Shown: in pieces, positions 1 to 64,000 of the stretch | How positions within the stretch are numbered: the first letter of the stretch is position 1 | Layout: the number at the start of each line of letters is the position of its first letter | Source: Dehalococcoidia bacterium | Lineage (GTDB): Bacteria; Chloroflexota; Dehalococcoidia; Bin125 | Assembly: GCA_965237475.1 (NCBI GenBank) | Contig: OZ250140.1 | Span: 483,549 to 547,548, forward strand | Direction of reading: 5' to 3' | DNA: 64,000 nt | The notes under the pieces: generated by a model | The model's input: only the letters and a program-made list of their open reading frames with translations | The model's database searches: none | Told to the model about the DNA's origin: nothing | Program-made: the position numbers and the translations under genes

Positions 1-4
1 CGTC

Positions 5-934
5 GTGATCGAGAACTACAGCGCTGGGGCCTTCGCCCGCATGGGCTTCCCCTGGGAGCACCTGCGGGAGATCAATCCGTCGCTGATCTACGTCTCCGTC
101 TCCGGCTTCGGCCACGTCGGCCGCGACGCCTCATATCGCACCTGGGGCCCCAGCGCCCAGGCCATCTCCGGCGCCACCGCCATGTCCGGGCTCCCGGACC
201 AGCCGCCCGCCGGCTGGGGCTTCTCCTACCTCGACCACAGCGCCGGCTACTACGCCGCGATCGCCGTCCTGATGGCCCTCCACCACCGCGCCCGCACCGG
301 CGAAGCCCAGCACGTCGACATGGCCCAGATCGAAGCCGGCATGGTCGTCAGCGCCGTCCCGATGCTCGACTACCAGGTCAACGGCCGCACCTACGAGCGC
401 ATCGGCAACCGCTCCCGCCACCCCGCCACGGCGCCCCACAACACCTATCCCTGCGCCGGCGATGACCGCTGGATCGCGATCGCCGTCGACGATGACGTCC
501 AATGGGCCGCGCTCTGCGACGTGCTCGGCCTCGACGCCCTCCGCGACGCTCCCCGCTTCGCGGAGATGGCCGCCCGCAAGGCTCACGAAGACGCCCTCGA
601 CCAGGCGATCGCCGCCGTCACCAGCGAGCGCGACCCCTTCGACCTGATGCTCCAGCTCCAGGAGCGCGGCGTCCCCGCCGGCGTCTGCCAGCGCAATGAC
701 GACAAGCAAGAGCGCGACCCTCAACTCGCCGACCGCGGCTTCTACCCCAGCGCCCCCCACGCCGAGCTCGGCGAGCACCGCTTCGAGGGCCTGCCCATGC
801 AGTTCTCGCACGCCCGCTGGCGGATCGACCGCGGCGCCCCCCTCATGGGCGAGCACAACCACGCCGTTCTCACTGAGCTGCTCGGCTACGACGACGAGGA
901 GCTCGCCACCATGCTCGCGGAGCTCGCCATCTGA
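5..934 (+). CDS. CoA transferase family III (CaiB/BaiF-like), 5' end lies outside the window
   Basis: 309-aa ORF. Family-III CoA-transferase-like sequence (SGFGHVGRDASYRTWGP...GFSYLDHSAGYY). The reading frame is open to the window edge. Its stop TGA overlaps the next gene's ATG (ATCTGATG). Confidence 0.75.
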   Translation: MIENYSAGAFARMGFPWEHLREINPSLIYVSVSGFGHVGRDASYRTWGPSAQAISGATAMSGLPDQPPAGWGFSYLDHSAGYYAAIAVLMALHHRARTGEAQHVDMAQIEAGMVVSAVPMLDYQVNGRTYERIGNRSRHPATAPHNTYPCAGDDRWIAIAVDDDVQWAALCDVLGLDALRDAPRFAEMAARKAHEDALDQAIAAVTSERDPFDLMLQLQERGVPAGVCQRNDDKQERDPQLADRGFYPSAPHAELGEHRFEGLPMQFSHARWRIDRGAPLMGEHNHAVLTELLGYDDEELATMLAELAI

Positions 935-2250
935 TGCCGCCCTCGAATACCGCCCCCCAGCCAGACCCATCCGGCCCCAGCGACGAGCTCCCCGGCCCCC
1001 GCGAAGGCCCACTCGAAACCCTGCGCGTGCTCGAGATCGGCGACCGCGGCGAGATCGCCGGCAAGCTGCTCGCCGACGCCGGCGCCGACGTCATCCGCAT
1101 CGAACCGCCCGGCGGCGGCCGCAGCCGCCATGTCGGCCCCTTCGTCAACGACGACCCCGGTCAGCCCTCCCTGCTCCACGCCAGCCGTAACACCAGTAAG
1201 CGCGCTGTCACCCTTGACGTCACCCAGCCCGCCGGCCTCGAGATCTGGCAACGGCTGGTCGGCCGCGTCGATGTCGTGATCGACGCCACCAGCCCCACCT
1301 TCCTCGACGCGCTCGGCGGCGGCTGGCAGTGGGCCGAAGCCCAGCCGGACCTGCACGCCTGCGTCTGGTGCAGCATCACCCCCTTCGGGCGCAGCGGCCC
1401 GCGCCGCGACTGGGCCGCCAACGACCTCGTCCAGCTCGCCCTCGGGGGCCCGATGATGAGCAACGGCTACGACGACCACCAGCTCCCCCCGATCCGCCCC
1501 GACGGCGAGCACAGCATCGCGATCAGCAACGAATACGCCGTCGCCGGCCTGCTCGCCGCCCTCTGGATGCGCGATGCCGGCCACCGCGGCCAGCTAGTCG
1601 ACGTCTCCATCCATGAGGCCGTCTCCGCCACCACCGAAGGCGCTTTTCCCAACTGGGAGTACTTCGGCCGCCTCGTCCAACGCCAGACCGGTCGTCACGC
1701 CTCCCCCGACCTCTCCGCCCCCTGGCAATACCTCGCTGCCGACGGCCAGCACGTCTGCCTGATCAGCGGTGGCCTCCCGCGCAGCGTCCCCGCCTGGTCC
1801 GGCCTGCTCGACTGGATGGACGAGCACGATGCCGCGGGCGACCTCCGCGATCCCCAATGGCAGGAGCTCCTCTACCGCGATCCCCGCTCCGACCCCGAAG
1901 CCCGCCTCCACGTCGCCGAGACGATCGGCGCCTTCGTCCAGCGCCTGCCCGCCGAAGAGGTCTACCGCCGCAGCCAGTCCCTCCGCTTCGCCTGGGGCGT
2001 CGTCCGCCGCCCTGAAGAGAACCTGGACGACCCGCACTGGGCCGACCGCGGCTTCTTCTGGGAAGGCGAATGCCCCGGCGTCGACCAGCCCGTCCGCTAC
2101 CCCGGCGCGCCCTACCGCTTTACCCGCTCCCCCGTCCGCCTGCGCCGCCGCCCCCCGCTGCTCGGCGAGCACAACCACGAGGTCTACGTCGGCGAGCTCG
2201 GCCTCAGCCGCGCCGAGCTCCGCGCCTACCTCGAAACGGGCGTCGTCTAG
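934..2250 (+). CDS. CoA transferase family III (CaiB/BaiF-like)
   Basis: 438-aa ORF. N-terminal 'LRVLEIGDRGEIAGKLLADAGADVIRIEPPGGG' glycine-rich CoA-transferase III signature. Translationally coupled to the upstream paralog. Confidence 0.8.
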   Translation: MPPSNTAPQPDPSGPSDELPGPREGPLETLRVLEIGDRGEIAGKLLADAGADVIRIEPPGGGRSRHVGPFVNDDPGQPSLLHASRNTSKRAVTLDVTQPAGLEIWQRLVGRVDVVIDATSPTFLDALGGGWQWAEAQPDLHACVWCSITPFGRSGPRRDWAANDLVQLALGGPMMSNGYDDHQLPPIRPDGEHSIAISNEYAVAGLLAALWMRDAGHRGQLVDVSIHEAVSATTEGAFPNWEYFGRLVQRQTGRHASPDLSAPWQYLAADGQHVCLISGGLPRSVPAWSGLLDWMDEHDAAGDLRDPQWQELLYRDPRSDPEARLHVAETIGAFVQRLPAEEVYRRSQSLRFAWGVVRRPEENLDDPHWADRGFFWEGECPGVDQPVRYPGAPYRFTRSPVRLRRRPPLLGEHNHEVYVGELGLSRAELRAYLETGVV

Positions 2251-2282
2251 CAGGCCGCTGGGAAAGTCGCTGCGCGGGCGCT

Positions 2283-2340
2283 CTCTACTCTCCCCCCGCC
2301 GAGCGGGGGGAGATGGAATCCTAGTTGCTCAGAGCATTCC
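2283..2340. repeat. MITE/REP-like element copy A (GC hairpin CTCTCCCCCCG-N5-CGGGGGGAGA plus IS5-IR-like arm)
   Basis: ctctccccccgccgagcggggggagatggaatcctagttgctcagagcattcctaaac. The arm, reverse-complemented, reads TTTAGGAATGCTCTGAGCAA, close to the IS left IR TTTAGGAACGCTCTGAACAA at 42807. Confidence 0.6.
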
Positions 2341-3416
2341 TAAACGGGTGCCAGCGCCGGCAGCTCGCAGGTGAAGGCGAAGTCGATGGCGGCGTGGACC
2401 GGATGCGTCGATCCGGCCAGGCCGCCGCTGAAGACGGCGGAATACATGCCGCCGCCACCGGCGACGATCAGCACGATGTCTTCGGGGCCGCGCAGTGCGG
2501 GGAGGTCGTCGTCGCCGTCGCCGTCGCGCATGGCCCGCTTCGTGGCCCAGCCTCGCATTACTGATCGGGGCGTCACGGCCAGCTCCGCGAGGCGGTCGCA
2601 GACGGCCTCGCGGCTGAGTCCGGCAGCGGCCAAGACACCGGCGTGGATGGGGTTGAGAGCGACGATCACGGGGCCGCGGCCGATCTGCGTGTTGTTGGCG
2701 CCGGCAATGGCGATGGACGCAGCGACGACGCGGAGGATGCGTTCGGGGGCTTGCGGATCGTCGACGTCGGTCGTCATCATCACGGAGTGCGGTGAGTCGA
2801 CGCCGACCAGGGTGACCGCGGACTGGTCGGCGTCGTAGCCGAAGGCGGTGTGTAGCGGCGGGAAGGGGCTCCCTTCCTCATCCTCGGCAAGGCAGCAGGT
2901 GAACTTGCCGGGCTGACCCAAGGCGGCCATGTCGCCGTGGCCGGGGCGGGCGCCGCCGATGTTCATCAGGCAGAGGCGCAGGGCGCGGCCGATGCTGGCG
3001 TTCGCGCGATGCCCCGGGCCGAGCGCACCCCAGCCGGAGGCGATCGGACCGCAGACCTCCCGCGCGGGCCCGTTGACGATGACCACCGGTCCCAGCGCGT
3101 GTGTCGTCGACTGCATGTTGTCGATGTCGAAGTCCGGATCTCCGACTGCCCGCACGGCGGCCAGGACGACAGGGAAGTGCTCGGGGCGGCAACCGGCCAT
3201 GACGGCGTTGATCGCGATCTTCTCGACCGTGGCCTGGCCGGCGCCGATCATGCCGACAATGACGTCCGGGTCGGTCTCTACCCCGGCGAGCAGGGCTTCC
3301 ACCCGCTCCTCAGTGGGGATCACGACCGGCAGGCCGTCGGTCCACTCGCGCATATGGAAGACCTCGAGCGCCGTCGCTTCGTCCGGGGCCTGGTGGCGCG
3401 TGGCGCGCAGGGTCAC
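2340..3416 (-). CDS. conserved hypothetical protein (family not recognised with confidence)
   Basis: 358-aa ORF with coding-like composition. Its ATG overlaps the stop of the upstream ORF (ATGA-type overlap at 3413-3416). Confidence 0.6.
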   Translation of the reverse strand: MTLRATRHQAPDEATALEVFHMREWTDGLPVVIPTEERVEALLAGVETDPDVIVGMIGAGQATVEKIAINAVMAGCRPEHFPVVLAAVRAVGDPDFDIDNMQSTTHALGPVVIVNGPAREVCGPIASGWGALGPGHRANASIGRALRLCLMNIGGARPGHGDMAALGQPGKFTCCLAEDEEGSPFPPLHTAFGYDADQSAVTLVGVDSPHSVMMTTDVDDPQAPERILRVVAASIAIAGANNTQIGRGPVIVALNPIHAGVLAAAGLSREAVCDRLAELAVTPRSVMRGWATKRAMRDGDGDDDLPALRGPEDIVLIVAGGGGMYSAVFSGGLAGSTHPVHAAIDFAFTCELPALAPV

Positions 3417-3943
3417 AGCTTGCGCCCCTCGAGCAGGTCGATGATGCGGGGCGCGGCCTCGCGGGCGACGCGGGCGAGGTTCTCGTCGCCGGTGCCCGAG
3501 CAGGGGTGAGGCAGGACGTAGCGGGGTATAGCGGGCATGCCCTCGGCCTGGGCGATGAAGGCGGCCAGCTCGACGAACGCCTCGGTAATGATGGCGACGG
3601 CGGGCAGGCCGGCCCTGGCGAAGATCGTTCCGTCACGCACGGTGCCGGATGTGCATCCGCCTCAATGCCCCCAGGCAGCTAAGACGGCATCGCACTCCTC
3701 GGTGATGGCGTCGATCAGCTCGCCGGTCACGGGCGCGACGTTGGGCTTTTGGTAGCGGAGCAAGGCGGCCTGCGGCAGCGCGCTCGCCAGTTCCGATTCC
3801 AAGTTGTCCATAAACTTGACGCCGTCGGGGAAGGCGTTCGCGAGCAGGCCGATCCGGATCGGGCCGCTGGTGTCCGCGAAGAGCTCGTAGGGCTCAACGG
3901 GGATGCCTCCCTCGGCAGTGGGATCGAGAAACGTGACAGTCAT
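3413..3943 (-). CDS. selenoprotein candidate (UxxC motif; two track ORFs joined by in-frame TGA at 3662-3664)
   Basis: ORFs 3662..3943 and 3413..3640 are in the same frame, separated only by TGA. Read-through gives ...DAVLAAWGH-U-GGCTSGTVRDGTIFARAGLPAVAI... (U-G-G-C). Perfect SD AGGAGG 6 nt before ATG 3943. Confidence 0.5.
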
Positions 3944-3964
3944 GATGGGCCTCCTGAGAGGATA

Positions 3965-4453
3965 CTAGGGGATCTCGGCCGGGCCTTCCCGATGGATGCC
4001 GAGCACCGCGAGCTGGCGGCCGCCGCCAACGAAGCACGCGACGCAGGTGGAGAGATCGAGGATCTCGTCGTCATCGAACAGCGCCCGCAGGCCCACCCAG
4101 TAGTCATCGTCCATCGACGAGTGGTCGTAGCAGTAACGCTCGGCGAAGTCGATCGCGGCGCGCTCCCGAGCCGTGTACAGCGGGCTCTCGCGATAGTTCG
4201 AGACCTGCGCGTATACCTCTTCGGTCAGATCGTTCTGCATCGCCGATGCAGAGCGGGTGGCCAGTCAAACAGAGCATTGATTGATCTCCGCAATGCGCAT
4301 GCGCACGACTTCCCGTTCGCGAACGGGAAGCTGGCTGTGCTGCAGGACCGCGCGGGAGAGCGCCGTCATCGCGGCCCCCATTTCGGGGCGCGCCTGGAAG
4401 AGACGGGCGCCTTCGGAGCCTTCACCCGGGGCGATGTCGATCCGTGCCATGTC
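3965..4453 (-). CDS. AhpD-like / carboxymuconolactone decarboxylase (CMD) family selenoprotein candidate (CxxU)
   Basis: ORFs 4265..4489 and 3965..4240 are in the same frame, separated by TGA 4265-4267. Read-through gives RIAEINQ-C-S-V-U-LATRS, aligning to the CMD/AhpD 'INGCxYC' redox motif. SD AAGGAG 6 nt before ATG 4451. Hairpin UCUGCAUC-GGC-GAUGCAGA 12 nt 3' of the UGA. Confidence 0.6.
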
Positions 4454-4593
4454 TTGCTCCTTGTTTCGAGACGATACTACCGGCGGCAACTCGCCGCCAC
4501 AACGCTCGGCCTTCCGCTACCCGCGCCCCTGGCCTGCTCGCCGGGCCCCGAGTTGGCGGCCATGCCGCAGCATGAGGGCGCCGCGGCGGCGGA

Positions 4594-5424
4594 CTAGCGC
4601 GCGCGGGTGCCGCCGTCGACGGGGAAGATGCCGCCCGTGATGTAGGAGGCGTCTTCGCTGGCGAGAAAGGCCACCATCGCTGCGATCTCATCGGCTTCGC
4701 CGTAGCGTCCCATCGGCGTCGACGCCGCGAGCCTCGTGTGTACCGCCTCCGGGTCATCCGGGTTAACGCCTCGCTCCATGGCTCGCATCATGCGCGTCTC
4801 AATGGGACCGGGACAGACGGCGTTGACACGGATGCCGTCGCCGACCAAGGCAATGGCCGCAGACTTCGTCAAACTCACGACCGCACTCTTAGTGGCCCCG
4901 TATGCCGCCGCTCGGGAACTGGCTTGGAGCCCGGCGACCGAGGCCGTGTTGATGATCGCGCCCCCGCCCGCTTCCTGCATCACTCGTCCCACAGCCTGCA
5001 AGCCGAAAAAGACGCCCTTGACGTTGACAGCGAAGACCCGATCGAATTCGTCTTCCGGGTAATCCAGCAGCGGTCCAACCCAGCCCTCGATCCCCGCGTT
5101 GTTGAAGAACACATCGATCTGCCCGAATTGGTCGAGTGCCGCCTGGACATACCCGTCGACCTCGCCGGCGACGGTGACATCGGCTGGATGGGTCGCGATT
5201 TGGCCGCCAGCCCGGTGTACCGCTGCCACCGTCTCGTCCAGTTCAGAGTCCGGCAAATCAACCGCCAGGATGCGGGCGCCCTCTGATGCGAAGCGGACGG
5301 CCGTCGCCCGGCCGATGCCCCCGGCGGCTCCCGTAATCACGACGACCCTTCCCTCGAATCGGTCTGCCATCGGCAATCCTCGCTCCTCGTTCAGGTGGCG
5401 GCGGAGCATACCAGCGGGCGCCAC
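4594..5424 (-). CDS. SDR family oxidoreductase (short-chain dehydrogenase/reductase)
   Basis: 276 aa. TGAAGGIGRATA Rossmann motif; typical SDR length and motifs. Confidence 0.85.
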   Translation of the reverse strand: MAPAGMLRRHLNEERGLPMADRFEGRVVVITGAAGGIGRATAVRFASEGARILAVDLPDSELDETVAAVHRAGGQIATHPADVTVAGEVDGYVQAALDQFGQIDVFFNNAGIEGWVGPLLDYPEDEFDRVFAVNVKGVFFGLQAVGRVMQEAGGGAIINTASVAGLQASSRAAAYGATKSAVVSLTKSAAIALVGDGIRVNAVCPGPIETRMMRAMERGVNPDDPEAVHTRLAASTPMGRYGEADEIAAMVAFLASEDASYITGGIFPVDGGTRAR

Positions 5425-5680
5425 GGTCAGTGCACGAGCAACTGATCGTGGGATTCATCGATCGGCGGCGGCGCGGTCCCGGTCGAGGCCGCGCCCGCCC
5501 CCGCGCGGGGAGCGGCGGCAGCGCGGGCGGGCAGGAGGAAGATCTGCCGACTCCAGAGTCCGCCTCGCGGTTCGCGTGCTGACCCCGCTCCGGCGACCCA
5601 GCGACCGAGTGGCTACCGATCTGACCGATCGGTTAGCCTCCGCAACCTTGGGGTTGCTGCAGGATTCTGGAGGCGCTGGC

Positions 5681-6646
5681 GTGGCCGACATTCAGGTGGA
5701 GATGGGGATTGGCCCCCCGACGGGAGCGGCATTCCCGTCGTGGGAGCTCCGCGATCAGGCAGGGCAGGCGATCGATCTGATGGCCGATCGGGCCGGCCGG
5801 GGCGCGCTGGTCGTGTTCCATCGCAGTGCCGCCTGGTGACCGTTCTGTAAGACGCAGCTCGTGGAGCTGCAGAAGGTGGCGGCGGACCTGGAGGCCGAGG
5901 GGATCGCCCTGTATGCGATCAGCTACGACCCTCCGGACGTGCTTGCCGGTTTCGCCGAGCGGCATGGCATCACCTATCCCCTGCTCAGCGACGCGGGCAG
6001 CGGACTGATTCGCGAGCTCGGCCTGCTCAACGAGGCGGCGAGCGGGCGCGTCGAGGGCATCCCGCATCCCGGCGTGTTCGTCCTCGACGCGGACGGCACG
6101 GTGGCCGAGAAACACTTCTACGAGAGCTACCGGGAGCGAGACACCGGCGCGGGGCTCCTGCAACACGTCCTCGGGATCGCCGCCACGCACGACGGGCCCC
6201 AGACGCAGGTGGCGTCCGATGTGGTCCAGCTCCAGGCTGAATTCGACGCATCCAGCTATACGTGGGGGCAGCGGCTCTGGCTGACCGTCAGTTTGACCAT
6301 CGCCCCCGGCTACCACGTCAACGGGCGTCCCATCCCGGTCGGTTACGTGCCGCTGGAGATCGAGATCGACCCACCGGATCGGGTGACGGTCGGCGCCCCG
6401 CGCTGGCCGACGCCGAAGCCGTTCCACGTGGAGGGGCTCGACGAGCAGTTGCACGTGTTCAGCGGCGAGATCCGCGTCTCCGTGCCGGTCACGTTCATGA
6501 CCGTGGACGCCGGCGAATTGGACGTGCGTGGACGCGTCACACTGCAGGCCTGCACGGCCAGGGAGTGCCTGTTGCCAGACTCGCTGAGCTTCGAGTTGCG
6601 GCTGCCGGAGACACCCCTGGTTGAGCGCCCCGCGCCGCGCAATTAG
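5681..6646 (+). CDS. thioredoxin-fold peroxiredoxin/redoxin-like selenoprotein candidate (W-U-P-F-C) fused to a DsbD-alpha-like domain
   Basis: The frame is continuous across TGA 5837-5839. Read-through gives ...GRGALVVFHRSAAW-U-PFCKTQLVELQK..., a UxxC where thioredoxin-fold proteins have WCxxC. GTG 5681 sits 7 nt after GGAGG. The C-terminal half carries 'QACTARECLLP', resembling the DsbD N-terminal domain Cys pair. Hairpin GCAGCUC-GUG-GAGCUGC 16 nt 3' of the UGA. Confidence 0.6.
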
Positions 6647-6747
6647 GGGTGTCGCGTGGGCGGACGAGTTCGCACACGATGGCGGGATCGTGGCGGCACG
6701 GGGATCTGTTGTTGTCGGGCGGAAGAGGCTGCCCCCCGCGCCGCCGC

Positions 6748-6806
6748 TAAGAATCCTCTGAACAAGTCGGATCCCCTCTCCCCCCGCAAAGCGGGGGGAG
6801 ATGTCA
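6748..6806. repeat. MITE/REP-like element copy B
   Basis: ctaagaatcctctgaacaagtcggatcccctctccccccgcaaagcggggggagatg. Near-identical to the reverse complement of copy C (20264-20320). Confidence 0.65.
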
Positions 6807-6917
6807 CGGAGTGACAGAGGGGGGCCGGTCCTGTCCCCTTAGATACCGCGACGGCAGTGAGTCGGCGCCGCAGCCCCCCTCTGCCCCCTGCCTGCGCAGG
6901 GGCAGGCTTCGGCCTCT

Positions 6918-6962
6918 CCCCCCGCTCCGCGGGGGGAGAGTCGTTCAGCGGCTTCCCAGGAA
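6918..6962. repeat. MITE/REP-like element copy B' (hairpin plus IS right-IR-like arm), preceded by an extra GC hairpin at about 6880-6912
   Basis: ctctccccccgctccgcggggggagagtcgttcagcggcttcccagg. The arm resembles the IS right IR GTTGTTCAGAGCCTTCCTAG. Confidence 0.5.
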
Positions 6963-7031
6963 CATGAGCGCCGCAGGCCGCGTACTAAACTGTGCACCCT
7001 GCACGCGCCGTGGCCGGAGAGGTGATCGGGG

Positions 7032-7244
7032 ATGAGCTTGTCCACGCACCCTCAGTTCCTCCAGACGCATCAGCCTGATGCCGGCTGCGCTGGCTGCTGG
7101 ACGGCGTTTCCCCGGCCATGCCGATGCGGCGGACAGATCCACGCGGAGCGCGGAGACGAGAACGAAAGCGGAGATGTCTGGCTCAGGCGATGGTGCTCGA
7201 AGTGCGGCGTCGATTGGGACGAGCCGATTCGCGCCAAATCGTAG
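7032..7244 (+). CDS. small Cys-rich (CxxC...CxC...CxxC) putative zinc-ribbon protein
   Basis: 70-aa ORF with high GC3. Motifs CAGCW, CRCGG, CSKCG. Confidence 0.25.
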   Translation: MSLSTHPQFLQTHQPDAGCAGCWTAFPRPCRCGGQIHAERGDENESGDVWLRRWCSKCGVDWDEPIRAKS

Positions 7245-7261
7245 CCAACCAGCCCGACCGA

Positions 7262-7663
7262 TCAGTGCTGCGGTTGGAAGTAGGCGTGAGCCACAGCCTC
7301 ATCGGGCCAGAGGAAGTCGAATCCCGCTTTGAGCGCGTATTGGCGATCTAGGTCCTCGCGGTCGCCGATGTGCAGATATACGTCCGCTTCATGCTTGGCT
7401 TTCACGTCCGGCAGCATGTGTTTGGAGACAACAAAGTCGACCTCGATGTCGTGCGCGGCCCAGAGGGCCCGTTGACCGCTCAGCGTGCGATCCGAACAGC
7501 TCCCGATCAGGAAGCCCTTTTCGCGTACCCGGCGGACCATGTCCATCGTCAAGACGCCAGGCGGATCGCCGACTTCTAACGTGCCGTCGATGTCGAAGCT
7601 GATCAGAACCACCACGGGCCACTCCTCGTCTTCGACCGTGACTAGTCGGGGCTGGCGCTCCAC
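7262..7663 (-). CDS. HAD superfamily hydrolase
   Basis: 133 aa. 'ISFDIDGTL' HAD motif I. Overlaps the upstream thiolase end, so operon-like. Confidence 0.7.
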   Translation of the reverse strand: MERQPRLVTVEDEEWPVVVLISFDIDGTLEVGDPPGVLTMDMVRRVREKGFLIGSCSDRTLSGQRALWAAHDIEVDFVVSKHMLPDVKAKHEADVYLHIGDREDLDRQYALKAGFDFLWPDEAVAHAYFQPQH

Positions 7664-9018
7664 ACGGTGTAGTTCCCCCCGAGCGGCATCGGCCCACCCG
7701 AGACCGCCACTTCCGGCTTGACGCCAGTGACCTGTCTCGCGCCCGCGCGGCCTTGCAGCTGTTGAATGCAGTCCGTGTGCATCCAGACCCGGCTGCGGCC
7801 ACTGCCGACGTTGCCCCCGCTGGGGGAGACCGGGTTGGGGCCTTCGATACTGATGTCGGTCTGGTAGAAGTCCAGTGCTTCCCCGAACTGGATCCCGCGA
7901 TAGCCCAGGCCTTCCAGGTGGAATTGATGGAAGAGCGAGAAGCCGTCGTACATGTTTTCGAAGGAGAGATCGTCCGCGCTGATCCCCGCGCCCTCGTAGA
8001 TCTTGCGAGCGGTGCGCGCAGTGTCGGCTTCCACCTCATCGAGCGTGGGAAGCAAGCTGCGCGACCGGGTGTTACTGGACGCGTGATTGAGGATGTAGAC
8101 CGGCTTCTGGTTCATGTCCGCCGCCCGCTCGGCCGTGGAAAAGAGGTAGGCGCCGGACATCATGATCGGAATGTCGTTGTCGAACAGGTTGGCGGGCTTC
8201 GCGATCCAGCGCGCCGCGAGATAGTCCTCTGCTCCAAGTTCCTCGGGCCGGTGCTGCGCCCAGTAGCCCTCCGGAAACATCAGCCCGTTGCGGCGCGAAT
8301 TCTCCATGAACGGCGCCATCATTTCGTGGCTCTTGCCGTACTTCCGGCAATACTCCGCGAATTGCAGGGCCGTGCTGTACGAGGCGGGAGCGCCCCATAG
8401 TTGGGTCATGGCGGCGGTGCCAGGCAGGGCGTCCCCGGCGTTGGCCCCACCCTGGTAATAGCGGCCCTCGAAGTTGTGCCAGCTCTTGACCACGAGGCAA
8501 GTGTGGGTCAGACCGTCACCCACGGCCTGAGCCGTCACGTTGAGCGCGTTCGACATGCAGCCGGGGCCGTACATCGTGAACTGGACGTTGCTGAGCTCCG
8601 GCATGTTCGCCAGCAGCCACTCGGTACTGATCTTCGCGATGCCGTCGAGCGGGTCCTCCGTCTGCTGGAAGCTCTGGATCACGTCCAGAGGAAGCGGCTT
8701 GCCCTCCTCCCAGAACGCGCCGGTCGTGGTGTCGCGGACGACCACCAGACCATCGATCTGATCGGGCGCGACGCCGGCGTCGTCGATCGCCTGCCGCAGC
8801 GCCTGAATGCTGATCGCGCCGACGCACGTCTCCGGGCGGCCGTCCCAGCGCCGGTTTGTCGGCGCGTGGCCGACGCCGACGGCGGCGACCTTGCCGCGGT
8901 GCTCCCAAATACCAAGCCCTTCGTCGTTGCGGTACATCGCAACCGGTGCAGTTGGTGTCGTCACTACGCGTACTCCTTGCGGCATGGGCTGTTCAGGTGG
9001 ATCGGGATCAGCCAGCAA
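7642..9018 (-). CDS. thiolase-like protein (SCP-x / lipid-transfer type)
   Basis: 458 aa. Thiolase-fold length. Paired with a downstream-overlapping DUF35 OB-fold protein, the classic arrangement. Confidence 0.7.
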   Translation of the reverse strand: MLADPDPPEQPMPQGVRVVTTPTAPVAMYRNDEGLGIWEHRGKVAAVGVGHAPTNRRWDGRPETCVGAISIQALRQAIDDAGVAPDQIDGLVVVRDTTTGAFWEEGKPLPLDVIQSFQQTEDPLDGIAKISTEWLLANMPELSNVQFTMYGPGCMSNALNVTAQAVGDGLTHTCLVVKSWHNFEGRYYQGGANAGDALPGTAAMTQLWGAPASYSTALQFAEYCRKYGKSHEMMAPFMENSRRNGLMFPEGYWAQHRPEELGAEDYLAARWIAKPANLFDNDIPIMMSGAYLFSTAERAADMNQKPVYILNHASSNTRSRSLLPTLDEVEADTARTARKIYEGAGISADDLSFENMYDGFSLFHQFHLEGLGYRGIQFGEALDFYQTDISIEGPNPVSPSGGNVGSGRSRVWMHTDCIQQLQGRAGARQVTGVKPEVAVSGGPMPLGGNYTVWSASPD

Positions 9019-9421
9019 TCACGCGCCACTCGGGCACGAGCTGACCGTTCGCCGTGGGCTCGAAGATCACCTCGACGGCCGCGCCGAGCGGCACGTCGTC
9101 GACCGGCGTGCCGGGCAGGTGCGAGAACATCTGGATCTCCGGGTCGTCCTCCAGCATGATCACGGCAACGTTGAAGGGCTGATTCTCTTGGAGCAGCCGC
9201 ACGGGACAGTCATGCACGACGCCGTAGTTGTAGATCGTGCCACGCCCGCTGACGGGCTTCCACTCGAGTGGATCGCTGGCGCCGCACTGGCGGCAGGCAT
9301 CCGCCGGCGGATGCTGCAACCGATTGCAGGCGCGGCAGTTCTGGATCACCAGGCGCTCTTCGTTCGCGGCGTCCCAGAACGGCTGACTGAAGCTGTCCGG
9401 CAGCACGCCTTGCTTGGTCAT
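9008..9421 (-). CDS. Zn-ribbon/OB-fold protein (DUF35 family)
   Basis: 137 aa. CRAC...CRQC zinc ribbon followed by an OB-fold-like segment. Overlaps the thiolase start by 11 nt. Confidence 0.7.
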   Translation of the reverse strand: MTKQGVLPDSFSQPFWDAANEERLVIQNCRACNRLQHPPADACRQCGASDPLEWKPVSGRGTIYNYGVVHDCPVRLLQENQPFNVAVIMLEDDPEIQMFSHLPGTPVDDVPLGAAVEVIFEPTANGQLVPEWRVIAG

Positions 9422-9703
9422 CGGTTCCCCCTGTCGCTGCGCGGCGCTGCTCGACCGCCCGCGGCGTTGCTGCAGAATACAGGCAGCGGCGGAGCAGTGA
9501 GCGATAGCTCGCCTCGAAGACGGTCAAACGAGGCCTGCCGCGGTGCAATCGCCCGCCGCTAGCCCGGACCCCTGATCCTCCGCGGCTCGCGAAAATTCCC
9601 CTTGCCACACACAATGTGTGGATCGTGTGGACGCGGAATCCGACGCGCAGCGATCGGACCTCAGGGAGCCAGAGCCGGACCGGAATTGTCCTGGGGCAGG
9701 GAC

Positions 9704-9735
9704 TTGGAGCGGGAGAAGGGGCTCGAACCCTCGAC
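9704..9735 (-). other. tRNA 3'-end fragment (T-arm, acceptor 3' strand and CCA), a candidate att-site remnant
   Basis: Minus strand reads GGTCGAGGGTTCGAGCCCCTTCTCCCGCTCCA: T-stem GAGGG/CCCTT, T-loop TTCGAGC, acceptor CTCCCGC, discriminator T, CCA. No matching 5' acceptor strand (GCGGGAG) or anticodon arm upstream. Confidence 0.4.
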
Positions 9736-9769
9736 CCGCTGCTTGGGAAGAAGGCCGGTCGAGTCGGAG

Positions 9770-10516
9770 TCAGCAGTGAAACAGCAGGGATCTTGCAGGG
9801 GGTCGGCAGGGATTCGGAGCGCAAGTTCGGCTGCAGGTCCGTGTGCTCCGGCCGGCGTCTGGCTTCCGCGGGCTCGGTGTCGGCGCCGCTTCGGCCAGCG
9901 GTTCGGTAGGGGTCCGTTCGGACCGGCATCGTCCGTGATCATCTGATCGCCCGGGGGAGAACGACTGGGCGTGTCGCAAGAAGAGGTCGCGCGGCAGTTG
10001 CGGCGGCCCCAGTCCCACGTCTCGAAGTGTGCGCTGGGCGAGCGCCGCGTGGACGTGATCGAGCTCGCCGCGTTCGCGGATTGCTACGGGCAGGCGCTGA
10101 CTTACTTCTCCGGCGAGACGGCCTGGCAGGAGCCGCCGGCGCCGAGCGGCCGACGCAGCCGCCTCGGTGATGCCGCGCTCCTCCATGACCAGGAAGCTGG
10201 CGCAGTCGGTCAGGCTCCAGCGCTGATCGGGTCGAGCCGCGTGGCGCGCAAGCGCTGCTCGAAACTGCTCATCCGACTGAGCGACTATTTCCACCTCAGG
10301 GCGGCTCTGTAGCTCTTCGACCAACAATACGGCTCGTCGCCGTGAGACTTGACCGGCTCTGGCTACAAAAGCGAGCACTTCGACCAGCACCGTTTGGGTT
10401 GTCAGGATCTGAATCTCGCCGAGTGCTTCAGTCACCGACTCGGCCCGATTCATGAGCTGGTCGGCAGTTCCGAGCTCGGCAACCCAGTAGCCGGTGTCGG
10501 CGAAGGCCGTTCGCAT
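9770..10516 (-). CDS. PIN-domain toxin (VapC-like); PIN domain about 10120..10516, C-terminal 100 aa of the ORF low-complexity (possible frameshift or late stop)
   Basis: N-terminus MRTAFADTGYWVAEL...SLTDCASFLVMEERGI carries PIN acidic residues. Its start overlaps the antitoxin stop by 1 nt (TGATG). Confidence 0.55.
   Translation of the reverse strand: MRTAFADTGYWVAELGTADQLMNRAESVTEALGEIQILTTQTVLVEVLAFVARAGQVSRRRAVLLVEELQSRPEVEIVAQSDEQFRAALARHAARPDQRWSLTDCASFLVMEERGITEAAASAARRRRLLPGRLAGEVSQRLPVAIRERGELDHVHAALAQRTLRDVGLGPPQLPRDLFLRHAQSFSPGRSDDHGRCRSERTPTEPLAEAAPTPSPRKPDAGRSTRTCSRTCAPNPCRPPARSLLFHC
9947..10312 (+). pseudogene. XRE-family HTH protein fragment (first helix missing)
   Basis: ...LGVSQEEVARQLRRPQSHVSKCALGERRVDVIELAAFADCYGQ... 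is the second half of an HTH_XRE. A stop lies immediately upstream in frame. It overlaps the convergent PIN ORF. Confidence 0.35.
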
Positions 10517-10818
10517 CAGTCCTCTTCTTTGGGGTGCCCGTACAGGTAGTGTTTGTAGTTCTTGGCGCCGTCGGTCGGCAGTCCGTCCGCGGCGGCGTCT
10601 GGCACAGCCTCGCGAATCCGTCGGATCATCCCCGGCAGAGTCTCTGACTCCGACCCTTCGGGCAGCGACGCCTGCGCAGGTATTGCAACGACTTCGATCG
10701 TCACCTCGCAGCCATTCTCGAGTTTCAGCGGCTCCAACGGCGTCAGCATGCCGCCGCCGAATCGAGCTCTCCCGCGGAAACTCGGCCTACTCTCGGGTTT
10801 GAGCGTGATCCATATCAT
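10516..10818 (-). CDS. DUF104-like (AF2212-type) antitoxin partner of the PIN toxin; the likely real start is the internal Met (MLTPLEPLKLENG...)
   Basis: 'LTPLEPLKLENGCEVTIEVVAIP' matches the small PIN-associated antitoxin pattern. C-terminal '...NYKHYLYGHPK'. Confidence 0.45.
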   Translation of the reverse strand: MIWITLKPESRPSFRGRARFGGGMLTPLEPLKLENGCEVTIEVVAIPAQASLPEGSESETLPGMIRRIREAVPDAAADGLPTDGAKNYKHYLYGHPKEED

Positions 10819-12075
10819 CGGTTCGAAGCTAACCGGCCGGATCCCAGCGGAGTTGGGCCAGATCGCAGGACTGCGAGAGCTGTGGCTGCTCGATGATCAG
10901 CTTGAGGGTGAGATTCCGGTGGAGGTTGCTTCGTTGCCGTACCTCTGGTCTGTGGACTTGGGGGGTAATCAGTTCAGCGGCGAGATCCCGGCTGAGTTCG
11001 GTAGGACCGGGCTGGGGATCTTATATCTGGGAGGGAACCGCCTGACTGGTGAGATCCCCCCCCCGAACTGGGATCGGCCGTGTCGCTGCACGCACTGGAC
11101 CTCGTTGCGAATTTGTTGACGGGCGAAATTCCGCCGGAGCTCGGTTCGCTCAAGGGCCTTAACTTCCTGCACGTGAGTAGCAATCGGCTAACGGGCGAGA
11201 TTCCGCATGAACTGGGCGACCCCACGAACCTGAGGGAGTTGTCGGTGAGTACCAATCAACTGACGGGTCCGATCCCGTAAGAACTCGCCGACTTGCCACA
11301 CCTGGTGCGATTCGGATGCGTCAACAATCAATTGACCGGCTGCATTCCGACGGCGTTGTGGTCCAAGTTATCGGTGCCCGTGTGGGACGACGGCACGCCG
11401 ATCGGGACCATCGACTTGCCTTGGTGCGACGCCGTCGAGGTGCTCGTGGCGACACCGCCGCTCAATCCATCGCTGGTCGAGGCCTGCGCGAGCGGCGGCG
11501 CTCTGGCCGATTTCGAGCAGAGCCAAGATCTGATCAACGACTGCGCCACCCTGCTCGAGGCGAAGCAGATCTTGGCCGGTGACTCCGAGGTCTTGAACTG
11601 GAGCGCCGTCACCCCGCTCGCGGAATGGATCGGTGTCGGGTTGGACGCATCGACAGGCAGAGTCCGGAGTCTTGGACTTTCTCGTGAAGGGCTCAGCGGC
11701 CGGATTTCGTCGGTCCTCGCAATCCTGACCAGCCTCGAGTGGTTGTCGCTGAGGGGCAACCGAATGACCGGCGAGATTCCCGCCGAACTCGGGCAGCTCC
11801 GCAACCTCACCCATCTGGTCCTGAAGTCGAATCAGCTCAGCCGCGAGATCCCGGTGGAGTTGGCCGAGCTGAGCAAGCTGCAGACCATCGGGTTGTCTGG
11901 CAATGAATTGACCGGCGAGATCCCGACCGGGTTCGGGACGCTGCCGCGCCTGACCCGTCTGTATCTGAACGCCAACCGGCTCGAGGGCTGCATCCCAGCC
12001 GGACTGGAGCGATTCAGATTCGACATCCGCGATTTCAGCAACCCGAAGCTCACACACTGTGGCAACAACCGGTGA
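10800..12075 (+). pseudogene. plant-type leucine-rich-repeat (LRR) protein, degraded: N-truncated, frameshift at a C9 tract, in-frame TAA
   Basis: Repeated LxxLxLxxNxLTGEIP units. An LRRNT_2-like cap (LNWSAVTPLAEWIGV) sits in the middle. The frame breaks at the CCCCCCCCC run 11056-11064. TAA at 11278-11280 falls inside an LRR unit (...LTGPIP*ELADLPHLVRFGCVNNQLTGCIP). Confidence 0.6.
11056..11064. repeat. C9 homopolymer at the LRR frameshift site
   Basis: gagatCCCCCCCCCgaactg. Adding or removing one C restores ...GEIPPELGSAVSLHALDL... Confidence 0.8.
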
Positions 12076-12273
12076 TCGCCGAGTTCCCGACACGGTGGAG
12101 CGGAGAGAGCATTCGTCTGGATCCCTGTCGGCGGCGAGCGTCGCTGACCAACGGGCAGGCGCCGGAATACAGATCGAGTGCGAACTGAGTCATGAGGTTC
12201 CTCGATGCGGTTCGGCGTGGTGCACCGGTTAGTCAACACCGCGAGGGGTCCTGCAACCGCTCTGCCTGCGCCG

Positions 12274-15360
<3,087 letters not shown>

Positions 15361-15389
15361 GTCCTCGAGTGAGGCTTCATCGAGGAGGT

Positions 15390-16169
15390 TTATTTTGCTG
15401 ACAGGATCTGTTCCACTTCGTCCGGGCGCGACCAGAGGGCCACCTCGGAATGCTGCTCCACAAGGGCGAAGTCCTCGTCACGCCACACATCTTGCGTGTC
15501 GTCGAATAGTGAGACGAACACCAGGTCCGACCGGTCGGCCTTCAGGTTGCTGAGGTCGACGCAGCCTGCCAGCACATGCTCCGCGATGCGATGTGTCGCG
15601 CCGCGCGTGCCGGTGCTGAGTAGGAAGATCATCGATGTGCGCGACGCGGAGCGGACGCGATAGTCCACAGTCCATTCGCGCGCCGAGCGCCCCACGGCTT
15701 TGATCTGACGCTCGACACTGAATCTTCGGCCGCGCAGCCACTCATCCACATCATCTGCGATGGACGCCGCACCGCGCGAGCGGAACGTGAACCAGATGTC
15801 GGTGACTCGCACCGCGCCGAGCGCTACCCGATTGACAGCATCTGCAACGGCTGCAACACCCTCGCAGCGCGCCACCAACCGGCCGCGATCAAACTCCAGG
15901 CCTTGAGTCCGGCAGATATCGGTGATCAATGAGCGTTGATTTTGTGAGAGGTGTTCGGCGATCGACTGCATCCGCAGCCATCCAGTCGCGTCGCCGTGGT
16001 CCGTGACGACATGCTCGACACCCCGGTCCAGCACGAACACGTCGACGGCGCCACCGTCGGGATACGTTAGGGGCGTTCGGACGCGGACTCCCTCGCTTGG
16101 CGCCGGAGCACATTCGTAGATGGCGGGGAGCGTGATTCGCAAGGAGTCGCACAAGAGGTCTGGTGTCAT
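15390..16169 (-). CDS. hypothetical protein, possibly DUF1828/DUF1829-type (from memory)
   Basis: About 260 aa. Its ATG overlaps the stop of the upstream ORF (ATGA at 16166-16169). Sits between hsdM and hsdR. Confidence 0.45.
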
Positions 16170-16651
16170 AACGCGAGCTCCGCCTGCCACTCAGGATTAT
16201 GCAGGATACCCCAATGAATGATCTTCGTCTCCGCGCAAAACTGCTCCCAGACCTCGAGAGGCTGATCCCACGTGGCTGTGATGTCCCCGGGCTTGTAGGC
16301 CCACTCGGCCTTGAACTCTTCCGTCCAGCGGTGCTTGTGGGTGCCGTGCGGGCAGTCACAGGCGACGCGCCGCCCGCGTTTCCGTGGGCACGACGGGTTG
16401 TGGTGGAGAAGGTCGCCAAGATCGAGGCCGACGATGCGGCGGGCCCGCCGGTGAACCAGTGTGAAAGTCAGCTTGCCAGAATGCGGGTTCCACCATCCCT
16501 CAACGAACAACGGCCAGTCGGCTTCTGACTGCACGCCGGCGCGGAACCCCTGCGCCGCCGAGTGGAACTCGTCTGACGTCCAGACGATATCGCCGGTGAT
16601 CCGTTTCGTGTCATCGGCGAGGAGCGATTCGAATTCTTGCTGGGTGAGCAT
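16166..16651 (-). CDS. hypothetical protein with a Cys/His cluster (HHNPSCPRKRGRRVACDCPHGTHKHRW)
   Basis: 161-aa ORF, translationally coupled to the downstream gene. Possible zinc-binding or His-Me-finger-like nuclease motif (speculative). Confidence 0.45.
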   Translation of the reverse strand: MLTQQEFESLLADDTKRITGDIVWTSDEFHSAAQGFRAGVQSEADWPLFVEGWWNPHSGKLTFTLVHRRARRIVGLDLGDLLHHNPSCPRKRGRRVACDCPHGTHKHRWTEEFKAEWAYKPGDITATWDQPLEVWEQFCAETKIIHWGILHNPEWQAELAL

Positions 16652-16782
16652 GGTAGAAGGCTCGGTCCGCGGGCCGGCGTCGCTCGCCAGGGGTCAGCTC
16701 GCGAGCCGCGCAGCTAGGGCTGCCTGTCGCGCGATCGATGGGGCGCAGTGGTTAGGCGAGCGTAACCTGTGCGGCATTCCAC

Positions 16783-17409
16783 TCAGGCGGCCGATCCGTT
16801 CGCTTGTGCTGGTTGCTCGACCATCGTCCTTAGGTCGCTGATCATCCATTCGAGCATCTCGAGATTGCGAAGTGTGGTCGTCTCGTTGCCCACGCTCCGT
16901 CGAATCGTCAATAAGAACTCGCTGAAGGTCGTGACAAATTCCATTCCATTCTCTAGAGTGGGCTGGCTGGAGTCGATCGCCGAAGAGGTCGCATTCTCCA
17001 TCGCGTAGGCGAACTGCATCAAGTTGTTGAACGCACGGATGACTTCGTCGCTCGCAAACAGCGATAGCTTGAACGCAGCCTGACGATACTCGATCGACTG
17101 CATCACTTCGGCGCCACTCTTCGCCTTGCGACCCTTCCGCCGATTCGGTTCGCCGGAGTCACCCAAGCCCTCGCTGAATATGGCGATAAACGGCGCGAGA
17201 ATGTTGTTGTAGACGTCGACACGCTCGTCCCTGATCTCCTCTTCGAGCTTCTGTGCCCTCTGGCGAGCCGCAGCTTCCTTCGCCTGAGCCGATTCGATCC
17301 GTCGTTGGAACACCCACAGTATGCCGGAAGCGAGGACGATCAGAATCGGCGTGACAATCGATCCGATCGCGGTGATGATCTCGAGGGTGGTCGGCGCGCC
17401 GGGATCCAT
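16783..17409 (-). CDS. hypothetical single-pass membrane protein with a coiled-coil; lower GC than surroundings
   Basis: TM helix LEIITAIGSIVTPILIVLASGILWVF followed by a charged coiled-coil region (QAKEAAARQRAQKLEEEIRDERVD). The local sequence is AT-richer than its neighbours. Confidence 0.5.
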   Translation of the reverse strand: MDPGAPTTLEIITAIGSIVTPILIVLASGILWVFQRRIESAQAKEAAARQRAQKLEEEIRDERVDVYNNILAPFIAIFSEGLGDSGEPNRRKGRKAKSGAEVMQSIEYRQAAFKLSLFASDEVIRAFNNLMQFAYAMENATSSAIDSSQPTLENGMEFVTTFSEFLLTIRRSVGNETTTLRNLEMLEWMISDLRTMVEQPAQANGSAA

Positions 17410-17557
17410 CAGGTCGCTCCCTCCCCGATTCTTGTGCCGAATGTGGCGGCCGATCCGAGTCCAATCGAAATGAGTCGGGGCAAGAGTGTGTCCCAAGTGG
17501 TGTCATGTGCGCCCGATGGACGGCACGGATGCAGAGCCTGTGAGTGCGGTCGCGGGA

Positions 17558-19027
<1,470 letters not shown>

Positions 19028-19148
19028 GTTGGTCTACCTGCGCTTCCTCGGTACCAGGAAGTCGTGTGAGGGTTGTCGCAGGGCGAGGATACTGCCACTA
19101 CCCCAGCAGCCGCCAGATCCCGATCGGGCCGTTGTTCAGCGCACCGTG

Positions 19149-20087
19149 CTAGCCGACCGCGGGGAGGCCTTCGGCGCGCCGGACTTCGTTGATGGTCTCC
19201 ATCACGCGCTGTTGGAACGGGGCGTACTGGATTTCGAACTCCTCGACAAGACGCGAGTTGTCCATCAGATAGAGTCCCGAATCCTCGTGCCCGCCCTCGT
19301 CGGCCTCGAACGTGATCTCTGCCTCGGGCAGGAACTCGCGCACGGTATTTGCGAGCTCGCCCATGCTCGTCGGGTTTCCGCCCGAGTTGTAGATCGAGTA
19401 GTGCGTCTCCTCGGCGAGCGTCACGCGCAGGAACACTTCGGCGATATCGTCGACGTGGAGTGGCAGAGTCATGGTGTCGCGATAGGGGAACTGGACGTGC
19501 TCGTTGCGTGCCGGAAGCACCTGGCACTGGACGTGGTTCATCGAACCGCGCACCTTGTCCGGACCCGTGATGTTCGCGGGCCTGACGCCGGTGATGGCCA
19601 TGTCGAACGCGCGGTTGTACCAGTCGGCCTGGTGTTCGTTGAAGGTCTTCGAGACCGCGTAGATCCCGGTGCCAAGCCGAAGGTCCTCCTCGGTCACGGC
19701 GCGGTCGCCGTGCAGGCGCTGCGGACCGTAGACGGCAAGCGAGCTCGCATAGACCACGCGCCGGATCTCGAGCATACGAGCCGCTTCAAAGCAGTTATCC
19801 ATGCCGAGGATGTTCAGCCGCACCTGGGGATGGGGGTCACGCTCGGACGCACCCAGGGCGTACGCGAGGTTAAGCACGCGGTCAGGCTTGCTCAACGTGA
19901 GCGCCTCGACGACATCGTCCATGAGCGTGATGTCACCGCGGGTGATCTGAATTCGGTCACGTAGCGGATCGAGCGCGGGAGCGTCCGGAGCGATGTCCAT
20001 GCAATGGACCTCGTGTCCATGCGCTACCAGCTCACGCATCACGCGTGGGCCAATGAAGCCGCTTCCGCCAAGTACTGCAACACGCAT
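19149..20087 (-). CDS. NAD-dependent epimerase/dehydratase family protein
   Basis: 312 aa. N-terminal VAVLGGSGFIG Rossmann motif; extended-SDR fold. Confidence 0.8.
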   Translation of the reverse strand: MRVAVLGGSGFIGPRVMRELVAHGHEVHCMDIAPDAPALDPLRDRIQITRGDITLMDDVVEALTLSKPDRVLNLAYALGASERDPHPQVRLNILGMDNCFEAARMLEIRRVVYASSLAVYGPQRLHGDRAVTEEDLRLGTGIYAVSKTFNEHQADWYNRAFDMAITGVRPANITGPDKVRGSMNHVQCQVLPARNEHVQFPYRDTMTLPLHVDDIAEVFLRVTLAEETHYSIYNSGGNPTSMGELANTVREFLPEAEITFEADEGGHEDSGLYLMDNSRLVEEFEIQYAPFQQRVMETINEVRRAEGLPAVG

Positions 20088-20263
20088 CCTTCACCGCCCC
20101 CTTACCGACTTGCCACTGCGTTTGGCGCCAACCTAGCACAGCTGCCAGCTCGAACGTTGATCGTGCGGTCTCATCAGGTGCACCCATGGGCTCACCAAAC
20201 CGGACAGAATCGAGAACGTTCGAGTCGACCTTCCCGCTTGAGTTCTAGGGAAGCTCTGAATAA

Positions 20264-20320
20264 CTCTCCCCCCGGCGTGCGGGGGGAGAGGGGATCCGAC
20301 TTGTTCAGGGGATTCTTAGT
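20264..20320. repeat. MITE/REP-like element copy C (opposite orientation to copy B)
   Basis: ctctccccccggcgtgcggggggagaggggatccgacttgttcaggggattcttagtc. Confidence 0.65.
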
Positions 20321-20617
20321 CCGCGAGGCGGGGTGCGCTGACAGATGGCACAATCCGCCGTCGCGATCTACAGTATGGTTCACAATTCGGTACGCGTAGG
20401 TCACATTTGCTGGACCATGCGGAACCGCATTGTGAAATTTAGCCGGTGAGGCCGCATTGTCGCTTGGGAAGGCAGCCCCAGCGCGAACAGCACAGAGCTG
20501 AAGTGCCGCGTTCCCGATGGGTGAGAGCGCCTACGGTGAGCCCCGGCGAGTAATGGTCACCGCTCGTTGGGCTGTGTTGCTGCGGGGGGACCAGGCGCGG
20601 CTTGCGACGACGAGCGG

Positions 20618-20905
20618 CTACGTGCCTTCTACCAGGACCACGCTCACATCGGCTCCCGAGGCCGCCCGAATCGCTTTGACGTGATCGTATTCGGGGGTTG
20701 CCAGGAATGCCCGCGCGCCCTCGACGCTCTCAAACTCGATCACGGCCACGCGCTGAGGAGTCAAGCTCCCCTCGAAGATCTCAGAAGGAGCGTGCTCGAC
20801 GCGATACGTCCCGCCATGCTCCGGCGCCCTGGCGACCAGCCTCGCCCGCGCGTCTGCGTAGGCGGAGTCATCCGCCATCTCCAGAACTGTGATGTAGGCT
20901 GTCAT
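20618..20905 (-). CDS. DUF1330 domain protein
   Basis: MTAYITVLEM...VIEFESVEGARAFLATPEY...VSVVLVEG pattern typical of the ~95-aa DUF1330 family. Confidence 0.6.
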   Translation of the reverse strand: MTAYITVLEMADDSAYADARARLVARAPEHGGTYRVEHAPSEIFEGSLTPQRVAVIEFESVEGARAFLATPEYDHVKAIRAASGADVSVVLVEGT

Positions 20906-20956
20906 GCCGAGCCTCTCTCTGTTCTCAACCGGTAGTTCGCGCGCAGCCAATATATT

Positions 20957-22378
20957 GTGCCATCGTTGGCCGCGCAGTCAACGACCTCGGCAACGCCGGA
21001 TGCGCAGGGTAGGGCACACCGGACCATGAGTCGCGACACTTCAGTCCCTGGGGATGATCAAGAGCAGAGCCTGATGGCAAGCAGCTCTGCAGAGCCCGAA
21101 TTGCTGCTCTCAGTCCCGCCCCGCAGCAGGACACGCGCGGCGAGACGCGGGACGCCCGAGGCGGCGCTGCGCGAAATCCCGGACGGCGCCCGAATTGTCA
21201 TTCCGCCGCTCGGCGGGACTCCTCTTGGCCTGCTTGCCGAGCTGGACAGCCTCCGTCACGGCTGGACGCAGCTCGAGCTCGCCAGCGGACTGCTGCTGGA
21301 ACCGATCGCGCCGCTGGACCATCCCGGCGACCCGTTTAGATTCATCACGTATCAAACCAGCGCTGCATATCGTCCCGCAGAGGAAGCGGGAGTGCTCGAC
21401 CATATCCCGACGTTCTACGTTCAGGTGTCAGAGCTGTTCGAACCCGACAGCGCGCTGCCCGCCGACGCCGTCCTGGTCCAGGTCAGCCCGCCCAACGAGG
21501 AGGCCCGGTACTCGCTTGGCGCCTCGGTCGGCGGCATCCTCAACGCGCTTCGAACGGCGCCACTGGTGATCGGACAGGTCAATCCCCGCGTCCCCTACAC
21601 CTACGGCGCGTCGGAGCTGCTCGCCGAAGACTTCGACTGGCTGGTCGAGCTCGATGGGCGGATTCCCGAGGTCAACCGACCGCAGCCGGGCCCGATCGAG
21701 CAGCAAATCGCCGAGCACGTTGTCTCGCTGATCCGGGACGGCGCCACGCTGCAGTTTGGGATCGGCGCTGTGCCCGAGGCGATCATGGGCCTGCTCTCCA
21801 GCCGCTCCGACCTCGGTATTCATTCGGGCCTGTTCAGCGACGGCCTGATCGAGCTGCTCGAGAGCGGAGCCATCACGGGCGCGCGCAAAGGCACGGCGCC
21901 CGGCGTGATCGTCGTCACGGAAGCGATCGGCACGGCCAACCTGTACCGCTGGCTGGACTACAACAACCGCGTCCTGTTCGCTCCCGCGAGCTACACCCAC
22001 TCACCGATCGTGCTGTCGCAGCAACACCAGCTTGTCGCAATCAACTCCGCGATCGAAGTCGGGCTCGATGGCAGCGTCAATGCCGAAACGGTGCGCGGTC
22101 GCCGGATCTCCGGGCCGGGCGGTCAGCCCGACTTCGCGGCATCGGCGGTGATCCACGGCGGCTTGAATGTCATCGCCTTGCCATCGACAGCGGCGCGCGG
22201 TCGTGTGTCACGAATCGTCAAGGCGTTGCCGCCGGGTGCGGCGGTGACGACGCCGCCATATTTCGCCGACATCGTCGTCACAGAGCACGGCGCGGCTCAT
22301 CTCCGCGGCCGCACGCTTGCGCAGCGCGCTGCTGCCCTCCGCACCATTGCTCACCCCGACTTTCGATCCGATCTGTGA
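20957..22378 (+). CDS. acetyl-CoA hydrolase/transferase family protein (CoA-transferase family I, Cat1/4-hydroxybutyrate CoA-transferase-like); true start probably downstream (21026 or later)
   Basis: Motifs LVQVSPPNEEARYSLGASVGGI, GLDGSVNAETVRGRRISGPGGQPDF. Confidence 0.75.
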   Translation: MPSLAAQSTTSATPDAQGRAHRTMSRDTSVPGDDQEQSLMASSSAEPELLLSVPPRSRTRAARRGTPEAALREIPDGARIVIPPLGGTPLGLLAELDSLRHGWTQLELASGLLLEPIAPLDHPGDPFRFITYQTSAAYRPAEEAGVLDHIPTFYVQVSELFEPDSALPADAVLVQVSPPNEEARYSLGASVGGILNALRTAPLVIGQVNPRVPYTYGASELLAEDFDWLVELDGRIPEVNRPQPGPIEQQIAEHVVSLIRDGATLQFGIGAVPEAIMGLLSSRSDLGIHSGLFSDGLIELLESGAITGARKGTAPGVIVVTEAIGTANLYRWLDYNNRVLFAPASYTHSPIVLSQQHQLVAINSAIEVGLDGSVNAETVRGRRISGPGGQPDFAASAVIHGGLNVIALPSTAARGRVSRIVKALPPGAAVTTPPYFADIVVTEHGAAHLRGRTLAQRAAALRTIAHPDFRSDL

Positions 22379-22424
22379 CACTGACCTACGCCATTGATGT
22401 GCAGCCGACGAATTCGCCGGTGAT

Positions 22425-24083
22425 TTGATGACCTCCGCGCTCCAGGACCGAGTCGTCGCAATCCTCACCGGCTACGGCTGGCAGGGATTGCGCGGCGATG
22501 TGCTGGGCGGCGTCGCAACGGCCGTGGTCGCCCTGCCGGTCGCGCTGGCGCTAGGTGTGGCCGTTGCCGCGACATCGGGCGACGACCCAGGCGTCGGCGC
22601 GCTGGCCGGGCTCTGGGGCGCGGTTGCGGTGGGATTCTTCGCCGCCGTGTTCGGCGGGACCCGTGGGCTGATGTCGGGTCCATCGGCGCCGATGACGGTG
22701 GCGATGACCGCCGTCGTCAGTCAATACAGCCTGGCCGAGGCATTCACGGTGGTGGTGCTGGCCGGACTGATCCAGATCGCGATGGGCGCGCTGCGACTGG
22801 GGCGGTTCATCGCCTACACGCCGTATTCCGTGATCTCGGGTCTGGTCTCGGGCGTGGGCGTGATCATCGTCGTCCTGCATGTCGCGCCCTTCTTCGGCTC
22901 GGAGCTGGAGTCGGGAGGTCTGCTCCGGCAGTTCGCCGCCTGGCCCGATGTCCTGCGCGAGATCGATATCGCCGCGTTCATCCTGGGCGCGGTGACGCTG
23001 CTGGTCGCGATCTTCTGGCCGCTCAGATTGCGCAAGTTCGTCCCGCCAACCCTCGCGGCGCTGATCGCGGGCGCGTTGATCGGGGTCCTCTTGCTCTCCG
23101 ATGCGCCGGTGATCGGCGATGTTCCCTCCGGCCTGCCCAGCCTCGACTGGCCGGCCTTCTCAGGCGGTTTCCTGGTCAGCGCCCTGCAGTCGGCTCTGGT
23201 TGTGGCCTTGATCGGCGCGTTCGCCAGCCTGCTCAGTTCGCCGATCGCTGATGCCATGACTCGAGCGGTGCATGACCCCAATCGCGAGCTGATCGGGCAG
23301 GGCTTGGGCAACACGGTCTCCGGCCTGATCGGCGGACTCCCCGGCGGGGCGACGGTGCTGACCACGGTGGTCAACATCCGCGCCGGCGGGCGCTCACCCG
23401 TGGCCGGAGTGATCGTCGCGCTGCTGATGTTGGCCGTGGCCCTGGGCGCCGGCCGGCTGACGGAGCCGATCCCGCAGGCCGTGCTCGCCGGCATCCTGGT
23501 CAAGATCGGTTGGGATGTCATCGACTGGCGCTTCCTGCTGCGCGTCCGTCGGCTGCCTCGCGGTCAAGTCGCGGTGATGGCGATGACACTGATCGTGATG
23601 ATCTTTACGGATGTCATCACTGCGGTCGCGATCGGGCTGATCCTGGCCGGGATGGCCAACGCCGCTCGACTGGAACGCATCGAGTTGAGCGACGTCATCT
23701 CGGTGCCGCTGCTTGAGAGATCGATGGACGACCCCTTCCTCGCGCGCGTCGGCTTGGTGCAGTTGCGGGGACGATTCACCGTCGCCTCATCGAATGCGCT
23801 CGTGCGAGTGATCACCGAGGACATCGAAGAGCATGAGGTGGTGATCTTCGACTTTACCCGCGCCTCGGAGTTCGACGACAGCGCGGTTCGAGTGCTGGAG
23901 CAGCTCTTCCATCGAGCGGAGGAGAACAACACCCCCAGCATCGTCGCGGGCCTCCGCGGAGCCCCGGCCGATGCGCTGGAGTCGATCGGCGCGCTCGACA
24001 TGATCCCGAACGATCGTCGTGTCGAGACGCTGGAAGAGGCCAGAGTGCTGGCCCAACAACTGCTTCCGAAAATCAGTCCGTAG
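22425..24083 (+). CDS. SulP family anion transporter with C-terminal STAS domain
   Basis: 552 aa. Multiple TM segments; GPSAPMTVAMTAVV SulP signature; STAS-like C-terminus. Confidence 0.85.
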   Translation: MMTSALQDRVVAILTGYGWQGLRGDVLGGVATAVVALPVALALGVAVAATSGDDPGVGALAGLWGAVAVGFFAAVFGGTRGLMSGPSAPMTVAMTAVVSQYSLAEAFTVVVLAGLIQIAMGALRLGRFIAYTPYSVISGLVSGVGVIIVVLHVAPFFGSELESGGLLRQFAAWPDVLREIDIAAFILGAVTLLVAIFWPLRLRKFVPPTLAALIAGALIGVLLLSDAPVIGDVPSGLPSLDWPAFSGGFLVSALQSALVVALIGAFASLLSSPIADAMTRAVHDPNRELIGQGLGNTVSGLIGGLPGGATVLTTVVNIRAGGRSPVAGVIVALLMLAVALGAGRLTEPIPQAVLAGILVKIGWDVIDWRFLLRVRRLPRGQVAVMAMTLIVMIFTDVITAVAIGLILAGMANAARLERIELSDVISVPLLERSMDDPFLARVGLVQLRGRFTVASSNALVRVITEDIEEHEVVIFDFTRASEFDDSAVRVLEQLFHRAEENNTPSIVAGLRGAPADALESIGALDMIPNDRRVETLEEARVLAQQLLPKISP

Positions 24084-24106
24084 AGCCGGCAAGGAATCAG
24101 CCGGCT
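24084..24106 (+). terminator. stem-loop immediately after the SulP stop (agccggc-aaggaatc-gccggct); no T-tract
   Basis: 7-bp perfect inverted repeat 1 nt after the stop codon. Confidence 0.3.
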
Positions 24107-24330
24107 GCCAGAAGACTGACCGGAACCGTAAGCCAGAATCTGTTCCGCAGGAAGGCGCGACGCCGACTTCGCCCTCTGAAGCCCCTGGCGACGGCGCTGA
24201 TTGCGGCCCACGCGCCGTGTCGTTTCGGGCGGTGTTTCAGCGCGACTCAGCCTTCGGGGTCGCGCTGCACCCGTGACTCCCCAGTGCGGACATAACGCCT
24301 AGCGCGCGCAAGCGCTCCTGGCGTCGATAA

Positions 24331-27300
24331 TTGGCTCATTCTGATCATCAGAGTGAGCGAGTGCGCGGGAGAGGGCGATCCATGGGCGAACTCACGCGGC
24401 GCGCGCGGCGTGTGTGTGCGGCGGTCTTCGGCATTGTCCGCCATCGCCCCACGTTGCTGCTCGTCGGAGTTGCAGGAGTTGCCCTGCTCGGCGCCTTGCT
24501 GTCCAGCCCCTTGTCCGCCCATGGCCAGAGCTTCGACCAGGTGTCCGCGGACACCACCGCCCGCTGGATCGTTGAGGGCGGCCGCGTCTCGGCCGGCGGT
24601 GGCAACGGCTTGACCAAGTTCGCCCAACTTTCCGATGCCGGTGCGATCGACGAAGGCCACAGCGTGTCTGCCGTGGTGTGGAGCACTGCGCCGCACGGTC
24701 CGTCTGGCATCGGGATTAGGGGCGCCTACTCGTCCATCGCCAACACCCCGACGAGCGGCGGGCCCGCGACCACTCAGACAACGCCGGCTGAGGTGCTAGT
24801 CACCCCGACCTTTCTGAGGATCGCGGAGGCCGGCAGCGGTAGCTATTGGGTCTGGTTGCGAACCGCGCCCAGCGCCGATGTGGCGATCGTGATCAGCGCG
24901 GGTGCGGGCGTCGCGGCCTACCCGGCGGAGGTCAAGTTTACGCCTACGAGCTGGCGGAGCGCTCAGATCATCACCGTCAGCGCGCCGGACGACGCGGACA
25001 CGACCAACGAAGACATCTTGATCACGCATGAAGTCAAGATCGGCAGCGCGTCCGAGTACCTAAACGTGGTCGTGCGGAGCGTGCACGTGGTGATAGAAGA
25101 CGACGATGATGCCGGGATCTACGTGTCGCCGACCCGGATGCGGATCGCCGAAGGCCACTCGGCGACGATTGACGTGAAGCTGGAAGCTGCGCCGACGGCG
25201 GATGTGACGGTGACTCCGACGGCGACGACGACGACAGGCGACAGCTCGGTTCCGGACTTCGATTCGTTGACGTTTACCAGCAACGATTGGAACACGGCGC
25301 AACAGCTCACGCTGTCCGCCCCGCAGGACGCCGGCATTAGCAGCGAGGGCTTCAGGATTACGTTCACGGCCGGGAGTAGCGACAGCAACTACAACATCAC
25401 CAAATACAGAGGACCGGAGGTCGTCGTCGAGTTCGCCGACGACGACGGCCGTTGGGCGTGTCTGAGCGTCCGGCCTAAGCGTCTGTATGTGCCGGAGGCT
25501 GGGACAGCCACGTTCAATGTTGCGCTCTGCACCAAGCCCAGGGCCAGACGTGCGGGTGGTTCGCCCGACGTCGGGATCAGCATCTCCGCCGGCGGGGACG
25601 TGACGGTCGACCCGAACAGGCTCCGCTTCGACGAGTCGAACTGGGCGTCGGGGATCACTGTGACCGTCAGCGCCGGAGCCGATGAGGACGGCGCCAATGA
25701 CGAGGTCACCGTCAACATTCGAGGCAGTGGGGGTGGCGATTCCCTCTACGCCGGCACGGAGGCTCAGGTCCCGGTCATCGTCATCGATGACGACAGCGGC
25801 GGGATCATCAACCCAACTGACATCACGGTTCCCGAGGGTGGCAGGGGCTACTACAAAGCCATGGTCATCTCCGAACCCTCGGGTGTCGTGACCATCTCCA
25901 TCTCAGCGGGCCCGGGCGTGACCACGAACGTCTCCCGGCTCAGCTTCACGCCCTCAAACTGGGAGACGCCCCAGTACGTGATCGTCAGCGCGCCCGCCGA
26001 CTCCGTCACGGAGAACGTCGGCCTCCAGTTGTCCCATTCGATCGGCGGCAGCTCGAGCGAATATGACGCCATCACGCTGCCGGATGTAATGGTCACAGTG
26101 GCCGACAGTGGAGCTGGTCCGGTCAATTTCGCCCGGGCAGATCAGGCCGACGGCACCCAACTGAGCTGGAGTCCGCCGCCGACGCCGATCACCCCCGGCC
26201 TCCGCACCGAGGTCTACCAGTACGAGCTCGAGCGATCCGTCGATGGCGGCGCCTTCGCGTTGCTGACCTGCGTCGACGGGGACTCGGGCAGCCTCCTCGA
26301 CGAGAGCGTCGTGGAGGGCACGGCGTACCGCTACCGGGTCCGCGCCGTCTACTACGCCACCACCCGCTGTGCAGCGTTGCGAGACATCGAGCTGACGTCG
26401 GGGGCACTTGTTCAGTGTGAGGCCTCCGGTGTCTGGTCCGACGGCGACACGATCTGGGTCGCGCACGAATCCGATCAGACGCTCTACGCATACGATCTGG
26501 CGACGGGCGACGCGCAAGCCGACGATGACATCACACCGAACACTGCCTACACGGATGTCGACGGTGGCCTGTGGGGCGACGCAACGCGCATCTGGACCGT
26601 GACCGCGAAGCACCCCCGACCCAGTCTCCCTGAACAAGTCGCGTTTGTCCCATATCGGATATCCGACGGCGCGTTCCTCTCGAGCGATCTCCTACCTACC
26701 AATGGCGACATGCGCCCCATCGGCTACCACCCGAGTGGCGTGGACCGTGCAGCGCTACCAGCGGCCGAGGCGTTCTTCAGCGACGGTTCGACGTTCTGGG
26801 CCGCCGCGTCGGGGCGTGACACGTTGTTCGCCTACCGAGCGTCCGACGGCGAGCGCGACTACGACAAGGACATCCTCGTGCCGGACACGGTCTGTCAGCA
26901 CGATCAGGTCGTGGGCATCTGGCACGATTCATCGCAGGGTCTGTTATATCTGGCGACGCAGTGCTCCACGCGAAAGCTGTTTGCGCTTGACCTGTCAGAC
27001 GGGCCGGGGAACGCGCACCACATCCCCGTTCACGACGTCACGTTGCCTCCTGCGCATGGCGAGATTAAAGACTTCTGGTCCGACGGCGACATTGTCTGGG
27101 TCAGTTCCAACACCAGCTCTACAACCACCAGGGACAAGCTGCTCGCCTACCCGCTGCACAACAACCGCCAGTACTCGGGCTGGTCCTCGCCGCCTGCCGT
27201 GGAGTCGGTCACGGTGGCCGAGGCCTCGATCACGCAGACCGAGGCGACGGCAACGGCCACGGTCAGCGAGCCCAACGGCGGACTCGTCCACCTCCGTTAC

Positions 27301-30300
27301 TCAGACACAACTGACCCCGAGAACTGGACGCTCACCTCTCTGACGGCGGAGATCGGCTCGACGACGGTCGACTTCCTGCTGACCGGCCTCACCGCGAACC
27401 GTGAGTATACGGTGGAGGCGTCCTTCGACAGCAGCCTCCCGGCGGCGCGTACGAAGACGGCCACGTTTAGGACGCTGCCGCCCGCTATCGAGTCCGTCGG
27501 CGCGATCGCAAAGACGCAGACCACGGCCACCATCAGCGCCATCATCAGCGCTCCGAACGGCGACTCGAAGAGGGTCCAGCTCCGCTACCGGATCAAGGAC
27601 GAGACGGCGTGGCAGGCAACGGACCCAGTAGATACGACCAATGATCACGCGGACTTCGCGCTGAGCGACCTCACCTCCGGGACCGACTACGAGCTGGAGG
27701 CCTCGTTCGACAGCAACTTCCCGACCGACGAGACGACTACCGGCAAGTTCGCGACCGAACCGCCCAGCGTGGATTCGGTCGTCGCGAGCGGCGAGACGCA
27801 GACCGGGGCGACGATCACCGTGAATGTCATCGAGCCAAACGGCAGCCTCGTCTACATCCGATTCCGCGCCGGCGCGACCTGGAAGTCCGAATCCGCGGAG
27901 GTCGCGTCCGGCGAGGTCTCGCACGAGTTCACCCTGATCGATCTGACGTCGGATACCACTTACCAGGTGGACGCGTCGTACGACAACACCTTCACCGACA
28001 GTGACGCGATCCGCTCTGACAGCTTCAAGACGCTGCCGCCGAATGTGGAATCGGTCGACGTCAGTGACGAGGGACAGACGAGTGCGACCGTCACGGTCAC
28101 CGTCGAAGCGCCCAACGGCAGTGAAGTGCAGCTACGCTACCGCACCGGTACCGGTGGCTGGAGGACGACCCGCAAGCCCGTACTCGCCGGCGAAACATCC
28201 GTCGAGTTCGCGTTGCGCGGGCTGATCTCCGACCGCGAATACGAGGTCCAGGCCTCCTACGATTCGAGCTTCCCGGACACCGATGCCACGCTGTCGACGA
28301 CCTTCACAACCCTGCCGCCCAGCGTCTACTCCGTCATCGTTCGCGACAAGACCGAGACGACCGCGAACGCCAAGATCAAGATCGCCGCGCCGAACGGCGA
28401 CTCGCAGACCGTCCGGCTGCGCTACTCCCCCACAGCGGCGGAAAGCTGGAGCACCGCCGAGCCGGCCACCAGCACTGACGCAGACGCGACGATCCCGCTC
28501 CAGAGTCTGACCGCCGCCACGCAGTACAAGGCGGAGGCCACGCTGGCAAGCGACTTCACCTCCGGTGTGCGCTCGACCGTCTTCTCCACCCTGGGCGATG
28601 ACGCAATCGTCGAGGACATCTTTGTGTACGAAGAAGACATCCACCAGACAGAAGCCTGGGCGACGATCATCGTCGCCAACGTGGGCGGAGTGCCGAGACA
28701 CGTCTACCTTCGGTACCGCACCGCCGGCGATACGCCGGGAAGCTGGAACGCAACGCTGCTGGAGGCCGATACCGATCCGATCGCTCAAGATACTGCGACG
28801 ATCAGGATCACGAATCTGATCGCCGGCACGCAGTACGACGTGCAGGCGTCGCTGGACTCGACGTTTGCCACCGGCACTCAGCAGACCACCTTCACGACCG
28901 ACGCGCCGGACCCGGAGATCGTGAGTGTGATCGCCACCAGCGACTCGTCGACCAGGGCCACGGTCACGGTCACCATCAACCACCCGGATGGCAGCAGCGT
29001 CTACGTGGGTTACCGCACGACGGGCGACCCGCCCGGCTCATGGAGCGCGCCCGTTGATTTCGCCGCCGACACGTCCAGACACTCGCTGACTCTGTCTGGC
29101 CTGTCTCCGTCGACAGAGTATGAAGTGACGGCGGTGTTCGGCACCCCGTTCCCCGCGACACCACGCGTGTCGGACATCTTTTCCACCCTGGCGTTCGATG
29201 CCACGCTCACCGACGTACGGGTGACGAACATCGCGCAGTCGGGCTCGGGCGGCGCAGCCAAGGCGACGGTCACCGTCGCAATCGCCAACGCAAACAACAT
29301 GGCTCGGATGATTTACCTGCAATATCGCGAGGTCGGCGCCGCCGCCTGGAGTGACCCACCCCTGGAAGTCAGCGTCACTGAAACTGCCACGCGTGACATC
29401 ACGACCTTGATGGTCAGCTCGAACTACGAGCTGCAGGCATCGCTCACGGACGACTTCACCAGCCCTGCCGCAACCAGCTTTTCTACGCCGGACGTGGTGA
29501 AGGTCAGCGTCGACGTAACCGAGCAGACCGCGAAGGTCACCGTCGAGATCGGCAACCCCGGGAGTGCGGAGAAGACGGTGCACCTCCGCTACGGTCCCGT
29601 CGATGAAACCGAAACGCAGACAAGCACGAAGAGCGAAAGGACAACCAAGACGAGCAGGAGCAGCACCGAGACGAAGAGCAGCACCGAGACGAAGAGCAAG
29701 GAGGGGACAACGACCGGCGACAGTGTCGAGATCCCCCTGCCAGCCCTGATTCCCGACCAGATGTACTCGGTCGAGGCGTCGCTCGATGACAGCTTCAATC
29801 GGGGCGTAAGACGCGCAGAGTTCCGCACAGAGGCGGGCACCAGCCCGATCATCACCACCCCCGGCGGCGGTGGCGGCGGCGGTGGCGGCGGTCCACCGCC
29901 CAAGCCGGTCCCATCCGAAGCCGATTTCACCTGGAACGTCACCCGCGACATCGACTCACTGCACGGGGGGAACGACCAGCCCACAGGGATTTGGGGAGAC
30001 GGTGAGCTGCTCTGGGTCCTGCAGAATGCTACCTCCGGCCCCGACGCCATCTTCGTCTACGACCTTGAAACCGGCGAACGCGTGGAGGACCGCGAGTTCG
30101 AACTCGACCACAGAAATCGCTTCTCGCACGGCATCTGGTCCGACGGCGAAACCATCTGGATCTCCGACAGCGGCCGCGACCTGCTCTTCGCCTACGACAT
30201 CGACACCGGGGAACGCTTGCCCGAGCTGGATATCGAACTCCACGAGGACAACCGCGACCCGCGTGACATCTGGTCCGACGGTGAGGTGATCTACGTACTC

Positions 30301-31683
30301 GACAACCGCAGAGATTCGATCTTCGCCTATGACCTCGAAACTGGCGAACTGATCGCCGAGTACGAACTCGACAAACTCAACGCCGATCCGCGCGGCATCT
30401 GGTCCGATGGAGTCACAATCTGGGTCTCCGATGACGCCGCCAATCGCATCTTCGCGTACCGCATCGACGGCGAAACGCTCAAGCGGATCGAGGCGGAGGA
30501 GTTCAGCTTCCAACAGTTGCTGCGCGCCGGCAACGGCGACCCGCGCGGCATCTGGTCCGACGGCGGGGTGGTCTACGTCGTCGACGACGCAGACGACAAG
30601 GTCTACACCTACAACCTGCCCGACGCGATCGACGCGCGCCTCGCGTCACTATCGCTGAGCGGCATCGCGATCGACGAGTTCTCACCGAGACGGAAGTCAT
30701 ACGCGGCGATCCTCAGCAGTGGTCTGACCGAGACCACCGTGCAGGCCACCGCGATGCAGGAGGAGGCCACGGTCATGCTCGCACCGACCGACGCTGATGC
30801 CGACCCCGAGAACGGTCACCAGGCGGCAGTGTCGGACGGGATGGAAATCACTGTCACGGTGATCTCTCCCGACCGCAGCCGCACGCGGGTCTACCGGGTA
30901 TCGCTCCGGCACTGCCTCTCCGGTCTGACCGAGGTGGGCCTCAGTCTTGTCACCTACGTCGGCGGCAGCCTGGTTGACCTGGCGGATTGCGCTCGCGACC
31001 TTTCCGTGGGAATGCTCTACGACCACAAAGAGACCGGCTGGACCGGATTCTTCCTCGACTATCCCGTGTTCCTCAGTCAGCCCTTCCGCGACCGCTTCGC
31101 CGACGGCCTGGCGGCCGGCCAGGTGCTGATCGCCAACCGCGCGCCGGCCGGCAGCGGGCATTGCCTCTCCGGTCTCACTGACGAGCATCTCAGCGCCGTC
31201 ACCTACACCGGCGGCAGCCTCGCTGAACTGGCGGATTGCGCTCGCGATCTCTTCGTCGACACGCTTTATAGCCAGACCGAGGACGGCTGGACCGGATTCT
31301 TCCCCGGCTATGCCACGTTCCTCAGTCAGCCCTTCCGCGAGCGGTTCCCCGACGGTCTGGGGGCTGGCCAGGCGCTGATCGCCAAACGCGCGCCCGCCGG
31401 CAGCGAGCGCTGCCTCCCAGGTCTCACCGAGGCGCCGCTCAGTGCCGTGACCTACACCGGCGGCAGCCTGGATGGGCTGGCGGAGTGCGCCCGCGATCTC
31501 TCCGTCGACGCGCTCTACCACTACACAAGGGACGGTTGGACCGGGTTCTTCCCGGACCATCCCGCCTTCCTCAGCCAGCCCTTCTTCGACCGCTTCGCCG
31601 GCGGCCTGGCAGCTCGCCAGTCGCTGATCGCGAAACGCAACCCAGCTGCGATCACTACACCGATCAACGGCAGCCCGAACTGA
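24331..31683 (+). CDS. giant exported repeat protein 1 (2450 aa): beta-sandwich repeats, two propeller-like 'WSDG' repeat blocks, about 12 Fn3-like repeats, poly-Gly hinge, triple ~80-aa Cys-containing C-terminal repeats
   Basis: Likely start at Met 24382 followed by a signal peptide (LLLVGVAGVALLGALLSSPLSAHG). Repeats are visible directly in the translation. 18-bp tandem repeat (agcaccgagacgaagagc x2) in a T/S/K-rich linker at about 29660-29700. Confidence 0.85.
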   Translation: MAHSDHQSERVRGRGRSMGELTRRARRVCAAVFGIVRHRPTLLLVGVAGVALLGALLSSPLSAHGQSFDQVSADTTARWIVEGGRVSAGGGNGLTKFAQLSDAGAIDEGHSVSAVVWSTAPHGPSGIGIRGAYSSIANTPTSGGPATTQTTPAEVLVTPTFLRIAEAGSGSYWVWLRTAPSADVAIVISAGAGVAAYPAEVKFTPTSWRSAQIITVSAPDDADTTNEDILITHEVKIGSASEYLNVVVRSVHVVIEDDDDAGIYVSPTRMRIAEGHSATIDVKLEAAPTADVTVTPTATTTTGDSSVPDFDSLTFTSNDWNTAQQLTLSAPQDAGISSEGFRITFTAGSSDSNYNITKYRGPEVVVEFADDDGRWACLSVRPKRLYVPEAGTATFNVALCTKPRARRAGGSPDVGISISAGGDVTVDPNRLRFDESNWASGITVTVSAGADEDGANDEVTVNIRGSGGGDSLYAGTEAQVPVIVIDDDSGGIINPTDITVPEGGRGYYKAMVISEPSGVVTISISAGPGVTTNVSRLSFTPSNWETPQYVIVSAPADSVTENVGLQLSHSIGGSSSEYDAITLPDVMVTVADSGAGPVNFARADQADGTQLSWSPPPTPITPGLRTEVYQYELERSVDGGAFALLTCVDGDSGSLLDESVVEGTAYRYRVRAVYYATTRCAALRDIELTSGALVQCEASGVWSDGDTIWVAHESDQTLYAYDLATGDAQADDDITPNTAYTDVDGGLWGDATRIWTVTAKHPRPSLPEQVAFVPYRISDGAFLSSDLLPTNGDMRPIGYHPSGVDRAALPAAEAFFSDGSTFWAAASGRDTLFAYRASDGERDYDKDILVPDTVCQHDQVVGIWHDSSQGLLYLATQCSTRKLFALDLSDGPGNAHHIPVHDVTLPPAHGEIKDFWSDGDIVWVSSNTSSTTTRDKLLAYPLHNNRQYSGWSSPPAVESVTVAEASITQTEATATATVSEPNGGLVHLRYSDTTDPENWTLTSLTAEIGSTTVDFLLTGLTANREYTVEASFDSSLPAARTKTATFRTLPPAIESVGAIAKTQTTATISAIISAPNGDSKRVQLRYRIKDETAWQATDPVDTTNDHADFALSDLTSGTDYELEASFDSNFPTDETTTGKFATEPPSVDSVVASGETQTGATITVNVIEPNGSLVYIRFRAGATWKSESAEVASGEVSHEFTLIDLTSDTTYQVDASYDNTFTDSDAIRSDSFKTLPPNVESVDVSDEGQTSATVTVTVEAPNGSEVQLRYRTGTGGWRTTRKPVLAGETSVEFALRGLISDREYEVQASYDSSFPDTDATLSTTFTTLPPSVYSVIVRDKTETTANAKIKIAAPNGDSQTVRLRYSPTAAESWSTAEPATSTDADATIPLQSLTAATQYKAEATLASDFTSGVRSTVFSTLGDDAIVEDIFVYEEDIHQTEAWATIIVANVGGVPRHVYLRYRTAGDTPGSWNATLLEADTDPIAQDTATIRITNLIAGTQYDVQASLDSTFATGTQQTTFTTDAPDPEIVSVIATSDSSTRATVTVTINHPDGSSVYVGYRTTGDPPGSWSAPVDFAADTSRHSLTLSGLSPSTEYEVTAVFGTPFPATPRVSDIFSTLAFDATLTDVRVTNIAQSGSGGAAKATVTVAIANANNMARMIYLQYREVGAAAWSDPPLEVSVTETATRDITTLMVSSNYELQASLTDDFTSPAATSFSTPDVVKVSVDVTEQTAKVTVEIGNPGSAEKTVHLRYGPVDETETQTSTKSERTTKTSRSSTETKSSTETKSKEGTTTGDSVEIPLPALIPDQMYSVEASLDDSFNRGVRRAEFRTEAGTSPIITTPGGGGGGGGGGPPPKPVPSEADFTWNVTRDIDSLHGGNDQPTGIWGDGELLWVLQNATSGPDAIFVYDLETGERVEDREFELDHRNRFSHGIWSDGETIWISDSGRDLLFAYDIDTGERLPELDIELHEDNRDPRDIWSDGEVIYVLDNRRDSIFAYDLETGELIAEYELDKLNADPRGIWSDGVTIWVSDDAANRIFAYRIDGETLKRIEAEEFSFQQLLRAGNGDPRGIWSDGGVVYVVDDADDKVYTYNLPDAIDARLASLSLSGIAIDEFSPRRKSYAAILSSGLTETTVQATAMQEEATVMLAPTDADADPENGHQAAVSDGMEITVTVISPDRSRTRVYRVSLRHCLSGLTEVGLSLVTYVGGSLVDLADCARDLSVGMLYDHKETGWTGFFLDYPVFLSQPFRDRFADGLAAGQVLIANRAPAGSGHCLSGLTDEHLSAVTYTGGSLAELADCARDLFVDTLYSQTEDGWTGFFPGYATFLSQPFRERFPDGLGAGQALIAKRAPAGSERCLPGLTEAPLSAVTYTGGSLDGLAECARDLSVDALYHYTRDGWTGFFPDHPAFLSQPFFDRFAGGLAARQSLIAKRNPAAITTPINGSPN

Positions 31684-31923
31684 CAGGCTGACATCGGATC
31701 GTCGGACGGTGCGTCGCCGAGGCGGTTGATGCGGTCCGCGTGCGGGACGACGGCCGTTCCGTGTCCGCCTGTCAGCGTCGAGTTCCATCGGCCTTCATTG
31801 CTCGCGGCGGAAGCTCGCAACACGTCCGTTGAGGACCGCCCTGCTGCCCCTAGGCGCCAACTGGTCGCCAACATGTCGCCGCCGCCTGACGTATATTCAA
31901 CCCACTTGATGGGGGGATGAACC

Positions 31924-33123
31924 ATGGCCGGCCAATTGCTCGAGGGCATCCGGGTGCTCGACTTCACACAGTTCCAACAAGGCCCGTCGGCGACGGTGCT
32001 CTTGTCGGATCTCGGCGCCGAAGTGATCAAGGTGGAACGACTGAATGTCGGCGATCCGTCGCGGCACGTCGCCCAGCGCGAGGACGGGTTCTCGCAGTAC
32101 TTCCACACCCACCATCGTGGCAAGCGAAGCATCGCCGTCGACCTGCGCGCGCCCGCGGGACGTGACCTGATCTACGAACTCGTGAAGCGCGTCGACGTGG
32201 TCACTGAGAACTTCAAGCCGGGCGTGATGGATCGTCTCGGTCTGGGCTGGGACGAACTCCGCGCGCGCAATCCGAAGCTCGTCTACGCGAGCGCGAGCGG
32301 CTTCGGACCGCAGGGGCCGCGCGCTCGGGCGACTTCGTGGGCATCGGTCGCCGGCGCCGCCGGCGGCGGGATGTGGCCGAACGGCGTCCGCGGCAGCAAC
32401 GGCGACAGGCCGTACGCGAATGTGGCTGCACCCGACCCCGACCAGACCGGTGGCATGATCTTCGCCTTCGCCATCGCCAGTGGGCTGGTCGCGCGCGAGC
32501 GCACCGGTGAAGGCCAGCTCGTGCAGACATCGCTGTACGGGAGTCAGATCTGGGGCCGCGCGCCGGCGATCAACGCCATCGCCAACGGCAACGTCGTGCC
32601 GTCGGCGAGGAACATGCCAATCTCCAACATGTTCACCCTGCAAGCGCAGGGCTCCGAGGGCGACTGGCTGTTCGTCGGCTACATCACCGACCGCTGGGTG
32701 CCGATGTGCCGGGCGCTCGAGCGCGAAGACTTGGTCACCGACCCGCGCTTCGCCACGGTGCCGGACCGCAACGCCAACATGGACGAGCTCCGGCGCGAAG
32801 TCGCGTCAACCCTCTGCACGCGCCCGGCGGCGGAATGGCCGACCCGCTTCGACGACGAAGAGGTGCCGAGCACGCTGATCCAGGACTACCCGATGATCGC
32901 CGAGGACGAGCAAGCCGCCGCCAACGAGTACATCGTCCAGTTCGAAGACGAGCGCTTCGGCACACTCACAACGGTAGGTTCGCCAATCCGAGCAAACGGC
33001 GTCCAGGGCCAAGTCAAATGCCTCGGCCCCGAACTCGGCCAGGACACGGATGCGCTGCTTGAGGAGATCGGCTGCCCTCCCGAGGCAATCGAGGAACTCA
33101 GAGCGGCGGGTGTCGTCGGCTAG
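31924..33123 (+). CDS. CoA transferase family III (CaiB/BaiF-like)
   Basis: 399 aa. 'IRVLDFTQFQQGPSATVLLSDLGAEVIKVE' signature. Confidence 0.85.
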   Translation: MAGQLLEGIRVLDFTQFQQGPSATVLLSDLGAEVIKVERLNVGDPSRHVAQREDGFSQYFHTHHRGKRSIAVDLRAPAGRDLIYELVKRVDVVTENFKPGVMDRLGLGWDELRARNPKLVYASASGFGPQGPRARATSWASVAGAAGGGMWPNGVRGSNGDRPYANVAAPDPDQTGGMIFAFAIASGLVARERTGEGQLVQTSLYGSQIWGRAPAINAIANGNVVPSARNMPISNMFTLQAQGSEGDWLFVGYITDRWVPMCRALEREDLVTDPRFATVPDRNANMDELRREVASTLCTRPAAEWPTRFDDEEVPSTLIQDYPMIAEDEQAAANEYIVQFEDERFGTLTTVGSPIRANGVQGQVKCLGPELGQDTDALLEEIGCPPEAIEELRAAGVVG

Positions 33124-33147
33124 AACTTCGCTCGAACTACGCGATGC

Positions 33148-33633
33148 TCAGCACCGGGTTGATGCCGGCAGTTCGGTGATCATGCCATCGGCCACCTGAA
33201 GTTGACGCACGAAGCAGATGACCTGCTGAATCTCGTCGATTGACAGGTCGGGGACGGCCGGCATATTGCCGAACTGCCAGTGGTGTTGCCGCACTCCGCG
33301 CGCGACCGCGATCACGAAGCTGGCATCGGGATGGTGACCGGGTTCGTAGAACTCATGCACGAGCGGCGGTCCCTGTGCAGTCCCCGATGCGTTCTCGCCA
33401 TGACACATTGAACAGTTGGCGATGAACAGCTCCTTTCCGCCGCCGCCGGCCTCCGGCGAGTCGGCGCGGGTCACCGCTACGGGTTCGTCAGCTGGTGATT
33501 CGCTCGCCCCGTAGCCATTCCCATCTCCGCCACCACACGCGGCGCCAACCAGGACGGCGACCGCCAACAGTGCGATCGAGACAGCGAAGTGTGTCGTCCA
33601 ACGACTGGAGCTCGTCATCGTTGCACCGCTCAT
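33148..33633 (-). CDS. c-type cytochrome (class I), exported/lipoprotein-like
   Basis: Signal peptide with LVGAAC lipobox-like; CSMCH heme-binding motif. Confidence 0.8.
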   Translation of the reverse strand: MSGATMTSSSRWTTHFAVSIALLAVAVLVGAACGGGDGNGYGASESPADEPVAVTRADSPEAGGGGKELFIANCSMCHGENASGTAQGPPLVHEFYEPGHHPDASFVIAVARGVRQHHWQFGNMPAVPDLSIDEIQQVICFVRQLQVADGMITELPASTRC

Positions 33634-33719
33634 GCCTGCGAGGATAGAAAGTCGCCGAGCTTGCTGACGGATTCACGCGCGCGGCAGGTCCAGCTCGGGA
33701 CCCTGCGACGCGAACCAAC

Positions 33720-33986
33720 TCAATCGAGCACCCGGGCGTAGAGGAACTCGTCGATCGTCTGACCATCCTTGGTGATGCTCTTGCGCAATCGGCCTTCCAG
33801 GACGTAGCCGACCCTCTCCAGCACGCGCATCGAGACTGGGTTCCACTCAAAGACGGAGGCGTCCAGCCGCACGATGTCGTGATTGGCGAAGGCGTAGTCG
33901 GTGAGCGCCCGCAATGCGGCCGTGGCGATGCCGCGACCCCACGACACGGCCGCGTAAGCTGGGGGAACGGTTCGCCGCCTATCCAC
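33720..33986 (-). pseudogene. displaced 3' fragment of a GNAT acetyltransferase gene (duplicate of the 3' end of the gene at 35937..36506)
   Basis: About 245 bp, roughly 97% identical to 35937-36180 at DNA level. Encodes only the C-terminal 80 aa. Confidence 0.7.
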
Positions 33987-34274
33987 CTTGAATCAACACG
34001 CTGCCTAGAACGGCATCGAACAGGCAACCCTGCAGCTACCCGCGATGCGGCCCAGCGCCCGGCTGCTGAAGTCGATCGCAACACGATGCGCCGCCGCCCG
34101 CTCGCCGCCATCCCGCTCAAGCACCAGAGTGCGCTAGAGTGGCCGAGCAACAAACACGCCTAATGGTATCTGCGCTCGACTACCGGACAACATCGCTGAC
34201 TGTCGACGACGGTCGGAACACTTCATCACCGATGACAACTGCGTGCCGGGGCAGCGTCAGAACGAAGGAGCAGC

Positions 34275-35114
34275 ATGGCACACAAGATAGCGTTGCTCAA
34301 TATGAAGGGCGGAGTAGGAAAGTCGACTCTTGCCGTGAATCTCGCGTGGGAGATGGCTACGGAGCCTTGGAACAAAAGGGTCCTCGTAGTGGATCTCGAT
34401 CCACAGTTCAACTGTAGTCAGTATCTGTTAGGCGTACGCCGCGTCGAAGAGATTATATCGGCCGGCGACCCAACGGTCTGGCACATCCTTGAACAGCACA
34501 CGACAGTTCCTGACAGGCCAAGTGCCCCGTTCGATCCTTCCGACGCGGTAGTCCGTGTATTCTCCAGAAGGTCTGCTGGATCCATTGACCTCATTCCTTC
34601 GCGATTGGAGTTGTCTCAGTCACTGCGCAACCCCGCAGGTAAAGAACAGTTGCTCAAGCGCGCGGTTGACAAATTGGAAGAAGCATATGACCTCGTGATC
34701 ATCGACTGCGCGCCGACTGAATCCATGCTCACCACGGCAGCCTATATCGTTGCCGATCATCTCTTAGTCCCGGTTCGACCGGAGTTTCTGTCCACGATTG
34801 GCTTGCCGCTGTTGGAGCGATCTTTGAGTGAGTTTTCTGCCTCTCACCCTGGATACGAGCCTCAAGTCTTGGGCCTTGTGTTCAATGCGATCTCCGCGTA
34901 TGCACCGGAGGAGGTGACTTCGAGAACTCAGGTCCAACGAGTCGCAGCCGCACAGGGCTGGCCTGTCTTCGATCAAGAGGTTGCCTATTCGCGATCGTTT
35001 CCAAAGGGCGCACGCGAAGGGAGTCCTATCTTCTGGACTTCATATGCGAGGACGAATGCCAAGGCTAACTTCCACAGGTTCGCCAGCGAGTTTGCACAGC
35101 GAATCGGCATATGA
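34275..35114 (+). CDS. ParA/MinD-family ATPase
   Basis: Deviant Walker A 'MKGGVGKST'. GC visibly lower than flanks. Confidence 0.85.
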   Translation: MAHKIALLNMKGGVGKSTLAVNLAWEMATEPWNKRVLVVDLDPQFNCSQYLLGVRRVEEIISAGDPTVWHILEQHTTVPDRPSAPFDPSDAVVRVFSRRSAGSIDLIPSRLELSQSLRNPAGKEQLLKRAVDKLEEAYDLVIIDCAPTESMLTTAAYIVADHLLVPVRPEFLSTIGLPLLERSLSEFSASHPGYEPQVLGLVFNAISAYAPEEVTSRTQVQRVAAAQGWPVFDQEVAYSRSFPKGAREGSPIFWTSYARTNAKANFHRFASEFAQRIGI

Positions 35115-35650
35115 CTGAGCAATACGACAAGGCAATGCTGCGCGCATTGGACCGGCTTGTAGCGCGGTATGGACCACGTCAGGTGACCCGGTTGGCTGAG
35201 CTGGTCCGGGACCCGAAGGAGGCAGAGCGTCTAGCCGACGCGTTGGAAAGTGCAGCCGCTACGGCACGCCAACGTAAGGCTACGCCGAGCAGCAGGGCCG
35301 ACCGCGCTGGAATGGGAGTGCTGAGAGAGCTAAGGCTGTCTGATGCAGCAAAACACGCCGTGGTAGCTGAGATCAGGCGTGAGCTACTATCCGGCATGAT
35401 CCTCCCCTCTATGGGCGAACTGCGTCGATTTGCCATGATCCATGACCTGTCGATAGGTAAAGCGACAGCGAGGACGGCCGCTGTAGCGCCGTTCTTGAGG
35501 TCGCTATCCCAGCTCCCGATGCCTGCGATCATCTCACTACGCGATGCTCTTGTTCAGTTTGACGTTGATGATAGGAGCCTCGACAGATGGAGAGAGGTGA
35601 TCGTCAGAAGTCGGCCTGACAGATCGGATTCAGCAGAGGAAGAGCCGTAA
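35111..35650 (+). CDS. hypothetical protein coupled to parA (candidate partition partner, unproven)
   Basis: ATGA overlap with the parA stop. 179 aa with no recognisable motif. Confidence 0.45.
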   Translation: MTEQYDKAMLRALDRLVARYGPRQVTRLAELVRDPKEAERLADALESAAATARQRKATPSSRADRAGMGVLRELRLSDAAKHAVVAEIRRELLSGMILPSMGELRRFAMIHDLSIGKATARTAAVAPFLRSLSQLPMPAIISLRDALVQFDVDDRSLDRWREVIVRSRPDRSDSAEEEP

Positions 35651-35795
35651 GGCGGTTTCTCTTGACTCGCACTCGTAGAGCTGAAGGACTCAGGTCTGGG
35701 AGAATGAAGGTCCGGAGAACCGGTTGCTAAGCGAAGGCATGGATGCGCGGCGATTCGGCTTGCGAGCAAGTTTGACGTCAACGCTCGTCTCCTTG

Positions 35796-35908
35796 GTCCC
35801 CGCGGACGCTCCGCTGCGGTGGATCAAGGCTGAGGCCGACCTAGGGTGGGGGCGTATCTCGTTGTCCCTGCGGACGCCATAAGCAGGGTGATCAAGGCTG
35901 CGAACTGT
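35796..35908. repeat. two imperfect ~45-bp direct repeats (GTCCCYGCGGACGC...GTGATCAAGGCTG) next to the parA cassette / GNAT junction
   Basis: R1 35796-35840 and R2 35873-35908 share GTCCC-GCGGACGC and GGTGATCAAGGCTG blocks. Confidence 0.45.
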
Positions 35909-35936
35909 GTCGTCCAACGACCTGAGTTGCTCGAAG

Positions 35937-36506
35937 TCAATCGAGCACCCGGGCGTAGAGGAACTCGTCGATCGTCTGACCATCTTTGGTGATGCTCTTG
36001 CGCAATCGGCCTTCCAGGACGTAGCCGACCTTCTCCAGCACTCGCATCGAGGCCGGGTTCCACTCAAAGACGGAGGCGTCCAGCCGCACGATGTCGTGAT
36101 TTGCGAAGGCATGGTCGGTGAGCGCCCGCAATGCGGCCGTGGCGATGCCGCGACCCCAGAACGCCTCTCCCAGCCAGTAGCCGATCTCCGCCGATCGTCG
36201 ATGGATGTCGTCGCGGAACGTCAGCCCGATACCGCCAATCAGCTCGTCGGTTGAAGTGATGGCAAAGTTCGCTTCGGGTGACTGCTGCATCACGAGACTG
36301 ATCCAGTCGTCCGCATCGGACAGCGCGTATGGGTACGGAAACGTGTCGCGCATGTTCCGCGAAATGTTGCGATTGCTGGCGTACCGGGCCAGAGCTGGAG
36401 CATCCTTGACGCGATAGCTCCTGAGCTGCCACTCGCCAATCTCAATACGCATGCGTCGCCTCCCGCTCACCATCGACTTGTAGCAGCCGATCAGGCACCC
36501 TATCAA
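35937..36506 (-). CDS. GNAT family N-acetyltransferase (RimJ/RimL-like)
   Basis: 189 aa. Acetyl-CoA binding 'GYWLGEAFWGRGIATAA' motif. Confidence 0.8.
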   Translation of the reverse strand: MIGCLIGCYKSMVSGRRRMRIEIGEWQLRSYRVKDAPALARYASNRNISRNMRDTFPYPYALSDADDWISLVMQQSPEANFAITSTDELIGGIGLTFRDDIHRRSAEIGYWLGEAFWGRGIATAALRALTDHAFANHDIVRLDASVFEWNPASMRVLEKVGYVLEGRLRKSITKDGQTIDEFLYARVLD

Positions 36507-36540
36507 ATGCTGAGAAGGCCTACAACGCCGGACAGGATGC

Positions 36541-37428
36541 TCACAACGCCGCTAACCGCTCCTCCACCTGCGACAGCAGTCGCGCCGCGTTTTCTCCCAG
36601 CCAGCCGTCCTTGACGTGGTCCTTGAGCGGCAAGTCCTGCAACTCACTCACGGCGCGCTGGAAGGGGATCATGTTGTCGGTGGCGAACAGCACCCGGTCG
36701 CTGAGCAGGGATGAGTTGCCGTACTGCATCAGCGTCTCCCAGCCTGTGCCGGGCGTCCCGATGTACTTGGGCGCGACCGCGCCGATCTCGATGTAGACGT
36801 TGGCGTGCTTCCAGGCGACCGCGACCAGCTCGTTGACCCAGGGCCAGCCGCCGTGGTTCGCGACGATCACGAGGTCCGGAAAGTCGCAGGCGATCTCGCA
36901 GAGGTAGAGCGGGCGGCCGAACTCGATCGATCGGTCGTTCGAGAAGTTGATCGAGGAGTGAATCGTGACCGGAACGCCGAGCTCCTGGCACTTCGCATAG
37001 AGCGCGTAGAAGCGCTTGTCGTTGGCCAGCACGCGGTACGAAAACGGTTGCAGGTTGACGCCGCGCGCCCCGCGTTCGCGGACCTCGTGCTCGACCATCG
37101 CCGCCATGTTGTCGCCCGCGCCGGGATTGACGGTGACGTAGCCGGTCAGCACGTCAGGATGATCAGTGACGATGCGATGGACGGCATCGTTCATGGCGCG
37201 GTAGTCGCCCGCCGCCCATTCGGCCTGCAGCACGGCCCGGTCGATGCCGGCCTCGCCGATCGCGGCGACCATCGCGTCGGCGTCTCGCCCGCCGCCACGC
37301 TCGCGCGTGTAGATGCGGTCGTAGTTGGCCAGGTAACTACTGTCCCCGAAGCGGTTGTCGCCATCGCCGGCGGGGTCGATCCATTCACGCGGCGGCAGGG
37401 TGACTCTGAAGTCGATGATCTCGGGCAT
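36541..37428 (-). CDS. amidohydrolase-2 family metal-dependent hydrolase (TIM barrel)
   Basis: 295 aa. Amidohydrolase_2-like pattern (...RVLFATDNMIPF...). Confidence 0.7.
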   Translation of the reverse strand: MPEIIDFRVTLPPREWIDPAGDGDNRFGDSSYLANYDRIYTRERGGGRDADAMVAAIGEAGIDRAVLQAEWAAGDYRAMNDAVHRIVTDHPDVLTGYVTVNPGAGDNMAAMVEHEVRERGARGVNLQPFSYRVLANDKRFYALYAKCQELGVPVTIHSSINFSNDRSIEFGRPLYLCEIACDFPDLVIVANHGGWPWVNELVAVAWKHANVYIEIGAVAPKYIGTPGTGWETLMQYGNSSLLSDRVLFATDNMIPFQRAVSELQDLPLKDHVKDGWLGENAARLLSQVEERLAAL

Positions 37429-37474
37429 GTGCGGTCCGCCTTTCGCTGCTGCTCACTGCCGGCGGCTGGTCCGC

Positions 37475-38692
37475 TTAGGGGATCACGCCGGCCTGCTTGA
37501 GGGCTGCGATGGCGTCCCAGTCGTAGCCCAACTCTTCGAGGACGAGTTCGGTGTGTTCGCCGAGCTCAGCGGCGCTGCTGTAGTTGGTCGTGGGCGCTTG
37601 GTCGAGCTTGAACGGCGCCCCGAGCACCTTGAACTCGATCCCTGATCGGTGCTGCATCGCGCTGACGTAGCCGTTGGCCGCGGCTTGCGGGTCCTGAGAG
37701 ATCTCCAGCTCATCCGCAGCCGGGGCCCACGGGAAGTCGAGGGCGTCAAAGATCGCCGCCCAGTGTTCGCACGGTTCCTCAGCGATGCGTTGCTCGATCA
37801 GCTCGACCGCCTCGCGGGTGTGCCGGCGGCGCTCGGCGGCCACCGCGAAGCGCGGATCTTCCGTGAGGATCGGCAGATCGATCGCCTCGGCGAACGGCGC
37901 CCAGAATCGTTCCTCCTGGATCATCGCGAGCTGTAGCCACTTGTCGTCGGCTGCGCGATACGAGTTATACAGCGAATTGAAGGCGCTGTAGCGGTCGCCC
38001 CGAGGAAAGTTCCGGCCGGTCGCCAATGCGCCCTGGACGGCGAACCCGTTCGCCCAGATCCCGCCGCCATAGAGCGAGCAGGTGAGGAACTGTCCCTCGC
38101 CGCTGAGTTCGCGCTGGTAGAGCGCGGCGAAGATCGCGGCGGTAATGTTCATCGCGCTGGGCAGGTCTCCCATGGCGCCCACGAGCCGCACCGGGTCGTT
38201 GCCGGGCGCGCCGAGGATCGACATGAAGCCGCCGCGCGCCCAATAGGCCAGCTCGTCGAACGCCGGCCGGTTGATGTCGGGACCTTCCGTGCCGTAGCCC
38301 GTGGCGTGCGCGTAGATCAGTCGTGGGTGGTCCTGGCGCAGCGACTCGTAATCAATCCCGAGCCGTTCGAGGCCGCCGCGGCGGAGGTTGACGATGAAGA
38401 TGTCGGCGTCCGCCAACAGCCGCCGCATCACCTCGCCGCCCTCAGGGCTGCGCACATCGAGCGCGACGCTGCGCTTGTTGCGATTGGCCAGTTCGTAGAC
38501 CCAGTCGACATGATCACGAACGCGATGCACCAGTCCGCGCATCGGATCGCCGGTGTGGGCTTCGACCTTGATCACATCCGCGCCGAGCTCGCCCAACAGG
38601 CACGCGCTCATCGGGGCGAAGAGCCAGGTGGCCATCTCGACGACCTTGAGCCCCCGCAGCAGTGGCTTCGGCTGGGTTTGTTCTCCAGGCAC
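37475..38692 (-). CDS. CoA transferase family III (CaiB/BaiF-like)
   Basis: 405 aa. 'LKVVEMATWLFAPMSACLLGELGADVIKVE'. Confidence 0.85.
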   Translation of the reverse strand: MPGEQTQPKPLLRGLKVVEMATWLFAPMSACLLGELGADVIKVEAHTGDPMRGLVHRVRDHVDWVYELANRNKRSVALDVRSPEGGEVMRRLLADADIFIVNLRRGGLERLGIDYESLRQDHPRLIYAHATGYGTEGPDINRPAFDELAYWARGGFMSILGAPGNDPVRLVGAMGDLPSAMNITAAIFAALYQRELSGEGQFLTCSLYGGGIWANGFAVQGALATGRNFPRGDRYSAFNSLYNSYRAADDKWLQLAMIQEERFWAPFAEAIDLPILTEDPRFAVAAERRRHTREAVELIEQRIAEEPCEHWAAIFDALDFPWAPAADELEISQDPQAAANGYVSAMQHRSGIEFKVLGAPFKLDQAPTTNYSSAAELGEHTELVLEELGYDWDAIAALKQAGVIP

Positions 38693-38828
38693 GCGTTCTC
38701 CATCCTCGCTCAGGCTCGCGAACCCCGAGACTAGCCGACGTGCAAGTCGCGCCGCTCAGATCGACCCACGAGCCCTCCCAGGGGGGGCTTCGGCCCCAAC
38801 GCTGTTTCAGGGCGTCTTGCAAGCGCAG

Positions 38829-39305
38829 TTAAGCCAACGACGCCATGCCGTCCGCCACCCTAGCTGGTAGACGAGCATCAATCTCGACAGACTCGAGCTG
38901 ACTACCGTTTGGATCGTCTTGACACATTGACGCGAGAGTGAAGATGCTTCGCCCGGCCGCGAGGTACGGCGGAGTATGGTCGCGCAGGTTCTGGTTCCAC
39001 ATCCGCACCGCGTCCGCGGCGGCGTTGGGATAGTCGTCCGTACAGACCTCGATGGTGTCTCCGACGATGATGTTGCGGGCGATGTGCCGGTGCTTGCTGA
39101 TATTCACCGGATCGCTGGCATCCGGATCGTCGTTAAACACCCGCATCACACCGTCGGCCACAGCGTACACTGGGTCACCGGCGACTTGGTCTTCGCTCCC
39201 CGCGGAGCGGCTGTACTCGCCGATGTCGAGCCCGATGTGGAACCCATTGCCGCGATTGGTGGACGGATCATGAACGTAGTCGTAGTTCTCGTCAATCGCT
39301 ACCGG
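38829..39305 (-). other. M23 (LytM-type) metallopeptidase domain, in frame with and directly behind the stop TGA (39306-39308) of the upstream surface-protein gene; no usable start codon of its own
   Basis: Read-through translation gives ...GNGFHIGLDIGEY...GDPVYAVADGVMRVF...SKHRHIA..., i.e. HxGxD, the GxPVxAxxxGxV block and HxH. The first ATG/GTG/TTG after the TGA is GTG 39170, which falls in the middle of the domain. Confidence 0.5.
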
Positions 39306-42131
39306 TCAGATGGGACGAAAGGGAAGTGTCCAGATCTCCTCCCACGGATCGGTCGGCGCGGCCGATTCGCTTCGAACTCGGGATTCACCGGGTATCGCCG
39401 CAGTGACAACGACGGAGGCTTCAACTTCCGGGATCGTGCGATGGATGACGTGTACGCGATACGAGAACCCGGCTACGACCCGCCAGTACCTGCCTTGGGT
39501 CGTCCACGTCATCGTGCCGTCAAAGAAATTCCTACTGTCAATCTTGGTGTTGGTTGACCTTTCGAAGATCTGCACCAGATACTTCGATTCGGCACCCTCG
39601 AACGGCGGACCCCAGCTGATTGTGATGCTGTTGCTCGTCGCGCTCGCACGGAGATTCTGGGGACCGCGCAGAGGCGGCTGCCATTCCGATGGCGCGGTCG
39701 CAGTGCGGATCGTGTGGATTGTAGTCGTGATGTTGGTAACGATGTCGCCAACGTCCGGTTGATGGACGCGAGTAATGACCTCGTACTCGGTGTCGGGCGG
39801 CAGATGCTGGAAGACCACCTCGTGCCGTCCGGACAAGCGGTCGTTGCGGTAGGAACGGGTCAGGTAGTGATGCTCCGGCGAGCGCAAGGAAACCGTGCCA
39901 GCGTAATATGCGAGCGGCTGTCCGTCCCAACTCACGGTGGCCGAATCGTGTGTCGCACTCACGACTACGTTCTCGGCGGCCGTGGGTCGGGCGAAGCGCT
40001 GCTCCTCGCTCCACTCCAGCGCGTCCGGTGTGGATAGCTCGATGCGCGCTCTAACGGCAGTCAGTTGAACGATGTGCTCGCCCATCTGCGGCTCCAACCA
40101 GCCTCCGGAAAACCGGCGATGCAGCCGCGAATACGTCCAAGTGTCTGCACCTACGGCTTGGTGGCGAGCGACGACCCCGGCTCCCTTGTCTTGCGCATTC
40201 ACTGCCCGAAACTCGTCCGAGTCTTCCGCCCAGTTGACAAAGACACTCTCTGGAAGTGTCCAGACCGTGATTCCCGGGGGCGGAGCCAACGGGGGCGCCA
40301 GCGAAACCGCTACGCTCGCAGTGACCGTGGCGCCCCGGCTGTCGCTGACCGTGGCGTTGAACGCCTTGCTCGGATCGGGCAGCGGGTCGGTCGTGAACGG
40401 GTCCGTCGGCAGCGGCCCGCAGTTGGCGCGGTGCGCTTCGGCGTCGGCGTCGACGGTGCCGCCATCGATGGTGAGCGCGTAAGGCGGCTGGCCGCCGGTG
40501 ATCTCCCAGCTCAGCTCGGTCAGGGTGTTGGCCGTGCAGAGTTCACGCGAACTCGTCAGCGCCAGCGTCGGAGGAGCGGAGCGTCTGGCTCCCGTCGGAG
40601 GTGTCGTAAAGTCCACCGTGGTGGCTGTTACCTCAAAATCCGTATGCTCGACCGTCGCTTGGTAGGTAGTCTCGGGAAGCAGACGATCCAGTGGCACGGT
40701 CCAACTCGTCGCACCGTGGGTGAATGCTGAATAGGCTCGTCGGTCCGTCTGCCTGTTGTTGATACGGAGGTGCCAAGCGTCGCTCGCACTAGGTGATGGC
40801 GAATTCCAAGAAATGACGATTCCGTTGGCCGCGGACGCCGTACGCAGGTTCTGCGCTCCGCGGGGCAGCGGCGTCCAGTCGCTGGGAGCCTCGCCGGTGC
40901 TAACTGCGTACGTCGTCGCGGGTCCGCCAAACCCGTGGACCATTCGGAACGATTGCGTAAAATCCGTCTCCGGCGGCAAATGTGTGAATGTCACTTCGTG
41001 GCGGCCGCTGAGGCCATCCTCCCAAGAGCGTTGCATCCGCCAGCCACCGTGTCGACGGATATACAGACTGACTTGAATCTCTTGTCCACGCGCGTACGGC
41101 TGCTTGTTCCACGAGACGGTGACGCTGTCATGCGTCGATGTGAACTGAACGTTCTGCGCTAGCGTTGTCGACTTGTAGCGAATCTCGTCGCTCCAGTTGA
41201 GCGAGGCCGGGGTTTCGATTTCCAACGGGTGTCTGACGGCCGCGACTTGAAAGACCTTCAAATTGGTCGTCGGCTCCAGTGCATACGCAGCGTGGCCAAA
41301 CCGATCGACCACGTGGTAGTCCCATTGCGTTGCATCAGTCGCACGTGTCCGCACCACTCCGGACACTTGCGAATCGCCTCTGGTGACGGGGTGTACGCCG
41401 ATGGGGGATTGGGATCCCGATCCCCGCACAGGATCCCAGAACACAGATACCTCGCGGTAATGGGACAGGTATCTGACGTTTGCGGGTGCATCTAGTGGGG
41501 GTTGTAGTAACACTTCGGTTTGGGCAGTCGCTGTCACAGGCGTCGCCTGTGAGTCCGTCACCGCCGCATTGAACGCCTTGCTCGGATCGGGCAGCGGGTC
41601 GTTCGTGAACGGATCCGTCGGCAGCGGCCCACAGTTGGCGCGGTGCGACTCGGCGGCGGCGTCCACCATCTCACCGTCAATCGTCAGCGTGTAGGGCGGC
41701 AGGCCGCCCGCGATCTCCCAGCTCAGCTCGGTCAGGGTGTTGGCCGTGCAGAGTTCACGCGAGCTGGTCAGCTCCAGCGTCAGCGGCGGGACCGGGAGCA
41801 GGAACTCGGTCGTGACGAGCGCGTCGTCTGGTGCTGCGGCTGCGTGCGGCGCCTCGGCCTGTGCCGGCCCGCCAGAACGCAGCGCTACCGCCGCAGGTTG
41901 CGGGCCGGCGTCTGGCGTCAGGACGATCGTGGCCGCCAGCGTCTCGCGGTGTTCCGCCGCTGCGCCGGACCAGGCCAGCCCACACCCGAGCGCCAGCAGG
42001 CTCAGCACGAATCCGACCGCGCGCGCGTTCAGCGACATCCCCAGCCTCTGCGCCGCCCCAGCCCCGATGTGCATCGAGCCTAGCACCCCCGCCCCGCGTG
42101 AGCGGCGATTCACGAGCCTCCGCACACCCAC
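39306..42131 (-). CDS. exported surface protein (941 aa) with two tandem ~450-aa modules (SprB-like 'GGxPPYTLTIDG' segment plus Fn3-like domains)
   Basis: Signal peptide (likely start MSLNARAVGFVLSLLALGC). The internal duplication is near-identical at the start of each module (TLELTSSRELCTANTLTELSWEIAGGLPPYTLTIDG vs TLALTSSRELCTANTLTELSWEITGGQPPYALTIDG). Confidence 0.8.
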   Translation of the reverse strand: MGVRRLVNRRSRGAGVLGSMHIGAGAAQRLGMSLNARAVGFVLSLLALGCGLAWSGAAAEHRETLAATIVLTPDAGPQPAAVALRSGGPAQAEAPHAAAAPDDALVTTEFLLPVPPLTLELTSSRELCTANTLTELSWEIAGGLPPYTLTIDGEMVDAAAESHRANCGPLPTDPFTNDPLPDPSKAFNAAVTDSQATPVTATAQTEVLLQPPLDAPANVRYLSHYREVSVFWDPVRGSGSQSPIGVHPVTRGDSQVSGVVRTRATDATQWDYHVVDRFGHAAYALEPTTNLKVFQVAAVRHPLEIETPASLNWSDEIRYKSTTLAQNVQFTSTHDSVTVSWNKQPYARGQEIQVSLYIRRHGGWRMQRSWEDGLSGRHEVTFTHLPPETDFTQSFRMVHGFGGPATTYAVSTGEAPSDWTPLPRGAQNLRTASAANGIVISWNSPSPSASDAWHLRINNRQTDRRAYSAFTHGATSWTVPLDRLLPETTYQATVEHTDFEVTATTVDFTTPPTGARRSAPPTLALTSSRELCTANTLTELSWEITGGQPPYALTIDGGTVDADAEAHRANCGPLPTDPFTTDPLPDPSKAFNATVSDSRGATVTASVAVSLAPPLAPPPGITVWTLPESVFVNWAEDSDEFRAVNAQDKGAGVVARHQAVGADTWTYSRLHRRFSGGWLEPQMGEHIVQLTAVRARIELSTPDALEWSEEQRFARPTAAENVVVSATHDSATVSWDGQPLAYYAGTVSLRSPEHHYLTRSYRNDRLSGRHEVVFQHLPPDTEYEVITRVHQPDVGDIVTNITTTIHTIRTATAPSEWQPPLRGPQNLRASATSNSITISWGPPFEGAESKYLVQIFERSTNTKIDSRNFFDGTMTWTTQGRYWRVVAGFSYRVHVIHRTIPEVEASVVVTAAIPGESRVRSESAAPTDPWEEIWTLPFRPI

Positions 42132-42808
42132 ATGCGCTCCGCCTCAATCGCCGCGCCAGGGGATGCTGATGGGGCTGGCCTTCATGACCGGGCGGCTGAT
42201 CGGCCATCGCATCCGCCCTGTGGTGATCCGCGCGCACAGCAGCCCCGTACCGTGGATCGACCGGTCCGAGTTCTTCGAACCCACCTGACAAGGGACGCCA
42301 AATCCTCGACCGCATCTGGAGTGCCCGGGACTGGCTGCCGGCTAGGTAGTTCGCACTCGCCGAGTAGACGCGTCCGTTGGGAATGCTCGCGCAATGCGCC
42401 CGCCAACCGCCGTGCTCCCGCGCCCCAATCTCGGGCTCAGTTCAGTCCGTGCGGATACGCGCGATGGGGCCGCGCAGTCGCCGGTCGATTTCCCACCAGC
42501 CCGCCGGCGCAGTTGGGGCGTTCAATCCCGCCCGGCAAGAGGCCCTTAGGCTTGGTGGCGTCGCCTGTCGACTCAGACCGTCCGAGATCCAGACCGCCCG
42601 TCGGCTGATCAGAGTTCGAGCACGAACCTCAGCGGGAAGCTTCTTGATTTTGACCAGTTTGGTGGACTGCGCAGTTCGCCTGCCGGATCGCTGTTGACCT
42701 CGGCGCTCGCGGTTGGAAGCCGGGGACGTTGATTTGCGAAAGCCGCCCTGAGGTCCGCTCACGATAGTAGCTGCGCAGCGGGAGCGAACTTGCCAGCCGC
42801 CAGGGCTT

Positions 42809-43986
42809 TAGGAACGCTCTGAACAAGTCACCCGTCTGAGCACTGGATAGGATCCGGGTAGCGACCGCCGAAGGGAGCGCTGGCATGCCGGAGCTGACGT
42901 TTGCCAGCCTGGAGTCTGCCCACAAGAAGCACAAGACCCGGCGCGAGCGGTTCCTGGAACGAACCGAGGCGCTGACGCCCTGGGCCGAGCTGGAGCCGAC
43001 GATTGAGCCGCACTATCCCAAGCCCGGACGGGGGCGGCGCCCGTACCCGCTGAGCGTGATCCTGCGCGTGCATCTGGTGCAGCTCTGCTGCAACCTGAGC
43101 GACCCGGCGATGGAAGACCTCCTCTACGAGGCCGAGTCGGTGCGGCGCTGCTGCGGGCTCAGCTTGAGCGGCGCGATCCCGGACGAATCGACGATCCTGC
43201 ACTTCCGCCACCTGCTCGAGCAGCAGCAGCTCGGCGAGGCGCTGCTGGAGACGATCAATGCGCGGCTCGCCGGACAGGGCCTGCGGCTGAGCGCGGGCAC
43301 GATCGTCGATGCCAGCATCATCGCCGCGCCGTCCTCGACCAAGAACCAACGCCGCGCGCGCGACCCGGAGATGCACCAGACGCGCAAGGGCAACGAGTGG
43401 CACTTCGGGATGAAGCTGCACATCGGCGTGGACGCCGACACGGGCCTGACGCACAGTCTGAGCACGACCGCGGCCAACGCGGCCGATGTGACCGAGGCCC
43501 ACCGGCGCTTGCGCGGGGGCGAGCGGGAGGCCCACGGCGACGCCGGCTGCCAGGGCGCGGAACGGCGACCCGAGGCGGCCGGCTCAGCGGTTGAGTGGCG
43601 GGTGGCGATGCGTCCCGGACGCCGGCGCCGGTTGGCGCCGGACAGTGCCTTGGCCGAGCGCGAGCGGGCCTCGCTGCGGGCCAAGGTTGAGCATCCCTTC
43701 CCCTACCTCAAGCAGCGCTTCGGCGATCGCCGGACGCGCTACCGCTGCCTGGTCAAGAACCATCAGCGCCTGGCGCTGCTGCTCGGCCTGGCCAACCTGC
43801 TGACCGCTGAGCCGCAACTCGCCTGAACCGGGCCGTCGCTTGCCGATCGCTCCTACGGCGCTGCACAACAACTCCAGCAGCGGCCGCGACCCGCCTCGGA
43901 CCCCCTCCGCAAGGCCGTGCCTCGCCTACAACACGCCTCAGCGGTCGCCAGCCAGGCTCGCTGGCACGTTGTTCAGAGCCTTCCTA
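42809..43986 (+). mobile_element. IS5-family insertion sequence
   Basis: Terminal IRs TAGGAACGCTCTGAACAA (left) and TTGTTCAGAGCCTTCCTA (right; 17/18 match when reverse-complemented). A single DDE transposase ORF lies inside. Confidence 0.8.
42885..43826 (+). CDS. IS5-family DDE transposase
   Basis: 313 aa. IS5/IS1182-like transposase pattern. Confidence 0.85.
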   Translation: MPELTFASLESAHKKHKTRRERFLERTEALTPWAELEPTIEPHYPKPGRGRRPYPLSVILRVHLVQLCCNLSDPAMEDLLYEAESVRRCCGLSLSGAIPDESTILHFRHLLEQQQLGEALLETINARLAGQGLRLSAGTIVDASIIAAPSSTKNQRRARDPEMHQTRKGNEWHFGMKLHIGVDADTGLTHSLSTTAANAADVTEAHRRLRGGEREAHGDAGCQGAERRPEAAGSAVEWRVAMRPGRRRRLAPDSALAERERASLRAKVEHPFPYLKQRFGDRRTRYRCLVKNHQRLALLLGLANLLTAEPQLA

Positions 43987-44475
43987 GCTGAACTGGCTGG
44001 TCCCAGACTGACGACTGCGCCGAGGCCGAGCGGGTCCGCAACCTGCGTGACTACGTTGCAGACCGCGCCCACACTGGCTGCTGGAGCCGCGGCCGAACCT
44101 CAGAGCGCGTGATCGACAGGGCCAAACTGTGGTCGCAACTCACAGCCGCATGGGTCGCCAGAGCCTGGGCACAGAACCGACTAGCGCACGTTCACATCGG
44201 CGACGGAATCGCCAATCGCAGCCGGTGTTGGATCTCCCACTGCCCCTGGCTCCCGCTCCCCGATTCGAGCGGGGCCGGGTCACCGAGCCAGTCGGCGGGT
44301 GAGTTGACTAACCACGAACATCTCTGCCCCAGATGTGTACCGTCCTTCGTCCGAAATGACCCAGCACCGCTTGATTCAAACTCAGTTGCACTGGCAAGGT
44401 GCTTTGACATGCATCATCGGTTGCCTCTTCAGCGCGCTATGGTCAGATGCCAATCGGATGGGCGAGAATCTTCTG

Positions 44476-46541
44476 ATGCGGCGCATGAAGCACATCGCCT
44501 GCCTCGTCATAAGTGCCGTTGCAGCCGCCCTCATCCTCCCCGCGCAGTCCGTGTCTGCGGATGACCAGCCGCCAGCGTCGCTGCCCGTCACGATCCAGTT
44601 GTATCCGGGTTGGAACCTGGTCGGTTGGCTGGGCGAGGAAACCACCGCGGGCTCCTTGTTCGAGTCCATTGAGAGTCTGGAGGTCGTCTTCGTCAGTCGC
44701 CACGTCAAGCGGGTCGGTGGAGTCCAATGGGAGGAGGTACTGCGCAAGTCGGATCTGACCATGCAAGCGGGAGAAGCGCTCTGGCTGAAGCTGCGCGAAG
44801 ACGGTCAGGTGTCGTGGACCCAGCAGGCGTTCACCGAAGTCGATCCGCTGCAACTCCAACCCGGGCTCAATGCCGCCGTCTGGGCCTGGCGCCACGACTC
44901 GTGGGCTGCTCGGCAATATCTCGCGCAGAGGCGCTGGCGCCGCGACCTGCCCGAGTTCAGCGCCTGGGATGCGGCGGCGACAGTGTTGGGTTCCAACCTG
45001 AACGCTATCTGGCGCTGGAACGCATAAAGCCAGCTTTTTGAATTCTGGGGCCGTGGCGCGCCCATCGACCACCGCTCGCGGGACATTCCGGCGCTGCAAA
45101 CCGGCGAGGCGCTGCTGGTCAACGTCTCCAACCAACCCTCCTGGCACGCTCCGCAGGGTCCGGCGGGAGTCGGGACCGAATGGCTCTCTGTCGAGCAGGA
45201 GCGGGATCTTCGAACGGCAATCGCCAGCGTGCATGACTTCTTCGATGGTCACCTGGGACGAGATGCGCCGCGATCACGATCACCGAGTTACCACTCCCTT
45301 GTCTGACCGGCGGAAGCGCTCTGCTACTCGTGCTCTATTTGCCGTGCGAAGAGATCGACTGGCTCATCGGTGTCGCGCTGTCCCAGCACTACGTTCTTCG
45401 CTTCGAATGGCAATCACGTCAGGCCGGCCCGCGGTCCGAGCCCGCCTGTCTGAAGGTCGGGATCGCCCAGTACACCGGCGCGCGCTATCGCGCCGATCGC
45501 GGGATTCACCCACTGGCCAAGTCCCGTGGGACCCTGATCGAGCTGTCCCGTTCCACGCGGCTGAGACTGGATGACCCCCTGTTCTCCCAGGATGTCCAGA
45601 CTCCCGAGCGAGCGCCGCTGTGGGCAAACGACGCAGAGGTGCTGCACGGCGTGCTGAGGGCGCTAGCCGTCGAGTGGCTCGCGGAGACCTTCGGCGAAGC
45701 GGCTGTGCGCTCTCACATCATCGCCACGCGTTCGATCCACTGGGCCGATGCGTTTGAGCAGGCGTTTGGGCGAACGGCCGCCGAAGCCCTCGCAGACTTT
45801 GAGGCGTACCGCCTGGAGCTCTCGCTGATCGACGGTCGCCGCACGTGGTCGAATCGCCCCTATCACCAGGTTGCGATGCTCGGAGCACTGGCCGAACGCC
45901 GCTGGGAGACCTGGGAGCTGGTCGAGCAAATCATCAACCACTTCGACGCTGAACACGATCTCAGGGCGGGCTCGGCGACCTTCATCCTCGGCCTCCTGCC
46001 GGCTGACTACTTGGTTCTGAGCGGAGAGCCCGGATACCTCTCATGCGGGCGGACGTTTGACAGCGTGCTCCTCATCGTCGCCGGCTGCGGGATGGCAAAC
46101 CAGATCGCGCACGAGTACGCGCAGGTGCTGCAAGGCCACTTCCGCGTCGGTACCGTCCTGGGCAGCTATCCAAATTGGTTGCTGGAGGGTCACGCCGACT
46201 ACCTGGCTTACGAGTTCGTCGGCGCGATGGGCATCGAGGAGCACGGTGGATCAAGCCCGTACAGCAGGGCGAACGACCTCAGGCGGATACCGCCGTGGTT
46301 GGGCACAGGGCTTACCGACGAGGAACTGGCCCAGGCGGCCCTGAACGATGAACCGTATGTCGCCGGCGAGGCAGCAATCAAGCTGATTATTGAGCTGTTC
46401 GGCCACGACGCGCTCTTGGAGCTGCTGGGTCCGACAGACACGTTCGATTACGGCGAGCACTTCGAGACCGTGACCCGAACCAGCCTGAGCCGTTTCGTGG
46501 CGCATTTCGGCATGCACCTGCGGTCGCTGCCTGCACAATGA
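44476..46541 (+). pseudogene. paralog of the secreted Peptidase_MA_2-like protein at 48465..49727, disrupted (in-frame TAA at 45025-45027, frame change near 45300) and with HEYAQ in place of HExxH
   Basis: Signal peptide MRRMKHIACLVISAVAAALILPAQS. Shared 'LYPGWNLVGW' and 'AIWRWNA/AIAWRWDP' blocks. The alignment with the paralog runs straight through the TAA. Downstream part: IAHEYAQVLQGH...NWLLEGHADYLAYE. Confidence 0.5.
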
Positions 46542-47100
46542 CGTCGGAGGGAGGTGCGCGCCCGCTGCCAGCCCGGGTTAGGCGGAGGGCGCGCAATTGG
46601 ATTGAAGGACGAAGCGCGCGGCAGTGACTCCAATGCAGGGGATTGAACCCTTCCGAGCTAAAGCTCAAGATCGAACGTCAACACGAAGGCTCTCGATATC
46701 GTCCGGTTCGGTGGGCCTCGCCGTTGGACCGTCGCGTCGTCCGCGATCTCGCCGCCTGCGGATGGAGAACGTTGTAAGCGGCAACGGTTCCGAATTCCGC
46801 TCGCGCGAGTTCGGCCGGTCCGGAGCAGAACTCGGCAGGGCCCAGGGCATTGCCTCGCCGATCGGTTGCAGCGGTGAGCTGCCATTGCATTGCCGTCCAC
46901 CGCAGAGCTGCAGCGACGGGCTGAACTCGATGGTTCCTGTCTTTGTTCGCTAGCGCGGTGGACCGGTCGACAGCGAGCTGTGCTGAACGGACAGGAACCC
47001 GAGCCGCGGGGAGGTCCCACCTTGCCCGGACTTCGTAGCGCGGGGTGAAGCGTTGCGTGTTGCGCCGTCCTTGTCGGTCGGACGGTTGTGGGCGTCGACA

Positions 47101-48468
47101 TCATGGCGCGCAGGGGTCGCTTGGGAGGACCCAATGTACGTCCTTCACGTCTGCCGAACTCACGGAGAGCTGGCGTTGCAACGCGGGATTCGATCCTGCG
47201 GCGCAGTCGCTTCGCCGCCAGTGGGGAAACACAAGAGTTTGCGGGCCCGCTGTAGGAGCGACCACGCTGAAGCGTCCGCTCTCGCTGGTAGTGGGGCCGA
47301 CGCAGGGACCGCGGCCGTCCGTTCCTTGGCACAAGTCGAATGTCAGATTGGCGTGTGGATTCAAGTCCGAGTCGGTCACTCGGCCCTCGATCAACCAGCG
47401 GCAGGCACCCGGGTCGATGCGCCACGTTAACGTCACCGGGGCTTCCGGACCGACGTGGAGATAGCCTCGTTCGACCGCGGTCGAGGTTTCCCGCTCCTGC
47501 CATTGCTCCACATTGTCGGACGTGATATGACAGGCGCCAGCTACTCCGAGCTTCGGACGACGGACGGTGATCGTCAAGCGGTGCTTGCCCGCCTCAGGTA
47601 CCGAAGCGACGAATGTTCCATCGGACCGAATCCGGGCAGAATAACTAAATGCCGGACCTAGCTCGTCGGGTAGTCGGTACAGGGTCACCGCGTGGCTGTC
47701 GTTCCAATCGGCCGAGCGGCCGAGCAGTTGGCCTTTCACTACCAGGTTGCATAACCCGCCGAGTTGCTCCGCAGACACCGTCACCGTTTGCGAGCCAGTC
47801 TCAAGCGGGTAGCGCCTCGCGCTATCGAGGTCGGCGACGAGCCCGTCATCGCTCAGATACAACGGACAAGAACGGCCTTGCTGATCGAGAGAGATCACGT
47901 ATTCGCCCGGCAGCGGAATCGAGGCAATGTACGCCTCTCTACCTGCTGGCCTTGCCTTCACGCAGCCGGCGCCGTCCGCCTTGCAGATGGATACGACCAG
48001 ATTGTGGCGTACAGCATCGGCTGCCTGACCTTCAGGCAGTCTCAAGGTGACGGTCAAATCACAGAACAAGGGGGGCAGGGCCAGGTCAATGCCAGCGACC
48101 ATGTCCAAGTTGGATTTGAGCTTGAGGGGTGTCCTTGTCCATGCCGCCTCACCAGCAACGCTCACAGGCAAGCGACAGTCGGTCGCCCCGTCAGCCAACG
48201 CCAGGGTATGCGCCTGACCCTTCGGCAGATTGAGCGTGAATGCGCCATCATCGGCGACCGCCGCGACGTGCACGAGCGGGAGGCGATCAACGATTTGATC
48301 GATAGCCGTCGCGACGACGAACCCTCCCGACGGAAGCGCATCGGCGTCGAACTGCACACGTCCGTGGAACTGCGTGAACAGGTCGCGCCTGCGTTCGTAG
48401 AAATAGTCATAGAACTCGGCGGTGGTCAGTCCAAAGGCGCGGGCAAATGCTGCCTCCCAGGTGGTCAC
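47101..48468 (-). CDS. C-terminal continuation of the Peptidase_MA_2-like protein (Ig-like/prealbumin-like beta domains), separated from it by a 4-nt overlap/frame change
   Basis: Begins MTTWEAAFARAFGLTTAEFYDYF, which aligns to the region of the paralog 45330..46541 immediately after the point where 48465..49727 stops. GTG 48468 overlaps TGA 48465-48467. Confidence 0.55.
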   Translation of the reverse strand: MTTWEAAFARAFGLTTAEFYDYFYERRRDLFTQFHGRVQFDADALPSGGFVVATAIDQIVDRLPLVHVAAVADDGAFTLNLPKGQAHTLALADGATDCRLPVSVAGEAAWTRTPLKLKSNLDMVAGIDLALPPLFCDLTVTLRLPEGQAADAVRHNLVVSICKADGAGCVKARPAGREAYIASIPLPGEYVISLDQQGRSCPLYLSDDGLVADLDSARRYPLETGSQTVTVSAEQLGGLCNLVVKGQLLGRSADWNDSHAVTLYRLPDELGPAFSYSARIRSDGTFVASVPEAGKHRLTITVRRPKLGVAGACHITSDNVEQWQERETSTAVERGYLHVGPEAPVTLTWRIDPGACRWLIEGRVTDSDLNPHANLTFDLCQGTDGRGPCVGPTTSESGRFSVVAPTAGPQTLVFPHWRRSDCAAGSNPALQRQLSVSSADVKDVHWVLPSDPCAP

Positions 48469-49727
48469 CTCGGTTCGTCGGAGCCCAGGATGCGCCAGAA
48501 GTTGAGCAGCGAGTCGAGGTCGGTCAGTTCGAGGAGGTAAGGGATGGCGATCGTGTCTTGCCGGTAAGATCCTGGGCTGACGAGGCCGCCCTGGTCATAG
48601 AGCGACAAGTCCAAGAGATTCGAGCGAGCTGCGGTCTGCTGGTCGATGACCGGGAATGGTCTGCCAAACCGATCCCACACCGTTGTCCCTTCCACCAGCC
48701 AGTTCGGGACGAATGGACGGTTCGGCGTCGTGAACTCGAACTGAACCAGATGAAAGTACTCGTGCGTCATCACATGTCGTCCGAATGCGTATAGCTCCGA
48801 CTCGTACTCCCGACCGAGGGTCTCGTCCCAGGTCTCCCATGGGATCACGATCACATGTGGACTCCCGCCGGTCGTGGGAGCACCCCGCAGCGCGGCTCCG
48901 GCGGCGTCCGAATCCTTAAGTAGCCCCGAGCGCGTCTGCGAGGTTGTCGGAATCTTGACCACGAAGTGAGATGGATCGATTTCGACTCGGCCGTGGCCTG
49001 TGAACAACGCAACCGTGTGGATGAGGTCGTTCTTGACGATCAGCTCGAAGTCGCGTTCAAGATAATCGTGGTCCAATCCACCGGGGAACTCAATCTCCGG
49101 CAAACGCCCAGACGGATGCAGCCAGGGAGTAGCCCTCTTTAGCTGGAGAATGAAGGCGTCGCCGCGATTCACCGGCAGCCCGTCTCGGTATGGAGCGTAT
49201 ACGTCGGGCGCCCAGGCCTTGAACTCTTGTTGACTCGGGTCCCAGCGCCAGGCGATAGCGAGGTGCGGCTGCAGGCCGACCAGTGCATCGCCAATCGGAA
49301 TGTTGTTTCCGCCTGTCCAGGCGACCGCATTGTGGCCGGCGCCCATTTCGAAGAACCGGCGGGCGGGTGGAGCATCGCGTGTCCAGATGACCTGTTCCGT
49401 TCCACTGACTCGGAACCAATAGCCGACTCCGAAGCGCAGCAGCTGTAGCCCGCGCTTATCCTCAGCCGTATTGCGGATTGCGGAGAGGCCGTCGAGTTGG
49501 TGGATCGACTCGAGCTGTGGTAGCTCCTCGAACAACTCGGCAACGGCGCGGTCCTCGTGGATCCAGCCAACAAGATTCCAACCCGGGTACAAGATGGTCG
49601 TAGAGGCGTCCTCAGCCGAAATCGGAGCACGCGCCACCGCCAGCGCGACCGCCAGGACCGCTACCGACGCGAGAACAAGACGACATGTCAGGCGCGCTTG
49701 GCTTGGCATCGGCCGGTTTCGGTCCAC
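48465..49727 (-). CDS. secreted zinc metallopeptidase-like protein (Peptidase_MA_2-type HEYFH...NWLVEG) with N-terminal 'LYPGWNLVGW' domain
   Basis: Signal peptide. HExxH plus downstream WLxEG glutamate motif. Confidence 0.65.
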   Translation of the reverse strand: MDRNRPMPSQARLTCRLVLASVAVLAVALAVARAPISAEDASTTILYPGWNLVGWIHEDRAVAELFEELPQLESIHQLDGLSAIRNTAEDKRGLQLLRFGVGYWFRVSGTEQVIWTRDAPPARRFFEMGAGHNAVAWTGGNNIPIGDALVGLQPHLAIAWRWDPSQQEFKAWAPDVYAPYRDGLPVNRGDAFILQLKRATPWLHPSGRLPEIEFPGGLDHDYLERDFELIVKNDLIHTVALFTGHGRVEIDPSHFVVKIPTTSQTRSGLLKDSDAAGAALRGAPTTGGSPHVIVIPWETWDETLGREYESELYAFGRHVMTHEYFHLVQFEFTTPNRPFVPNWLVEGTTVWDRFGRPFPVIDQQTAARSNLLDLSLYDQGGLVSPGSYRQDTIAIPYLLELTDLDSLLNFWRILGSDEPR

Positions 49728-49827
49728 GCTCGATTGTGCGCATCGTATTCGATCGGGGAGCCGAGTCGGCCACAGTGAATTCCGACAGAATCTGCTCTGT
49801 TCTCAGTCGTCTATCGGACCGCCCGTT

Positions 49828-50214
49828 CTAGGGACCGGGTCGAGCCATGGACCAACTCTGTTTCAGCGCCCAGGATGCCGGCTGCGACGCCGATGCCGGT
49901 TGTAATCGCCAAGACGAAGAGCTGCATGGAGGGTCCTCGCCAACTTCGGGCTCGTGCCCGACTGATTCGACGATCGCGTCCAATACGTCTTCAAGCTCGC
50001 CGGCCGTGTCCCGCGCGCGAGCGGGGGTCGGACGGCTATCGCGCCCGCGCTCGGCACCGTCGCTGAAGAACAGGGACACACCCGCATCGACGTCCTCGCC
50101 GACCAGCTTGACCGTGAACGAGGCTTCACAGCGTTCGCCGGCCGGCACGTCAGTACACTCCGGCTCCGCCATGCTCCCAAGTTTCAGGTCGTGGCTGGAC
50201 GGCGCGGTGATCAA
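49828..50214 (-). CDS. hypothetical small protein (second of a coupled pair)
   Basis: ATGA overlap with the upstream 75-aa ORF. No homology recognised. Confidence 0.25.
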   Translation of the reverse strand: MITAPSSHDLKLGSMAEPECTDVPAGERCEASFTVKLVGEDVDAGVSLFFSDGAERGRDSRPTPARARDTAGELEDVLDAIVESVGHEPEVGEDPPCSSSSWRLQPASASQPASWALKQSWSMARPGP

Positions 50215-50438
50215 AAAGCCATGGCCCGATCGCTCTCGCCACGGCGCATGATGTGGCAGCCGGCTGCGAAGTAGAGAATCACGTAGAAGTCCACCGAGGC
50301 CTCGTCCATCTGACCCGCTGCGTCCGTCACGACCGCGCGAATCGGCTTGGGCCCTGAGTCCACTTCGGGATGTTCGCGCAATCCTCGCCCGTCGAATTTG
50401 TCAATCAACGACTCCGCCGCTGTCGTCACGCAGCTCAC
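50211..50438 (-). CDS. hypothetical small protein (first of a coupled pair)
   Basis: 75-aa ORF whose stop overlaps the next ORF's start by 4 nt. Confidence 0.25.
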   Translation of the reverse strand: MSCVTTAAESLIDKFDGRGLREHPEVDSGPKPIRAVVTDAAGQMDEASVDFYVILYFAAGCHIMRRGESDRAMAF

Positions 50439-52068
50439 CGACGCGCGGCCGCCGGGGTCTGCTCAGCCTCGCCCTCGTCGCCACGGACAAGCTGCCTGGT
50501 TGTCTCCGCTTCGTCCCCGGCGCCAGCCCATTCGCCGACGCTCGCCTCGCGAGCCGCGATTCCCCCCGCCACCGCGAGCGGCCCCGCCGACAGCACAAAC
50601 AGGGCCAGGTCGCGCATCCTGATTCGACTCGGCTTGGCTCTCATCTTACGCTCGTCCGTTCGCGGGTCAGCCTCATTCGAATGGCAGACTCCCCTCAAGA
50701 GCCGGGACTCGGGTCCCAGGCCACCGATCGCGTCCCAGACTGTTCCCAGCGAGTCTCGCGCAACGGCCCCAGCAGATCGTGCGGCTCGGCCGCGGCGGCG
50801 TATATGAGGAGGAACGGCCGACGGTGCCGCGTGAGTTGGTCACTGCCTCTGGCGAATGCGCAGTATCGCTCCTTCTCCTGCTGGTCCAGCTGACCGCGAT
50901 CAAGTGACCGCACCTTCACGTAGATTTGCGATAGGGAGGCGGGGTCCCTAGATGCCCGCATCGCCGCAGTCGACTCAGCGAGATCGGCGATGCAAGCGAG
51001 TCGTGGCGCGGCCGCCCAACGGTCCAGCGACCACGCGCAAGTTTGGTGACGAGGACCGCAAGCCGCGCTACATGCGGTCGCTACCGCGGTGCAAGTGGCA
51101 GAAGCGTACAGCCGACATGTGCGGAGACACGCAGGTAGCGCCATCGCAACCCGTGCTTCTGAGCGCGGGCGCTGCCCTCGGACAGGTGCGAGGCACACAG
51201 AGCGTGCAACGCGTGCCTCATCGGATGGATCTACCACGACGGGCGGCGCGCGAAACGGAGGAGCTCGGAGCTCAAATGCGAAGGTCAGGTCGAAGGTTCT
51301 TAACTTTGTCCAGTTTGGTGGACCTACCGGGACCGTACTGCGAACTTTCTGCTGGAAGGTCGCGTTGTAGGAGTGTGCACCGACGAGGCATCGCACGCCA
51401 GCTTGGCGCGGTCGAGCGCCTGCAGCGCCCAGTCGATCGGGTTCGATCGCAGGCCGTGCCGCAGAGTCAGCCGCCGCTCCGCTAGCGTGGCGCTGCCGAT
51501 CCGAGGGCCCCAGATACGCAGCAGCGCATGGGTAGCAGGCGGCGAGAACGCCACCAGGCCCGTCGCCGCTGCAGTGGTCGCCATGACCTCGCGCGCCTGG
51601 AGACAACCAGCCGCAGCCGCGCGCAAGCCGACCGTCCGAGACTGGATCCCGTCGGTCGCCCTACCGCTGGAGGGCGCTAGTTGGCAGGCGGCCGACTGAC
51701 CGCGGGGATGGTCGCGGCGCTGCTGGACAGCCGGCGGTCGAGCTCGGCCGCGTCGCGCAGCAAGCGGGCGCTGGCCAGCAGCCGCGCGCCCCACTCGCCA
51801 TCGATCTGCTGCTGCAGCGCGAACCCCACCCGTCCATCGGCCAGACGCCGCGCCGCGATTCGCAGCTCGGCCCGCAGCTCGATGCTACCCGCCGACGGCG
51901 CGACCGCTTCCCGCTTCCTCGCGGTCGAGCACGCTGACGCGACCACCAGCTCACCGCGTCCTCGCACATCCAGGACGATCGTTCGTGAAGTGATCTTCAC
52001 GCACGCCTGCGCATCATCCCCTGCCACCCCACAGGGTCAGACGCCGCCGCACCGTCGGTCAGCTGCAA

Positions 52069-55000
52069 TCAGCCGTCCGGCCGCGTCGCCGCGAGCCCCG
52101 GCGCGGCGCTGACGATGGTCCAGGTCAACGGCTCCGTGACGGAGATCAGATAGGCGCTGCCGTTGCTGAGAGTGGTGAGCGTGCGGAGTCCGGGAACGTT
52201 AGCCAGCTCGGGGTCCGTGACAAAGATGCGCCAGGTTTGCGTGGCTGGGTCGTACTCGTAGATCGCGATGACCTTGTCTGAGATGTCGTCGTCGGCCCCG
52301 GTCCCGCGCAGCGCGTCGGCGATCGGGACGCCGTCGCGGCCGGGCCAGCTGAACGAGCTCAGGCCGGCGTCAAGCTCGATCAGCGACTCGACGCTCTCGA
52401 TTCGGACTCGGTAGACGCGCCTGCGGCTGGCGTCTGCGGAGGTCACGGTGATCGTGATCTCGGCGCCCGCCGTGATCGCGACCTGGTGGCCGTTCTCCGC
52501 GTCCGCGTCCGCGTCGGCGGGCTCGATCACCACGCCGGCCTGCTCCTGCACGGCTGCGGCTGCGATCGTGCTGGTCGCCGCACCGCCCGTTGAGGAGCCG
52601 CCGTACTGCGTTGTACGGCTCGAGAACGCGCCGAACTCGATCTCGCTCAGGCTCAACTCGGCCAGCCTCGCGTCGGCCGCGTCGGGCAGGTTGTAGCTGT
52701 AGACATGGTCGTCCTGCTCGTCGACCACATAGACCACCTCGCCGTCGCCCCAGATGCCGCGCGGCTGGCCGTTGCCGGCCTTCAGCAGCGGACGGAAGCT
52801 GAACTCCTCCGCCTCGATCCGGGTCAGCGTCTCGGCTTCGACGCGGTAGGCGAAGAGCCGCTTCGCGCCGTCGTCGGAGGCCCAGAGGGTGAGGCCGTCG
52901 GACCATAGGCCGCGCGGGCTGCGGTTGAGCCGGTCGAGCGGATATTCGGCCAGCAGTTCGCCGCTCGTCAAGTCGTAGGCGAACAGCGAGTCGCGCACGC
53001 TGTCGAGCACCCAGAGCGTTGCGCCGTCGGACCAGATGCCGCGTGGGTCGCGGTTATCCTCGGACAGTTCGAGGTCGCGCTGCTCCACACGCTCGCCCGT
53101 GGCGAGTTCGTAGGCGAACAGCCGGTCCTGGCCGCTATCGGCGATCCATATGGTCTCACCATCGGACCAGATGCCGTGCGCGAAGCGGTTGCGAGCGACG
53201 AGCGGGAACTCAAGCTCGGGTTGGCGCTCCCCGCTGGCGAGGTCGTAGGCGAAGACCGCGTCGGCGCCGCCGGCGGCGTTCTCCAGCACCCAGAGCGTCT
53301 GGCCGTCGGACCAGATCCCGGTGGGCAGATCGTGTTCGCGGTCCAGTGACTCGATGTCGCGAGTCACGTTCCACTCGAAGTCAACCTCCGAGGGGATCGG
53401 GATCGGCGGCGGTCCCCCGCCTCCGCCCCCGCCACCACCGCCGCCGCCCGTTGAGGTGGTGGTCCTGACCGGGATTTGAGCCAGAAGTTCGGAGATATCT
53501 ACCTCGGTGACGATCACCTTTACCTCGAAGTCAGCCGAGTTGCCCTCACTATCAGTAGCCGTGATTGTCAACTCGTAGATGTTGTCGGAGCCGCTGTCTG
53601 TTGGCGCAGCATAGTTGGGCAACGGGGCCCAGTTTGTGTACAAGTGCTCGAAGCCTGGGTCCGTGCCCGGCAGGCTGAAAGGCCTGTCGTTATAGAAGCT
53701 GAGCACGCCGCCTGCGCTGATTTCGAAGTCGGCGCCGTCGGCCCCGGACAACGCCCAGGTGATTGGTGTATGGCCATCCTCGTCGGTCGCGGTATACGTC
53801 GCCACGGGATCGTCTACATGCTCCTCAAAGGTCAAGAACGATTCGCCCGTCACGACCGGCCGGTCATTCACATCGATGACGCTGATGGTCACGCGTATCG
53901 AGTCGGTCTCACCGGAGGGGTCAGTGGCGGTCACAACCACTGTATAGCTGGTTCTCTGTTCATAGTCGAGGGCGGCTCTTGTACTGAGCTGGCCCGTGTT
54001 TCTTTCGATCTCGAAATACTGCTCGCCACCGCTGTCCAACTGGTAAGTCCGCGGGTCGCCGTCCGGGTCGGTGGCCTCGACGGGCGGTCCAATGGGTTGA
54101 CCGCTGGGGGTGTTTTCGCGCACAGTTCGGGCGCCCGTCTCGCTGGATGGGAACTCGGGCGGATCGTTGGTGTCCGGCCTGGCCTGCGACCGATTCACGG
54201 AGACCGCTTCCTCAGACTGCCCCGTACTCCACCGGTCGTCATACGAAACGACGACCCTCAACAGGAAATCCGTGTCCGTAGCTGTGGGCGTATAAGTCGC
54301 CGACACGGCATCGTTGATCACAAACCACCGGTCGACCACCGTCCCCTTGCGCCACCAGGTCCAGACGGCGTTGGTCACACCCCCATCCGGGTCGCTCAGT
54401 TCGGCCCTGAATGGGACATCCTCGACCGGTTGCTGCGACGATAGCTGCAGCGTTCCGGGCTCATTTTCGTTGCCAATGGTCACCGAGACAGGTTGCGTCG
54501 CGGTGTTGGTCCCGTCGGTGACCTCCAGCGTCACCTGGTAAACGCTGTCTGAGTTCGCGTCGGTCGGAGACTCATAGTCGGGAATCGCCAGCAATCTGAG
54601 CACGCCATCGTTGGCGATGGGCTCGAAGTCCTCGCTATCGGTCCCCGACAGACTCCAGACGAGCGGCTGATCTTCCGGGTCCTCAGCCGTGTAGTCGTAC
54701 GTCAGATCGGAGTCGTTCTCCATCCGGGTCGGGGCAAAATCACCCAAGATCACTGGCGCTTCGTTCGCATCGGTGACCGAGACAGTCAGGTCCCAGGCGC
54801 CGGTCAATAGCGCTTCGTCCCTGACGCTCACGGTCAAGTGGTAGACGTTGTCCACATCGGCGTCGCCGGGCATTTCGAAGTCTGGTGGCGCATTGAAACT
54901 GAGCACGCCGCGTTCGCTGAGCGTGAAGAGGTCCTTGTCGGCGCCGGCCAACTCCAACCAGGTGATCATCGTCCCTTCCGGGTCGCTGGCAGTGAACGTG

Positions 55001-58000
55001 TGTACCGCGCCGACGCCGTTTTCCTCGTACCGGGCGTTCTCGGGACCGGTGACCAGGGGCATCTCCTCCACGTTGGTCACCGTGACGGTGATGGCGCTGG
55101 TCACTGCGTTGGTCCCGTCAGAGGCCCGCACGTCGACCCGGTAGGTGTTGTCGCCACCACTATCAAGGGGAAAATCGTAGTTGCGCAATCGACGTAATTT
55201 GCTTCTGAGGATCCCGTTGCTACTGATCTCGAATCGGAGCTCGTCAGTCCCCAGCAGCGACCAGACGATTGGCGCGTTCTCAGGATCGTTGGCTGTGAAG
55301 ACGGCCACCGCCCCAGAGGTGTTCTCGGCTTGGGTCGCCGTGCCTGGTCCCGAGATCGTTGGAGCTTCATCGCGGTCGGTGATCGCGATTCGGACGTTCC
55401 GCGCGCCCCTGTTGCCGTTCTGGTCCGCAGCCTGCACTGACACGTGGTAGACGTTGTCCCGGCCGGCATCGGTCGGCGCCTCGTAGTCGGGCGTCGTGAC
55501 GAAGCTGAGCGACCCGTTGGTGATCGTAAAGTCGTCACGGTCTTGCCCCGCCAGCGACCAGGAAATCGTGCCGCTCTCCGGGTCCGACGCGCTGTAGCTG
55601 CCCACGGCGCCGGTGCGGTTCTCGGCAAACACGATGTCGGCCAGACCCGAAACGGACGGGGCCTCGTCCACTCCGGTGACCGTGATCGTGACGGCCTGCG
55701 TGTCCGCGGCGAGCGACGGATCCCGGACCGTGACCGTCAGTGAGTACGAGGCCCGGCTTTCCGTGCTGAGAGCCGCCTTCGTGCGCAGTTGGCCCGTATC
55801 AGCGTCGATCTCGAAGTCGCTGGCCCGGGAGCCACTGAGGGCATAGTTCAGGGTGTCGCCACTATCGGCATCCGTCGCCTCGACCGGCGCGCCGATGTCC
55901 ACGCCGGCGGCCGTGTTCTCGGCCACGCTGCGCGCGCCCGTTTCGGTGGACGGGAACTCGGGCGCGGCATTCGTCGCCGGCGCTGCGCGGACGGCGGAAC
56001 TGAGTTCGAACTGCGCGCTCCTGCCCGCTCCGAGCGGGTCTCTGTAGGCCGCCGTCACTCGCAGGTAGTTGTTCAGGTCGGCGTCAACCGGGGTGTAGCG
56101 GAACGAAGTCGCTCCGCTGATTGGACTCCAGCTCACGAGGTTGCTCGAGCTCTCCCACGTCCACGTGATCCTGCTCGCGTTGCCGTCCTGGTCAACCACG
56201 GTCGCGGTTAGTGCGGCGCCGACCTGCGGCTGGAGCGAAGACAGGCGCAGCTCGCCTGGATCGTCCCGGTTGACTACGTTGACCGTGATGTCGATCAAGG
56301 CGGCGTTGGCGCCGTCACTGGCCTCGACCGTCAGCTCGTGGCTGCGCAGGCGCTCGTAGTCGAGCGTGGCGCTCGTACGCAACTGGCCGTCGCTGTCGAT
56401 CGCAAAGAGCGCAGCGGCCGGGCCGGTCAGGGTATAGGTCAGTGCGCCGCCCTCCGGGTCTACAGCCGCGAGCGGAGCTCCGATCGCGCTGCCCGCCGCT
56501 GCGTCTTCAACGATTTCGCGCGTCGCGGTCGCCTCCGCGAAAACCGGTGGTTCATCAACCCCGCTCACCGTGATCTCGACATGTCGGAAGGCAACCAGCT
56601 TGCCGTCCGAGACCTGCACGGCGAACCTGAGGACATCCTGGGCTTCGTGATCCAGGACGGCCCCGACTGCCAACTGGCCCGTCGCCTGGTCGATGTCGAA
56701 GGCGAGGGCGTCTGCCCCGACCAGCGCGTACGAGAGCGTGTCGCCGTCGCTATCGGTGGCGTCGACGGGAGCGCCGACGTCGGTTCCCAATGCTGCATCC
56801 TCGGCAACCGTGTATAGGGCCGTCGCCGAGCTAAACGAGGGCGGAACGCTTGGCTGCCGCAGCGTCGGATAGTCGCTGCTGGCGCCGAAGTCCCAGGGGT
56901 CATGCGCGCTGACCGGAAAGTAGCCGAAATCAGTCAGAACTTGCTCCACGTTCCAGTGCAGGTAGATGCCCGTGTAGTCGATGGGCGTCTGTAGCTCGGA
57001 GGTGGTCAGGCCCGATGCGCCGTCGGTTGACGTTTCGCCGCTCCCGATCATGCCGTCGCCGTTGAGATCGTCCGACCCGACGCCAACGCTCCGTCCCGTG
57101 GTCTGCGTGTCCCAATAGTCATAGAAGAATCCACCAAACCCCAACGAGCCGGCAAATCCACCAACGTTCGTCGTGCCGGTCACTGAGCCCGTGGCATAGC
57201 TGGCGCGGACTCCGGGCCTTGTGCTGGCGCCGACCAACCCACCGACATCTGTGGCGCCGCTCAGCGATCCCGTCGCATACGACGCAAAGATCCTGCCCCT
57301 GAGACGTCCGACCAGGCCTCCGACATTGCTGGATCCGATCACGCCACCCGTTGCGTAGCTGCGGTGAACTTCGCCGTTACCCAACCCCACCAAGCCACCG
57401 ACATCTGTGGTTCCAGTGACAGTTCCGCTGGCAAAGGTTCCATTAAGGATCGATGCCACCGAGCCATGGCCAACCAACCCTCCCGTTTCCGCGCCTCCGC
57501 TGATCGCGCCGGTCGCGGCGCTCTCGACGATCGTGCCGCCGACGACGCCGAGCAACCCACCGACCTTCGTGCCCGTGCTGAGCACGTCGCCGAACGCCGT
57601 GCTCCCGCCGACCCCAGAAATGGCGCGGCCGGCGAGGCCGCCGACCTCGTCACCCGTGCCGGTCGCGTCACCGACAGCGCCGATCGCGCTGCTGTCGAAA
57701 ATCGCTGCCCTGCTGTAGCCGATCAATCCGCCAACTTGGTCGTGGCCCGTCACGGCGCCGCTGGCGAAGCTGTCGCGGATCGTTCCGCTGTTCCGTCCGA
57801 CCAGACCGCCGGTGGCCTCGCCTTCCGCGTTGTTGCCGGTGACCGCGCCGCTGGCCGTGCTTCGCTGAATCTGCGCGCTCACATTCCGGCCGACCAGACC
57901 GCCAACGTAGCTGTGGCCCGTCACGCCGCCGCGAGCGCTGCTGTCGCTAATCGGACCGTCGTTCCAGCCGACCAGCCCGCCCGCCCAGTTGCCCGCTGTG

Positions 58001-59268
58001 ATGGCGCTAGCGCTCGCCGTGCTCTCGCTGATCGCATTGACACCTCCGGCGCCGTCGTTGGACCCGAGCAGTCCGCCCACCGTTGAGAGTCCACGCACTG
58101 TCGTGCCGAGGGCATGGCTGTCGCTGATCGGACCGTTGTTCCAGCCAACCAACCCTCCGGCATAGTGGCCGCTGGCCGTCACATCCCCACTGGCAGTACT
58201 ATTCTCGATCTGGTTGTGACCGTCTGCCTGCTCGTCATAGTTGCTGCCCACGAGTCCGCCGACATTGGCGCCGCCGCTGACGGTACCGCTGGCGCTGCCG
58301 GCGCTGATCGGGCCGTTGTTCCAGCCGACCAGCCCACCGACGGAATGGTCGTAGCCGGTCACCGCGCCGCTGGCAGCGCTGTCGCTGATCGGATTGTCAC
58401 CATCGTTCTGAGCGTCATAGTTGTTGCCTACCAGGCCGCCGACGGAGCTGTTGCCGCTGACGACGACGCTGGCGCTGCTAGCGCTGATCGGGCCGTAGTT
58501 CAGCCCGACCAAGCCGCCGATGACGTCGCCGGAAGCGGATACAAGGCCTGAGGCGCTGCTGCCGCTGATCGTTCCTGCGTTCCAGCCGACCAACCCGCCG
58601 ACAGTCCCCAATCCGGTAATGGTCAAATTGACCAGGGTGACATTGCGGATCACGCTGCTCGTGCCCGCCTGGCCGAACAAGCCAAGGCTGTACGAAAGCG
58701 CCCGGTTGATGTACAGGCCGTTGATCGTAAAGTCCGGGGCTCCGCCGTCGAAGGTGGCGTTAAATCTGCTCGTCTCGCTATCCGTCGAGCCGTCGCCGAT
58801 CGGATACCAGCCGGCAGCGCCATGTCCTGCGTCAGCAAGGTTCAGGTCCGCCACCAGCTCATAGCCCGTGCAGGTCGATGGGCAACCCATCCTCGAGACC
58901 GCGTCCGGGAACGCTGCGGCGTAATCAGTCGCTGAGGCGCTGGAGTCCGCGCTGCCATCGCCGTTCAGATCCCAGCGGACGGCGTTCAGCTGCGCGACCG
59001 ACCGGATCTCAATCAGGCCGTCTTGATCCGTGTCGTAGTCAATGCTGCCGGTCTGCGCATGGGCGGTTGAGTCGAAGCCCTGCTCGGCCAGTAGGATCAC
59101 GCAGCCAAGCGCGATCGCCACTACGGCCAACAGCCTGACCGTATTCGGCGCTGCCAGCGCTCTGCGTGTTCGCGTCGGTCGAGCAGAGCGGTCGCGCGCA
59201 GCGACGCACGCTGGCGGAGCTTGGTTGGAACGGGCCCAGCCAATGCGTCGACAAATGCGCCTATGCAT
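52069..59268 (-). CDS. giant exported repeat protein 2 (2399 aa): DxDxDG Ca-binding-like N-terminus, GLUG-motif glycine-rich repeats, about 8 cadherin-like repeats, poly-Gly/Pro hinge, 'IWSDG' propeller-like repeats, cadherin-like beta-sandwich C-terminus
   Basis: GLUG-like VGGLVGxNxGxI repeats. Cadherin-like repeats ending ...TVTGVDEAP. C-terminal about 450 aa collinear with protein 1 (GGGGGGGGGPPP..SE(A/V)DF(T/E)WNVTRDI(D/E)SL...). Confidence 0.85.
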   Translation of the reverse strand: MHRRICRRIGWARSNQAPPACVAARDRSARPTRTRRALAAPNTVRLLAVVAIALGCVILLAEQGFDSTAHAQTGSIDYDTDQDGLIEIRSVAQLNAVRWDLNGDGSADSSASATDYAAAFPDAVSRMGCPSTCTGYELVADLNLADAGHGAAGWYPIGDGSTDSETSRFNATFDGGAPDFTINGLYINRALSYSLGLFGQAGTSSVIRNVTLVNLTITGLGTVGGLVGWNAGTISGSSASGLVSASGDVIGGLVGLNYGPISASSASVVVSGNSSVGGLVGNNYDAQNDGDNPISDSAASGAVTGYDHSVGGLVGWNNGPISAGSASGTVSGGANVGGLVGSNYDEQADGHNQIENSTASGDVTASGHYAGGLVGWNNGPISDSHALGTTVRGLSTVGGLLGSNDGAGGVNAISESTASASAITAGNWAGGLVGWNDGPISDSSARGGVTGHSYVGGLVGRNVSAQIQRSTASGAVTGNNAEGEATGGLVGRNSGTIRDSFASGAVTGHDQVGGLIGYSRAAIFDSSAIGAVGDATGTGDEVGGLAGRAISGVGGSTAFGDVLSTGTKVGGLLGVVGGTIVESAATGAISGGAETGGLVGHGSVASILNGTFASGTVTGTTDVGGLVGLGNGEVHRSYATGGVIGSSNVGGLVGRLRGRIFASYATGSLSGATDVGGLVGASTRPGVRASYATGSVTGTTNVGGFAGSLGFGGFFYDYWDTQTTGRSVGVGSDDLNGDGMIGSGETSTDGASGLTTSELQTPIDYTGIYLHWNVEQVLTDFGYFPVSAHDPWDFGASSDYPTLRQPSVPPSFSSATALYTVAEDAALGTDVGAPVDATDSDGDTLSYALVGADALAFDIDQATGQLAVGAVLDHEAQDVLRFAVQVSDGKLVAFRHVEITVSGVDEPPVFAEATATREIVEDAAAGSAIGAPLAAVDPEGGALTYTLTGPAAALFAIDSDGQLRTSATLDYERLRSHELTVEASDGANAALIDITVNVVNRDDPGELRLSSLQPQVGAALTATVVDQDGNASRITWTWESSSNLVSWSPISGATSFRYTPVDADLNNYLRVTAAYRDPLGAGRSAQFELSSAVRAAPATNAAPEFPSTETGARSVAENTAAGVDIGAPVEATDADSGDTLNYALSGSRASDFEIDADTGQLRTKAALSTESRASYSLTVTVRDPSLAADTQAVTITVTGVDEAPSVSGLADIVFAENRTGAVGSYSASDPESGTISWSLAGQDRDDFTITNGSLSFVTTPDYEAPTDAGRDNVYHVSVQAADQNGNRGARNVRIAITDRDEAPTISGPGTATQAENTSGAVAVFTANDPENAPIVWSLLGTDELRFEISSNGILRSKLRRLRNYDFPLDSGGDNTYRVDVRASDGTNAVTSAITVTVTNVEEMPLVTGPENARYEENGVGAVHTFTASDPEGTMITWLELAGADKDLFTLSERGVLSFNAPPDFEMPGDADVDNVYHLTVSVRDEALLTGAWDLTVSVTDANEAPVILGDFAPTRMENDSDLTYDYTAEDPEDQPLVWSLSGTDSEDFEPIANDGVLRLLAIPDYESPTDANSDSVYQVTLEVTDGTNTATQPVSVTIGNENEPGTLQLSSQQPVEDVPFRAELSDPDGGVTNAVWTWWRKGTVVDRWFVINDAVSATYTPTATDTDFLLRVVVSYDDRWSTGQSEEAVSVNRSQARPDTNDPPEFPSSETGARTVRENTPSGQPIGPPVEATDPDGDPRTYQLDSGGEQYFEIERNTGQLSTRAALDYEQRTSYTVVVTATDPSGETDSIRVTISVIDVNDRPVVTGESFLTFEEHVDDPVATYTATDEDGHTPITWALSGADGADFEISAGGVLSFYNDRPFSLPGTDPGFEHLYTNWAPLPNYAAPTDSGSDNIYELTITATDSEGNSADFEVKVIVTEVDISELLAQIPVRTTTSTGGGGGGGGGGGGPPPIPIPSEVDFEWNVTRDIESLDREHDLPTGIWSDGQTLWVLENAAGGADAVFAYDLASGERQPELEFPLVARNRFAHGIWSDGETIWIADSGQDRLFAYELATGERVEQRDLELSEDNRDPRGIWSDGATLWVLDSVRDSLFAYDLTSGELLAEYPLDRLNRSPRGLWSDGLTLWASDDGAKRLFAYRVEAETLTRIEAEEFSFRPLLKAGNGQPRGIWGDGEVVYVVDEQDDHVYSYNLPDAADARLAELSLSEIEFGAFSSRTTQYGGSSTGGAATSTIAAAAVQEQAGVVIEPADADADAENGHQVAITAGAEITITVTSADASRRRVYRVRIESVESLIELDAGLSSFSWPGRDGVPIADALRGTGADDDISDKVIAIYEYDPATQTWRIFVTDPELANVPGLRTLTTLSNGSAYLISVTEPLTWTIVSAAPGLAATRPDG

Positions 59269-59790
59269 CGTTTAGCCCCAACCCGCCCTGTCGCGTTCGC
59301 GCCCCTGTGCCTGGACCAGATGGATGGCGCCAGCTACCCGCCACACACAAAAGACAGGGCCAGCTAGCGCCGTTGCGCCTGCGAAGGCGGCCGACGCTCG
59401 TGAGCTCAGGAGTGGCGGTGATCTGGCATGTAGCGAGAAGTGGATGCAGCCGGACCACGGTGACTAGCACGGGCCCGAGCAGCGCGAACATCGACCAGAA
59501 CAGACCGATCAGCCGACGACAGCAGTGATCCATCGATTGCACCTGCGCTTTCGCTTGCACCCCGTGGCTCGCAGGAGCCCGGACAAGGTCGATTCGGCCA
59601 AATTACTTGATTACCGATTTACGATAGCTCTAGTGTCCCTGCGGCGCAACAATGCGTGTCAGCGTGCGTCGCATGTTGCCGGAGGCGGATCGACCGTCTG
59701 AGTTGTTCGCAGCATGCCCCGCCCTGCGGGCCCCGCGCCGTCGTCACGGCCGTAAGGCTGGACCGGATCCATCACTGTGCCTCGGCGGAA

Positions 59791-60630
59791 ATGACCGCCC
59801 ACCCGCTTGTGTTTCCGACGCTCCCAAGCCAGTTGCTGTCCTGCTGCGGCCAACCAGCCTTCCGCAATCGTCCACAGCCAATCCGGTTCGGCTGGCCGGT
59901 CGCGATCAGCGGCCCCGCAGCGGCAGGCCCGCCATCCGACCACCTTGCCGGGCTCAATGCCCGGTTCGCAACGCGCGAGCGGGAGGTCGTTGCAAGACAG
60001 CAACAGGCACGCCTGTGCTCCGTGATTCGTCACCTCCTCGAGCAGGCAGGACGGGGCCGCTTCTCGCCCGACGATGCATCGAGCATCGAGGATCGCTGGC
60101 GTGCGCTTGTCAAGGAGGCTGAGTCAACGATGCTCTCGAGTCATCTCGAGCGCCACCTTGTCCCGCTGGATGAATCCATCCCCGACTTTGAGGTCCGATG
60201 CATTCAAGCCCACGAACGCGCACTCCATTTATCGGCTGGGGTCCGAACCGCTAGACCTTCGCCCTCCGGAAGTGGCGAGTACGGCTTCGAGCTGCCGGTA
60301 TGGTCGCCGGACGGGCTGGTTCGCGGCCCAATCGATGCGGTGATTCCTTCGGATCATGGACCGGTAGTCCTCGATGACAAGTCCGGTGCGGTGTTCGAGC
60401 GCGGTCCGAGTCCAGCGCCGGTGAAGGAGCGCTACGCGGTCCAGCTCCGTCTGTATGCGGCGCTCTACGCGTCTGCGACTGGAACGTGGTCATCGCGCCT
60501 CGAGATCGTCCCGATCCTCGGCGAAGCGCAAGCAGTCGAATTCGATGAGGAGACTTGCGCCAGCCTCCTCGACGACGCGCGCCGCTTTGGAGCCGCGGCT
60601 GCGCCGCACCGCGTGCCGCCCGATCACCAC
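59791..60630 (+). CDS. PD-(D/E)XK nuclease family protein (RecB/Cas4-like fold), 3' end undefined; abuts a truncated permease gene
   Basis: Motifs IDAVIP, VVLDDKSG (D-x-K), QLRLYAALY. No stop codon before the junction near 60630. Confidence 0.5.
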
Positions 60631-61305
60631 TCGCTCGCTGAGCCCCTTGGCCCGCGCCGTGCGAATGAGGTCGGTCTCCATCACCTCGATCATCCCCGAG
60701 CGGGTCAGCCGCATGATCGCGACCATCTCGAACAGCGCCAGCGCCAGCGGCGGCAGAATCAACGAGCGGAAGCCGTCCTTCGCGCCGCCGGTCGGAAACC
60801 AGCCGAGCTGCACCGCGAAGAAGAGGATCATCATCAGGCCCAGCCAGAAGCTCGGCGTCGCCTGCCCGATCACCGCCACGAAGCTCGACAGCCAGTCGAT
60901 CGGCGTGCCGCGTCTCAAGGCCGCCAGATGCCCAGCGGCAGCGGCAGCGGCAGCGGCAGCGGCAGCGGCAGCGGCAGCGCGAACACCACGCCCGCCACCC
61001 CCAGCTTGAGCGTGTTCGCCGCCCGGTCGCCGAGCGCCGGCGTGCCCCCGCCCCGCCACGAGGTCCCGAAATCGCCCTGCGCCAGGGGCCCACAGGAAAT
61101 TGCCGTACTGGACGATCAGCGGGGCGTTCAACCCCAGGGTCTCCCTCAGAGCCTCGATGTCGATGTCCCGCGCCTCGAGCGGCAGCAGCGTCGTTTCGGG
61201 ATTGCCCCCGCTGCGCGAGACGAAGCAGACGGTCGTCACGACGATCAAGACGACCAAGAACGCCTGCAGCAGCCGGAACGCGAAGTAGTTCCAGAACTGC
61301 ATCAA
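60631..61305 (-). pseudogene. peptide/nickel ABC transporter permease (OppB/DppB family), 3'-truncated and carrying an in-frame (AGCGGC)7 insertion
   Basis: N-terminal MMQFWNYFAFRLLQAFLVVLIVV... and EAA-loop region ...LIRTARAKGLSERVVIGRHAVR match OppB. Homology stops near 60630, 45 codons before the ORF's stop. Poly-Ala is encoded by a hexanucleotide repeat. Confidence 0.6.
60934..60979. repeat. (AGCGGC)7 hexanucleotide microsatellite
   Basis: agcggc x7 perfect; encodes A14 in the permease frame. Confidence 0.9.
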
Positions 61306-61310
61306 GTTCC

Positions 61311-61324
61311 GGGGGGGGGGGGGG
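61311..61324. repeat. G14 homopolymer between the SBP fragment and the permease start
   Basis: 14 consecutive G. Confidence 0.9.
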
Positions 61325-63205
61325 TCAGGCCTTGCGCCGCTGCGCGGCGTAGGTGCTGCCCCCGCTCAGGGCTCCGAAGAGCCCGCCCTTCGGCCAGTTC
61401 ACGTCACTGCGGGTCAACACGCCGTCGGGCGGCTCGACGAGGAAGATGAAGTACGATTGGCGCGCGTGCTCGAGGAACAACTCCGCGATCATCGCGAGGC
61501 GCCGCTCGGGATCTAGCTCGACCTTCTGCGCCAGGTACAGCTCGTGCAGGCTCGGATCCATGGGCGGCGAGGGGTTGAGCTTCGTGAAGGAGGATTCGGG
61601 CCCGGCGCAGCAGTTCCACATCGATCCGACGTCGGGGACGGTGTTGCCCCAGAACCAGTAAAGGCCCGCCGTGCGCTCGCGGCCGCCGCGCAGGTAGGCG
61701 TCGGTCAAGTAGTCGCTGAAGATGACCGACTCGGTCTGCACGCGGATGCCGACCGCGCTCAGGTCCTGCGACACCGCCAGCGCCAGGTCCGTCGCGTACG
61801 AGCCGCCCCACTCGGGCGCGTAGTACAGGGGGATGTCGAAGCTGTCCGGGTAGCCGGCCTCCGCCAGTAGTTGTCTCGCCCGCTCCGGGTCGTAGTCGAA
61901 GATCACTTCCTGCTTCTGCTCCGGCGACGGGTAGCCCTGGACGCCGCTGAACGCGAACAGTTATTGCTCTCCCTGGCCGAGCAGGAGGTTGTCGATGATC
62001 GCTTGGCGGTTGACCGCGTGGTTCGCGGCCGGGCGCACGCGGAGGTCCAGGAACGGGTTCGGGCTGCCGTCTGCCTGCGCCTCGGCGAACAGGTTGGAAT
62101 AGATGTTGTGGACGGCCCACGGTCCGGGCGGTTGGAACCGGACGGTGAAGTCGGGGTCATCCAGGTACGGCTGGACGATATCGGGGCCCAGCGCGTCCAG
62201 CATGTCGATCTCGCCGGCCTCAATGCCGGCGAGACGCGACTGGATCTCGGTCCGCACCAGGATCGTCAGGTGTTTGTTGTGGGCGTAGTGCGGCACCCGG
62301 ACGGGGTGGTCGATCGGGAGGAAGTGGTCCTCGAATCGCTCGAAGACGAAGTCCTCGTCTTCCGCGTGGCTGACGATGCGGTAGGGGCCGGTACCCATCG
62401 GCGCGGCGTCCACGGCCGCGTCGCCGCGCCGCTCCGTATCCGCCTGGGAGAAGATGGACGTGTTGACCGTGGTCATGTTGAGGAGGGCGAAGGCCGCGTC
62501 GGGCGCCGGGAGTTCAATCGCCCAGGTGCGGTCGTCCATGGCCTCGCTGCGGGCCCAATTGTTCGATCCGTAGGTCCCGCAGCACGTCGCCCAGCCGCCG
62601 GCGTGATCGCTCGCCGCGCCACCGTCGTGATATGCGGCGACGCCGCCCACGCGCTCATAGCTGAAGACCAGGTCGTGGGCCGTGACGGTCGAGCCGTCGT
62701 GGAACGGCGCCGGGGCGACTGCCGCCCGGATCGTGACGGGGTCGATCCACTCCGGCGTGACGACCGTTGAGATCACGGTGTTATCGCGGGGATCCACCTC
62801 CATGGCCGCATTGCAGACGGCGCCGTGCGAGTAATAGTTGGCGGCGCTGCCGCTCCGCATCTGATCCAGACCGCGGTTGTCGCCGGCGACCCCGGCGACG
62901 ATCGAGGCGTTCAGATCGACCTGGTCGAGCGGCCAGGGCACGGAACATTCGGCCTCCTCGGCCTGGGCCTGCGCCTGCTCTTCCGCCTGCGACTGTTCCT
63001 CCGCCTGCTCGTCGGCTTGCTCCGTGACGGCGGTCGCGGCGTCGTCGCCATCGTCGTCGTCGTCGCCGCAGCCCACCAGGGCCAGGCCGGCCGCGCCCAC
63101 GCCGGCGCGTCCGCTCGCCTGTAGCATCGTGCGGCGGGAGATCTTCCGGTGCCGCAGACTCGTCCAGTAGTTCTTCTCGCTCATTTCGGTCCTTCCTGAG
63201 GCCAC
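61325..63205 (-). pseudogene. ABC transporter substrate-binding protein (family 5, Opp/Dpp-type) with Tat/lipoprotein signal; in-frame TAA at 61961-61963
   Basis: ORFs 61961..63205 and 61325..61906 are in the same frame. Read-through gives ...LLGQGEQ*LFAFSGVQGYPSPEQKQEVIFDYDPE..., a contiguous SBP_5 sequence. Confidence 0.6.
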
Positions 63206-63260
63206 GCGCGGTATCCGCCACCGGGGAGGAGGCGCAGCGATCGATTCGCGGCGTTATCAC

Positions 63261-63308
63261 GGGGGGGGTACCCTGTCAAGGAGATAACAGCGTCAAGTTC
63301 GGGGGGGG
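63261..63308. repeat. two G8 tracts 32 nt apart in the region upstream of the SBP gene
   Basis: ggggggggtaccctgtcaaggagataacagcgtcaagttcgggggggg. Confidence 0.8.
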
Positions 63309-64000
63309 CAAAGGGGGACTTCCACCCAACCCGCGGCGCCACGGAGGAACCGGAGAATGTCATACAGAACGGAATGAGATGGCGCGTTGGTCGTGGGGGC
63401 GCGGAGGACTCAGCCCTGCCGCAACCGGATCATGGGGCTGAACGTCGCGTGCGCAGCCGCGGCATTGGCCGAGTCGTAGGTGGCGGCGTCACGTCGCATC
63501 ATCGCCGAGCTGGAGTGCAAGCAGTGCGTCGGGCGTCCGCGCGATCTCGGTGTGGTCGTCGTCAGCGCCGAGATAGTTCGACGTTGGGACCAAAAGCAAG
63601 AACGTCAGCGGTTTCGCGCGGAGGTTCATGCCCGGCACTCCCGGTGATCATTGCAGATCCTGCCATTCACCGCGCAGAATGCTCTAGTTCAGACAGGAAC
63701 TAGTGTCCGATGAATGAGAGTGCCTGCCTGGTGAACGGCGAGGGAACCATGACGAACGTGGAGAGGATGGAGCAGCGGATCGACGCCCTCGAATGGGGTT
63801 GCGCCTCGTTGTGCGGGAGCTGCTCAGACCGCGGGACAACACGAGCCCGGCGGACTCACCTGCCTCCGATCCTCGGACGAGTCTGGCCACCGTGGACGGA
63901 TCCGTGCTCGCTCCTGCGAGCGATCGGACTCCCGGGGAGCCCGACGAGACGAAGATTCTGATGACGGTCAGTGAGGTGGCCGACGCGCTGAGGATTGGGC

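What the first reader, a model, noticed from the sequence alone, without database searches (positions are those of the whole stretch)
2340..6646. Selenoprotein-rich redox locus: three UGA-Sec candidates within 3.3 kb, two in one operon, plus a shared TAGTATC-N-TCTC element upstream of both ribosome-binding sites
The minus-strand operon SDR -> AhpD-like(Sec) -> UxxC protein(Sec) -> conserved hypothetical is divergent from the Prx-like(Sec)-DsbDalpha gene. Three independent in-frame TGAs at canonical redox-Cys positions are unlikely by chance. Both minus-strand Sec-gene starts are preceded by the same motif (CCTAGTATCCTCTCAGGAGG..ATG at 3943; GGTAGTATCGTCTCGAAACAAGGAG..ATG at 4451), a possible shared translational or regulatory element. 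No selA/B/C/D is present in this window.
Basis: partly seen in the sequence, partly recalled or inferred. Interest (0 to 1): 0.6.

Follow-up and report, generated by a model that had tools for sequence, protein, structure and literature searches.

The report
Three known selenoprotein genes, one locus
Three neighbouring genes in an uncultured Dehalococcoidia (Chloroflexota) bacterium really do encode selenocysteine with in-frame UGA codons, but all three belong to described selenoprotein families, and the "shared motif" is best read as a promoter -10 box in one copy and a stop codon plus spacer in the other.

Summary
Three in-frame TGAs sit at redox-Cys positions. The genes are a Prx-like/DsbD-alpha fusion (WUPFC, TGA 5837-5839), an AhpD-like CMD protein (CSVU, TGA 4265-4267) and a UGSC-family protein (UGGC, TGA 3662-3664).

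All three families are published selenoprotein families. The TGAs are conserved in relatives, Cys forms exist, and each TGA is followed 13-17 nt later by a hairpin that is frozen at synonymous sites.

The UGSC gene is the best supported. TGA occupies the Sec position in 77 of 80 related loci from several phyla, followed by an invariant block CCGGCACCGTGCGTGACGG. That block is relaxed in the Cys forms.

TAGTATCNTCTC occurs only twice in 64 kb, but it is not a shared element. Copy 1 is the -10 hexamer of a conserved TTGTGA-N17-TAGCAT promoter. Copy 2 is the AhpD stop codon plus a poorly conserved spacer. One relative (L004) lost AhpD exactly between the two 7-nt repeats.

The extra result is that UGSC is always coupled to the downstream 358-aa protein, which has no Pfam family. 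The evidence is adjacency, a 4-nt overlap and fusion proteins in both orders. The pair looks like a two-part seleno-enzyme of unknown chemistry.

No Sec machinery was found in the window, though gene coverage was incomplete.

The parts
2340..3416 (-). 358-aa conserved protein (the 'partner') with no Pfam or NCBIfam family. Its GTG start at 3416 overlaps the UGSC stop as GTGA.
   Evidence: ORF. No family hit. More than 6,000 homologues and 5,873 clusters at 50% identity. Directly downstream of UGSC in about 79 of 80 loci. Fused to UGSC in single polypeptides.
3413..3943 (-). UGSC-family selenoprotein gene (176 codons, motif U-G-G-C).
   Evidence: PF24696 at 141 bits and NF041046 at 105 bits. 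Translation. The model of a Cys homologue has a flavodoxin-like alpha/beta fold, pLDDT 95.
3662..3664 (-). UGA-Sec codon of the UGSC gene.
   Evidence: TGA at this codon in 77 of 80 related loci, TGC in 1 and TAG in 1. Cys (CGSC) in full-length homologues.
3630..3648 (-). Putative bacterial SECIS hairpin of UGSC, CCG-G-CAC[CGUGC]GUG-A-CGG, starting 13 nt after the UGA.
   Evidence: RNAalifold consensus on 67 distinct sequences, with one C-G to U-A compensatory pair. Third-codon positions have zero entropy inside the hairpin and 0.8-2.0 bits outside it. Cys forms use ACG/CGC/GAT instead. The single-sequence fold energy is not significant, z = -0.04.
3956..3967 (-). Motif copy 2, TAGTATCCTCTC. 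It consists of the AhpD-like stop codon TAG (3967-3965) plus the 21-nt spacer before the UGSC Shine-Dalgarno AGGAGG.
   Evidence: Poorly conserved in relatives.
3965..4450 (-). AhpD-like (carboxymuconolactone decarboxylase family) selenoprotein gene, 161 codons, motif C-S-V-U.
   Evidence: PF02627 at 50.7 bits. The Sec residue aligns with the second Cys of the CxxC motif in the solved homologues 2gmy, 2ijc and 2o4d.
4265..4267 (-). UGA-Sec codon of the AhpD-like gene.
   Evidence: TGA in all 13 loci that carry the gene.
4234..4252 (-). Putative SECIS hairpin of AhpD-like, UCUGCAUC[GGC]GAUGCAGA, starting 12 nt after the UGA (15 nt after its first base).
   Evidence: Fold (z = -1.7). The 22-nt block is invariant, including 7 third-codon positions, in 13 distinct sequences while the flanks vary.
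4468..4479 (-). Motif copy 1, TAGTATCGTCTC. Its first six bases (4479-4474) form the -10 hexamer of the promoter for AhpD-like, UGSC and the partner.
   Evidence: TAGCAT/TAGTAT is invariant at 5 of 6 positions across 14 sequences, while the following bases vary.
4497..4502 (-). -35-like hexamer TTGTGG (TTGTGA in most relatives), 17 nt upstream of the -10 hexamer.
   Evidence: Conserved hexamer and fixed 17-nt spacing with a variable spacer sequence. It falls below the consensus threshold of the promoter scan.
4594..5370 (-). Short-chain dehydrogenase/reductase gene, 143 nt upstream of AhpD-like.
   Evidence: PF13561 and PF00106. The SDR-to-AhpD spacing ranges from 74 to 651 nt in relatives. 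An SDR lies near the module in 27 of 80 loci.
5681..6646 (+). Prx-like (AhpC/TSA, motif W-U-P-F-C) selenoprotein fused to a DsbD-alpha-like domain carrying a C-x4-C pair. No signal peptide. The alternative start is 5702.
   Evidence: PF00578 at 93 bits and PF11412 at 50.5 bits. Start analysis.
5837..5839 (+). UGA-Sec codon of the Prx-like gene.
   Evidence: TGA in L001-L003 and in a 30%-identical homologue in L043.
5854..5870 (+). Putative SECIS hairpin of Prx-like, GCAGCUC[GUG]GAGCUGC, starting 14 nt after the UGA (17 nt after its first base).
   Evidence: Fold (z = -1.1). L043 has a hairpin of different sequence, GCGGAGC[UGUAU]GCUCUGC, at the same offset.

Best explanation
The locus carries three genuine selenoprotein genes from three already-described bacterial selenoprotein families.

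Sec decoding. Each gene has a UGA at a catalytic Cys position of a UxxC or CxxU redox motif. Each UGA is followed 13-17 nt later by a short G+C-rich hairpin with G/U in the loop. This is the bacterial SECIS arrangement, which recruits SelB with Sec-tRNA(Sec). The Sec machinery must lie elsewhere in the genome.

Transcription. AhpD-like, UGSC and the 358-aa protein most likely form one unit. It is driven by a sigma-70-type promoter, TTGTGG-N17-TAGTAT at 4502-4474, lying between SDR and AhpD-like. UGSC and the 358-aa gene are translationally coupled through a GTGA stop/start overlap.

Functional core. The ancient core is the UGSC + 358-aa pair. I infer that it is a two-part enzyme. The small flavodoxin-like UGSC subunit would supply a selenol/thiol (U-x-x-C) redox centre. 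The larger subunit, rich in conserved Cys and His, would be the catalytic part. Its chemistry is unknown.

Later additions. AhpD-like (CxxU) is a clade-specific insertion into this operon. The Prx-like/DsbD-alpha gene is a recent neighbour.

The motif. The two TAGTATC copies are not one regulatory element. One is the promoter -10 box. The other is the AhpD stop codon plus spacer. Together they mark the edges of the AhpD cassette, and they served as 7-nt microhomology for a clean AhpD deletion in one relative.

Shown versus inferred. Shown: TGA positions, family membership, conservation, synonymous-site freezing, gene coupling and fusions, and the deletion junction. Inferred: actual Sec insertion, promoter activity, a physical UGSC-partner complex, and the chemistry.
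For: Families. Literature listing UGSC-containing (UxxC), AhpD-like (CxxU) and Prx-like (UxxC) as selenoprotein families: PMC2398784 Table 2 and PMC13188914.

Sec aligned to Cys.

TGA conservation: UGSC 77 of 80 loci across Chloroflexota, Acidimicrobiia, Gamma- and Alphaproteobacteria and Myxococcota; AhpD-like 13 of 13; Prx-like 5 of 5.

SECIS: RNAalifold structure with one compensatory pair. Codons GGC, ACC, GTG and CGT are invariant in 67 of 67 Sec forms and GAC in 66 of 67. In contrast, 4 distinct Cys forms all use CGC for Arg, and at each of the ACC, GAC and GGC positions 3 of the 4 differ. AhpD and Prx hairpins.

Promoter.

Deletion junction in L004 exactly at TAGCATC, with L004 nested inside an AhpD-positive clade.

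UGSC-partner coupling: adjacency; 4-nt overlap in 48 of 77 loci; the same pairing for Cys forms, including cultured Novosphingobium bradum; fusion proteins UGSC-partner, partner-UGSC and AhpC/TSA-partner.

Selenoprotein-rich Dehalococcoidia MAGs (46-49 selenoproteins each) are reported in BSepDB, PMC13326102.
Against: No selA, selB, selC or selD is in the window. The rest of the source genome could not be searched.

Single-sequence hairpin energies are not better than shuffled G+C-rich sequence: z = -1.1, -1.7 and -0.04. The SECIS evidence is therefore purely comparative, and most stem positions are invariant rather than covarying.

The window promoter matches the consensus at only 3/6 + 4/6 positions and was not called by the scan. 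No transcription start data exist.

The UGSC score against NCBIfam NF041046 is 105 bits, below the curated 125-bit cutoff.

The partner model is only moderately confident (pLDDT 76.5). Its best structural matches have TM of only about 0.2-0.3 (class I fumarate hydratase at E = 6e-5, Toblerone-fold hydrolases), so no chemistry can be assigned.

For AhpD-like and Prx-like the comparative sample is small and closely related.
Confidence: 0.8

Rival explanations
1. The TAGTATC-N-TCTC repeat is a genuine shared cis element. Possibilities are two -10 boxes (a main promoter and an internal one), a regulator-binding site, or a translational signal that co-ordinates the two Sec genes.
For: There are only two copies in 64 kb against 0.22 expected. 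Both copies sit just upstream of a Shine-Dalgarno sequence. In L006, L007 and L017 both copies read TAGCATC. The stop-side copy keeps a TAnnnT pattern in most relatives.
Against: The TAG of copy 2 is the AhpD stop codon. In relatives that copy becomes TAA or TGA and varies at most other positions. I read no -35-like hexamer and no TG extension upstream of copy 2 (my reading). The TCTC half is not conserved upstream of AhpD. The distances to the start codon differ, 12 versus 17 nt. Nothing similar precedes the third Sec gene, Prx-like. UGSC genes in other phyla have unrelated upstream sequences.
Confidence: 0.1
2. The three selenoproteins form one integrated redox relay: Prx-like/DsbD-alpha to AhpD-like to UGSC to the partner. 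On this view the clustering is functional rather than incidental.
For: All three carry UxxC or CxxU motifs and lie within 3.3 kb. Operon clustering of Prx-like and AhpD-like selenoprotein genes has been noted in metagenomes (PMC13188914). An AhpC/TSA-partner fusion protein exists (P0315).
Against: The Prx-like gene is next to the operon only in L001 and L003, and it lies 1.9 kb further away in L002. It is absent within 6 kb in all other relatives. AhpD-like is restricted to one clade and was deleted cleanly or partially in L004, L013, L016 and L021 without loss of UGSC + partner. In other phyla the module stands alone or sits with CoA-transferases and SDRs.
Confidence: 0.15
3. The TGAs are ordinary stops: split pseudogenes, sequencing errors, or a reassigned genetic code.
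For: No Sec machinery is in the window. L010 carries TAG at the Sec position plus a TGG-to-TGA change, and L014 has a truncated UGSC. Decay therefore does occur in some relatives.
Against: TGA sits at exactly the catalytic-Cys codon in 77 independent assemblies from several phyla, and coding conservation continues on both sides of it. The hairpins are frozen at synonymous sites. Cys-form orthologues exist. TGA is also used as a normal stop in the same genes; for example, the UGSC stop at 3415-3413 is TGA. This argues against a genome-wide reassignment of TGA.
Confidence: 0.02

Closest known systems
UGSC-containing selenoprotein family (Pfam PF24696, NCBIfam NF041046; Zhang and Gladyshev, GOS 2008; first noted in Hyphomonas neptunium)
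   Same: Strong Pfam match. Sec lies in a U-G-x-C motif following G-H. The length is about 175 aa. Sec forms far outnumber Cys forms: 77 to 1 here, against 255 to 21 in GOS. A fusion to an unnamed conserved domain, 'Unknown_1', was reported in 2008.
   Different: This clade has U-G-G-C rather than U-G-S-C. The NCBIfam score is below the curated cutoff. The literature guessed a thioredoxin-like fold, but the confident model here is a flavodoxin/Rossmann-like alpha/beta/alpha sandwich with TM about 0.5 to flavodoxin-like domains. I could not verify that 'Unknown_1' is the 358-aa partner, because the published alignment is an image.
AhpD-like selenoproteins (CxxU; COG2128/TIGR01926 and PF02627 types)
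   Same: CMD fold family. The Sec residue replaces the second Cys of the CxxC motif, exactly the published CxxU pattern.
   Different: All specific NCBIfam models score below their cutoffs. Here the gene is a clade-specific insert into a UGSC operon.
Prx-like thiol:disulfide oxidoreductase selenoproteins (PF00578, UxxC) and DsbD-alpha (PF11412)
   Same: AhpC/TSA domain with a W-U-x-x-C motif. The second Cys aligns with the peroxidatic Cys of AhpE. The C-terminal domain matches DsbD_N and carries a Cys pair.
   Different: The two domains are fused in one soluble protein that lacks a signal peptide or membrane segment. The Cys pair is C-x4-C rather than the C-x5-C of E. coli DsbD-alpha (from memory, not tested here).
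Bacterial SECIS element (E. coli fdhF type)
   Same: A stem-loop starts roughly 11-17 nt after the UGA and has G/U in the apical loop. It lies inside the coding sequence and constrains synonymous sites.
   Different: The sequences are unrelated to fdhF. The UGSC element is unusually uniform: a 14-nt core is identical in 67 distinct sequences from several phyla. SelB binding was not tested.

Membership tests
Bacterial selenoprotein gene (UGA-Sec) | The in-frame UGA aligns with a catalytic Cys of homologues. | tested here: met
   UGSC: CGSC in 30+ Cys-form homologues. AhpD-like: second Cys of CxxC in PDB homologues. Prx-like: first position of the WCxxC-type motif, 3 residues before the Cys that aligns with the peroxidatic Cys of AhpE.
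Bacterial selenoprotein gene (UGA-Sec) | The UGA and the coding sequence on both sides of it are conserved in relatives. | tested here: met
   UGSC 77 of 80 loci; AhpD-like 13 of 13; Prx-like 5 of 5, including a 30%-identical homologue.
Bacterial selenoprotein gene (UGA-Sec) | A SECIS stem-loop lies shortly downstream of the UGA. | tested here: met
   Hairpins start 13-17 nt after each UGA. Synonymous sites are frozen in Sec forms and relaxed in Cys forms. Caveats: the fold energies alone are not significant, and only one pair shows a compensatory change.
Bacterial selenoprotein gene (UGA-Sec) | selA, selB, selC and selD are present in the genome. | not testable with these tools
   None found in the 64-kb window. 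The rest of the genome is not available. Literature reports 46-49 selenoproteins in Dehalococcoidia MAGs of the same naming series (PMC13326102).
Bacterial selenoprotein gene (UGA-Sec) | Selenium is actually incorporated into the protein. | not testable with these tools
   Requires 75Se labelling or mass spectrometry.
UGSC family (PF24696 / NF041046) | The profile match reaches the curated cutoff. | tested here: inconclusive
   Pfam 141.3 bits against a cutoff of 25, so met. NCBIfam equivalog 105.4 bits against a cutoff of 125, so not met. The query had Cys substituted for Sec.
UGSC family (PF24696 / NF041046) | The U-G-S-C motif. | tested here: not met
   The window and its closest relatives have U-G-G-C. 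More distant members in the same alignment have U-G-S-C. This is a conservative variation of the third residue. U and C are in register.
AhpD-like / CMD family selenoprotein | The CMD domain, with CxxU in place of CxxC. | tested here: met
   PF02627 at 50.7 bits against a cutoff of 23. C-S-V-U aligns with C-A-F-C and C-A-Y-C of 2gmy, 2ijc and 2o4d.
Prx-like thiol:disulfide oxidoreductase selenoprotein | The AhpC/TSA domain with a UxxC motif. | tested here: met
   PF00578 at 93 bits against a cutoff of 26. Motif W-U-P-F-C.
Sigma-70-type promoter (for motif copy 1) | -35 and -10 hexamers with 16-18 nt spacing. | tested here: inconclusive
   Not called by the consensus scan in the window, where the match is 7 of 12. 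However, TTGTGA-N17-TAGCAT is conserved in 13 of the 14 aligned sequences while the spacer varies.
Sigma-70-type promoter (for motif copy 1) | A mapped transcription start downstream of the -10 hexamer. | not testable with these tools
   Requires 5' RACE or differential RNA-seq.

The most novel reading that the evidence does not exclude
UGSC and the 358-aa protein with no Pfam family are the two obligate parts of a widespread, uncharacterised seleno-enzyme.

The partner family has about 5,900 clusters at 50% identity. The pair is found in Chloroflexota, Actinomycetota, Proteobacteria and Myxococcota. The partner depends on a dedicated selenol/thiol redox module, which is occasionally replaced by an AhpC/TSA domain. 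It often sits among CoA-transferase, SDR and enoyl-CoA hydratase genes.

The SECIS of UGSC is nearly identical at the nucleotide level across phyla.

The chemistry could be new. One possibility is a reductive or hydro-lyase step on an organic acid or acyl-CoA.
Probability: 0.5. Interest if true: 0.55.

Novelty: new member of a known kind. Interest (0 to 1): 0.3.

Why it matters
As a selenoprotein locus it adds little. All three families were catalogued between 2005 and 2008, and Dehalococcoidia MAGs are already listed among the most selenoprotein-rich bacteria.

The analysis is useful in three ways.

1. It removes a false lead. The repeated motif is not a Sec-specific control element.

2. It shows concretely how a selenoprotein gene is gained and lost inside an operon. 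In one relative the loss was a clean deletion between 7-nt repeats.

3. It puts one of the most abundant aquatic selenoprotein families of unknown function (UGSC) into a testable frame. UGSC never travels alone. It is translationally coupled, and sometimes fused, to one specific uncharacterised protein family. Both should therefore be expressed and assayed together.

The Cys-form pair in the cultured Novosphingobium bradum gives an experimental entry point that does not need Sec machinery.

Tried and rejected
- Rfam found nothing relevant, either at gathering thresholds on the whole window or at a permissive E-value on 2200-7100.
- ARAGORN found no tRNA or tRNA-Sec.
- The consensus promoter/terminator scan found no promoter and only two weak terminator-like sites.
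- Single-sequence folding z-scores of the three post-UGA segments were not significant, so I did not use fold energy as evidence.
- The partner protein had no Pfam or NCBIfam match even at E <= 5 across 15 members.
- The only PDB sequence hit for the partner was a marginal transcriptional-regulator match. PDB fold matches were weak, with TM 0.2-0.3. I therefore rejected naming it a fumarate-hydratase-like or Toblerone-fold enzyme.
- The UGSC profile found no PDB sequence relative and no second Pfam family. From memory, UGSC resembles GrdB/PrdB (U-x-x-C followed by a similar helix). I could not test this, so it remains only a lead.
- The first UGSC homologue search, with a single sequence, returned only 4 hits, because Sec forms are truncated by gene callers. 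An alignment query fixed this.
- A GC3-based scan for further TGA-interrupted genes in the window gave only noise beyond the three known cases.
- An exact-sequence look-up of the window's partner protein found no public record.
- The inverted repeat GGCGGC-GAGTT-GCCGCC in the promoter spacer is not conserved in relatives, so I rejected it as an operator.
- The CoA-transferase association (32 of 80 loci) is suggestive. These genes are very abundant in these genomes, with five in this window alone, so I did not treat it as strong evidence.

Full report
**1. The observation**

The region was read directly and translated in the correct frames.

- Plus strand: a gene runs from GTG 5681 (or ATG 5702) to the stop at 6644-6646. 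It has an in-frame TGA at 5837-5839 in the context ...HRSAAW-TGA-PFCKTQL.
- Minus strand: a gene runs from ATG 4450 to TAG 3967-3965, with TGA at 4267-4265 (...AEINQCSV-TGA-LATRSA).
- Minus strand: the next gene starts 21 nt downstream. It runs from ATG 3943 to TGA 3415-3413, with an internal TGA at 3664-3662 (...LAAWGH-TGA-GGCTSGTVRD).
- An SDR gene (5370-4594) lies upstream of these two, and a 358-codon ORF (3416-2340) lies downstream.
- The motif TAGTATCNTCTC occurs at 3956-3967 and 4468-4479 on the minus strand and nowhere else in 64 kb, even with one mismatch. Chance expectation is 0.22, and 2 of 100 shuffles reached two matches.

**2. What the genes are**

With Cys substituted for Sec, Pfam gives the following:

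| Gene | Pfam match |
|---|---|
| Plus-strand gene | AhpC-TSA (93 bits) plus DsbD_N (50.5 bits) |
| Second gene | CMD/AhpD-like (50.7 bits) |
| Third gene | UGSC family PF24696 (141 bits) |
| SDR | adh_short_C2 |
| 358-aa protein | nothing |

NCBIfam agrees in kind: 'UGSC family (seleno)protein', 'YciW-related (seleno)protein', 'SelL-related redox protein'. All of these score below the equivalog cutoffs.

The Sec positions are canonical.
- In AhpD-like, C-S-V-U aligns with the CxxC of the solved homologues 2gmy, 2ijc and 2o4d.
- In the Prx-like domain, W-U-P-F-C places Sec three residues before the Cys that aligns with the peroxidatic Cys of AhpE. This is the published 'Prx-like UxxC' pattern.
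- Full-length UGSC homologues carry C-G-S-C at the same place.

All three families appear in the published prokaryotic selenoproteome with exactly these motifs. The sources are GOS Table 2 (PMC2398784) and the 2026 review (PMC13188914).

**3. Comparative evidence that the TGAs are read as Sec**

The TGA-free 358-aa protein has more than 6,000 homologues. I used it to fetch 80 loci from species-representative genomes. The closest are Dehalococcoidia/Chloroflexota MAGs at 84-94% identity, many from sponge-type assemblies. More distant ones come from Acidimicrobiia, Gamma- and Alphaproteobacteria and Myxococcota.

tblastn shows a UGSC gene immediately upstream in essentially every locus. The Sec codon is TGA in 77 loci, TGC in one (L037) and TAG in one apparently decaying copy (L010). 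AhpD-like carries TGA in all 13 loci that have it. Prx-like carries TGA in L001-L003 and in a 30%-identical homologue in L043.

**4. SECIS elements**

Thirteen nucleotides after the UGSC UGA lies CCGGCACCGUGCGUGACGG. RNAalifold folds it as (((.(((.....))).))) on 67 distinct sequences. One C-G pair is replaced by U-A in two sequences.

The four codons GGC-ACC-GTG-CGT are identical in all 67 sequences and GAC in 66 of 67. Neighbouring third-codon positions carry 0.8-2.0 bits of entropy. Four distinct Cys-form genes all use CGC for Arg and mostly ACG and GAT, and they lose the closing GG. That contrast is what an RNA signal needed only for Sec decoding predicts.

The AhpD-like hairpin is UCUGCAUC[GGC]GAUGCAGA. 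Its 22-nt block is invariant, apart from one loop base in one sequence, across 13 distinct sequences while the flanks vary.

The Prx-like hairpin is GCAGCUC[GUG]GAGCUGC. In L043 it is replaced by a different hairpin at the same offset.

Fold energies of the single window sequences do not differ from shuffled G+C-rich controls. The case therefore rests on comparison, not thermodynamics.

**5. The shared motif**

I aligned the 80 nt upstream of AhpD-like from 13 loci. Two islands are conserved: TTGTGA (TTGTGG in the window) and, exactly 17 nt later, TAGCAT (TAGTAT in the window). The spacer between them and the bases after them vary. This is the signature of a -35/-10 promoter. As a consensus match it is weak, and the scan did not call it.

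The second copy begins with the AhpD-like stop codon. In relatives it reads TAGTTTC, TAGTGTC, TAACCTT, TAGCGTT, TAACATC, TAGCCTC or TGATGCC. I could find no -35-like partner for it.

L006, L007 and L017 have TAGCATC at both sites. Their close relative L004 lacks AhpD-like altogether. In L004 the promoter runs TTGTGA-N17-TAGCATC straight into CTCCCAGGAGG-N7-ATG of UGSC.

A neighbour-joining tree of the partner protein places L004 inside the AhpD-positive clade. The simplest reading is a deletion between the two 7-nt direct repeats. L013, L016 and L021 keep only about 60 nt of the AhpD 3' end, which is a second, independent loss.

The repeat is therefore real, but it marks the two edges of the AhpD cassette rather than a Sec-specific control element.

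**6. The conserved core: UGSC plus the 358-aa protein**

- The UGSC stop and the partner start overlap by 4 nt (ATGA or GTGA) in 48 of 77 loci. In most of the rest they are within a few nucleotides.
- Cys-form UGSC genes are followed by the same protein. One example is in cultured Novosphingobium bradum.
- A profile search of 1.84 billion representatives finds 5,873 clusters of the partner family.
- Among these are single polypeptides with UGSC at the N-terminus (P0263, P0275, P0283).
- Others begin with the post-Sec half of UGSC (P0259, P0267). They look like Sec-form fusions whose gene call starts after the UGA.
- P0260 has the reverse order and ends just before the Sec position.
- P0315 has an AhpC/TSA (CxxS) domain in place of UGSC.
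- The 2008 GOS paper mentioned a 'UGSC/Unknown_1' fusion. This is probably the same domain, but the published alignment is an image and I could not check it.

A confident model of a Cys-form UGSC (pLDDT 95) is a five-stranded alpha/beta/alpha sandwich. The redox motif lies at the start of helix 3. It resembles flavodoxin-like domains at TM about 0.5 and not the thioredoxin fold suggested in the literature.

The partner model has pLDDT 76.5 and pTM 0.80. It has no convincing structural relative. The best matches are class I fumarate hydratase at E = 6e-5 and TM 0.23, and Toblerone-fold hydrolases. Its invariant residues include four Cys and four His.

Frequent neighbours are CoA-transferase family III (32 of 80 loci), SDR (27 of 80) and enoyl-CoA hydratase (9 of 80). 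CoA-transferases are very abundant in these genomes, with five in this window, so this association is weak evidence.

**7. How it most likely works**

*Shown.* There are three UGA codons at catalytic positions of known redox motifs. Each is followed by a conserved hairpin. A conserved -35/-10 pair lies ahead of AhpD-like. AhpD-like and UGSC are separated by 21 nt with a strong Shine-Dalgarno sequence. UGSC and the partner overlap by 4 nt.

*Inferred.* SelB with Sec-tRNA(Sec) reads the three UGAs. One mRNA starting near 4467 encodes AhpD-like, UGSC and the partner. UGSC docks on the partner as its selenol/thiol redox subunit. AhpD-like (CxxU) is an accessory reductant acquired by this clade. 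The Prx-like/DsbD-alpha protein is an independent intramolecular thiol-selenol relay that happens to be adjacent.

**8. Comparison with known systems, and novelty**

Every gene is a member or near-member of a described selenoprotein family. Dehalococcoidia MAGs of the same naming series are already listed with 46-49 selenoproteins each (PMC13326102). Clustering of Prx-like and AhpD-like selenoprotein genes has also been noted. The locus is therefore a new member of known kinds.

The part not in the literature I could read is the strict, translationally coupled and sometimes fused pairing of UGSC with one specific uncharacterised protein family. The near-identity of the UGSC SECIS across phyla also appears to be unreported there.

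**9. Limits**

The Sec machinery could not be looked for outside the window. My survey inside the window was also incomplete: 25 proteins were scanned against Pfam and the remaining stretches were only read as raw ORFs. No expression data exist. The promoter is inferred from conservation alone. The AhpD-like and Prx-like samples are small and closely related. The partner's chemistry is unknown.

**Verdict**

The selenoprotein interpretation is supported. The shared-element interpretation is not supported. Overall interest is modest, at 0.3. The UGSC-partner module is a worthwhile lead.

Noticed in passing
window 2289-2342, 6748-6801, 6914-6941: There are three copies of a G+C-rich palindromic element, CTCCCCCCGC-N3-GCGGGGGGAG. 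They are the only three in the 64-kb window, and they bracket the five-gene locus. Copies 1 and 2 form a 54-nt inverted repeat (81% complementary) 4.4 kb apart. The same hairpin occurs at non-orthologous intergenic sites in L001, L008, L009, L011, L013 and L021. It therefore looks like a dispersed REP/MITE-like element or a bidirectional terminator of this clade.
   Followed up: partly
proteins P0315, P0253, P0255: The partner domain is also found fused to an AhpC/TSA (CxxS) domain in place of UGSC (P0315). It also occurs as roughly 715-740-aa proteins with two or three partner-domain matches (P0253, P0255).
   Followed up: partly
L010:2759-3283 and L014:5777-5998: L010 has TAG at the Sec codon and a TGG-to-TGA change two codons earlier. 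L014 has only the C-terminal part of UGSC and a frameshifted SDR. These could be decaying copies or assembly errors in relatives.
   Followed up: no
protein P0126: A database UGSC protein has Trp at the Sec position (GHWGSC). The likely cause is a gene call made with a genetic code that reads TGA as Trp, which hides another Sec form.
   Followed up: no
window 2-2250, 20957-22378, 31924-33123, 37475-38692, 7642-9421: The window is rich in acyl-CoA metabolism genes. It has four CoA-transferase family III genes, an acetyl-CoA hydrolase/transferase, and a thiolase-like protein with a ChsH2-type zinc-ribbon/OB partner.
   Followed up: partly
window 12274-19027: A type I restriction-modification system is present, with HsdR at 12274-15360 and HsdM at 17558-19027. 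DUF1828 and other small genes lie between them.
   Followed up: no
window 24331-31683 (+) and 52069-59268 (-): There are two very large ORFs of about 2,450 and 2,399 codons. They were not analysed.
   Followed up: no
window 42885-43826: A DDE transposase gene (DDE_Tnp_1 plus DUF772) lies in a stretch of atypical coding statistics. A ParA-like ORF is at 34236-35114.
   Followed up: no
window 4480-4496 (-): A perfect 6-bp inverted repeat, GGCGGC-GAGTT-GCCGCC, fills the spacer between the -35 and -10 hexamers. It is present in L001 but not conserved in the other relatives.
   Followed up: yes

What the first reader, a model, noticed from the sequence alone, without database searches (positions are those of the whole stretch)
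3965..4453. AhpD/CMD-family gene with CxxU (C-S-V-U) read through an in-frame TGA; strong hairpin 12 nt downstream
ORFs 4265..4489 and 3965..4240 are one frame interrupted only by TGA 4265-4267. The read-through 'RIAEINQCSVULATRS' aligns to the conserved 'INGCxYC' redox motif of carboxymuconolactone-decarboxylase/AhpD proteins, with Sec replacing the second Cys. AhpD-like selenoproteins are an established class. UCUGCAUC-GGC-GAUGCAGA (8-bp stem) begins 12 nt 3' of the UGA. A perfect SD AAGGAG precedes ATG 4451.
Basis: partly seen in the sequence, partly recalled or inferred. Interest (0 to 1): 0.55.

Follow-up and report, generated by a model that had tools for sequence, protein, structure and literature searches.

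The report
Selenocysteine AhpD-like redox gene with SECIS
This is one real gene for a small redox protein whose in-frame TGA most likely encodes selenocysteine, guided by a conserved RNA hairpin just downstream. It is a well-supported new example of a selenoprotein class known since 2005, and public annotations wrongly split it into two short ORFs.

Summary
On the minus strand, 4450..3965 is a single 161-codon reading frame interrupted only by TGA 4267-4265.

- **Domain:** The Pfam CMD/AhpD domain runs across the TGA.
- **Sec/Cys exchange:** In 89 family members examined, the TGA column is the second Cys of C-x-x-C: 36 have TGA and 53 have TGC/TGT.
- **Selection:** Both halves of the gene show third-codon-position variation in the same frame.
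- **Hairpin:** All 36 TGA forms carry an 8-bp (two: 7-bp) stem with a 3-nt loop starting exactly 12 nt after the UGA. No Cys form does. Across 31 distinct sequences, 99.2% of stem cells pair and 5 of 8 pairs show compensatory changes. The hairpin meets all four published bacterial SECIS criteria.
- **Sec machinery:** None is in the 64-kb window. One circular 3.14-Mb Dehalococcoidia contig carries both an 88%-identical TGA ortholog and SelA. Another relative has SelA 8 kb from its ortholog.
- **Neighbours:** Two adjacent genes, a UGSC-family gene and a Prx-like/DsbD_N gene, are also TGA-interrupted.

This is a new member of a known kind. The subfamily has Arg where canonical AhpD-like proteins have the relay His, so its biochemical role remains inferred.

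The parts
4457..4462 (-). Shine-Dalgarno AAGGAG, 6 nt upstream of the start codon
   Evidence: Read directly from the sequence. It is conserved as AAGGAG, CAGGAG or GAGGAG in orthologs.
3965..4450 (-). Complete AhpD-like/CMD-family selenoprotein gene: ATG 4450-4448, 161 sense codons including Sec62, stop TAG 3967-3965
   Evidence: One frame with a single internal TGA. Pfam CMD spans residues 22-104. Third-codon positions vary at 37 of 61 columns upstream and 53 of 86 downstream of the TGA, against 9-24 at positions 1 and 2, in 7 distinct orthologs.
4274..4276 (-). Codon for Cys59, the first residue of the C-S-V-U redox motif
   Evidence: Invariant across the family. It aligns to Cys48 of PA0269.
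4265..4267 (-). In-frame UGA, codon 62, read as selenocysteine. It sits at the second Cys of the family's CxxC motif.
   Evidence: TGA in 36 and TGC/TGT in 53 of 89 family members at this column. It is followed by C, giving UGAC.
4253..4264 (-). 12-nt spacer between the UGA and the SECIS upper stem
   Evidence: Read directly from the sequence. The spacer length is the same in all 36 TGA forms.
4231..4255 (-). Bacterial SECIS hairpin. The 8-bp upper stem pairs 4252-4245 with 4241-4234, the loop GGC is at 4244-4242, and two lower pairs are 4255/4231 and 4254/4232.
   Evidence: - **Energy:** The centroid structure has -12.9 kcal/mol.
- **Conservation:** The 19-nt core is invariant in 11 Dehalococcoidia sequences, even at four 4-fold-degenerate third positions.
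- **Covariation:** 99.2% of cells pair, 5 of 8 pairs carry compensatory changes, and 0 of 500 shuffles reach the observed values.
- **Control:** The hairpin is absent from all 53 Cys forms.
- **Model fit:** It meets the bSECIS criteria of PMC13188914.
3413..3943 (-). Next gene in the operon: a UGSC-family selenoprotein (motif WGH-U-GGC) with in-frame TGA 3664-3662. Its ATG lies 21 nt after the AhpD-like stop.
   Evidence: Pfam UGSC PF24696 matches residues 17-172 across the TGA (E 4.5e-41). NCBIfam NF041046 gives E 2.6e-30. The TGA is conserved in L001-L004 and L007. The gene is syntenic in all Dehalococcoidia loci.
2340..3416 (-). Third gene of the cassette: a 358-aa protein of unknown family. 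Its GTG start overlaps the UGSC stop codon (GTGA).
   Evidence: Syntenic in all Dehalococcoidia loci at 84-95% identity. It has no Pfam, NCBIfam or PDB relative.
5681..6646 (+). Divergently placed Prx-like (AhpC/TSA) plus DsbD_N selenoprotein, motif W-U-P-F-C, with in-frame TGA 5837-5839. Its hairpin GCAGCUC-GUG-GAGCUGC is at 5854-5870, 14 nt after the UGA.
   Evidence: The AhpC-TSA domain matches residues 15-143 across the TGA at residue 53 (E 1.8e-26), and DsbD_N matches residues 185-305. The TGA is conserved in L001, L002, L009 and L010. The gene is present only in the closest relatives.

Best explanation
Window 4450..3965 (minus strand) is one gene for a 161-residue thiol/selenol oxidoreductase. 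It has the AhpD-like/carboxymuconolactone-decarboxylase (CMD) fold and the active-site motif Cys59-Ser-Val-Sec62.

**Recoding (inferred from established bacterial Sec biology).** UGA62 is decoded as selenocysteine. As the ribosome reaches the UGA, the hairpin 12 nt downstream (8-bp stem, GGC loop) is bound by the Sec-specific elongation factor SelB carrying Sec-tRNA(Sec). This delivers Sec in competition with release factor 2. The hairpin lies inside the coding region and fixes the peptide S-A-S-A-M-Q at residues 67-72.

**Protein function (inferred).** Sec sits at the position of the second Cys of the AhpD CxxC motif. From my own knowledge of the M. tuberculosis AhpD literature, that residue is the attacking nucleophile. 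Cys59 would then resolve the selenenyl-sulfide intermediate. The protein most likely shuttles reducing equivalents to a partner: a peroxiredoxin-type protein or the co-transcribed UGSC selenoprotein with its 358-aa partner.

**Shown here:** the single frame, domain continuity across the TGA, Sec/Cys exchange at that column, purifying selection on both halves, an RNA structure specific to the TGA forms with covariation, and SelA in the genomes of relatives.

**Inferred:** SelB binding, actual Se insertion, and the redox partners and substrates.
For: 1. **Domain continuity.** CMD PF02627 spans the TGA (residues 22-104, E 1.9e-13).
2. **Sec/Cys exchange.** Of 89 family members, 36 have TGA and 53 have TGC/TGT at the second Cys of CxxC. 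The TGA forms come from Dehalococcoidia and from Acidimicrobiia/Actinomycetota MAGs.
3. **Coding signature on both sides.** Variable columns by codon position are 17/9/37 of 61 upstream and 24/20/53 of 86 downstream.
4. **Hairpin tracks the TGA.** In TGA forms, 34 of 36 have 8 of 8 stem pairs and 2 of 36 have 7 of 8. Cys forms have only 1-5 of 8. L021 and L023 encode almost the same peptide (CLNTRAASAMAQ against ULNTRAASAMQQ) yet keep only 3-5 pairs.
5. **Covariation.** 99.2% of cells pair, 5 of 8 pairs show double changes, 0 of 500 shuffles reach the observed values, and slid controls pair at only 18-57%. L077 has a completely different stem sequence at the same position.
6. **bSECIS criteria all met.** The criteria come from PMC13188914. 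The loop is 3 nt and starts GG, the stem is 8 bp, the UGA-to-loop distance is 20 nt, and the energy is -12.9 kcal/mol.
7. **TGA is otherwise a stop here.** For example, the CoA-transferase 2..934 ends at TGA after reaching the end of its Pfam profile.
8. **SelA in relatives.**
   - L013 has SelA (TIGR00474, 520 bits against a cut-off of 268) 8.3 kb from its ortholog.
   - The circular contig ctg341725_111x_c (3,136,402 bp) holds both SelA and an 88%-identical TGA ortholog.
   - A SelA also lies on a 3,638,100-bp contig, the same length as the record that carries L012.
9. **Neighbouring recoded genes.** Two adjacent genes are also TGA-interrupted at family redox motifs.
10. **Fold.** A model of a Cys homolog (pLDDT 85) matches Atu0492 and PA0269 with TM 0.70-0.78.
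Against: - No selA, selB, selD or tRNA-Sec lies in the 64-kb window. The window's own genome could not be searched.
- Only SelA was found in relatives. SelB, SelD and tRNA-Sec were not located.
- The hairpin's folding energy is unremarkable against shuffles of this G+C-rich sequence.
- The 3-nt loop is at the lower limit of the bSECIS model.
- Rfam has no matching family.
- The relay His that PMC3141380 calls invariant in AhpD-like proteins is Arg66 here, and Arg in 87 of 89 family members. An AhpD-type peroxidase or AhpC-reductase activity is therefore not assured.
- No curated selenoprotein NCBIfam model reaches its cut-off.
- There is no experimental evidence of Se incorporation.
Confidence: 0.92

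Rival explanations
1. The locus holds two separate small genes, or a pseudogene. In this reading the TGA is a true stop, giving a 61-aa N-terminal product and an independent 91-aa product from ATG 4240. This is how public gene callers annotate it.
For: Every public record calls it as 61 aa plus 91 aa, named 'hypothetical protein' or 'alkylhydroperoxidase family enzyme'. TGA is the normal stop for other genes in the window.
Against: - One Pfam domain spans the junction.
- Full-length Cys homologs exist.
- The TGA is retained in 36 sequences down to 43% protein identity, with purifying selection on both sides.
- ATG 4240 lies inside the hairpin's 3' arm and has no SD before it.
- A nonsense pseudogene would not keep a covarying hairpin at a fixed distance.
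Confidence: 0.03
2. The UGA is read through without selenium. A near-cognate tRNA would insert Cys or Trp, or Cys would be inserted through the Sec pathway when Se is scarce. The hairpin would act only as a ribosome pause or RF2-blocking element.
For: The UGA-C context is a weak terminator, and a stable hairpin sits 12 nt downstream. SelB, SelD and tRNA-Sec were not located in any relative.
Against: - The hairpin has the loop features (leading GG or GU) and spacing of SelB-dependent bSECIS elements.
- SelA, which has no known role outside Sec-tRNA synthesis, is present in the genomes that carry the gene.
- Three different redox genes in the locus place TGA exactly at catalytic Cys columns.
Confidence: 0.04
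3. The hairpin is a by-product of the encoded peptide (S-A-S-A-M-Q), or a generic mRNA stability or attenuation element unrelated to decoding.
For: The peptide is conserved, and folding energy is not exceptional against shuffles.
Against: Cys forms L021 and L023 encode the same A-A-S-A-M peptide with synonymous codons that break the stem, leaving 3-5 of 8 pairs. L077 keeps the structure with a different peptide and stem sequence. Presence of the structure tracks the TGA perfectly: 36 of 36 against 0 of 53.
Confidence: 0.01

Closest known systems
AhpD-like selenoproteins of marine metagenomes ('AhpD-like 1', COG2128, and 'AhpD-like 2', pfam02627; Zhang & Gladyshev 2005/2008; PMC1088965, PMC2398784)
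   Same: Both have the CMD/AhpD fold family, a CxxU motif with Sec at the second Cys, many Cys homologs, and a SECIS directly downstream of the UGA. A Prx-like/AhpD-like selenoprotein gene neighbourhood has also been reported.
   Different: This subfamily comes from soil- and sponge-associated Dehalococcoidia and from Acidimicrobiia. It scores below the cut-offs of the curated models: TIGR01926 47 against 81.8, NF053654 52.7 against 310, and NF041047 15.7 against 110. It has Arg at +4 instead of His.
AhpD-like structural family: PA0269 (2O4D/2IJC/7XW1) and Atu0492 (2GMY)
   Same: These are the best sequence-profile hits (E 1.8e-16 to 9e-14) and the best fold hits (TM 0.70-0.78). They share the helix-turn-helix with C-x-x-C and the relay Glu (E47 corresponds to Glu36).
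   Different: The second Cys is Sec. The 'invariant' His55 is Arg66, and Tyr50 is Val61. PA0269 itself is only a weak peroxidase (PMC3141380).
Mycobacterium tuberculosis AhpD (1GU9)
   Same: Both belong to the CMD superfamily and have a CxxC redox centre. From my own knowledge of the AhpD literature, the second Cys (Cys133) is the nucleophile that reduces AhpC, and that is the position occupied by Sec here.
   Different: The relationship is very distant: the Foldseek E-value is about 2 and TM about 0.5. The topology differs in placement of the catalytic hairpin (PMC3141380). No lipoamide/DlaT-type partner is evident in the neighbourhood.
Bacterial SECIS consensus (bSECISearch model) and the E. 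coli fdhF SECIS
   Same: Both are stem-loops within the ORF immediately 3' of the UGA, with a G at the first loop position followed by G or U. The UGA-to-loop distance of 20 nt falls within the 16-37 nt range, and the energy is below -7.5 kcal/mol.
   Different: This element has a minimal 3-nt loop and a perfect 8-bp stem, with no bulged U. From my own knowledge, E. coli fdhF has a larger loop with a bulged U.

Membership tests
Bacterial selenoprotein gene (Sec-UGA plus bSECIS) | In-frame UGA that aligns with Cys in homologs | tested here: met
   36 sequences have TGA and 53 have TGC/TGT at the same column, the second Cys of CxxC.
Bacterial selenoprotein gene (Sec-UGA plus bSECIS) | Coding-type conservation on both sides of the UGA, in one frame | tested here: met
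   Variable columns by codon position are 17/9/37 upstream and 24/20/53 downstream. The Pfam domain spans the UGA.
Bacterial selenoprotein gene (Sec-UGA plus bSECIS) | bSECIS model: loop 3-9 nt, upper stem 4-16 bp, G in the first two loop positions, UGA-to-loop distance 16-37 nt, MFE at or below -7.5 kcal/mol (PMC13188914) | tested here: met
   The loop is GGC, the stem is 8 bp, the distance is 20 nt, and the energy is -12.9 kcal/mol.
Bacterial selenoprotein gene (Sec-UGA plus bSECIS) | SECIS structure conserved with covariation and specific to the Sec forms | tested here: met
   99.2% of cells pair, 5 of 8 pairs are compensatory, and 0 of 500 shuffles reach the observed values. All 36 TGA forms have 7-8 of 8 pairs, while the 53 Cys forms have 1-5 of 8.
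Bacterial selenoprotein gene (Sec-UGA plus bSECIS) | Sec machinery (SelA, SelB, SelD, tRNA-Sec) in the same genome | tested here: inconclusive
   None is present in the 64-kb window. SelA is present in relatives: on the same contig in L013 and on the same circular 3.14-Mb contig as an 88%-identical ortholog.
Bacterial selenoprotein gene (Sec-UGA plus bSECIS) | Selenium actually incorporated at the UGA | not testable with these tools
   This needs 75Se labelling or mass spectrometry.
CMD / AhpD superfamily (Pfam PF02627) | Score above the Pfam gathering threshold | tested here: met
   50.7 bits against 23, covering residues 22-104.
AhpD-like structural family (PA0269/Atu0492 type, PMC3141380) | All-helical AhpD-like fold | tested here: met
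   The model of Cys homolog P0005 (44% identical to the window protein; pLDDT 85, pTM 0.81) matches 2GMY, 2IJC, 2O4D and 7XW1 at TM 0.70-0.78. Profile E-values are 1.8e-16 to 9e-14.
AhpD-like structural family (PA0269/Atu0492 type, PMC3141380) | Catalytic Cys-X-X-Cys in the helix-turn-helix | tested here: met
   C59-S-V-U62 aligns to C48-A-Y-C51 of PA0269, with Sec in place of the second Cys.
AhpD-like structural family (PA0269/Atu0492 type, PMC3141380) | Proton-relay Glu (Glu36) and the 'invariant' His four residues after the second Cys (His55) | tested here: not met
   The Glu is present (E47, in 87 of 89 members). The His is replaced by Arg66, which is Arg in 87 of 89 members, both Sec and Cys forms.
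Curated (seleno)protein NCBIfam families: TIGR01926 peroxidase-related enzyme, NF053654 YciW-related, NF041047 GSU3128 | Score above the curated cut-off | tested here: not met
   47.0 against 81.8, 52.7 against 310, and 15.7 against 110.
AhpD (functional sense) | Peroxidase or AhpC-reducing activity | not testable with these tools
   This requires a biochemical assay.

The most novel reading that the evidence does not exclude
The gene may represent a CMD subfamily that has not yet been curated, with Arg replacing the relay His. In this reading, Sec and Cys have been exchanged repeatedly within the subfamily.

Its SECIS hairpin is almost identical in Chloroflexota (UCUGCAUC-GGC-GAUGCAGA) and Actinomycetota (GCUGCAUC-GGC-GAUGCAGC), although the proteins are only about 48% identical. 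That would imply either an ancient Sec form or cross-phylum transfer of the gene together with its SECIS.

In Dehalococcoidia the gene would be one component of a dedicated three-selenoprotein redox module. The module would comprise the AhpD-like-U protein, the UGSC-U protein with an unannotated 358-aa partner that has no solved structural relative, and the Prx/DsbD_N-U protein, rather than these being independent antioxidant genes.
Probability: 0.3. Interest if true: 0.45.

Novelty: new member of a known kind. Interest (0 to 1): 0.3.

Why it matters
- **Annotation.** Public annotations of these Dehalococcoidia and Acidimicrobiia MAGs split this gene and its two selenoprotein neighbours into short 'hypothetical' ORFs. 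Recognising them corrects the proteomes and shows that these lineages use selenocysteine.
- **A natural SECIS experiment.** The family offers an unusually clean comparison. 36 TGA forms carry a covarying hairpin at a fixed distance. 53 Cys forms lack it, and some encode the same peptide with the stem dissolved. This makes a compact training or validation set for SECIS predictors.
- **Function.** The clustering of three recoded redox genes with a widespread protein family of unknown function points to a testable functional module.

None of this changes what is known about how Sec is decoded.

Tried and rejected
- **Rfam:** Neither the gathering threshold (whole window) nor a permissive E-value search (3300-6700) gave a SECIS or other credible family. 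The weak hits are noise.
- **tRNA search:** ARAGORN found no tRNA or tRNA-Sec in the window or in 36 related loci.
- **Folding energy against shuffles:** Not informative in this G+C-rich DNA. I rejected it as a significance test and used comparative evidence instead.
- **Mechanical scan for TGA-bridged ORF pairs:** It returned 274 pairs, mostly noise in a high-G+C genome. It did flag the Prx-like gene.
- **Pfam scan of 20 further window ORFs:** No Sec machinery was found.
- **Exact look-up of the window's 91-aa piece:** Not on record, so the window's own contig could not be extended.
- Only SelA in L013 hit. The absence of SelB and SelD hits says little, because only about 20 kb per genome is held.
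- **The 358-aa neighbour:** It has no Pfam, NCBIfam or PDB sequence hit. Its confident model has no PDB fold match, so its function remains unknown.
- **Genome-wide TGA reassignment (code 4 or 25):** Considered and rejected, because ordinary genes here end at TGA and homologs have Cys, not Trp or Gly, at the site.
Full report
**1. The observation**

The gene lies on the minus strand. Translating 4450..3965 gives one frame of 161 sense codons with a single internal stop. The product reads MARIDIAPGE...RMRIAEINQCSV*LATRSASAMQNDL...GPAEIP*.

The sequence gives these coordinates directly:
- The start ATG is at 4450-4448.
- AAGGAG is at 4462-4457, 6 nt upstream of the ATG.
- The TGA is at 4267-4265.
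- A 12-nt spacer, CUGGCCACCCGC, occupies 4264-4253.
- The stem arms are UCUGCAUC (4252-4245) and GAUGCAGA (4241-4234), around the loop GGC (4244-4242).

RNAfold adds two lower pairs (4255/4231 and 4254/4232), and the centroid energy is -12.9 kcal/mol. So the description is accurate.

Taken alone, the hairpin is not statistically impressive. Z-scores against dinucleotide shuffles range from +0.39 to -0.90. The window holds 70 perfect 8-bp hairpins with 3-10-nt loops over 128,000 strand positions. That gives roughly a 1% chance of one starting within about 20 nt of any given site. The case therefore rests on comparison with relatives.

**2. One gene, not two**

With the TGA replaced by Cys, the Pfam CMD domain PF02627 matches residues 22-104, straight across codon 62 (E 1.9e-13, 50.7 bits against a cut-off of 23).

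A protein search found two kinds of relative:
- Close relatives (73-96% identity) are called only as the 91-aa C-terminal piece.
- Relatives at 42-47% identity are mostly full length (159-170 aa; two are truncated) and carry D/G/Q-C-x-x-C where the window has Q-C-S-V-TGA.

I fetched the DNA around the close relatives and aligned it. The TGA is present in every one. Codon-position analysis of seven distinct orthologs shows a coding signature in the same frame on both sides. Variable columns at codon positions 1/2/3 are 17/9/37 of 61 upstream and 24/20/53 of 86 downstream. This rules out a decaying pseudogene and two unrelated ORFs.

TGA is otherwise an ordinary stop here. For example, the CoA-transferase at 2..934 reaches the end of its Pfam profile and then terminates at TGA. 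Genome-wide reassignment is therefore excluded.

**3. Sec/Cys exchange across the family, and the lineage**

A scan of GTDB species genomes with a family alignment returned 589 relatives, of which the best 80 were kept. The six best (86-95% identity) are Dehalococcoidia/Chloroflexota MAGs, which identifies the window's lineage. The rest (42-50% identity by local tblastn) are mainly Acidimicrobiia, other Actinomycetota and Mycobacterium.

I read the codon at the second Cys of the motif in all loci plus the window. 36 have TGA and 53 have TGC or TGT. The TGA forms include 21 of the fetched GTDB loci, mostly labelled Acidimicrobiia or other Actinomycetota MAGs. Sec/Cys alternation at a catalytic Cys column is the classic signature of a selenoprotein family.

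**4. The hairpin is a SECIS**

All 36 TGA forms have a hairpin in exactly the same register: a 12-nt spacer, an 8-bp stem (7 bp in two) and a 3-nt loop. The loop is GGC in all but L077, where it is GUU.

In the 11 Dehalococcoidia sequences, the 19-nt core is invariant. This holds even at the 4-fold-degenerate third positions of TCT, GCA, TCG and GCG, while flanking codons vary freely.

Between clades the stem covaries:
- U-A changes to G-C at the first pair.
- U-A changes to C-G or U-G at the third pair.
- L077 has an entirely different stem (UCGCGCC/GGCGCGA) at the same place.

On 31 distinct sequences:
- 99.2% of stem cells form standard pairs.
- 5 of 8 pairs show changes on both sides.
- 0 of 500 column shuffles reach the observed values.
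- Sliding the 3' partners by 1-3 columns drops pairing to 18-57%.

The Cys forms serve as the control, and they form only 1-5 of the 8 pairs. The most telling cases are L021 and L023. They encode nearly the same peptide as their Sec relatives (CLNTRAASAMAQ against ULNTRAASAMQQ), but through synonymous codons that dissolve the stem to 3-5 pairs. The structure is therefore selected at the RNA level, and only when the codon is UGA.

The element satisfies every criterion of the published bacterial SECIS model (PMC13188914):
- Loop of 3-9 nt: here 3 nt.
- Upper stem of 4-16 bp: here 8 bp.
- G in the first two loop positions, usually followed by G or U: here GG.
- 16-37 nt from the UGA to the loop: here 20 nt.
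- MFE at or below -7.5 kcal/mol: here -12.9 kcal/mol.

Rfam has no matching family.

**5. Sec machinery**

The window contains no tRNA gene. Pfam scans of 20 further ORFs found no sel genes. The window's own contig is not in the look-up collection, so its genome could not be searched. Relatives could be searched:
- **L013.** A tblastn against all held loci found SelA in L013, a Chloroflexota MAG whose ortholog is 86% identical with the TGA and hairpin. SelA lies 8.3 kb from the gene. It scores 520 bits on the SelA equivalog TIGR00474, against a cut-off of 268.
- **Circular 3.14-Mb contig.** A search with that SelA listed relatives, including P0046. P0046 lies on the circular contig ena:ERZ25072384:ctg341725_111x_c (3,136,402 bp). 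The same contig carries the split AhpD-like and UGSC cassette. Its gene is 88% identical to the window's at the protein level, with the same TGA and hairpin.
- **L012.** P0044, another SelA, lies on a 3,638,100-bp contig. That is the same length as OZ219765.1, which holds ortholog L012.

SelB, SelD and tRNA-Sec were not located. Only about 20 kb per genome is held, so their absence from the data is uninformative.

**6. Independent support from the neighbourhood**

The next gene downstream (3943..3413) is a UGSC-family protein interrupted by TGA 3664-3662, with the motif WGH-U-GGC. Pfam UGSC spans residues 17-172 (E 4.5e-41), and NCBIfam NF041046 gives E 2.6e-30. The TGA is conserved in orthologs.

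A Prx-like protein lies divergently upstream (5681..6646, plus strand). It combines an AhpC/TSA domain with a DsbD_N domain and is interrupted by TGA 5837-5839 in the motif W-U-P-F-C. The AhpC-TSA domain spans residues 15-143. Its hairpin GCAGCUC-GUG-GAGCUGC starts 14 nt after the UGA, and the TGA is conserved in L001, L002, L009 and L010.

Three genes within 3.3 kb each place TGA at a family redox Cys, and two of them are followed by very similar hairpins. This is hard to explain without Sec decoding.

The cassette SDR / AhpD-like-U / UGSC-U / 358-aa protein is syntenic in all Dehalococcoidia loci. The Actinomycetota Sec forms sit in other contexts.

**7. What the protein is**

A family profile finds Atu0492 (2GMY, E 1.8e-16) and PA0269 (2O4D/2IJC/7XW1, about 1e-14) as the nearest solved structures. 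INGCAFC and INGCAYC align to IN-x-C-x-x-[C/U].

An AlphaFold model of the Cys homolog P0005 (pLDDT 85, pTM 0.81) matches the same structures at TM 0.70-0.78. The CxxC sits at the start of a short helix.

PMC3141380 defines the AhpD-like family by a relay of Glu36, Cys48, Tyr50, Cys51 and His55, and describes the two Cys and the His as invariant. In this protein:
- The Glu is kept (E47).
- Cys48 corresponds to Cys59.
- Cys51 corresponds to Sec62.
- His55 is Arg66, and this position is Arg in 87 of 89 family members, both Sec and Cys forms.

No curated (seleno)protein NCBIfam model reaches its cut-off. So the protein is a clear member of the CMD/AhpD superfamily with a CxxU centre. It belongs to a subfamily that departs from the canonical relay. 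Its peroxidase or AhpC-reductase activity is therefore an inference, not a finding.

From my own knowledge of M. tuberculosis AhpD, the second Cys (Cys133) is the nucleophile. That fits Sec occupying this position.

**8. Comparison with what is known, and novelty**

AhpD-like CxxU selenoproteins were described in 2005. The Sargasso Sea study found 27 sequences (PMC1088965). In the GOS data they are among the most abundant selenoprotein families: AhpD-like 1 has 299 sequences and AhpD-like 2 has 70 (PMC2398784). That paper also reports UGSC-containing selenoproteins and a Prx-like/AhpD-like gene pair. A 2026 review lists all of these.

The finding is therefore a new member of a known kind. Three things are new in a modest way:
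- The lineage: soil- and sponge-associated Dehalococcoidia, and Acidimicrobiia.
- The Arg-for-His subfamily.
- The fact that every public record splits the gene into 61-aa and 91-aa 'hypothetical' or 'alkylhydroperoxidase' ORFs.

**9. Verdict**

My confidence that this is a Sec-encoding gene with a functional bSECIS is about 0.92. My confidence in the specific redox role is considerably lower. Interest is 0.3: the case is solid and tidy, useful for annotation and as a SECIS test set, but not surprising to a specialist.

Noticed in passing
window 3413-3943 (minus); TGA 3662-3664: A second selenoprotein gene lies directly downstream in the same operon. It is a UGSC-family protein with the motif WGH-U-GGC instead of UGSC. 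Its TGA is conserved in five orthologs. RNAalifold predicts a longer stem-loop starting about 13 nt after the UGA, but without covariation support.
   Followed up: partly
window 5681-6646 (plus); TGA 5837-5839; hairpin 5854-5870: A third selenoprotein gene is a Prx-like AhpC/TSA domain fused to a DsbD_N domain, with the motif W-U-P-F-C. Its 7-bp, GUG-loop hairpin lies 14 nt after the UGA and closely resembles the AhpD-like SECIS. The gene is present only in the closest relatives (L001-L003, L009, L010). The mechanical ORF start, GTG 5861, lies in the hairpin loop.
   Followed up: partly
window 2340-3416 (minus): A 358-aa protein is translationally coupled to the UGSC gene through a GTGA overlap.
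- It has more than 6,200 homolog clusters, all 'hypothetical', in Dehalococcoidia and in Alpha- and Gammaproteobacteria MAGs.
- It has no Pfam or NCBIfam family.
- Its AlphaFold model is confident (pLDDT 83, pTM 0.86), but no PDB fold matches (best TM 0.26-0.30).
- Several Cys and His residues are invariant.
- It may be the 'Unknown_1' domain reported fused to UGSC proteins in the GOS study. That was not tested.
   Followed up: partly
L021 and L023, about 10180-10235 (Cys forms), compared with L024, L028 and L018 (Sec forms): These Cys-form orthologs encode almost the same peptide downstream of the site as their Sec relatives. Synonymous changes have broken the SECIS stem, leaving 3-5 of 8 pairs. 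They look like recent Sec-to-Cys conversions with SECIS decay.
   Followed up: yes
L077, about 10180-10235: This Acidimicrobiia Sec form has a SECIS with a completely different stem sequence (UCGCGCC/GGCGCGA) and a GUU loop, at the same distance from the UGA. It is the strongest single case of structure kept without sequence.
   Followed up: yes
window 61325-63253 (minus); TAA at 61961-61963: An SBP_bac_5 (ABC substrate-binding) gene is interrupted by an in-frame TAA. The ortholog in L001 is an intact 653-aa protein. This is probably a pseudogene or an assembly error.
   Followed up: no
window 12274-19033 (minus), 42840-43826 (plus), 24331-31683 (plus), 52069-59271 (minus): The window also holds a type I restriction-modification system (HsdR 12274-15477, HsdM 17558-19033), a DDE transposase, and two giant ORFs of about 2,450 and 2,400 aa that were not examined. 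Family III CoA-transferase paralogs occur at 2-934, 877-2250, 31921-33123 and 37475-38755.
   Followed up: no
L019 and L026 (record titles): Two MAG contigs that carry the Acidimicrobiia-type Sec form are titled 'uncultured Bifidobacterium sp.' in their records. This looks like a taxonomic mislabel of the bins.
   Followed up: no

What the first reader, a model, noticed from the sequence alone, without database searches (positions are those of the whole stretch)
5681..6646. Thioredoxin-fold peroxiredoxin-like gene with in-frame UGA at the WCxxC position (W-U-P-F-C), fused to a DsbD-alpha-like domain
Seen directly: codons ...GCC TGG TGA CCG TTC TGT AAG... The frame upstream (5681->5836) and downstream (5840->6646) is identical. 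The downstream ORF has no start codon of its own before conserved sequence. The TGA sits exactly where thioredoxin-fold oxidoreductases carry the first Cys of CxxC. A 7-bp hairpin GCAGCUC-GUG-GAGCUGC starts 16 nt after the UGA, the usual position of a bacterial SECIS. The C-terminal half resembles the DsbD N-terminal (alpha) domain with a CxxxxC pair, so this would be a two-domain relay with Sec at the entry point. Standard gene callers will split or truncate it.
Basis: partly seen in the sequence, partly recalled or inferred. Interest (0 to 1): 0.6.

Follow-up and report, generated by a model that had tools for sequence, protein, structure and literature searches.

The report
Selenocysteine Prx-like/DsbD-alpha fusion oxidoreductase gene
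This is one real gene whose internal UGA encodes selenocysteine in a thioredoxin-type redox site fused to a DsbD-alpha-like domain; it belongs to a widespread family that uses selenocysteine in almost every genome examined and that gene callers cut in two.

Summary
Window 5681-6646 (+) is one reading frame with a single in-frame TGA (5837-5839) giving W-U-P-F-C, followed by the hairpin GCAGCUC-GUG-GAGCUGC (5854-5870).

Evidence that the TGA encodes selenocysteine:
- All 80 related loci from more than 12 phyla have TGA at this codon.
- Rare homologues have Cys there.
- The hairpin is 94.7% paired, with compensatory changes in 5 of 7 pairs and constrained synonymous sites.
- It is absent from two of the three Cys-form genes whose DNA I could read; the third looks like a very recent Sec-to-Cys switch.
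- tRNA-Sec, selA, selB and selD lie beside the gene in Luminiphilus and Acidobacteria genomes.
- Two more TGA-recoded redox genes (UGSC family, AhpD-like CxxU) lie within 2 kb in the window.

The protein has a Prx/ResA-fold domain lacking the peroxiredoxin Pro, Thr and Arg, so it is a UxxC oxidoreductase and not a canonical peroxiredoxin. It is fused to a DsbD/ScsB-alpha-like domain with a conserved Cx4C pair.

Not shown: the direction of any electron relay, the substrate, and the sel genes of this particular genome.

UxxC Prx-like selenoproteins have been known since 2004-2005. This two-domain subfamily is not in the curated lists I could check. It is a new variant of a known kind, of moderate interest.

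The parts
5681..6646 (+). Complete selenoprotein CDS: 321 codons plus TAG, GTG start, Sec at codon 53
   Evidence: Single frame with one internal TGA. Homologous in frame across the TGA in 80 loci. ATG at the equivalent start codon in L001, L002 and L006.
5669..5673 (+). Shine-Dalgarno-like GGAGG, 7 nt upstream of GTG 5681
   Evidence: Read directly from the sequence; function inferred.
5837..5839 (+). UGA codon read as selenocysteine (U of W-U-P-F-C)
   Evidence: TGA in 80/80 loci. Cys in rare homologues at the same column.
5846..5848 (+). Resolving Cys of the UxxC motif; aligns with the peroxidatic Cys of AhpE
   Evidence: Invariant in 65 distinct Sec-form and 33 distinct Cys/Ser-form motif segments. 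Alignment to M. tuberculosis AhpE.
5854..5870 (+). SECIS hairpin: 7-bp stem (6 bp in the family consensus) and small apical loop with an invariant G (5861) followed by U or G
   Evidence: 94.7% of cells paired against 14-43% in slid controls. 5 of 7 pairs have compensatory change; 0/500 shuffles reach the observed values. RNAalifold consensus. Stem third-codon positions 0.10-0.48 bits against 1.2-1.9 bits outside. Absent in Cys forms P0054 and the L068 paralogue.
5723..6109 (+). Prx/ResA-fold (AhpC-TSA, PF00578) domain
   Evidence: Pfam 1.7e-26. PDB sequence hits to AhpE, BCP and ResA. Foldseek on the AF2 model of Cys homologue P0054: Bcp4, AhpE and ResA at TM 0.75-0.83 normalised to the target.
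6233..6595 (+). DsbD-alpha/ScsB-alpha-like domain (DsbD_N, PF11412), all-beta
   Evidence: Pfam 2.5e-13. The only PDB sequence hit for the domain alone is ScsB-alpha 6c29, E = 2.3e-4. All-beta in the AF2 model.
6551..6568 (+). Cx4C cysteine pair (TGC 6551-6553, TGC 6566-6568) in Q-A-C-T-A-R-E-C
   Evidence: Q-x-C-x4-C present in 77 of 81 family sequences. Aligns with the Cys pair of ScsB-alpha.
3413..3943 (-). Context: neighbouring UGSC-family selenoprotein gene with in-frame TGA at 3662-3664 (H-U-G-G-C)
   Evidence: Pfam UGSC PF24696, 141 bits. NCBIfam NF041046, 105 bits over profile positions 4-146 of 147, below its 125-bit cutoff. TGA conserved in L001, L002, L004 and L005.
3965..4450 (-). 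Context: neighbouring AhpD-like (CMD) selenoprotein gene with in-frame TGA at 4265-4267 (C-S-V-U)
   Evidence: Pfam CMD PF02627, 50.7 bits, spanning the TGA. 8-bp hairpin with GGC loop 13 nt after the UGA. TGA conserved in L001, L002, L004 and L005.

Best explanation
Window 5681-6646 encodes one roughly 35-kDa selenoprotein. The ribosome reads UGA 5837-5839 as selenocysteine because the mRNA hairpin 14 nt downstream (5854-5870) acts as a bacterial SECIS that recruits SelB with Sec-tRNA(Sec). This step is inferred from comparative evidence and was not shown biochemically.

Sec occupies the N-terminal, nucleophilic position of a thioredoxin-type UxxC motif in a Prx/ResA-fold domain. That domain lacks the peroxiredoxin Pro, Thr and Arg, so I read it as a selenol/thiol-disulfide oxidoreductase and not as a canonical peroxiredoxin. 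It is fused to a DsbD-alpha/ScsB-alpha-like domain that carries a conserved Cx4C pair.

The most likely mechanism is inferred. The two redox centres exchange electrons within the protein, as DsbD-alpha and ScsB-alpha do with separate thioredoxin-fold partners such as CcmG, DsbC, TlpA and PrxL. I favour alpha-like Cx4C to UxxC to substrate (an oxidised thiol, a disulfide or a peroxide), with about 55% confidence in that direction. The window's protein has no signal peptide and should be cytoplasmic. Some family members are exported.
For: Recoding:
- TGA at the same codon in 80/80 loci from Chloroflexota, Methylomirabilota, Acidobacteriota, Gemmatimonadota, Myxococcota, Alpha- and Gammaproteobacteria, Actinomycetota and others.
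- Cys at that column in P0050, P0054 and 29 representatives.
- The 'W' in P0052 is really TGA.

SECIS:
- 94.7% paired, 5 of 7 pairs with compensatory change, 0/500 shuffles reach this, slid controls 14-43%.
- Synonymous Gln CAA with Leu UUG covariation (8 double changes at the pair of columns 27 and 37).
- Stem third positions 0.10-0.48 bits against 1.2-1.9 bits elsewhere.
- The hairpin-encoding residues TQLVELQ are far less variable in Sec forms than in Cys forms, while the flanking residues are equally variable.
- Cys forms P0054 (-3.0 kcal/mol) and the L068 paralogue (0.0) lack the hairpin; the Sec-form median is -11.5.

Sec machinery:
- 5 of the 13 tRNAs in all locus flanks are tRNA-Sec.
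- selA (568 bits) and selB (363 bits) followed by selC lie 2-3 kb upstream in Luminiphilus.
- selC, selA, selB and selD lie directly downstream in Acidobacteria locus L074.
- Two more TGA-recoded selenoprotein-family genes lie in the window.

Protein:
- Pfam AhpC-TSA plus DsbD_N.
- The AhpE alignment puts U on the Prx Thr and the following Cys on the peroxidatic Cys; the AhpE Arg116 position is Pro.
- Cx4C is kept in 77/81 sequences and aligns with the ScsB-alpha cysteines.
- AF2 model of Cys homologue P0054: pLDDT 92, pTM 0.89.

Precedent: ScsB keeps Prx-like and Trx-like proteins reduced (PMC3322552).
Against: - No selA, selB, selC or selD lies in the 64-kb window or in the flanks of its closest relatives L001-L006, so the Sec trait of this genome is inferred and not seen.
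- No Rfam family matches the hairpin.
- Folding the single sequence is not better than shuffles (z = -0.75); only the comparative analysis supports the structure.
- Part of the hairpin's conservation could come from protein-level constraint on QLVELQ, and the recent Cys form P0050 still has the hairpin.
- The relay is untested. I could not measure inter-cysteine distances in the model. A Methylomirabilota/Rokubacteria lineage has lost one or both alpha-domain cysteines (L020, L035, P0050), so the pair is not indispensable.
- No conserved neighbouring gene points to a substrate or a reductant.
Confidence: 0.88

Rival explanations
1. Same selenoprotein, but the Sec domain is a peroxidase. Sec reacts directly with H2O2 or organic peroxide as in glutathione peroxidase, forms a selenenylsulfide with Cys+3, and is then recycled by the alpha-like Cx4C pair or by thioredoxin.
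For: The closest sequence and fold relatives are true peroxiredoxins: AhpE and BCP/PrxQ. The Prx peroxidatic Cys position is retained as an invariant Cys. The BCP-like YPLLSD motif is invariant. The neighbouring genes are an AhpD-like protein and a UGSC-family redox protein. A periplasmic ScsB to TlpA to PprX peroxide pathway exists (PMC3322552).
Against: The Prx signature PxxxTxxC and the catalytic Arg are not present in the alignment to AhpE. CxxC-type proteins on this fold (ResA, TlpA, CcmG) are disulfide reductases. The Prx-like protein PrxL reduced by ScsB had no detectable peroxidase activity (PMC3322552).
Confidence: 0.3
2. Same selenoprotein, but with the electron flow proposed by the first reader. 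The Sec domain plays the role of DsbD-gamma: it is the entry point, is reduced first, and passes electrons to the alpha-like domain, which then reduces other client proteins.
For: In DsbD a thioredoxin-fold domain (gamma) reduces alpha, and alpha is the dispatching hub (established knowledge of DsbD; abstract of PMC3322552). Cx4C is kept in 77/81 sequences.
Against: Nothing here fixes the direction. Sec is more often found at the substrate-facing site of redox enzymes (general knowledge). Some lineages lose alpha-domain cysteines while keeping UxxC, which fits UxxC being the essential catalytic centre.
Confidence: 0.3
3. The TGA is a true stop. There are two separate products (a 52-residue peptide and a 261-residue protein restarting at GTG 5861), or the gene is a pseudogene or carries a sequencing error.
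For: This is how all gene callers annotate the family. No sel genes are visible in the window.
Against: TGA is conserved in 80/80 loci across phyla. The residues P-F-C-K-T-Q-L between the TGA and the restart codon are conserved, including the invariant Cys. A restart product would lack the whole redox motif and the first beta-strands of the fold. Restart codons differ between loci, as shown by the varied starts of the database proteins. Cys homologues are read through as one protein.
Confidence: 0.02
4. The UGA is read as another amino acid (Trp or Gly) through genome-wide codon reassignment.
For: One JGI product (P0052) and two representatives show W at this column.
Against: For P0052 the codon is TGA, so the source simply read it through. 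The carriers span more than 12 phyla that use the standard code. Homologues have Cys, not Trp or Gly, at the site. A conserved SECIS-like hairpin and adjacent sel genes are not explained by reassignment.
Confidence: 0.01

Closest known systems
Prx-like thiol:disulfide oxidoreductase / 'Prx-like protein' selenoprotein families (Kryukov & Gladyshev 2004; Zhang & Gladyshev, PMC1088965, PMC2398784; listed in PMC13188914)
   Same: PF00578-type fold with a thioredoxin-like UxxC motif in place of the TxxU of Sec-peroxiredoxin. Sec forms outnumber Cys forms (22 to 4 in the Sargasso Sea data). Found next to AhpD-like selenoprotein genes in metagenomic reads. Function unknown.
   Different: None of the papers I read mentions a C-terminal DsbD_N domain. 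[quoted passage not shown] I could not compare directly with the exemplar WP_010940744.1. No NCBIfam model reaches its cutoff.
DsbD-alpha / ScsB-alpha with their thioredoxin-fold clients (CcmG, DsbC, TlpA to PprX, PrxL; PMC3322552)
   Same: The same pair of modules: a PF11412-type domain with a redox Cys pair, and a Trx/Prx-fold partner with two redox residues. Exported family members could work in the same compartment.
   Different: Here the two modules form one soluble polypeptide with no membrane (beta) domain. The window's protein has no signal peptide. The client site uses Sec. PrxL has two distant Cys, not a CxxC-type motif.
Peroxiredoxins of the AhpE and BCP/PrxQ subfamilies
   Same: Best sequence and fold matches for the N-terminal domain. 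The position of the peroxidatic Cys is conserved.
   Different: The Prx Pro, Thr and Arg are missing. Thr is replaced by Sec, giving UxxC.
ResA / TlpA / CcmG (CxxC thiol-disulfide reductases on the same fold)
   Same: CxxC-type motif at the N-terminus of helix 1. Foldseek TM about 0.75.
   Different: They are Cys-only, membrane-anchored or periplasmic, and single-domain. Sequence similarity is lower than to AhpE and BCP.
NCBIfam selenoprotein models SelL-related redox protein (NF040769) and ResA-like WAxxUGC protein (NF041054)
   Same: Curated Sec-containing relatives on the same fold; weak hits of 43 and 24 bits.
   Different: Far below their cutoffs of 120 and 300 bits, with a different motif and architecture.

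Membership tests
Bacterial selenoprotein gene (UGA decoded as Sec) | In-frame UGA conserved among orthologues, with coding conservation on both sides | tested here: met
   80/80 loci have TGA. tblastn matches span the TGA.
Bacterial selenoprotein gene (UGA decoded as Sec) | Cys-containing homologues align Cys with the UGA | tested here: met
   P0050 (TGT), P0054 (TGC) and 29 representatives.
Bacterial selenoprotein gene (UGA decoded as Sec) | SECIS: stable stem-loop just downstream of the UGA with a small apical loop containing G (PMC1088965) | tested here: met
   14-nt spacer, 6-7 bp stem, loop with an invariant G, median -11.5 kcal/mol. Covariation and synonymous-site constraint are present, and the hairpin is lost in old Cys forms.
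Bacterial selenoprotein gene (UGA decoded as Sec) | selA, selB, selC and selD present in the same genome | not testable with these tools
   None in the 64-kb window or in L001-L006, and whole genomes cannot be fetched. Indirect support: the family gene lies next to selA/selB/selC/selD in L053, L062 and L074, next to selC and selD in L060, and near selC in L058. Two further TGA-recoded selenoprotein-family genes lie in the window.
Bacterial selenoprotein gene (UGA decoded as Sec) | Selenium incorporation shown experimentally | not testable with these tools
   Needs 75Se labelling or mass spectrometry.
Peroxiredoxin (Prx) | AhpC-TSA/Prx fold | tested here: met
   Pfam PF00578 at 93 bits. Foldseek hits to Bcp4, AhpE and PrxQ.
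Peroxiredoxin (Prx) | Active-site signature PxxxT/SxxC | tested here: not met
   The sequence is S-A-A-W-U-P-F-C. There is no Pro at -7, and Sec replaces Thr at -3.
Peroxiredoxin (Prx) | Conserved catalytic Arg (AhpE Arg116) | tested here: not met
   The aligned position is Pro in GIPHPG. This rests on a pairwise alignment only, and an invariant Arg further on (SYRERD) was not placed structurally.
Prx-like UxxC selenoprotein (Zhang & Gladyshev 'Prx-like') | Distant Prx homology (pfam00578) with a thioredoxin-like UxxC motif | tested here: met
   definition taken from PMC1088965 and PMC2398784.
Prx-like UxxC selenoprotein (Zhang & Gladyshev 'Prx-like') | Orthology with the published exemplars (for example WP_010940744.1) | not tested
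   The exemplar sequence cannot be retrieved with these tools.
DsbD-alpha / ScsB-alpha domain (PF11412) | Profile match above the gathering score | tested here: met
   50.5 bits against a cutoff of 25.
DsbD-alpha / ScsB-alpha domain (PF11412) | Redox cysteine pair at the conserved position | tested here: met
   Cx4C in 77/81 sequences. It aligns with the Cys pair of ScsB-alpha 6c29.
DsbD-alpha / ScsB-alpha domain (PF11412) | Immunoglobulin-like beta-sandwich fold | tested here: inconclusive
DsbD / ScsB electron transporter (whole protein) | Membrane beta domain and gamma domain in the same protein | tested here: not met
   Only two soluble domains, with no hydrophobic segments.
NCBIfam SelL-related (NF040769) / WAxxUGC (NF041054) | Score above the curated cutoff | tested here: not met
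   43 bits against 120, and 24 bits against 300.

The most novel reading that the evidence does not exclude
This two-domain protein is a self-contained, selenium-based redox relay: a DsbD-alpha-type electron hub fused to its own Sec-containing client. It works without a membrane partner in the cytoplasm of many aerobic soil and marine bacteria. It may also be one of the main reasons these lineages keep the Sec machinery, since it uses Sec in every reference genome examined, sits beside selABCD in three phyla, and clusters with UGSC-family and AhpD-like selenoprotein genes as a 'selenoprotein island'.
Probability: 0.3. Interest if true: 0.6.

Novelty: new variant of a known kind. Interest (0 to 1): 0.45.

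Why it matters
First, annotation. Across every public source I sampled, this family is recorded as a truncated 'redoxin domain-containing' or hypothetical protein that lacks its active site, so selenoproteome counts for Chloroflexota, Acidobacteriota, Methylomirabilota, marine Gammaproteobacteria and others are too low. No NCBIfam model captures the family, and one could be built from these loci.

Second, biology. The family is close to an obligate Sec user, so Cys is evidently a poor substitute here, which makes it a good system for asking what Sec buys a thiol oxidoreductase. A DsbD-alpha-like domain tethered to a client in a cytoplasmic protein extends the known range of that module.

Third, method. 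The SECIS is unusually clean: a short palindrome that fixes the peptide QLVELQ. It can serve as a search pattern and as an example of RNA structure constraining protein sequence.

Tried and rejected
- Rfam at gathering score (whole window) and at E up to 10 (5780-5950): nothing relevant.
- Single-sequence folding of 5830-5900: z = -0.75, uninformative on its own.
- A word-indexed search with the N-terminal 104 residues found only 9 proteins. These were useful only for showing fragments that end at ...RSAAW and two exported Cys forms.
- Gene-neighbourhood clustering over 80 loci found no conserved partner other than sel genes and other selenoprotein genes. The large 'clusters' were alternative-frame ORFs of the gene itself.
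- I considered whether Sec forms are cytoplasmic and Cys forms exported. Rejected: six Sec-form loci (L045, L046, L071, L074, L076, L080) have clear signal peptides.
[quoted passage not shown] Rejected: that domain has three Cys including a CxxC.
- A looser scan of the window for further TGA-recoded redox genes gave only the three reported; the rest looked like off-frame noise.
Full report
**1. The observation**

The sequence is as described. Reading from GTG 5681, the frame runs to TAG 6644-6646 with one internal stop, TGA 5837-5839, in the context GCC TGG TGA CCG TTC TGT AAG (A-W-U-P-F-C-K). The mechanical ORF list splits it into 5099..5839 and 5861..6646 in the same frame.

The hairpin GCAGCTC (5854-5860) / GTG / GAGCTGC (5864-5870) is present. 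The spacer after the UGA is 14 nt, not 16. GGAGG at 5669-5673 lies 7 nt before GTG 5681, and the equivalent codon is ATG in the relatives L001, L002 and L006, so 5681 is the likely start and Sec is residue 53.

With U read as C, Pfam gives AhpC-TSA (1.7e-26), Redoxin (1.1e-16) and DsbD_N (2.5e-13).

**2. Is the TGA conserved, and what aligns with it?**

A search of 5.8 billion proteins gave 269 relatives. Of the 120 listed, 117 begin just after the redox motif and cover about 75-83% of the query, which is the signature of gene callers stopping at a conserved TGA. Separate database proteins end exactly at ...FHRSAAW.

Three listed proteins are full length: P0050 (WCPFC), P0054 (WCPYC) and P0052 (WWPFC). 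Their DNA shows TGT, TGC and, for P0052, TGA that the source had read through.

A scan of one genome per species returned 137 relatives, and the best 80 were fetched. The motif RSxxW-TGA-xx-C was found in all 80, in frame, with tblastn matches running from query residues 1-4 to about 300-314. The carriers include:
- Dehalococcoidia and other Chloroflexota
- Methylomirabilota/Rokubacteria
- Acidobacteriota and Gemmatimonadota
- Myxococcota
- Alpha- and Gammaproteobacteria (Luminiphilus, Halieaceae)
- Acidimicrobiia
- Planctomycetota, KSB1, Nitrospira and others

The window is 95% identical at the protein level to Dehalococcoidia MAG chromosomes OZ244584.1 and OZ253504.1.

An exhaustive HMMER search with the Cys form P0050 found 4,342 relatives at E ≤ 0.001 and 110 at E ≤ 1e-30. 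Of the best 150 cluster representatives, I picked out the 32 that cover the motif. Among these, 29 have Cys, 2 show 'W' and 1 shows Ser. The rest start after the motif.

**3. The hairpin as a SECIS**

I aligned the 60 nt around the TGA from the window and the 80 loci; the alignment has no gaps.

- *Base pairing.* For the 7-pair helix, 94.7% of cells form standard pairs, against 14-43% when the partner is slid by 1-3 columns. Five of the seven pairs show changes on both sides, and none of 500 shuffles reaches any of the observed measures.
- *Covariation.* The clearest case is synonymous on both sides: Gln CAG/CAA pairs with Leu CUG/UUG (8 double changes and 4 G-U). Divergent members have wholly different but still complementary stems (GGAACU...AGUUCC in KSB1, CCAACU...AGUUGG in Acidobacteriota).
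- *Consensus.* RNAalifold gives a 6-bp stem and a 5-nt loop. [quoted passage not shown]
- *Synonymous sites.* Third-codon positions inside the stem are nearly fixed (0.27, 0.48, 0.10 and 0.39 bits). Third positions in the loop and flanks vary freely (1.2-1.9 bits).
- *Protein-level control.* The seven residues encoded by the hairpin (T-Q-L-V-E-L-Q) have entropies of 0.98/0.20/0/0.39/0.45/0.20/0.73 bits in 65 distinct Sec-form segments, against 2.24/0.90/0.44/2.30/1.98/0.72/1.53 bits in 33 Cys/Ser-form segments. The next three residues are equally variable in both sets.
- *Cys-form DNA.* Of the three Cys-form genes whose DNA I could read, two lack the hairpin: P0054 at -3.0 kcal/mol and the L068 paralogue at 0.0, against a Sec-form median of -11.5. 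The third, P0050, keeps it and is almost identical in DNA to the Sec form in L020, so it is probably a very recent TGA-to-TGT change.

Rfam has no matching model, and the single-sequence fold is not significant. The case for the SECIS is therefore comparative.

**4. Sec machinery**

The window has no tRNA gene and no selA, selB or selD, and whole genomes cannot be fetched with these tools. Two indirect lines are strong.

*The family gene sits next to the machinery in other genomes.* Of the 13 tRNA genes in all locus flanks, 5 are tRNA-Sec.
- In Luminiphilus (L062, a complete genome, and L053), selA (TIGR00474: 568 and 487 bits, cutoff 268), selB (TIGR00475: 363 and 374 bits, cutoff 242) and tRNA-Sec lie 2-3 kb upstream.
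- In Acidobacteria locus L074, tRNA-Sec starts 29 nt after the gene and is followed by selA, selB (361 bits) and selD (367 bits).
- L060 has selD next to its tRNA-Sec.

*The window itself holds two more TGA-interrupted genes of known selenoprotein families.*
- At 3413-3943 (-) is a UGSC-family gene with H-U-G-G-C. Pfam PF24696 scores 141 bits. NCBIfam 'UGSC family (seleno)protein' scores 105 bits over the whole profile, below its 125-bit cutoff.
- At 3965-4450 (-) is an AhpD-like (CMD) gene with C-S-V-U. Pfam PF02627 scores 50.7 bits. An 8-bp hairpin with a GGC loop lies 13 nt after its UGA, the same geometry as in the finding.
- Both TGAs are conserved in relatives at 82-96% identity.

Clustering of Prx-like and AhpD-like selenoprotein genes has been reported from metagenomes (PMC2398784; PMC13188914).

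**5. What the protein is**

*N-terminal domain.* The best solved relatives are M. tuberculosis AhpE, BCP/PrxQ and ResA. An AlphaFold2 model of the full-length Cys homologue P0054 (41% identical to the window's protein; 48-sequence alignment) has pLDDT 92.2 and pTM 0.89, with an α/β domain followed by an all-β domain. Foldseek places the first domain on Bcp4, AhpE, PrxQ and ResA at TM 0.75-0.83 normalised to the target.

In the AhpE alignment, Sec falls on the Thr of the Prx TxxC signature, and the following Cys falls on the peroxidatic Cys. The Prx Pro is absent, and the AhpE Arg116 position is Pro. The domain therefore fails two defining peroxiredoxin features. It has instead a thioredoxin-type UxxC with Sec in the N-terminal, nucleophilic position, which is how the literature describes the 'Prx-like' selenoproteins (PMC1088965).

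*C-terminal domain.* It matches PF11412 (DsbD_N). On its own, its only PDB sequence hit is ScsB-alpha (6c29, E = 2.3e-4), with its Cx4C aligned on the ScsB-alpha cysteines. Q-x-C-x4-C is present in 77 of 81 family sequences. The exceptions are two Methylomirabilota/Rokubacteria loci with one Cys lost (L020, L035), one locus with a shortened C-terminus (L039), and L070, whose frame ends 19 codons after the TGA.

*Localisation.* The window's protein and most Sec forms leave no room for a signal peptide. Six Sec-form loci, from Acidobacteriota, Gemmatimonadota and KSB1, have clear signal peptides, as do many Cys forms. The family therefore works in both compartments.

**6. Mechanism**

*Shown by comparative evidence:* UGA recoding directed by a SECIS; a UxxC redox centre on a Prx/ResA fold; a second conserved Cys pair on a DsbD-alpha-type domain in the same chain.

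*Inferred:* the two centres exchange electrons. The precedent is that DsbD-alpha and ScsB-alpha reduce separate thioredoxin-fold clients, including TlpA and a Prx-like protein (PMC3322552).

I favour alpha-like Cx4C to UxxC to substrate. CxxC proteins of this fold are terminal reductases, and some lineages lose alpha-domain cysteines while keeping UxxC.

No conserved neighbour identifies the substrate or the upstream reductant. The high pTM suggests a fixed arrangement between the domains, but I could not read distances from the model.

**7. Novelty**

UxxC Prx-like selenoproteins have been known since 2004-2005 and are abundant in marine metagenomes ('Prx-like 1', pfam00578, UxxC, 225 sequences in GOS; PMC2398784). 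The marine members of this family may already be among them as read-length fragments.

What I could not find:
- the DsbD_N fusion in those papers or in the family table of the 2026 review;
- any NCBIfam model that captures the protein;
- any correctly annotated copy. NCBI, ENA, JGI and Logan proteins are all truncated, except for one JGI product (P0052) that reads the TGA through as Trp and the rare Cys forms.

I therefore class it as a new variant of a known kind. It is a solid, useful finding of moderate surprise.

Noticed in passing
window 3413-3943 (-), TGA at 3662-3664: A UGSC-family gene interrupted by an in-frame TGA, giving H-U-G-G-C instead of the usual U-G-S-C. Pfam UGSC scores 141 bits; NCBIfam 'UGSC family (seleno)protein' scores 105 bits, below its 125-bit cutoff. 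The TGA is conserved in L001, L002, L004 and L005. No convincing SECIS was identified by single-sequence folding.
   Followed up: partly
window 3965-4450 (-), TGA at 4265-4267: An AhpD-like (CMD, PF02627) gene interrupted by an in-frame TGA, giving C-S-V-U. An 8-bp hairpin UCUGCAUC-GGC-GAUGCAGA lies 13 nt downstream. The TGA is conserved in four relatives. Together with the finding and the UGSC gene, this makes three selenoprotein genes within 3.3 kb.
   Followed up: partly
L062 11198 to about 11800 (-); L053 11202 to about 11800 (-); L067 1291 to about 1900 (-): In Luminiphilus, a second single-domain AhpC/TSA-like gene with an in-frame TGA (...FFRAHW*PYC...) and a hydrophobic N-terminus converges on the family gene. 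With selA-selB-selC upstream, this forms a 'Sec island' of about 8 kb.
   Followed up: partly
L074 11037-15653: In an Acidobacteria MAG, tRNA-Sec, selA, selB and selD follow the family gene directly. The selD ORF starts at profile position 33, so its N-terminus may itself be cut at a Sec codon.
   Followed up: partly
L058 16142-16645 (-); L060 15304-15807 (-): Alphaproteobacterial loci carry a UGSC-family gene with an in-frame stop at the U of U-G-S-C, 5-6 kb from the family gene and near tRNA-Sec (and selD in L060). The pairing of UGSC with this family recurs across phyla.
   Followed up: no
L081/L082 (P0050), L020, L035: A Methylomirabilota/Rokubacteria lineage has lost one or both cysteines of the alpha-like domain. 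One member (P0050) has switched TGA to TGT while keeping a perfect SECIS hairpin, which looks like a very recent Sec-to-Cys conversion.
   Followed up: partly
L070 about 10130-10190: In this Chloroflexia MAG the frame ends 19 codons after the TGA. This is a frameshift, an assembly error or a pseudogene.
   Followed up: no
L083 (P0052); representatives P0197 and P0263: Some database products show Trp at the Sec column. For P0052 the codon is TGA, so the source translated it as W. Such entries can pass for full-length Trp variants.
   Followed up: partly
window 33717-33941 and 35934-36158: A 225-nt direct repeat (96% identical), plus a weaker 43-nt pair. Together they bracket the only low-GC stretch of the window (GC 0.58 against about 0.65), which holds two plus-strand ORFs. 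This may be an insertion with a duplicated flank.
   Followed up: no
window 24331-31683 (+) and 52069-59268 (-): Two giant ORFs of 2,450 and 2,399 aa. Not examined.
   Followed up: no
window 934-2250, 4594-5424, 7642-9421: The surrounding genes are ordinary metabolism: a family III CoA-transferase, a short-chain dehydrogenase between the selenoprotein genes, and a thiolase-like protein with a ChsH2-type OB-fold protein. None is conserved next to the family gene in other phyla.
   Followed up: yes

Follow-up and report, generated by a model that had tools for sequence, protein, structure and literature searches.

The giant ORF in the 64,000-nucleotide stretch of DNA analyzed here (hereafter, the window) is intact and likely codes for an adhesin-like protein that a Dehalococcoidia bacterium of the sponge-symbiont type exports to its surface. 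At its C-terminus, this protein carries a small domain with two Cys residues (the Cys domain) in triplicate; judging from sequence searches and a predicted structure, the domain is described in no family and has no known fold. The case is one of a new domain family within a known kind of protein. Apart from its C-terminal cassette, which consists of a five-bladed beta-propeller of the WSDG type, a Cadherin-like beta-sandwich and the Cys domains, the protein is a repetitive scaffold of the common adhesin-like sort. Its family, large and rich in paralogues, is one of sponge-symbiont-type Dehalococcoidia (Chloroflexota), and many such giant proteins share this one conserved cassette ending in an undescribed but confidently foldable small domain. 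The features are listed in Table 1.

Table 1. Features of the giant gene and its paralogue in the window (positions are those of the whole window).
Feature	Position	Strand	Basis or remark
ORF	24331..31683	+	2450 codons from TTG, no interruption over 7.3 kb
Probable true start and Sec-type signal peptide	24382..24525	+	Arg-rich n-region, one ~19-aa hydrophobic segment
N-terminal ~90-aa region, no detectable family	24526..24798	+	fastest-evolving part
Four tandem ~108-aa repeats	24799..26118	+	self-BLAST and own profile
Canonical-looking Fn3, aa 598-690	26122..26400	+	weak PF00041 match alone, E = 0.032
First, diverged 5-bladed WSDG-type beta-propeller, aa 697-945	26419..27165	+	similarity to second propeller
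Nine tandem ~90-aa Fn3-like repeats, aa 961-1835 (stalk)	27211..29835	+	own profile
T/S/K/E-rich insertion, about aa 1757-1795	29599..29715	+	TRF, DNA sequence, split profile match, repeat alignment
G10 + PPPKPVP hinge, stalk to C-terminal cassette	29863..29913	+	G10 at 29863-29892
Second 5-bladed WSDG beta-propeller, aa 1862-2103	29914..30639	+	AlphaFold2 model, well conserved
Cadherin-like beta-sandwich, aa 2104-2192	30640..30906	+	PF12733
Three tandem 83-aa Cys domains	30907..31653	+	TRF and own profile
Paralogous 2399-aa giant gene	52069..59268	-	GLUG repeats, cadherin array, G13-PPP hinge

A sequence-only reading of the window had described three tandem repeats of about 80 residues with two Cys each and could not place them in a family; both statements hold. 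Three full 83-residue units were recovered with a profile of their own (aa 2193-2275, 2276-2358, and 2359-2441). The two Cys lie 25 residues apart in each unit and probably form a disulfide within it. At the DNA level, TRF reports the repeat of 249 bp (83 aa) in 2.8 copies (80%), and the units are 66-71% identical to one another in amino acids. The family is defined by an alignment (A1) of about 83 residues, with Cys at positions 3 and 28 and GG after the first strand, and the family profile gives about 101-103 bits for each of the three units. The structural model is confident (pLDDT 93.3) and has the topology beta-alpha-beta-beta-alpha-beta. The conserved positions are the two Cys and Gly, Leu, Ala, Pro, and Phe. 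Since no polar residue is invariant, the domain looks non-enzymatic.

A Pfam scan of 67 Cys-domain sequences gave no meaningful match (best E 0.008, to SDH_C, in 2 of 67), and an NCBIfam scan gave nothing relevant; neither collection placed the repeats among SLH or other cell-wall-binding repeats, T9SS, or PEP-CTERM-type sorting domains. PDB profile searches with the Cys domain or with the alternative tail described below returned nothing significant. Foldseek found no neighbor of the model: the best match in BFVD had E = 0.08, and the best in PDB, the C-terminal domain of PulM, had E = 0.69 and TM 0.37, values that leave a ferredoxin-like relationship to PulM/bS6 unsupported. Well-characterised adhesin domains thus do not account for all segments of the protein, because the Cys domain, the four N-terminal repeats, and the WSDG propeller have no curated family.

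The Cys domain family is real but rare. A word-indexed protein search with the three repeats gave 2 matches, a misleading result since this search seemed confined to proteins shorter than about 1.75 times the query; the real family size comes from the exhaustive profile search, which found the domain in 696 proteins among 1.84 billion representatives. Of the best 149, 136 proteins have two copies, nine have one, two have three, and two have five. Its last copy lies no more than 30 residues from the protein end in 119 of these 149, and the two five-copy proteins carry their domains spaced along the chain and not just at the end. The domain was seen in Chloroflexi-type loci only. It also ends proteins with N-terminal LRR, subtilase S8 plus P-domain, Kelch, RCC1, or Fn3 arrays.

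The propeller ahead of the Cys domains was one of two propeller-like blocks that had been suspected from the translation, and both are borne out. The AlphaFold2 model of the second block has five blades (pLDDT 88.5, pTM 0.86), and the motif N-R-x-P-R-G-I-W-S-D-G is repeated five-fold in it. The first block is a diverged copy of the second (25% identity, E = 7e-13), with partial matches to the propeller profile and five blade motifs readable in the translation. For the second propeller, 686 relatives were found. The top Foldseek matches of its model are five-bladed glutaminyl cyclases of the plant/bacterial type, 3mbr, 3nol, and 2iwa (TM 0.71-0.76, E about 1e-10), which share 15-16% identity with it, and NHL domains rank next with nearly equal scores. 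The fold is thus shared with glutaminyl cyclases, but there was no match to that family in Pfam or NCBIfam and no cyclase in the PDB profile search, where the cassette gave nothing significant: the only match, to virginiamycin B lyase at E = 0.018, covers a single blade. Whole-protein phmmer against PDB found no match. Scores for propeller families of the NHL, PQQ, or WD40 type stayed low (DUF5128 13 bits; PQQ_2 20.3 bits vs a cut-off of 27.6), and the 30.4 bits for PF22729 NCH3 contain no individually significant stretch and fall on an all-beta blade. The WSDG propeller is therefore without a curated family. It is not restricted to the cassette: sponge-associated Acidimicrobiales, Limisphaerales, and Latescibacterota have proteins with as many as 14 copies and neither hinge nor Cys domain. 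The sandwich behind the second propeller, previously called cadherin-like, is indeed assigned to PF12733, with 32.1 bits for aa 2104-2192 alone against a cut-off of 24.2 (24.0 in the whole-protein scan), and this assignment is precomputed for most homologues.

The same cassette plan recurs widely. A second giant gene in the window has the same WSDG propeller and Cadherin-like domain followed by a different C-terminal tail of about 95 residues (alignment A4); hhalign of the Cys domain against this 'WPG...YWV' tail gives a probability of 49% over 25 columns. In hundreds of proteins the hinge, propeller, and Cadherin-like domain follow Fn3, cadherin, GLUG, or Calx-beta arrays, and at least three alternative tail types occur after the propeller-Cadherin-like unit. 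Because the cassette or the Cys domain is attached to such diverse N-terminal parts, the C-terminal part is taken as a shared module.

The sequence-only reading had presented the gene product as an exported multi-repeat protein of 2450 residues. The ORF, its many repeated domains, and the likelihood of export stand, while the length changes: ATG at 24382 (M18), with a Shine-Dalgarno-like GGGAGAGGG 5' of it, is the likelier start and gives 2433 residues, the length that a public gene call assigns to the identical locus. The protein is strongly acidic. Its only hydrophobic segment is the N-terminal one, followed by a cleavage site predicted by eye at SAHG|Q. Sites of the A-x-A|Q type recur in nearly all full-length family members including the paralogue, and since they are kept after the hydrophobic segment throughout the family, signal cleavage is favored. 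No LPx[TSA]G motif was found and the protein ends in ...LIAKRNPAAITTPINGSPN, so that it does not group with sortase-anchored (LPXTG) proteins; no GGxGxD motif was found either, and the signal-like segment is N-terminal, so that it does not group with RTX or type I-secreted adhesins. After cleavage, the protein would likely have no covalent or membrane anchor to hold it. Scanning the window for Rfam families and tRNAs gave no matches, and promoter and terminator scans of the flanks of the gene gave no signal exceeding shuffled controls. The next gene on the 3' side encodes a conserved CoA-transferase, and a type I restriction-modification system is also encoded within the window.

Past the signal peptide, the N-terminal region of about 90 residues had no match in a Pfam scan. 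It is followed by four repeats (aa 157-262, 265-373, 380-491, and 493-596), each closed by an acidic DDD-type motif, where about five had been counted before. These repeats are probably Ig- or Calx-beta-like beta-sandwiches. The likeness, also proposed earlier, is weakly suggested: PDB profiles gave Ig-like matches at E 0.1-1, none significant, and hhalign of the repeat profile with the Calx-beta-like segment of one relative (P0239) gave a probability of 55% over 93 columns, but Pfam gave no match at E <= 1 and the repeats have no curated family. For the stalk, about 12 Fn3-like repeats had been estimated; ten Fn3-type domains were found, namely nine Fn3-like units and the single canonical-looking one, which aligns poorly with them, with large gaps. 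The nine units score iE 1e-29 to 1e-36 with their own profile, the ninth match being split in two. Pfam matches inside this region are fn3, FN3_DSCAM, and Arylsulfotran_N, and the whole protein reaches 39.9 bits for Fn3 (PF00041) against a cut-off of 25.

The split in the ninth repeat coincides with a T/S/K-rich stretch that had been taken for an inter-domain linker encoded by an 18-bp tandem repeat. The perfect repeat is there (29658-29698, 2.3 copies, 100% matches by TRF), but the stretch does not separate two domains; it is an expanded loop within the ninth Fn3-like repeat. The G10 hinge, followed by PPPKP, was found as described. Length variation at these low-complexity sites, which had also been anticipated, is seen among orthologues: the TETKSS site has 10 extra residues in the window that are missing from both orthologues, and the poly-Gly run has 10 residues in the window, 13 in one orthologue (L002), and 23 plus further Gly-rich residues in the other (L003). 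In paralogues the run has 5-16 residues, and some members have no run of at least 5.

These two orthologues are syntenic and full-length (2,424 and 2,458 aa), lie on complete Dehalococcoidia MAG chromosomes, and keep the whole architecture and domain count at 80 and 73% identity. Because the architecture is kept entirely at this distance, it is no chance feature. dN/dS is 0.16-0.76 across all segments, which indicates purifying selection on the giant gene. Identity rises from 35-39% in the N-terminal region (39 and 35% in the two orthologues, dN/dS 0.6-0.76) through 65-79% along the stalk to 74-95% across the cassette. The second propeller is 92 and 86% identical, and conservation within the protein is highest in the C-terminal tail. 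Repeat-number variation had been proposed for comparative genomics, but domain copy number is constant among orthologues and varies among paralogues only. The idea that the Cys repeats evolve in concert or vary in copy number was rejected, as every unit shares 77-95% identity with its positional orthologue but only 66-71% with its neighbors; the propellers of the two cassettes in the window, just 69% identical, are further evidence against concerted evolution.

With slightly less than even confidence, we favor the reading that this is a Sec-exported extracellular adhesin-like protein with the conserved C-terminal cassette as a module for non-covalent retention or binding. The signal peptide would be cleaved, and the variable region with the four beta-sandwich repeats would form a distal, fast-evolving end. 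One Fn3, the diverged propeller, and nine Fn3-like domains would make a long stalk, which a slippage-prone poly-Gly/Pro hinge would connect to the cassette of propeller, Cadherin-like sandwich, and Cys domains. The cassette would be a non-catalytic binding module, and its tandem, probably disulfide-stapled Cys domains may tether the protein non-covalently to the producer's own envelope or matrix. It would act like the C-terminal SLH, CWB2, LysM, or GW repeats of monoderms, with the Gly/Pro segment resembling a wall-spanning region. The rise of identity along the chain fits a distal end that varies and a base that is conserved, and a terminal binding module fits the end location and usual two copies of the Cys domain in the best 149 representatives. 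Against this reading, a unit of about 580 residues made of propeller, sandwich, and three domains is large for an anchor alone, the hingeless WSDG propellers in up to 14 copies look more like a lectin or ligand-binding module with a shared (host) target, and the two proteins with five Cys domains along the chain go beyond a terminal position. The wider proposal that the Cys domain is a new fold-level family and, with hinge, propeller, and Cadherin-like unit, forms an unrecognised surface-display (retention/docking) system, with which sponge-symbiotic Dehalococcoidia would present a large and exchangeable set of adhesins and enzymes (Fn3, cadherin, LRR, Kelch, subtilase) where symbiont and host meet, is bolder, and we consider it somewhat unlikely.

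If the N-terminal segment is instead an uncleaved anchor, the polarity flips. The protein would then be N-terminally attached by a signal-anchor, or shed, and the cassette would be a distal head on a flexible poly-Gly tether. The propeller would be a multivalent lectin, and ligands of the sponge matrix, host cells, or neighboring cells would be bound by the Cadherin-like and Cys domains. This is a real possibility, if a doubtful one. A hydrophobic segment of about 19 residues is long enough for a membrane anchor, and the five-fold blade motif is as expected of equivalent binding sites. The propeller type is common to sponge-associated phyla with differing envelopes, which argues for a common external target, and Fn3/cadherin proteins of sponge symbionts are taken as host-attachment factors in the literature. 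However, the family-wide A-x-A|Q sites favor cleavage, and the Cys domain is confined to Chloroflexi-type loci. In addition, the cassette is the slowest-evolving part and common to paralogues with very different N-termini, including a protease, a pattern that suits modules for sorting or anchoring better than tips that determine specificity.

The remaining alternatives fare much worse. From its best Foldseek matches, the C-terminal propeller might be a surface-tethered enzyme of the glutaminyl-cyclase type or another propeller hydrolase. This is very unlikely, given the low identity, the lack of any enzyme-family match in the Pfam and NCBIfam scans, the single-blade lyase match in the PDB profile search, and the nearly equal scores of NHL and other binding propellers; two propellers here and up to 14 in relatives would also be unusual for catalytic domains. 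The alternative tails behind the same propeller-Cadherin-like unit (Cys domains, 'WPG...YWV', and others) recall the exchangeable effectors of polymorphic toxins on a conserved delivery scaffold, but such a role is highly improbable: the tails are small, tandemly repeated, and without conserved polar residues, the tail here is the most conserved and not the most variable part, and no immunity-like small gene lies 3' of the ORF, where the conserved CoA-transferase gene stands in the window as in the two orthologous loci. Finally, the gene calls of many database relatives are fragments or contain frameshifts, but an assembly artefact or decaying repeat pseudogene is effectively refuted by the orthologues under purifying selection, together with the unbroken frame and an identical 2433-aa public gene call on a 373-kb contig.

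The relatives stem from Chloroflexi/Dehalococcoidia MAGs, some of them sponge-derived, and include bin125 of the Aplysina aerophoba microbiome (PMC5649159). Genes for Fn3- and cadherin-domain proteins and restriction-modification systems are reported to be enriched in sponge symbionts, and these proteins are read as host-attachment factors (Robbins et al., 2021, PMC8163846). Searching the literature for this cassette turned up only general reports of Fn3/cadherin enrichment, and a diel transcriptome paper mentions bin125 and none of these genes. To our knowledge, for the uncultured Chloroflexota that dominate high-microbial-abundance sponges, the evidence on host attachment and recognition consists of no more than counts of Fn3, cadherin, and eukaryote-like repeat domains. 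With a profile from alignment A1, any MAG can be searched for its full repertoire, and the size of 83 residues makes the domain easy to express for binding tests with sponge matrix, with glycans, or with the envelope of the symbiont itself. Should the cassette be a display or anchoring system, it would define the surface proteome of these symbionts.

Giant repetitive adhesins are known as the Bap/RTX type, such as LapA and MpIBP, and as MSCRAMM-type proteins of Gram-positive bacteria. The present protein resembles them in its variable end, long beta-sandwich stalk, conserved terminal module, and acidic composition, but it has a Sec-type N-terminal signal in place of RTX nonapeptides, a type I secretion signal, or LPXTG, and its terminal module is different. 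In monoderms, C-terminal repeats for non-covalent retention (three SLH, three CWB2, LysM, or GW modules) follow Pro/Gly-rich wall-spanning segments. Similarly, the Cys domain is a small tandem domain, usually in one to three copies and in five in two proteins, mostly at the extreme C-terminus. It too is combined with unrelated N-terminal parts including subtilase, with a Gly/Pro segment ahead and a cleavable-looking signal without a covalent or membrane anchor. On the other hand, the Cys domain resembles none of those repeats in sequence or fold, a propeller and a beta-sandwich sit between the hinge and the repeats, and envelope-polymer binding is putative here. The WSDG propeller shares with the glutaminyl cyclases 3mbr, 3nol, and 2iwa the five blades of about 45 residues and superposes on them at TM 0.71-0.76, but there is no family-level match, and it is embedded, often repeatedly, in giant multidomain proteins. 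Tachylectin-2 is a five-bladed lectin, and it is absent among the best 50 Foldseek matches of the propeller model. A related setting is that of the Fn3/cadherin attachment proteins of sponge symbionts (PMC8163846). That work counts Pfam domains, and the poly-Gly hinge, WSDG propeller, Cadherin-like unit, and Cys domain are undescribed there; the long Fn3- and cadherin-type arrays, Chloroflexota-type genomes, restriction-modification neighbors, and relatives in sponge MAGs are common to both.

The giant protein encoded at 24331-31683 (+) is real, and its earlier interpretation from sequence alone was right in essentials. The ORF runs for 2450 codons without interruption. TTG 24331, from which residues are numbered, is its earliest start candidate; ATG 24382 (M18) is the likelier one. 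A Shine-Dalgarno-like GGGAGAGGG sits 8-13 nt before this ATG, and a gene called on a public 373-kb contig, with an identical downstream gene, has 2433 residues. For most of its length the protein is an ordinary adhesin-like scaffold; scaffolds of this kind were already on record for sponge symbionts. What is new, with functions that we infer, is a conserved C-terminal cassette and an undescribed, confidently modelled family of 83-residue Cys domains without detectable sequence or structural relatives.

Features of the giant gene and protein, and other features of the window (nt unless marked aa)
Feature	Position	Strand	Details
Type I restriction-modification system	12274-19027	-	HsdR 12274-15360, HsdM 17558-19027
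18-bp tandem repeat, perfect	29658-29698	+	x 2.3; TRF, DNA read directly
(GGN)10 run	29863-29892	+	TRF, DNA read directly
249-bp repeat	3' end of giant gene	+	x 2.8; TRF
N-terminus	hydrophobic stretch at about aa 39-62		Arg-rich segment, hydrophobic stretch, then SAHG↓Q site
Four repeats of about 108 aa	aa 157-596		self-comparison/profile
Single Fn3 domain	aa 598-690
First propeller	aa 697-945		diverged, five-blade; 25% identity to second propeller, E = 7e-13
Nine Fn3-like repeats	aa 961-1835
Hinge	aa 1845-1861		G10-PPPKPVP
Second propeller	aa 1862-2103		AlphaFold2 model, five blades, pLDDT 88.5
Cadherin-like sandwich	aa 2104-2192		PF12733, 32.1 bits
Three 83-aa Cys units	aa 2193-2441		Cys at positions 3 and 28 of each
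Third Fn3 protein, 941 aa	39306-42131	-	PF00041, E = 2e-15; without cassette
Second giant gene, 2399 aa	52069-59268	-	GLUG repeats, cadherin array, G13-PPP hinge, propeller, Cadherin-like domain

We set the domain boundaries by self-comparison and with profiles made from the giant protein itself. Its N-terminal hydrophobic stretch is the only one, and a motif and hydrophobicity scan found no LPXTG, RTX motif or second hydrophobic segment. The mature protein is strongly acidic (D+E 332 vs K+R 161). The Pfam scan detected no family in aa 66-156, nor in the repeats that follow, which gave weak Ig-like matches to PDB profiles and an hhalign probability of 55% with a Calx-beta-like segment. Beta-sandwich repeats, which these probably are, had been predicted here, but as about five units instead of the four found; similarly, about 12 Fn3-like repeats had been counted where one Fn3 domain and nine Fn3-like repeats are found. 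The T/S/K-rich stretch (about aa 1757-1795), previously read as a linker, lies within the ninth Fn3-like repeat and takes the place of a loop bearing a conserved Trp in the other eight. Thus, by profile and repeat alignment, it is a loop expansion within a domain. The 18-bp tandem repeat, G10 and C-terminal repeat first noticed from sequence alone were recovered by TRF and direct reading of the DNA.

For the modelled second propeller, the nearest PDB folds are five-bladed glutaminyl cyclases of the plant/bacterial type (TM 0.71-0.76, 15-16% identity); NHL domains come next. Profile searches of Pfam, NCBIfam and PDB gave no family-level sequence match, and the likeness to glutaminyl cyclase, as judged from the model, is at the fold level only. 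PF22729 (NCH3, 'NACHT C-terminal helical domain 3') matches above threshold at aa 1970-1999 (nt 30238-30327), on the WSDG blade motif, and again in most homologues, across the whole family. The matched region is all-beta in the propeller model. The match seems to be spurious or due to a contaminated model, and it could mis-annotate WSDG propeller proteins.

The Cys domain was defined by an alignment of 67 non-redundant sequences, drawn from 113 full-length instances in relatives. C28 is invariant, and C3, L4, G6, G19, G20, L25, A29, A36, P53, F60, G67 and L74 are at least 90% conserved. None of the conserved residues in the 67 sequences is polar, which argues against catalysis. The sequence-only reading placed this repeat outside known families, and the searches agree: in Pfam no meaningful match emerged for any of the 67 sequences, the NCBIfam scan gave nothing, and the profile found no PDB sequence (best E = 1.2). 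The AlphaFold2 model (pLDDT 93.3, pTM 0.83; strand-helix-strand-strand-helix-strand) has no Foldseek neighbor in PDB (best E = 0.69, TM 0.37) or BFVD (best E = 0.08). When 1.84 billion representatives were searched exhaustively with the profile, 696 proteins reached E <= 1e-3, of which 339 reached E <= 1e-10. Among the best 149 representatives, 136 have two copies, nine have one, two have three and two have five, so that the triple copy of the giant protein is rare. The last copy ends within 30 residues of the protein end in 119 of these 149, and a WSDG propeller lies upstream in 89 of the 98 that reach 700 aa. In the exceptions, a Cys-domain pair follows LRR arrays, a subtilase S8 with P-domain and Fn3, or Calx-beta, Kelch, RCC1 or Fn3 arrays. 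The Cys domain is thus a generic, usually C-terminal module on unrelated N-terminal parts.

Syntenic orthologues, with the same CoA-transferase downstream, occur on two complete Dehalococcoidia MAG chromosomes, L002 (2424 aa, 80% identity) and L003 (2458 aa, 73%). Domain counts are identical in all three proteins; that the giant gene is an artefact is unlikely. Indels cluster at the N-terminal region, the TETKSS site (10 residues longer in the window protein) and the poly-Gly run (10 in the window, 13 in L002, and 23 plus further Gly-rich residues in L003). Conservation is lowest in aa 63-156 (35-39% identity), intermediate in the stalk (65-79%) and highest in the cassette (74-95%). Each Cys unit is 77-95% identical to its positional orthologue vs 66-71% to neighboring units; thus the triplication is old and stable. 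Against the orthologues, dN/dS is 0.16-0.76, below 1 in every segment. The stalk has a dS 2-4 times that of the signal peptide (24382-24525) and cassette (29914-31653); against L002, dS is 0.14-0.19 in the latter two and 0.36-0.83 in the stalk and N-terminal region. This unevenness hints at recombination or a mosaic history.

The second giant gene encodes a five-bladed WSDG propeller 69% identical to the second propeller here. Its tail of about 95 aa (WPG...YEYD...VPGL.TL...G.AY...LTW) differs from the Cys domains and is common to many relatives; it has no Pfam or PDB match. Between the two tail types, hhalign gave a probability of 49% over 25 columns, so that they may or may not be homologous. 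A word-indexed protein search gave at least 686 relatives of the propeller-Cadherin-like unit, a number that understates the family since only proteins below about 1.75 times the query length, fragments of giant proteins, were returned. The few named ones are from Chloroflexi/Dehalococcoidia MAGs. In a scan of one genome per GTDB species, with fetched loci annotated by our own profiles, the full cassette (hinge, propeller, Cadherin-like domain, Cys domain) occurred only in Dehalococcoidia, Tepidiformaceae and 'Chloroflexi' MAGs, often as several genes per genome, some in tandem. Outside these groups there is a single contig, of 4.8 kb and binned as Gammaproteobacteria; it is probably misbinned, since it shares the bin series SB0675 and similar coverage with two contigs of Chloroflexi SB0675_bin_30. 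Distant propellers (31-42% identity), without hinge or Cys domain and in up to 14 copies per protein, occur in Acidimicrobiales ('Candidatus Poriferisodalis/Poriferisocius'), Aldehydirespiratoraceae, Limisphaerales and Latescibacterota. An extreme multi-propeller frame from a different phylum (OZ220692.1, Acidimicrobiales MAG, 2-17083) is open for >5,694 aa and continues beyond the locus edge, with 14 propeller-profile matches along its length. In another relative locus (ERZ28763718 ctg52128, 3303-10900), a related giant gene appears as three calls with overlapping ends (1460, 728 and 299 aa), probably through frameshifts in assembly; it has three Cys domains, with a long Pro/Glu/Ala-rich linker ahead of the third. 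Upstream lies a GPP34-p450 fusion gene; a connection between GPP34 and sponge symbiosis has been reported (PMC11706023).

One relative is carried by bin125 of the Aplysina aerophoba sponge microbiome (PMC5649159). According to Robbins et al. (PMC8163846), sponge symbionts are enriched in R-M systems and in genes with Fn3 or cadherin domains, and Fn3 is particularly common in Chloroflexota and Actinobacteriota. The window's type I R-M system, whose specificity subunit is presumably among the small ORFs between HsdR and HsdM, fits this enrichment. Around a ParA-like ATPase gene (34275-35114), GC falls to 0.578 in 33200-37400, and two CoA-transferase genes are spaced about 4.35 kb apart vs about 2.5 kb in L002; the window possibly has a small insertion in this region.

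Almost every full-length member of the family begins with a basic segment, followed by a hydrophobic run of 15-20 residues and an A-x-A↓Q-type site, which points to Sec export with cleavage. The giant protein would be exported by Sec and its signal cleaved, leaving no covalent or membrane-embedded attachment. We tentatively favor the cassette as a C-terminal module of non-covalent retention. Reverse polarity, in which the cassette would be a flexible, lectin-like distal head for a host or matrix ligand, is the main alternative, possible though somewhat less likely, and is favored by the spread of the propeller across phyla and by its five-fold repeated blade motif. With either polarity, the cassette would be a binding module rather than an enzyme, and a toxin function of the giant protein is unlikely. 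The retention reading draws on likeness to those monoderm surface proteins that are held non-covalently by C-terminal modules. As in those, one conserved C-terminal unit is joined to many different N-terminal parts, including a protease; the Cys domain comes in tandem multiples, usually at the extreme C-terminus; a Gly/Pro segment precedes the cassette; and conservation is graded along the protein.
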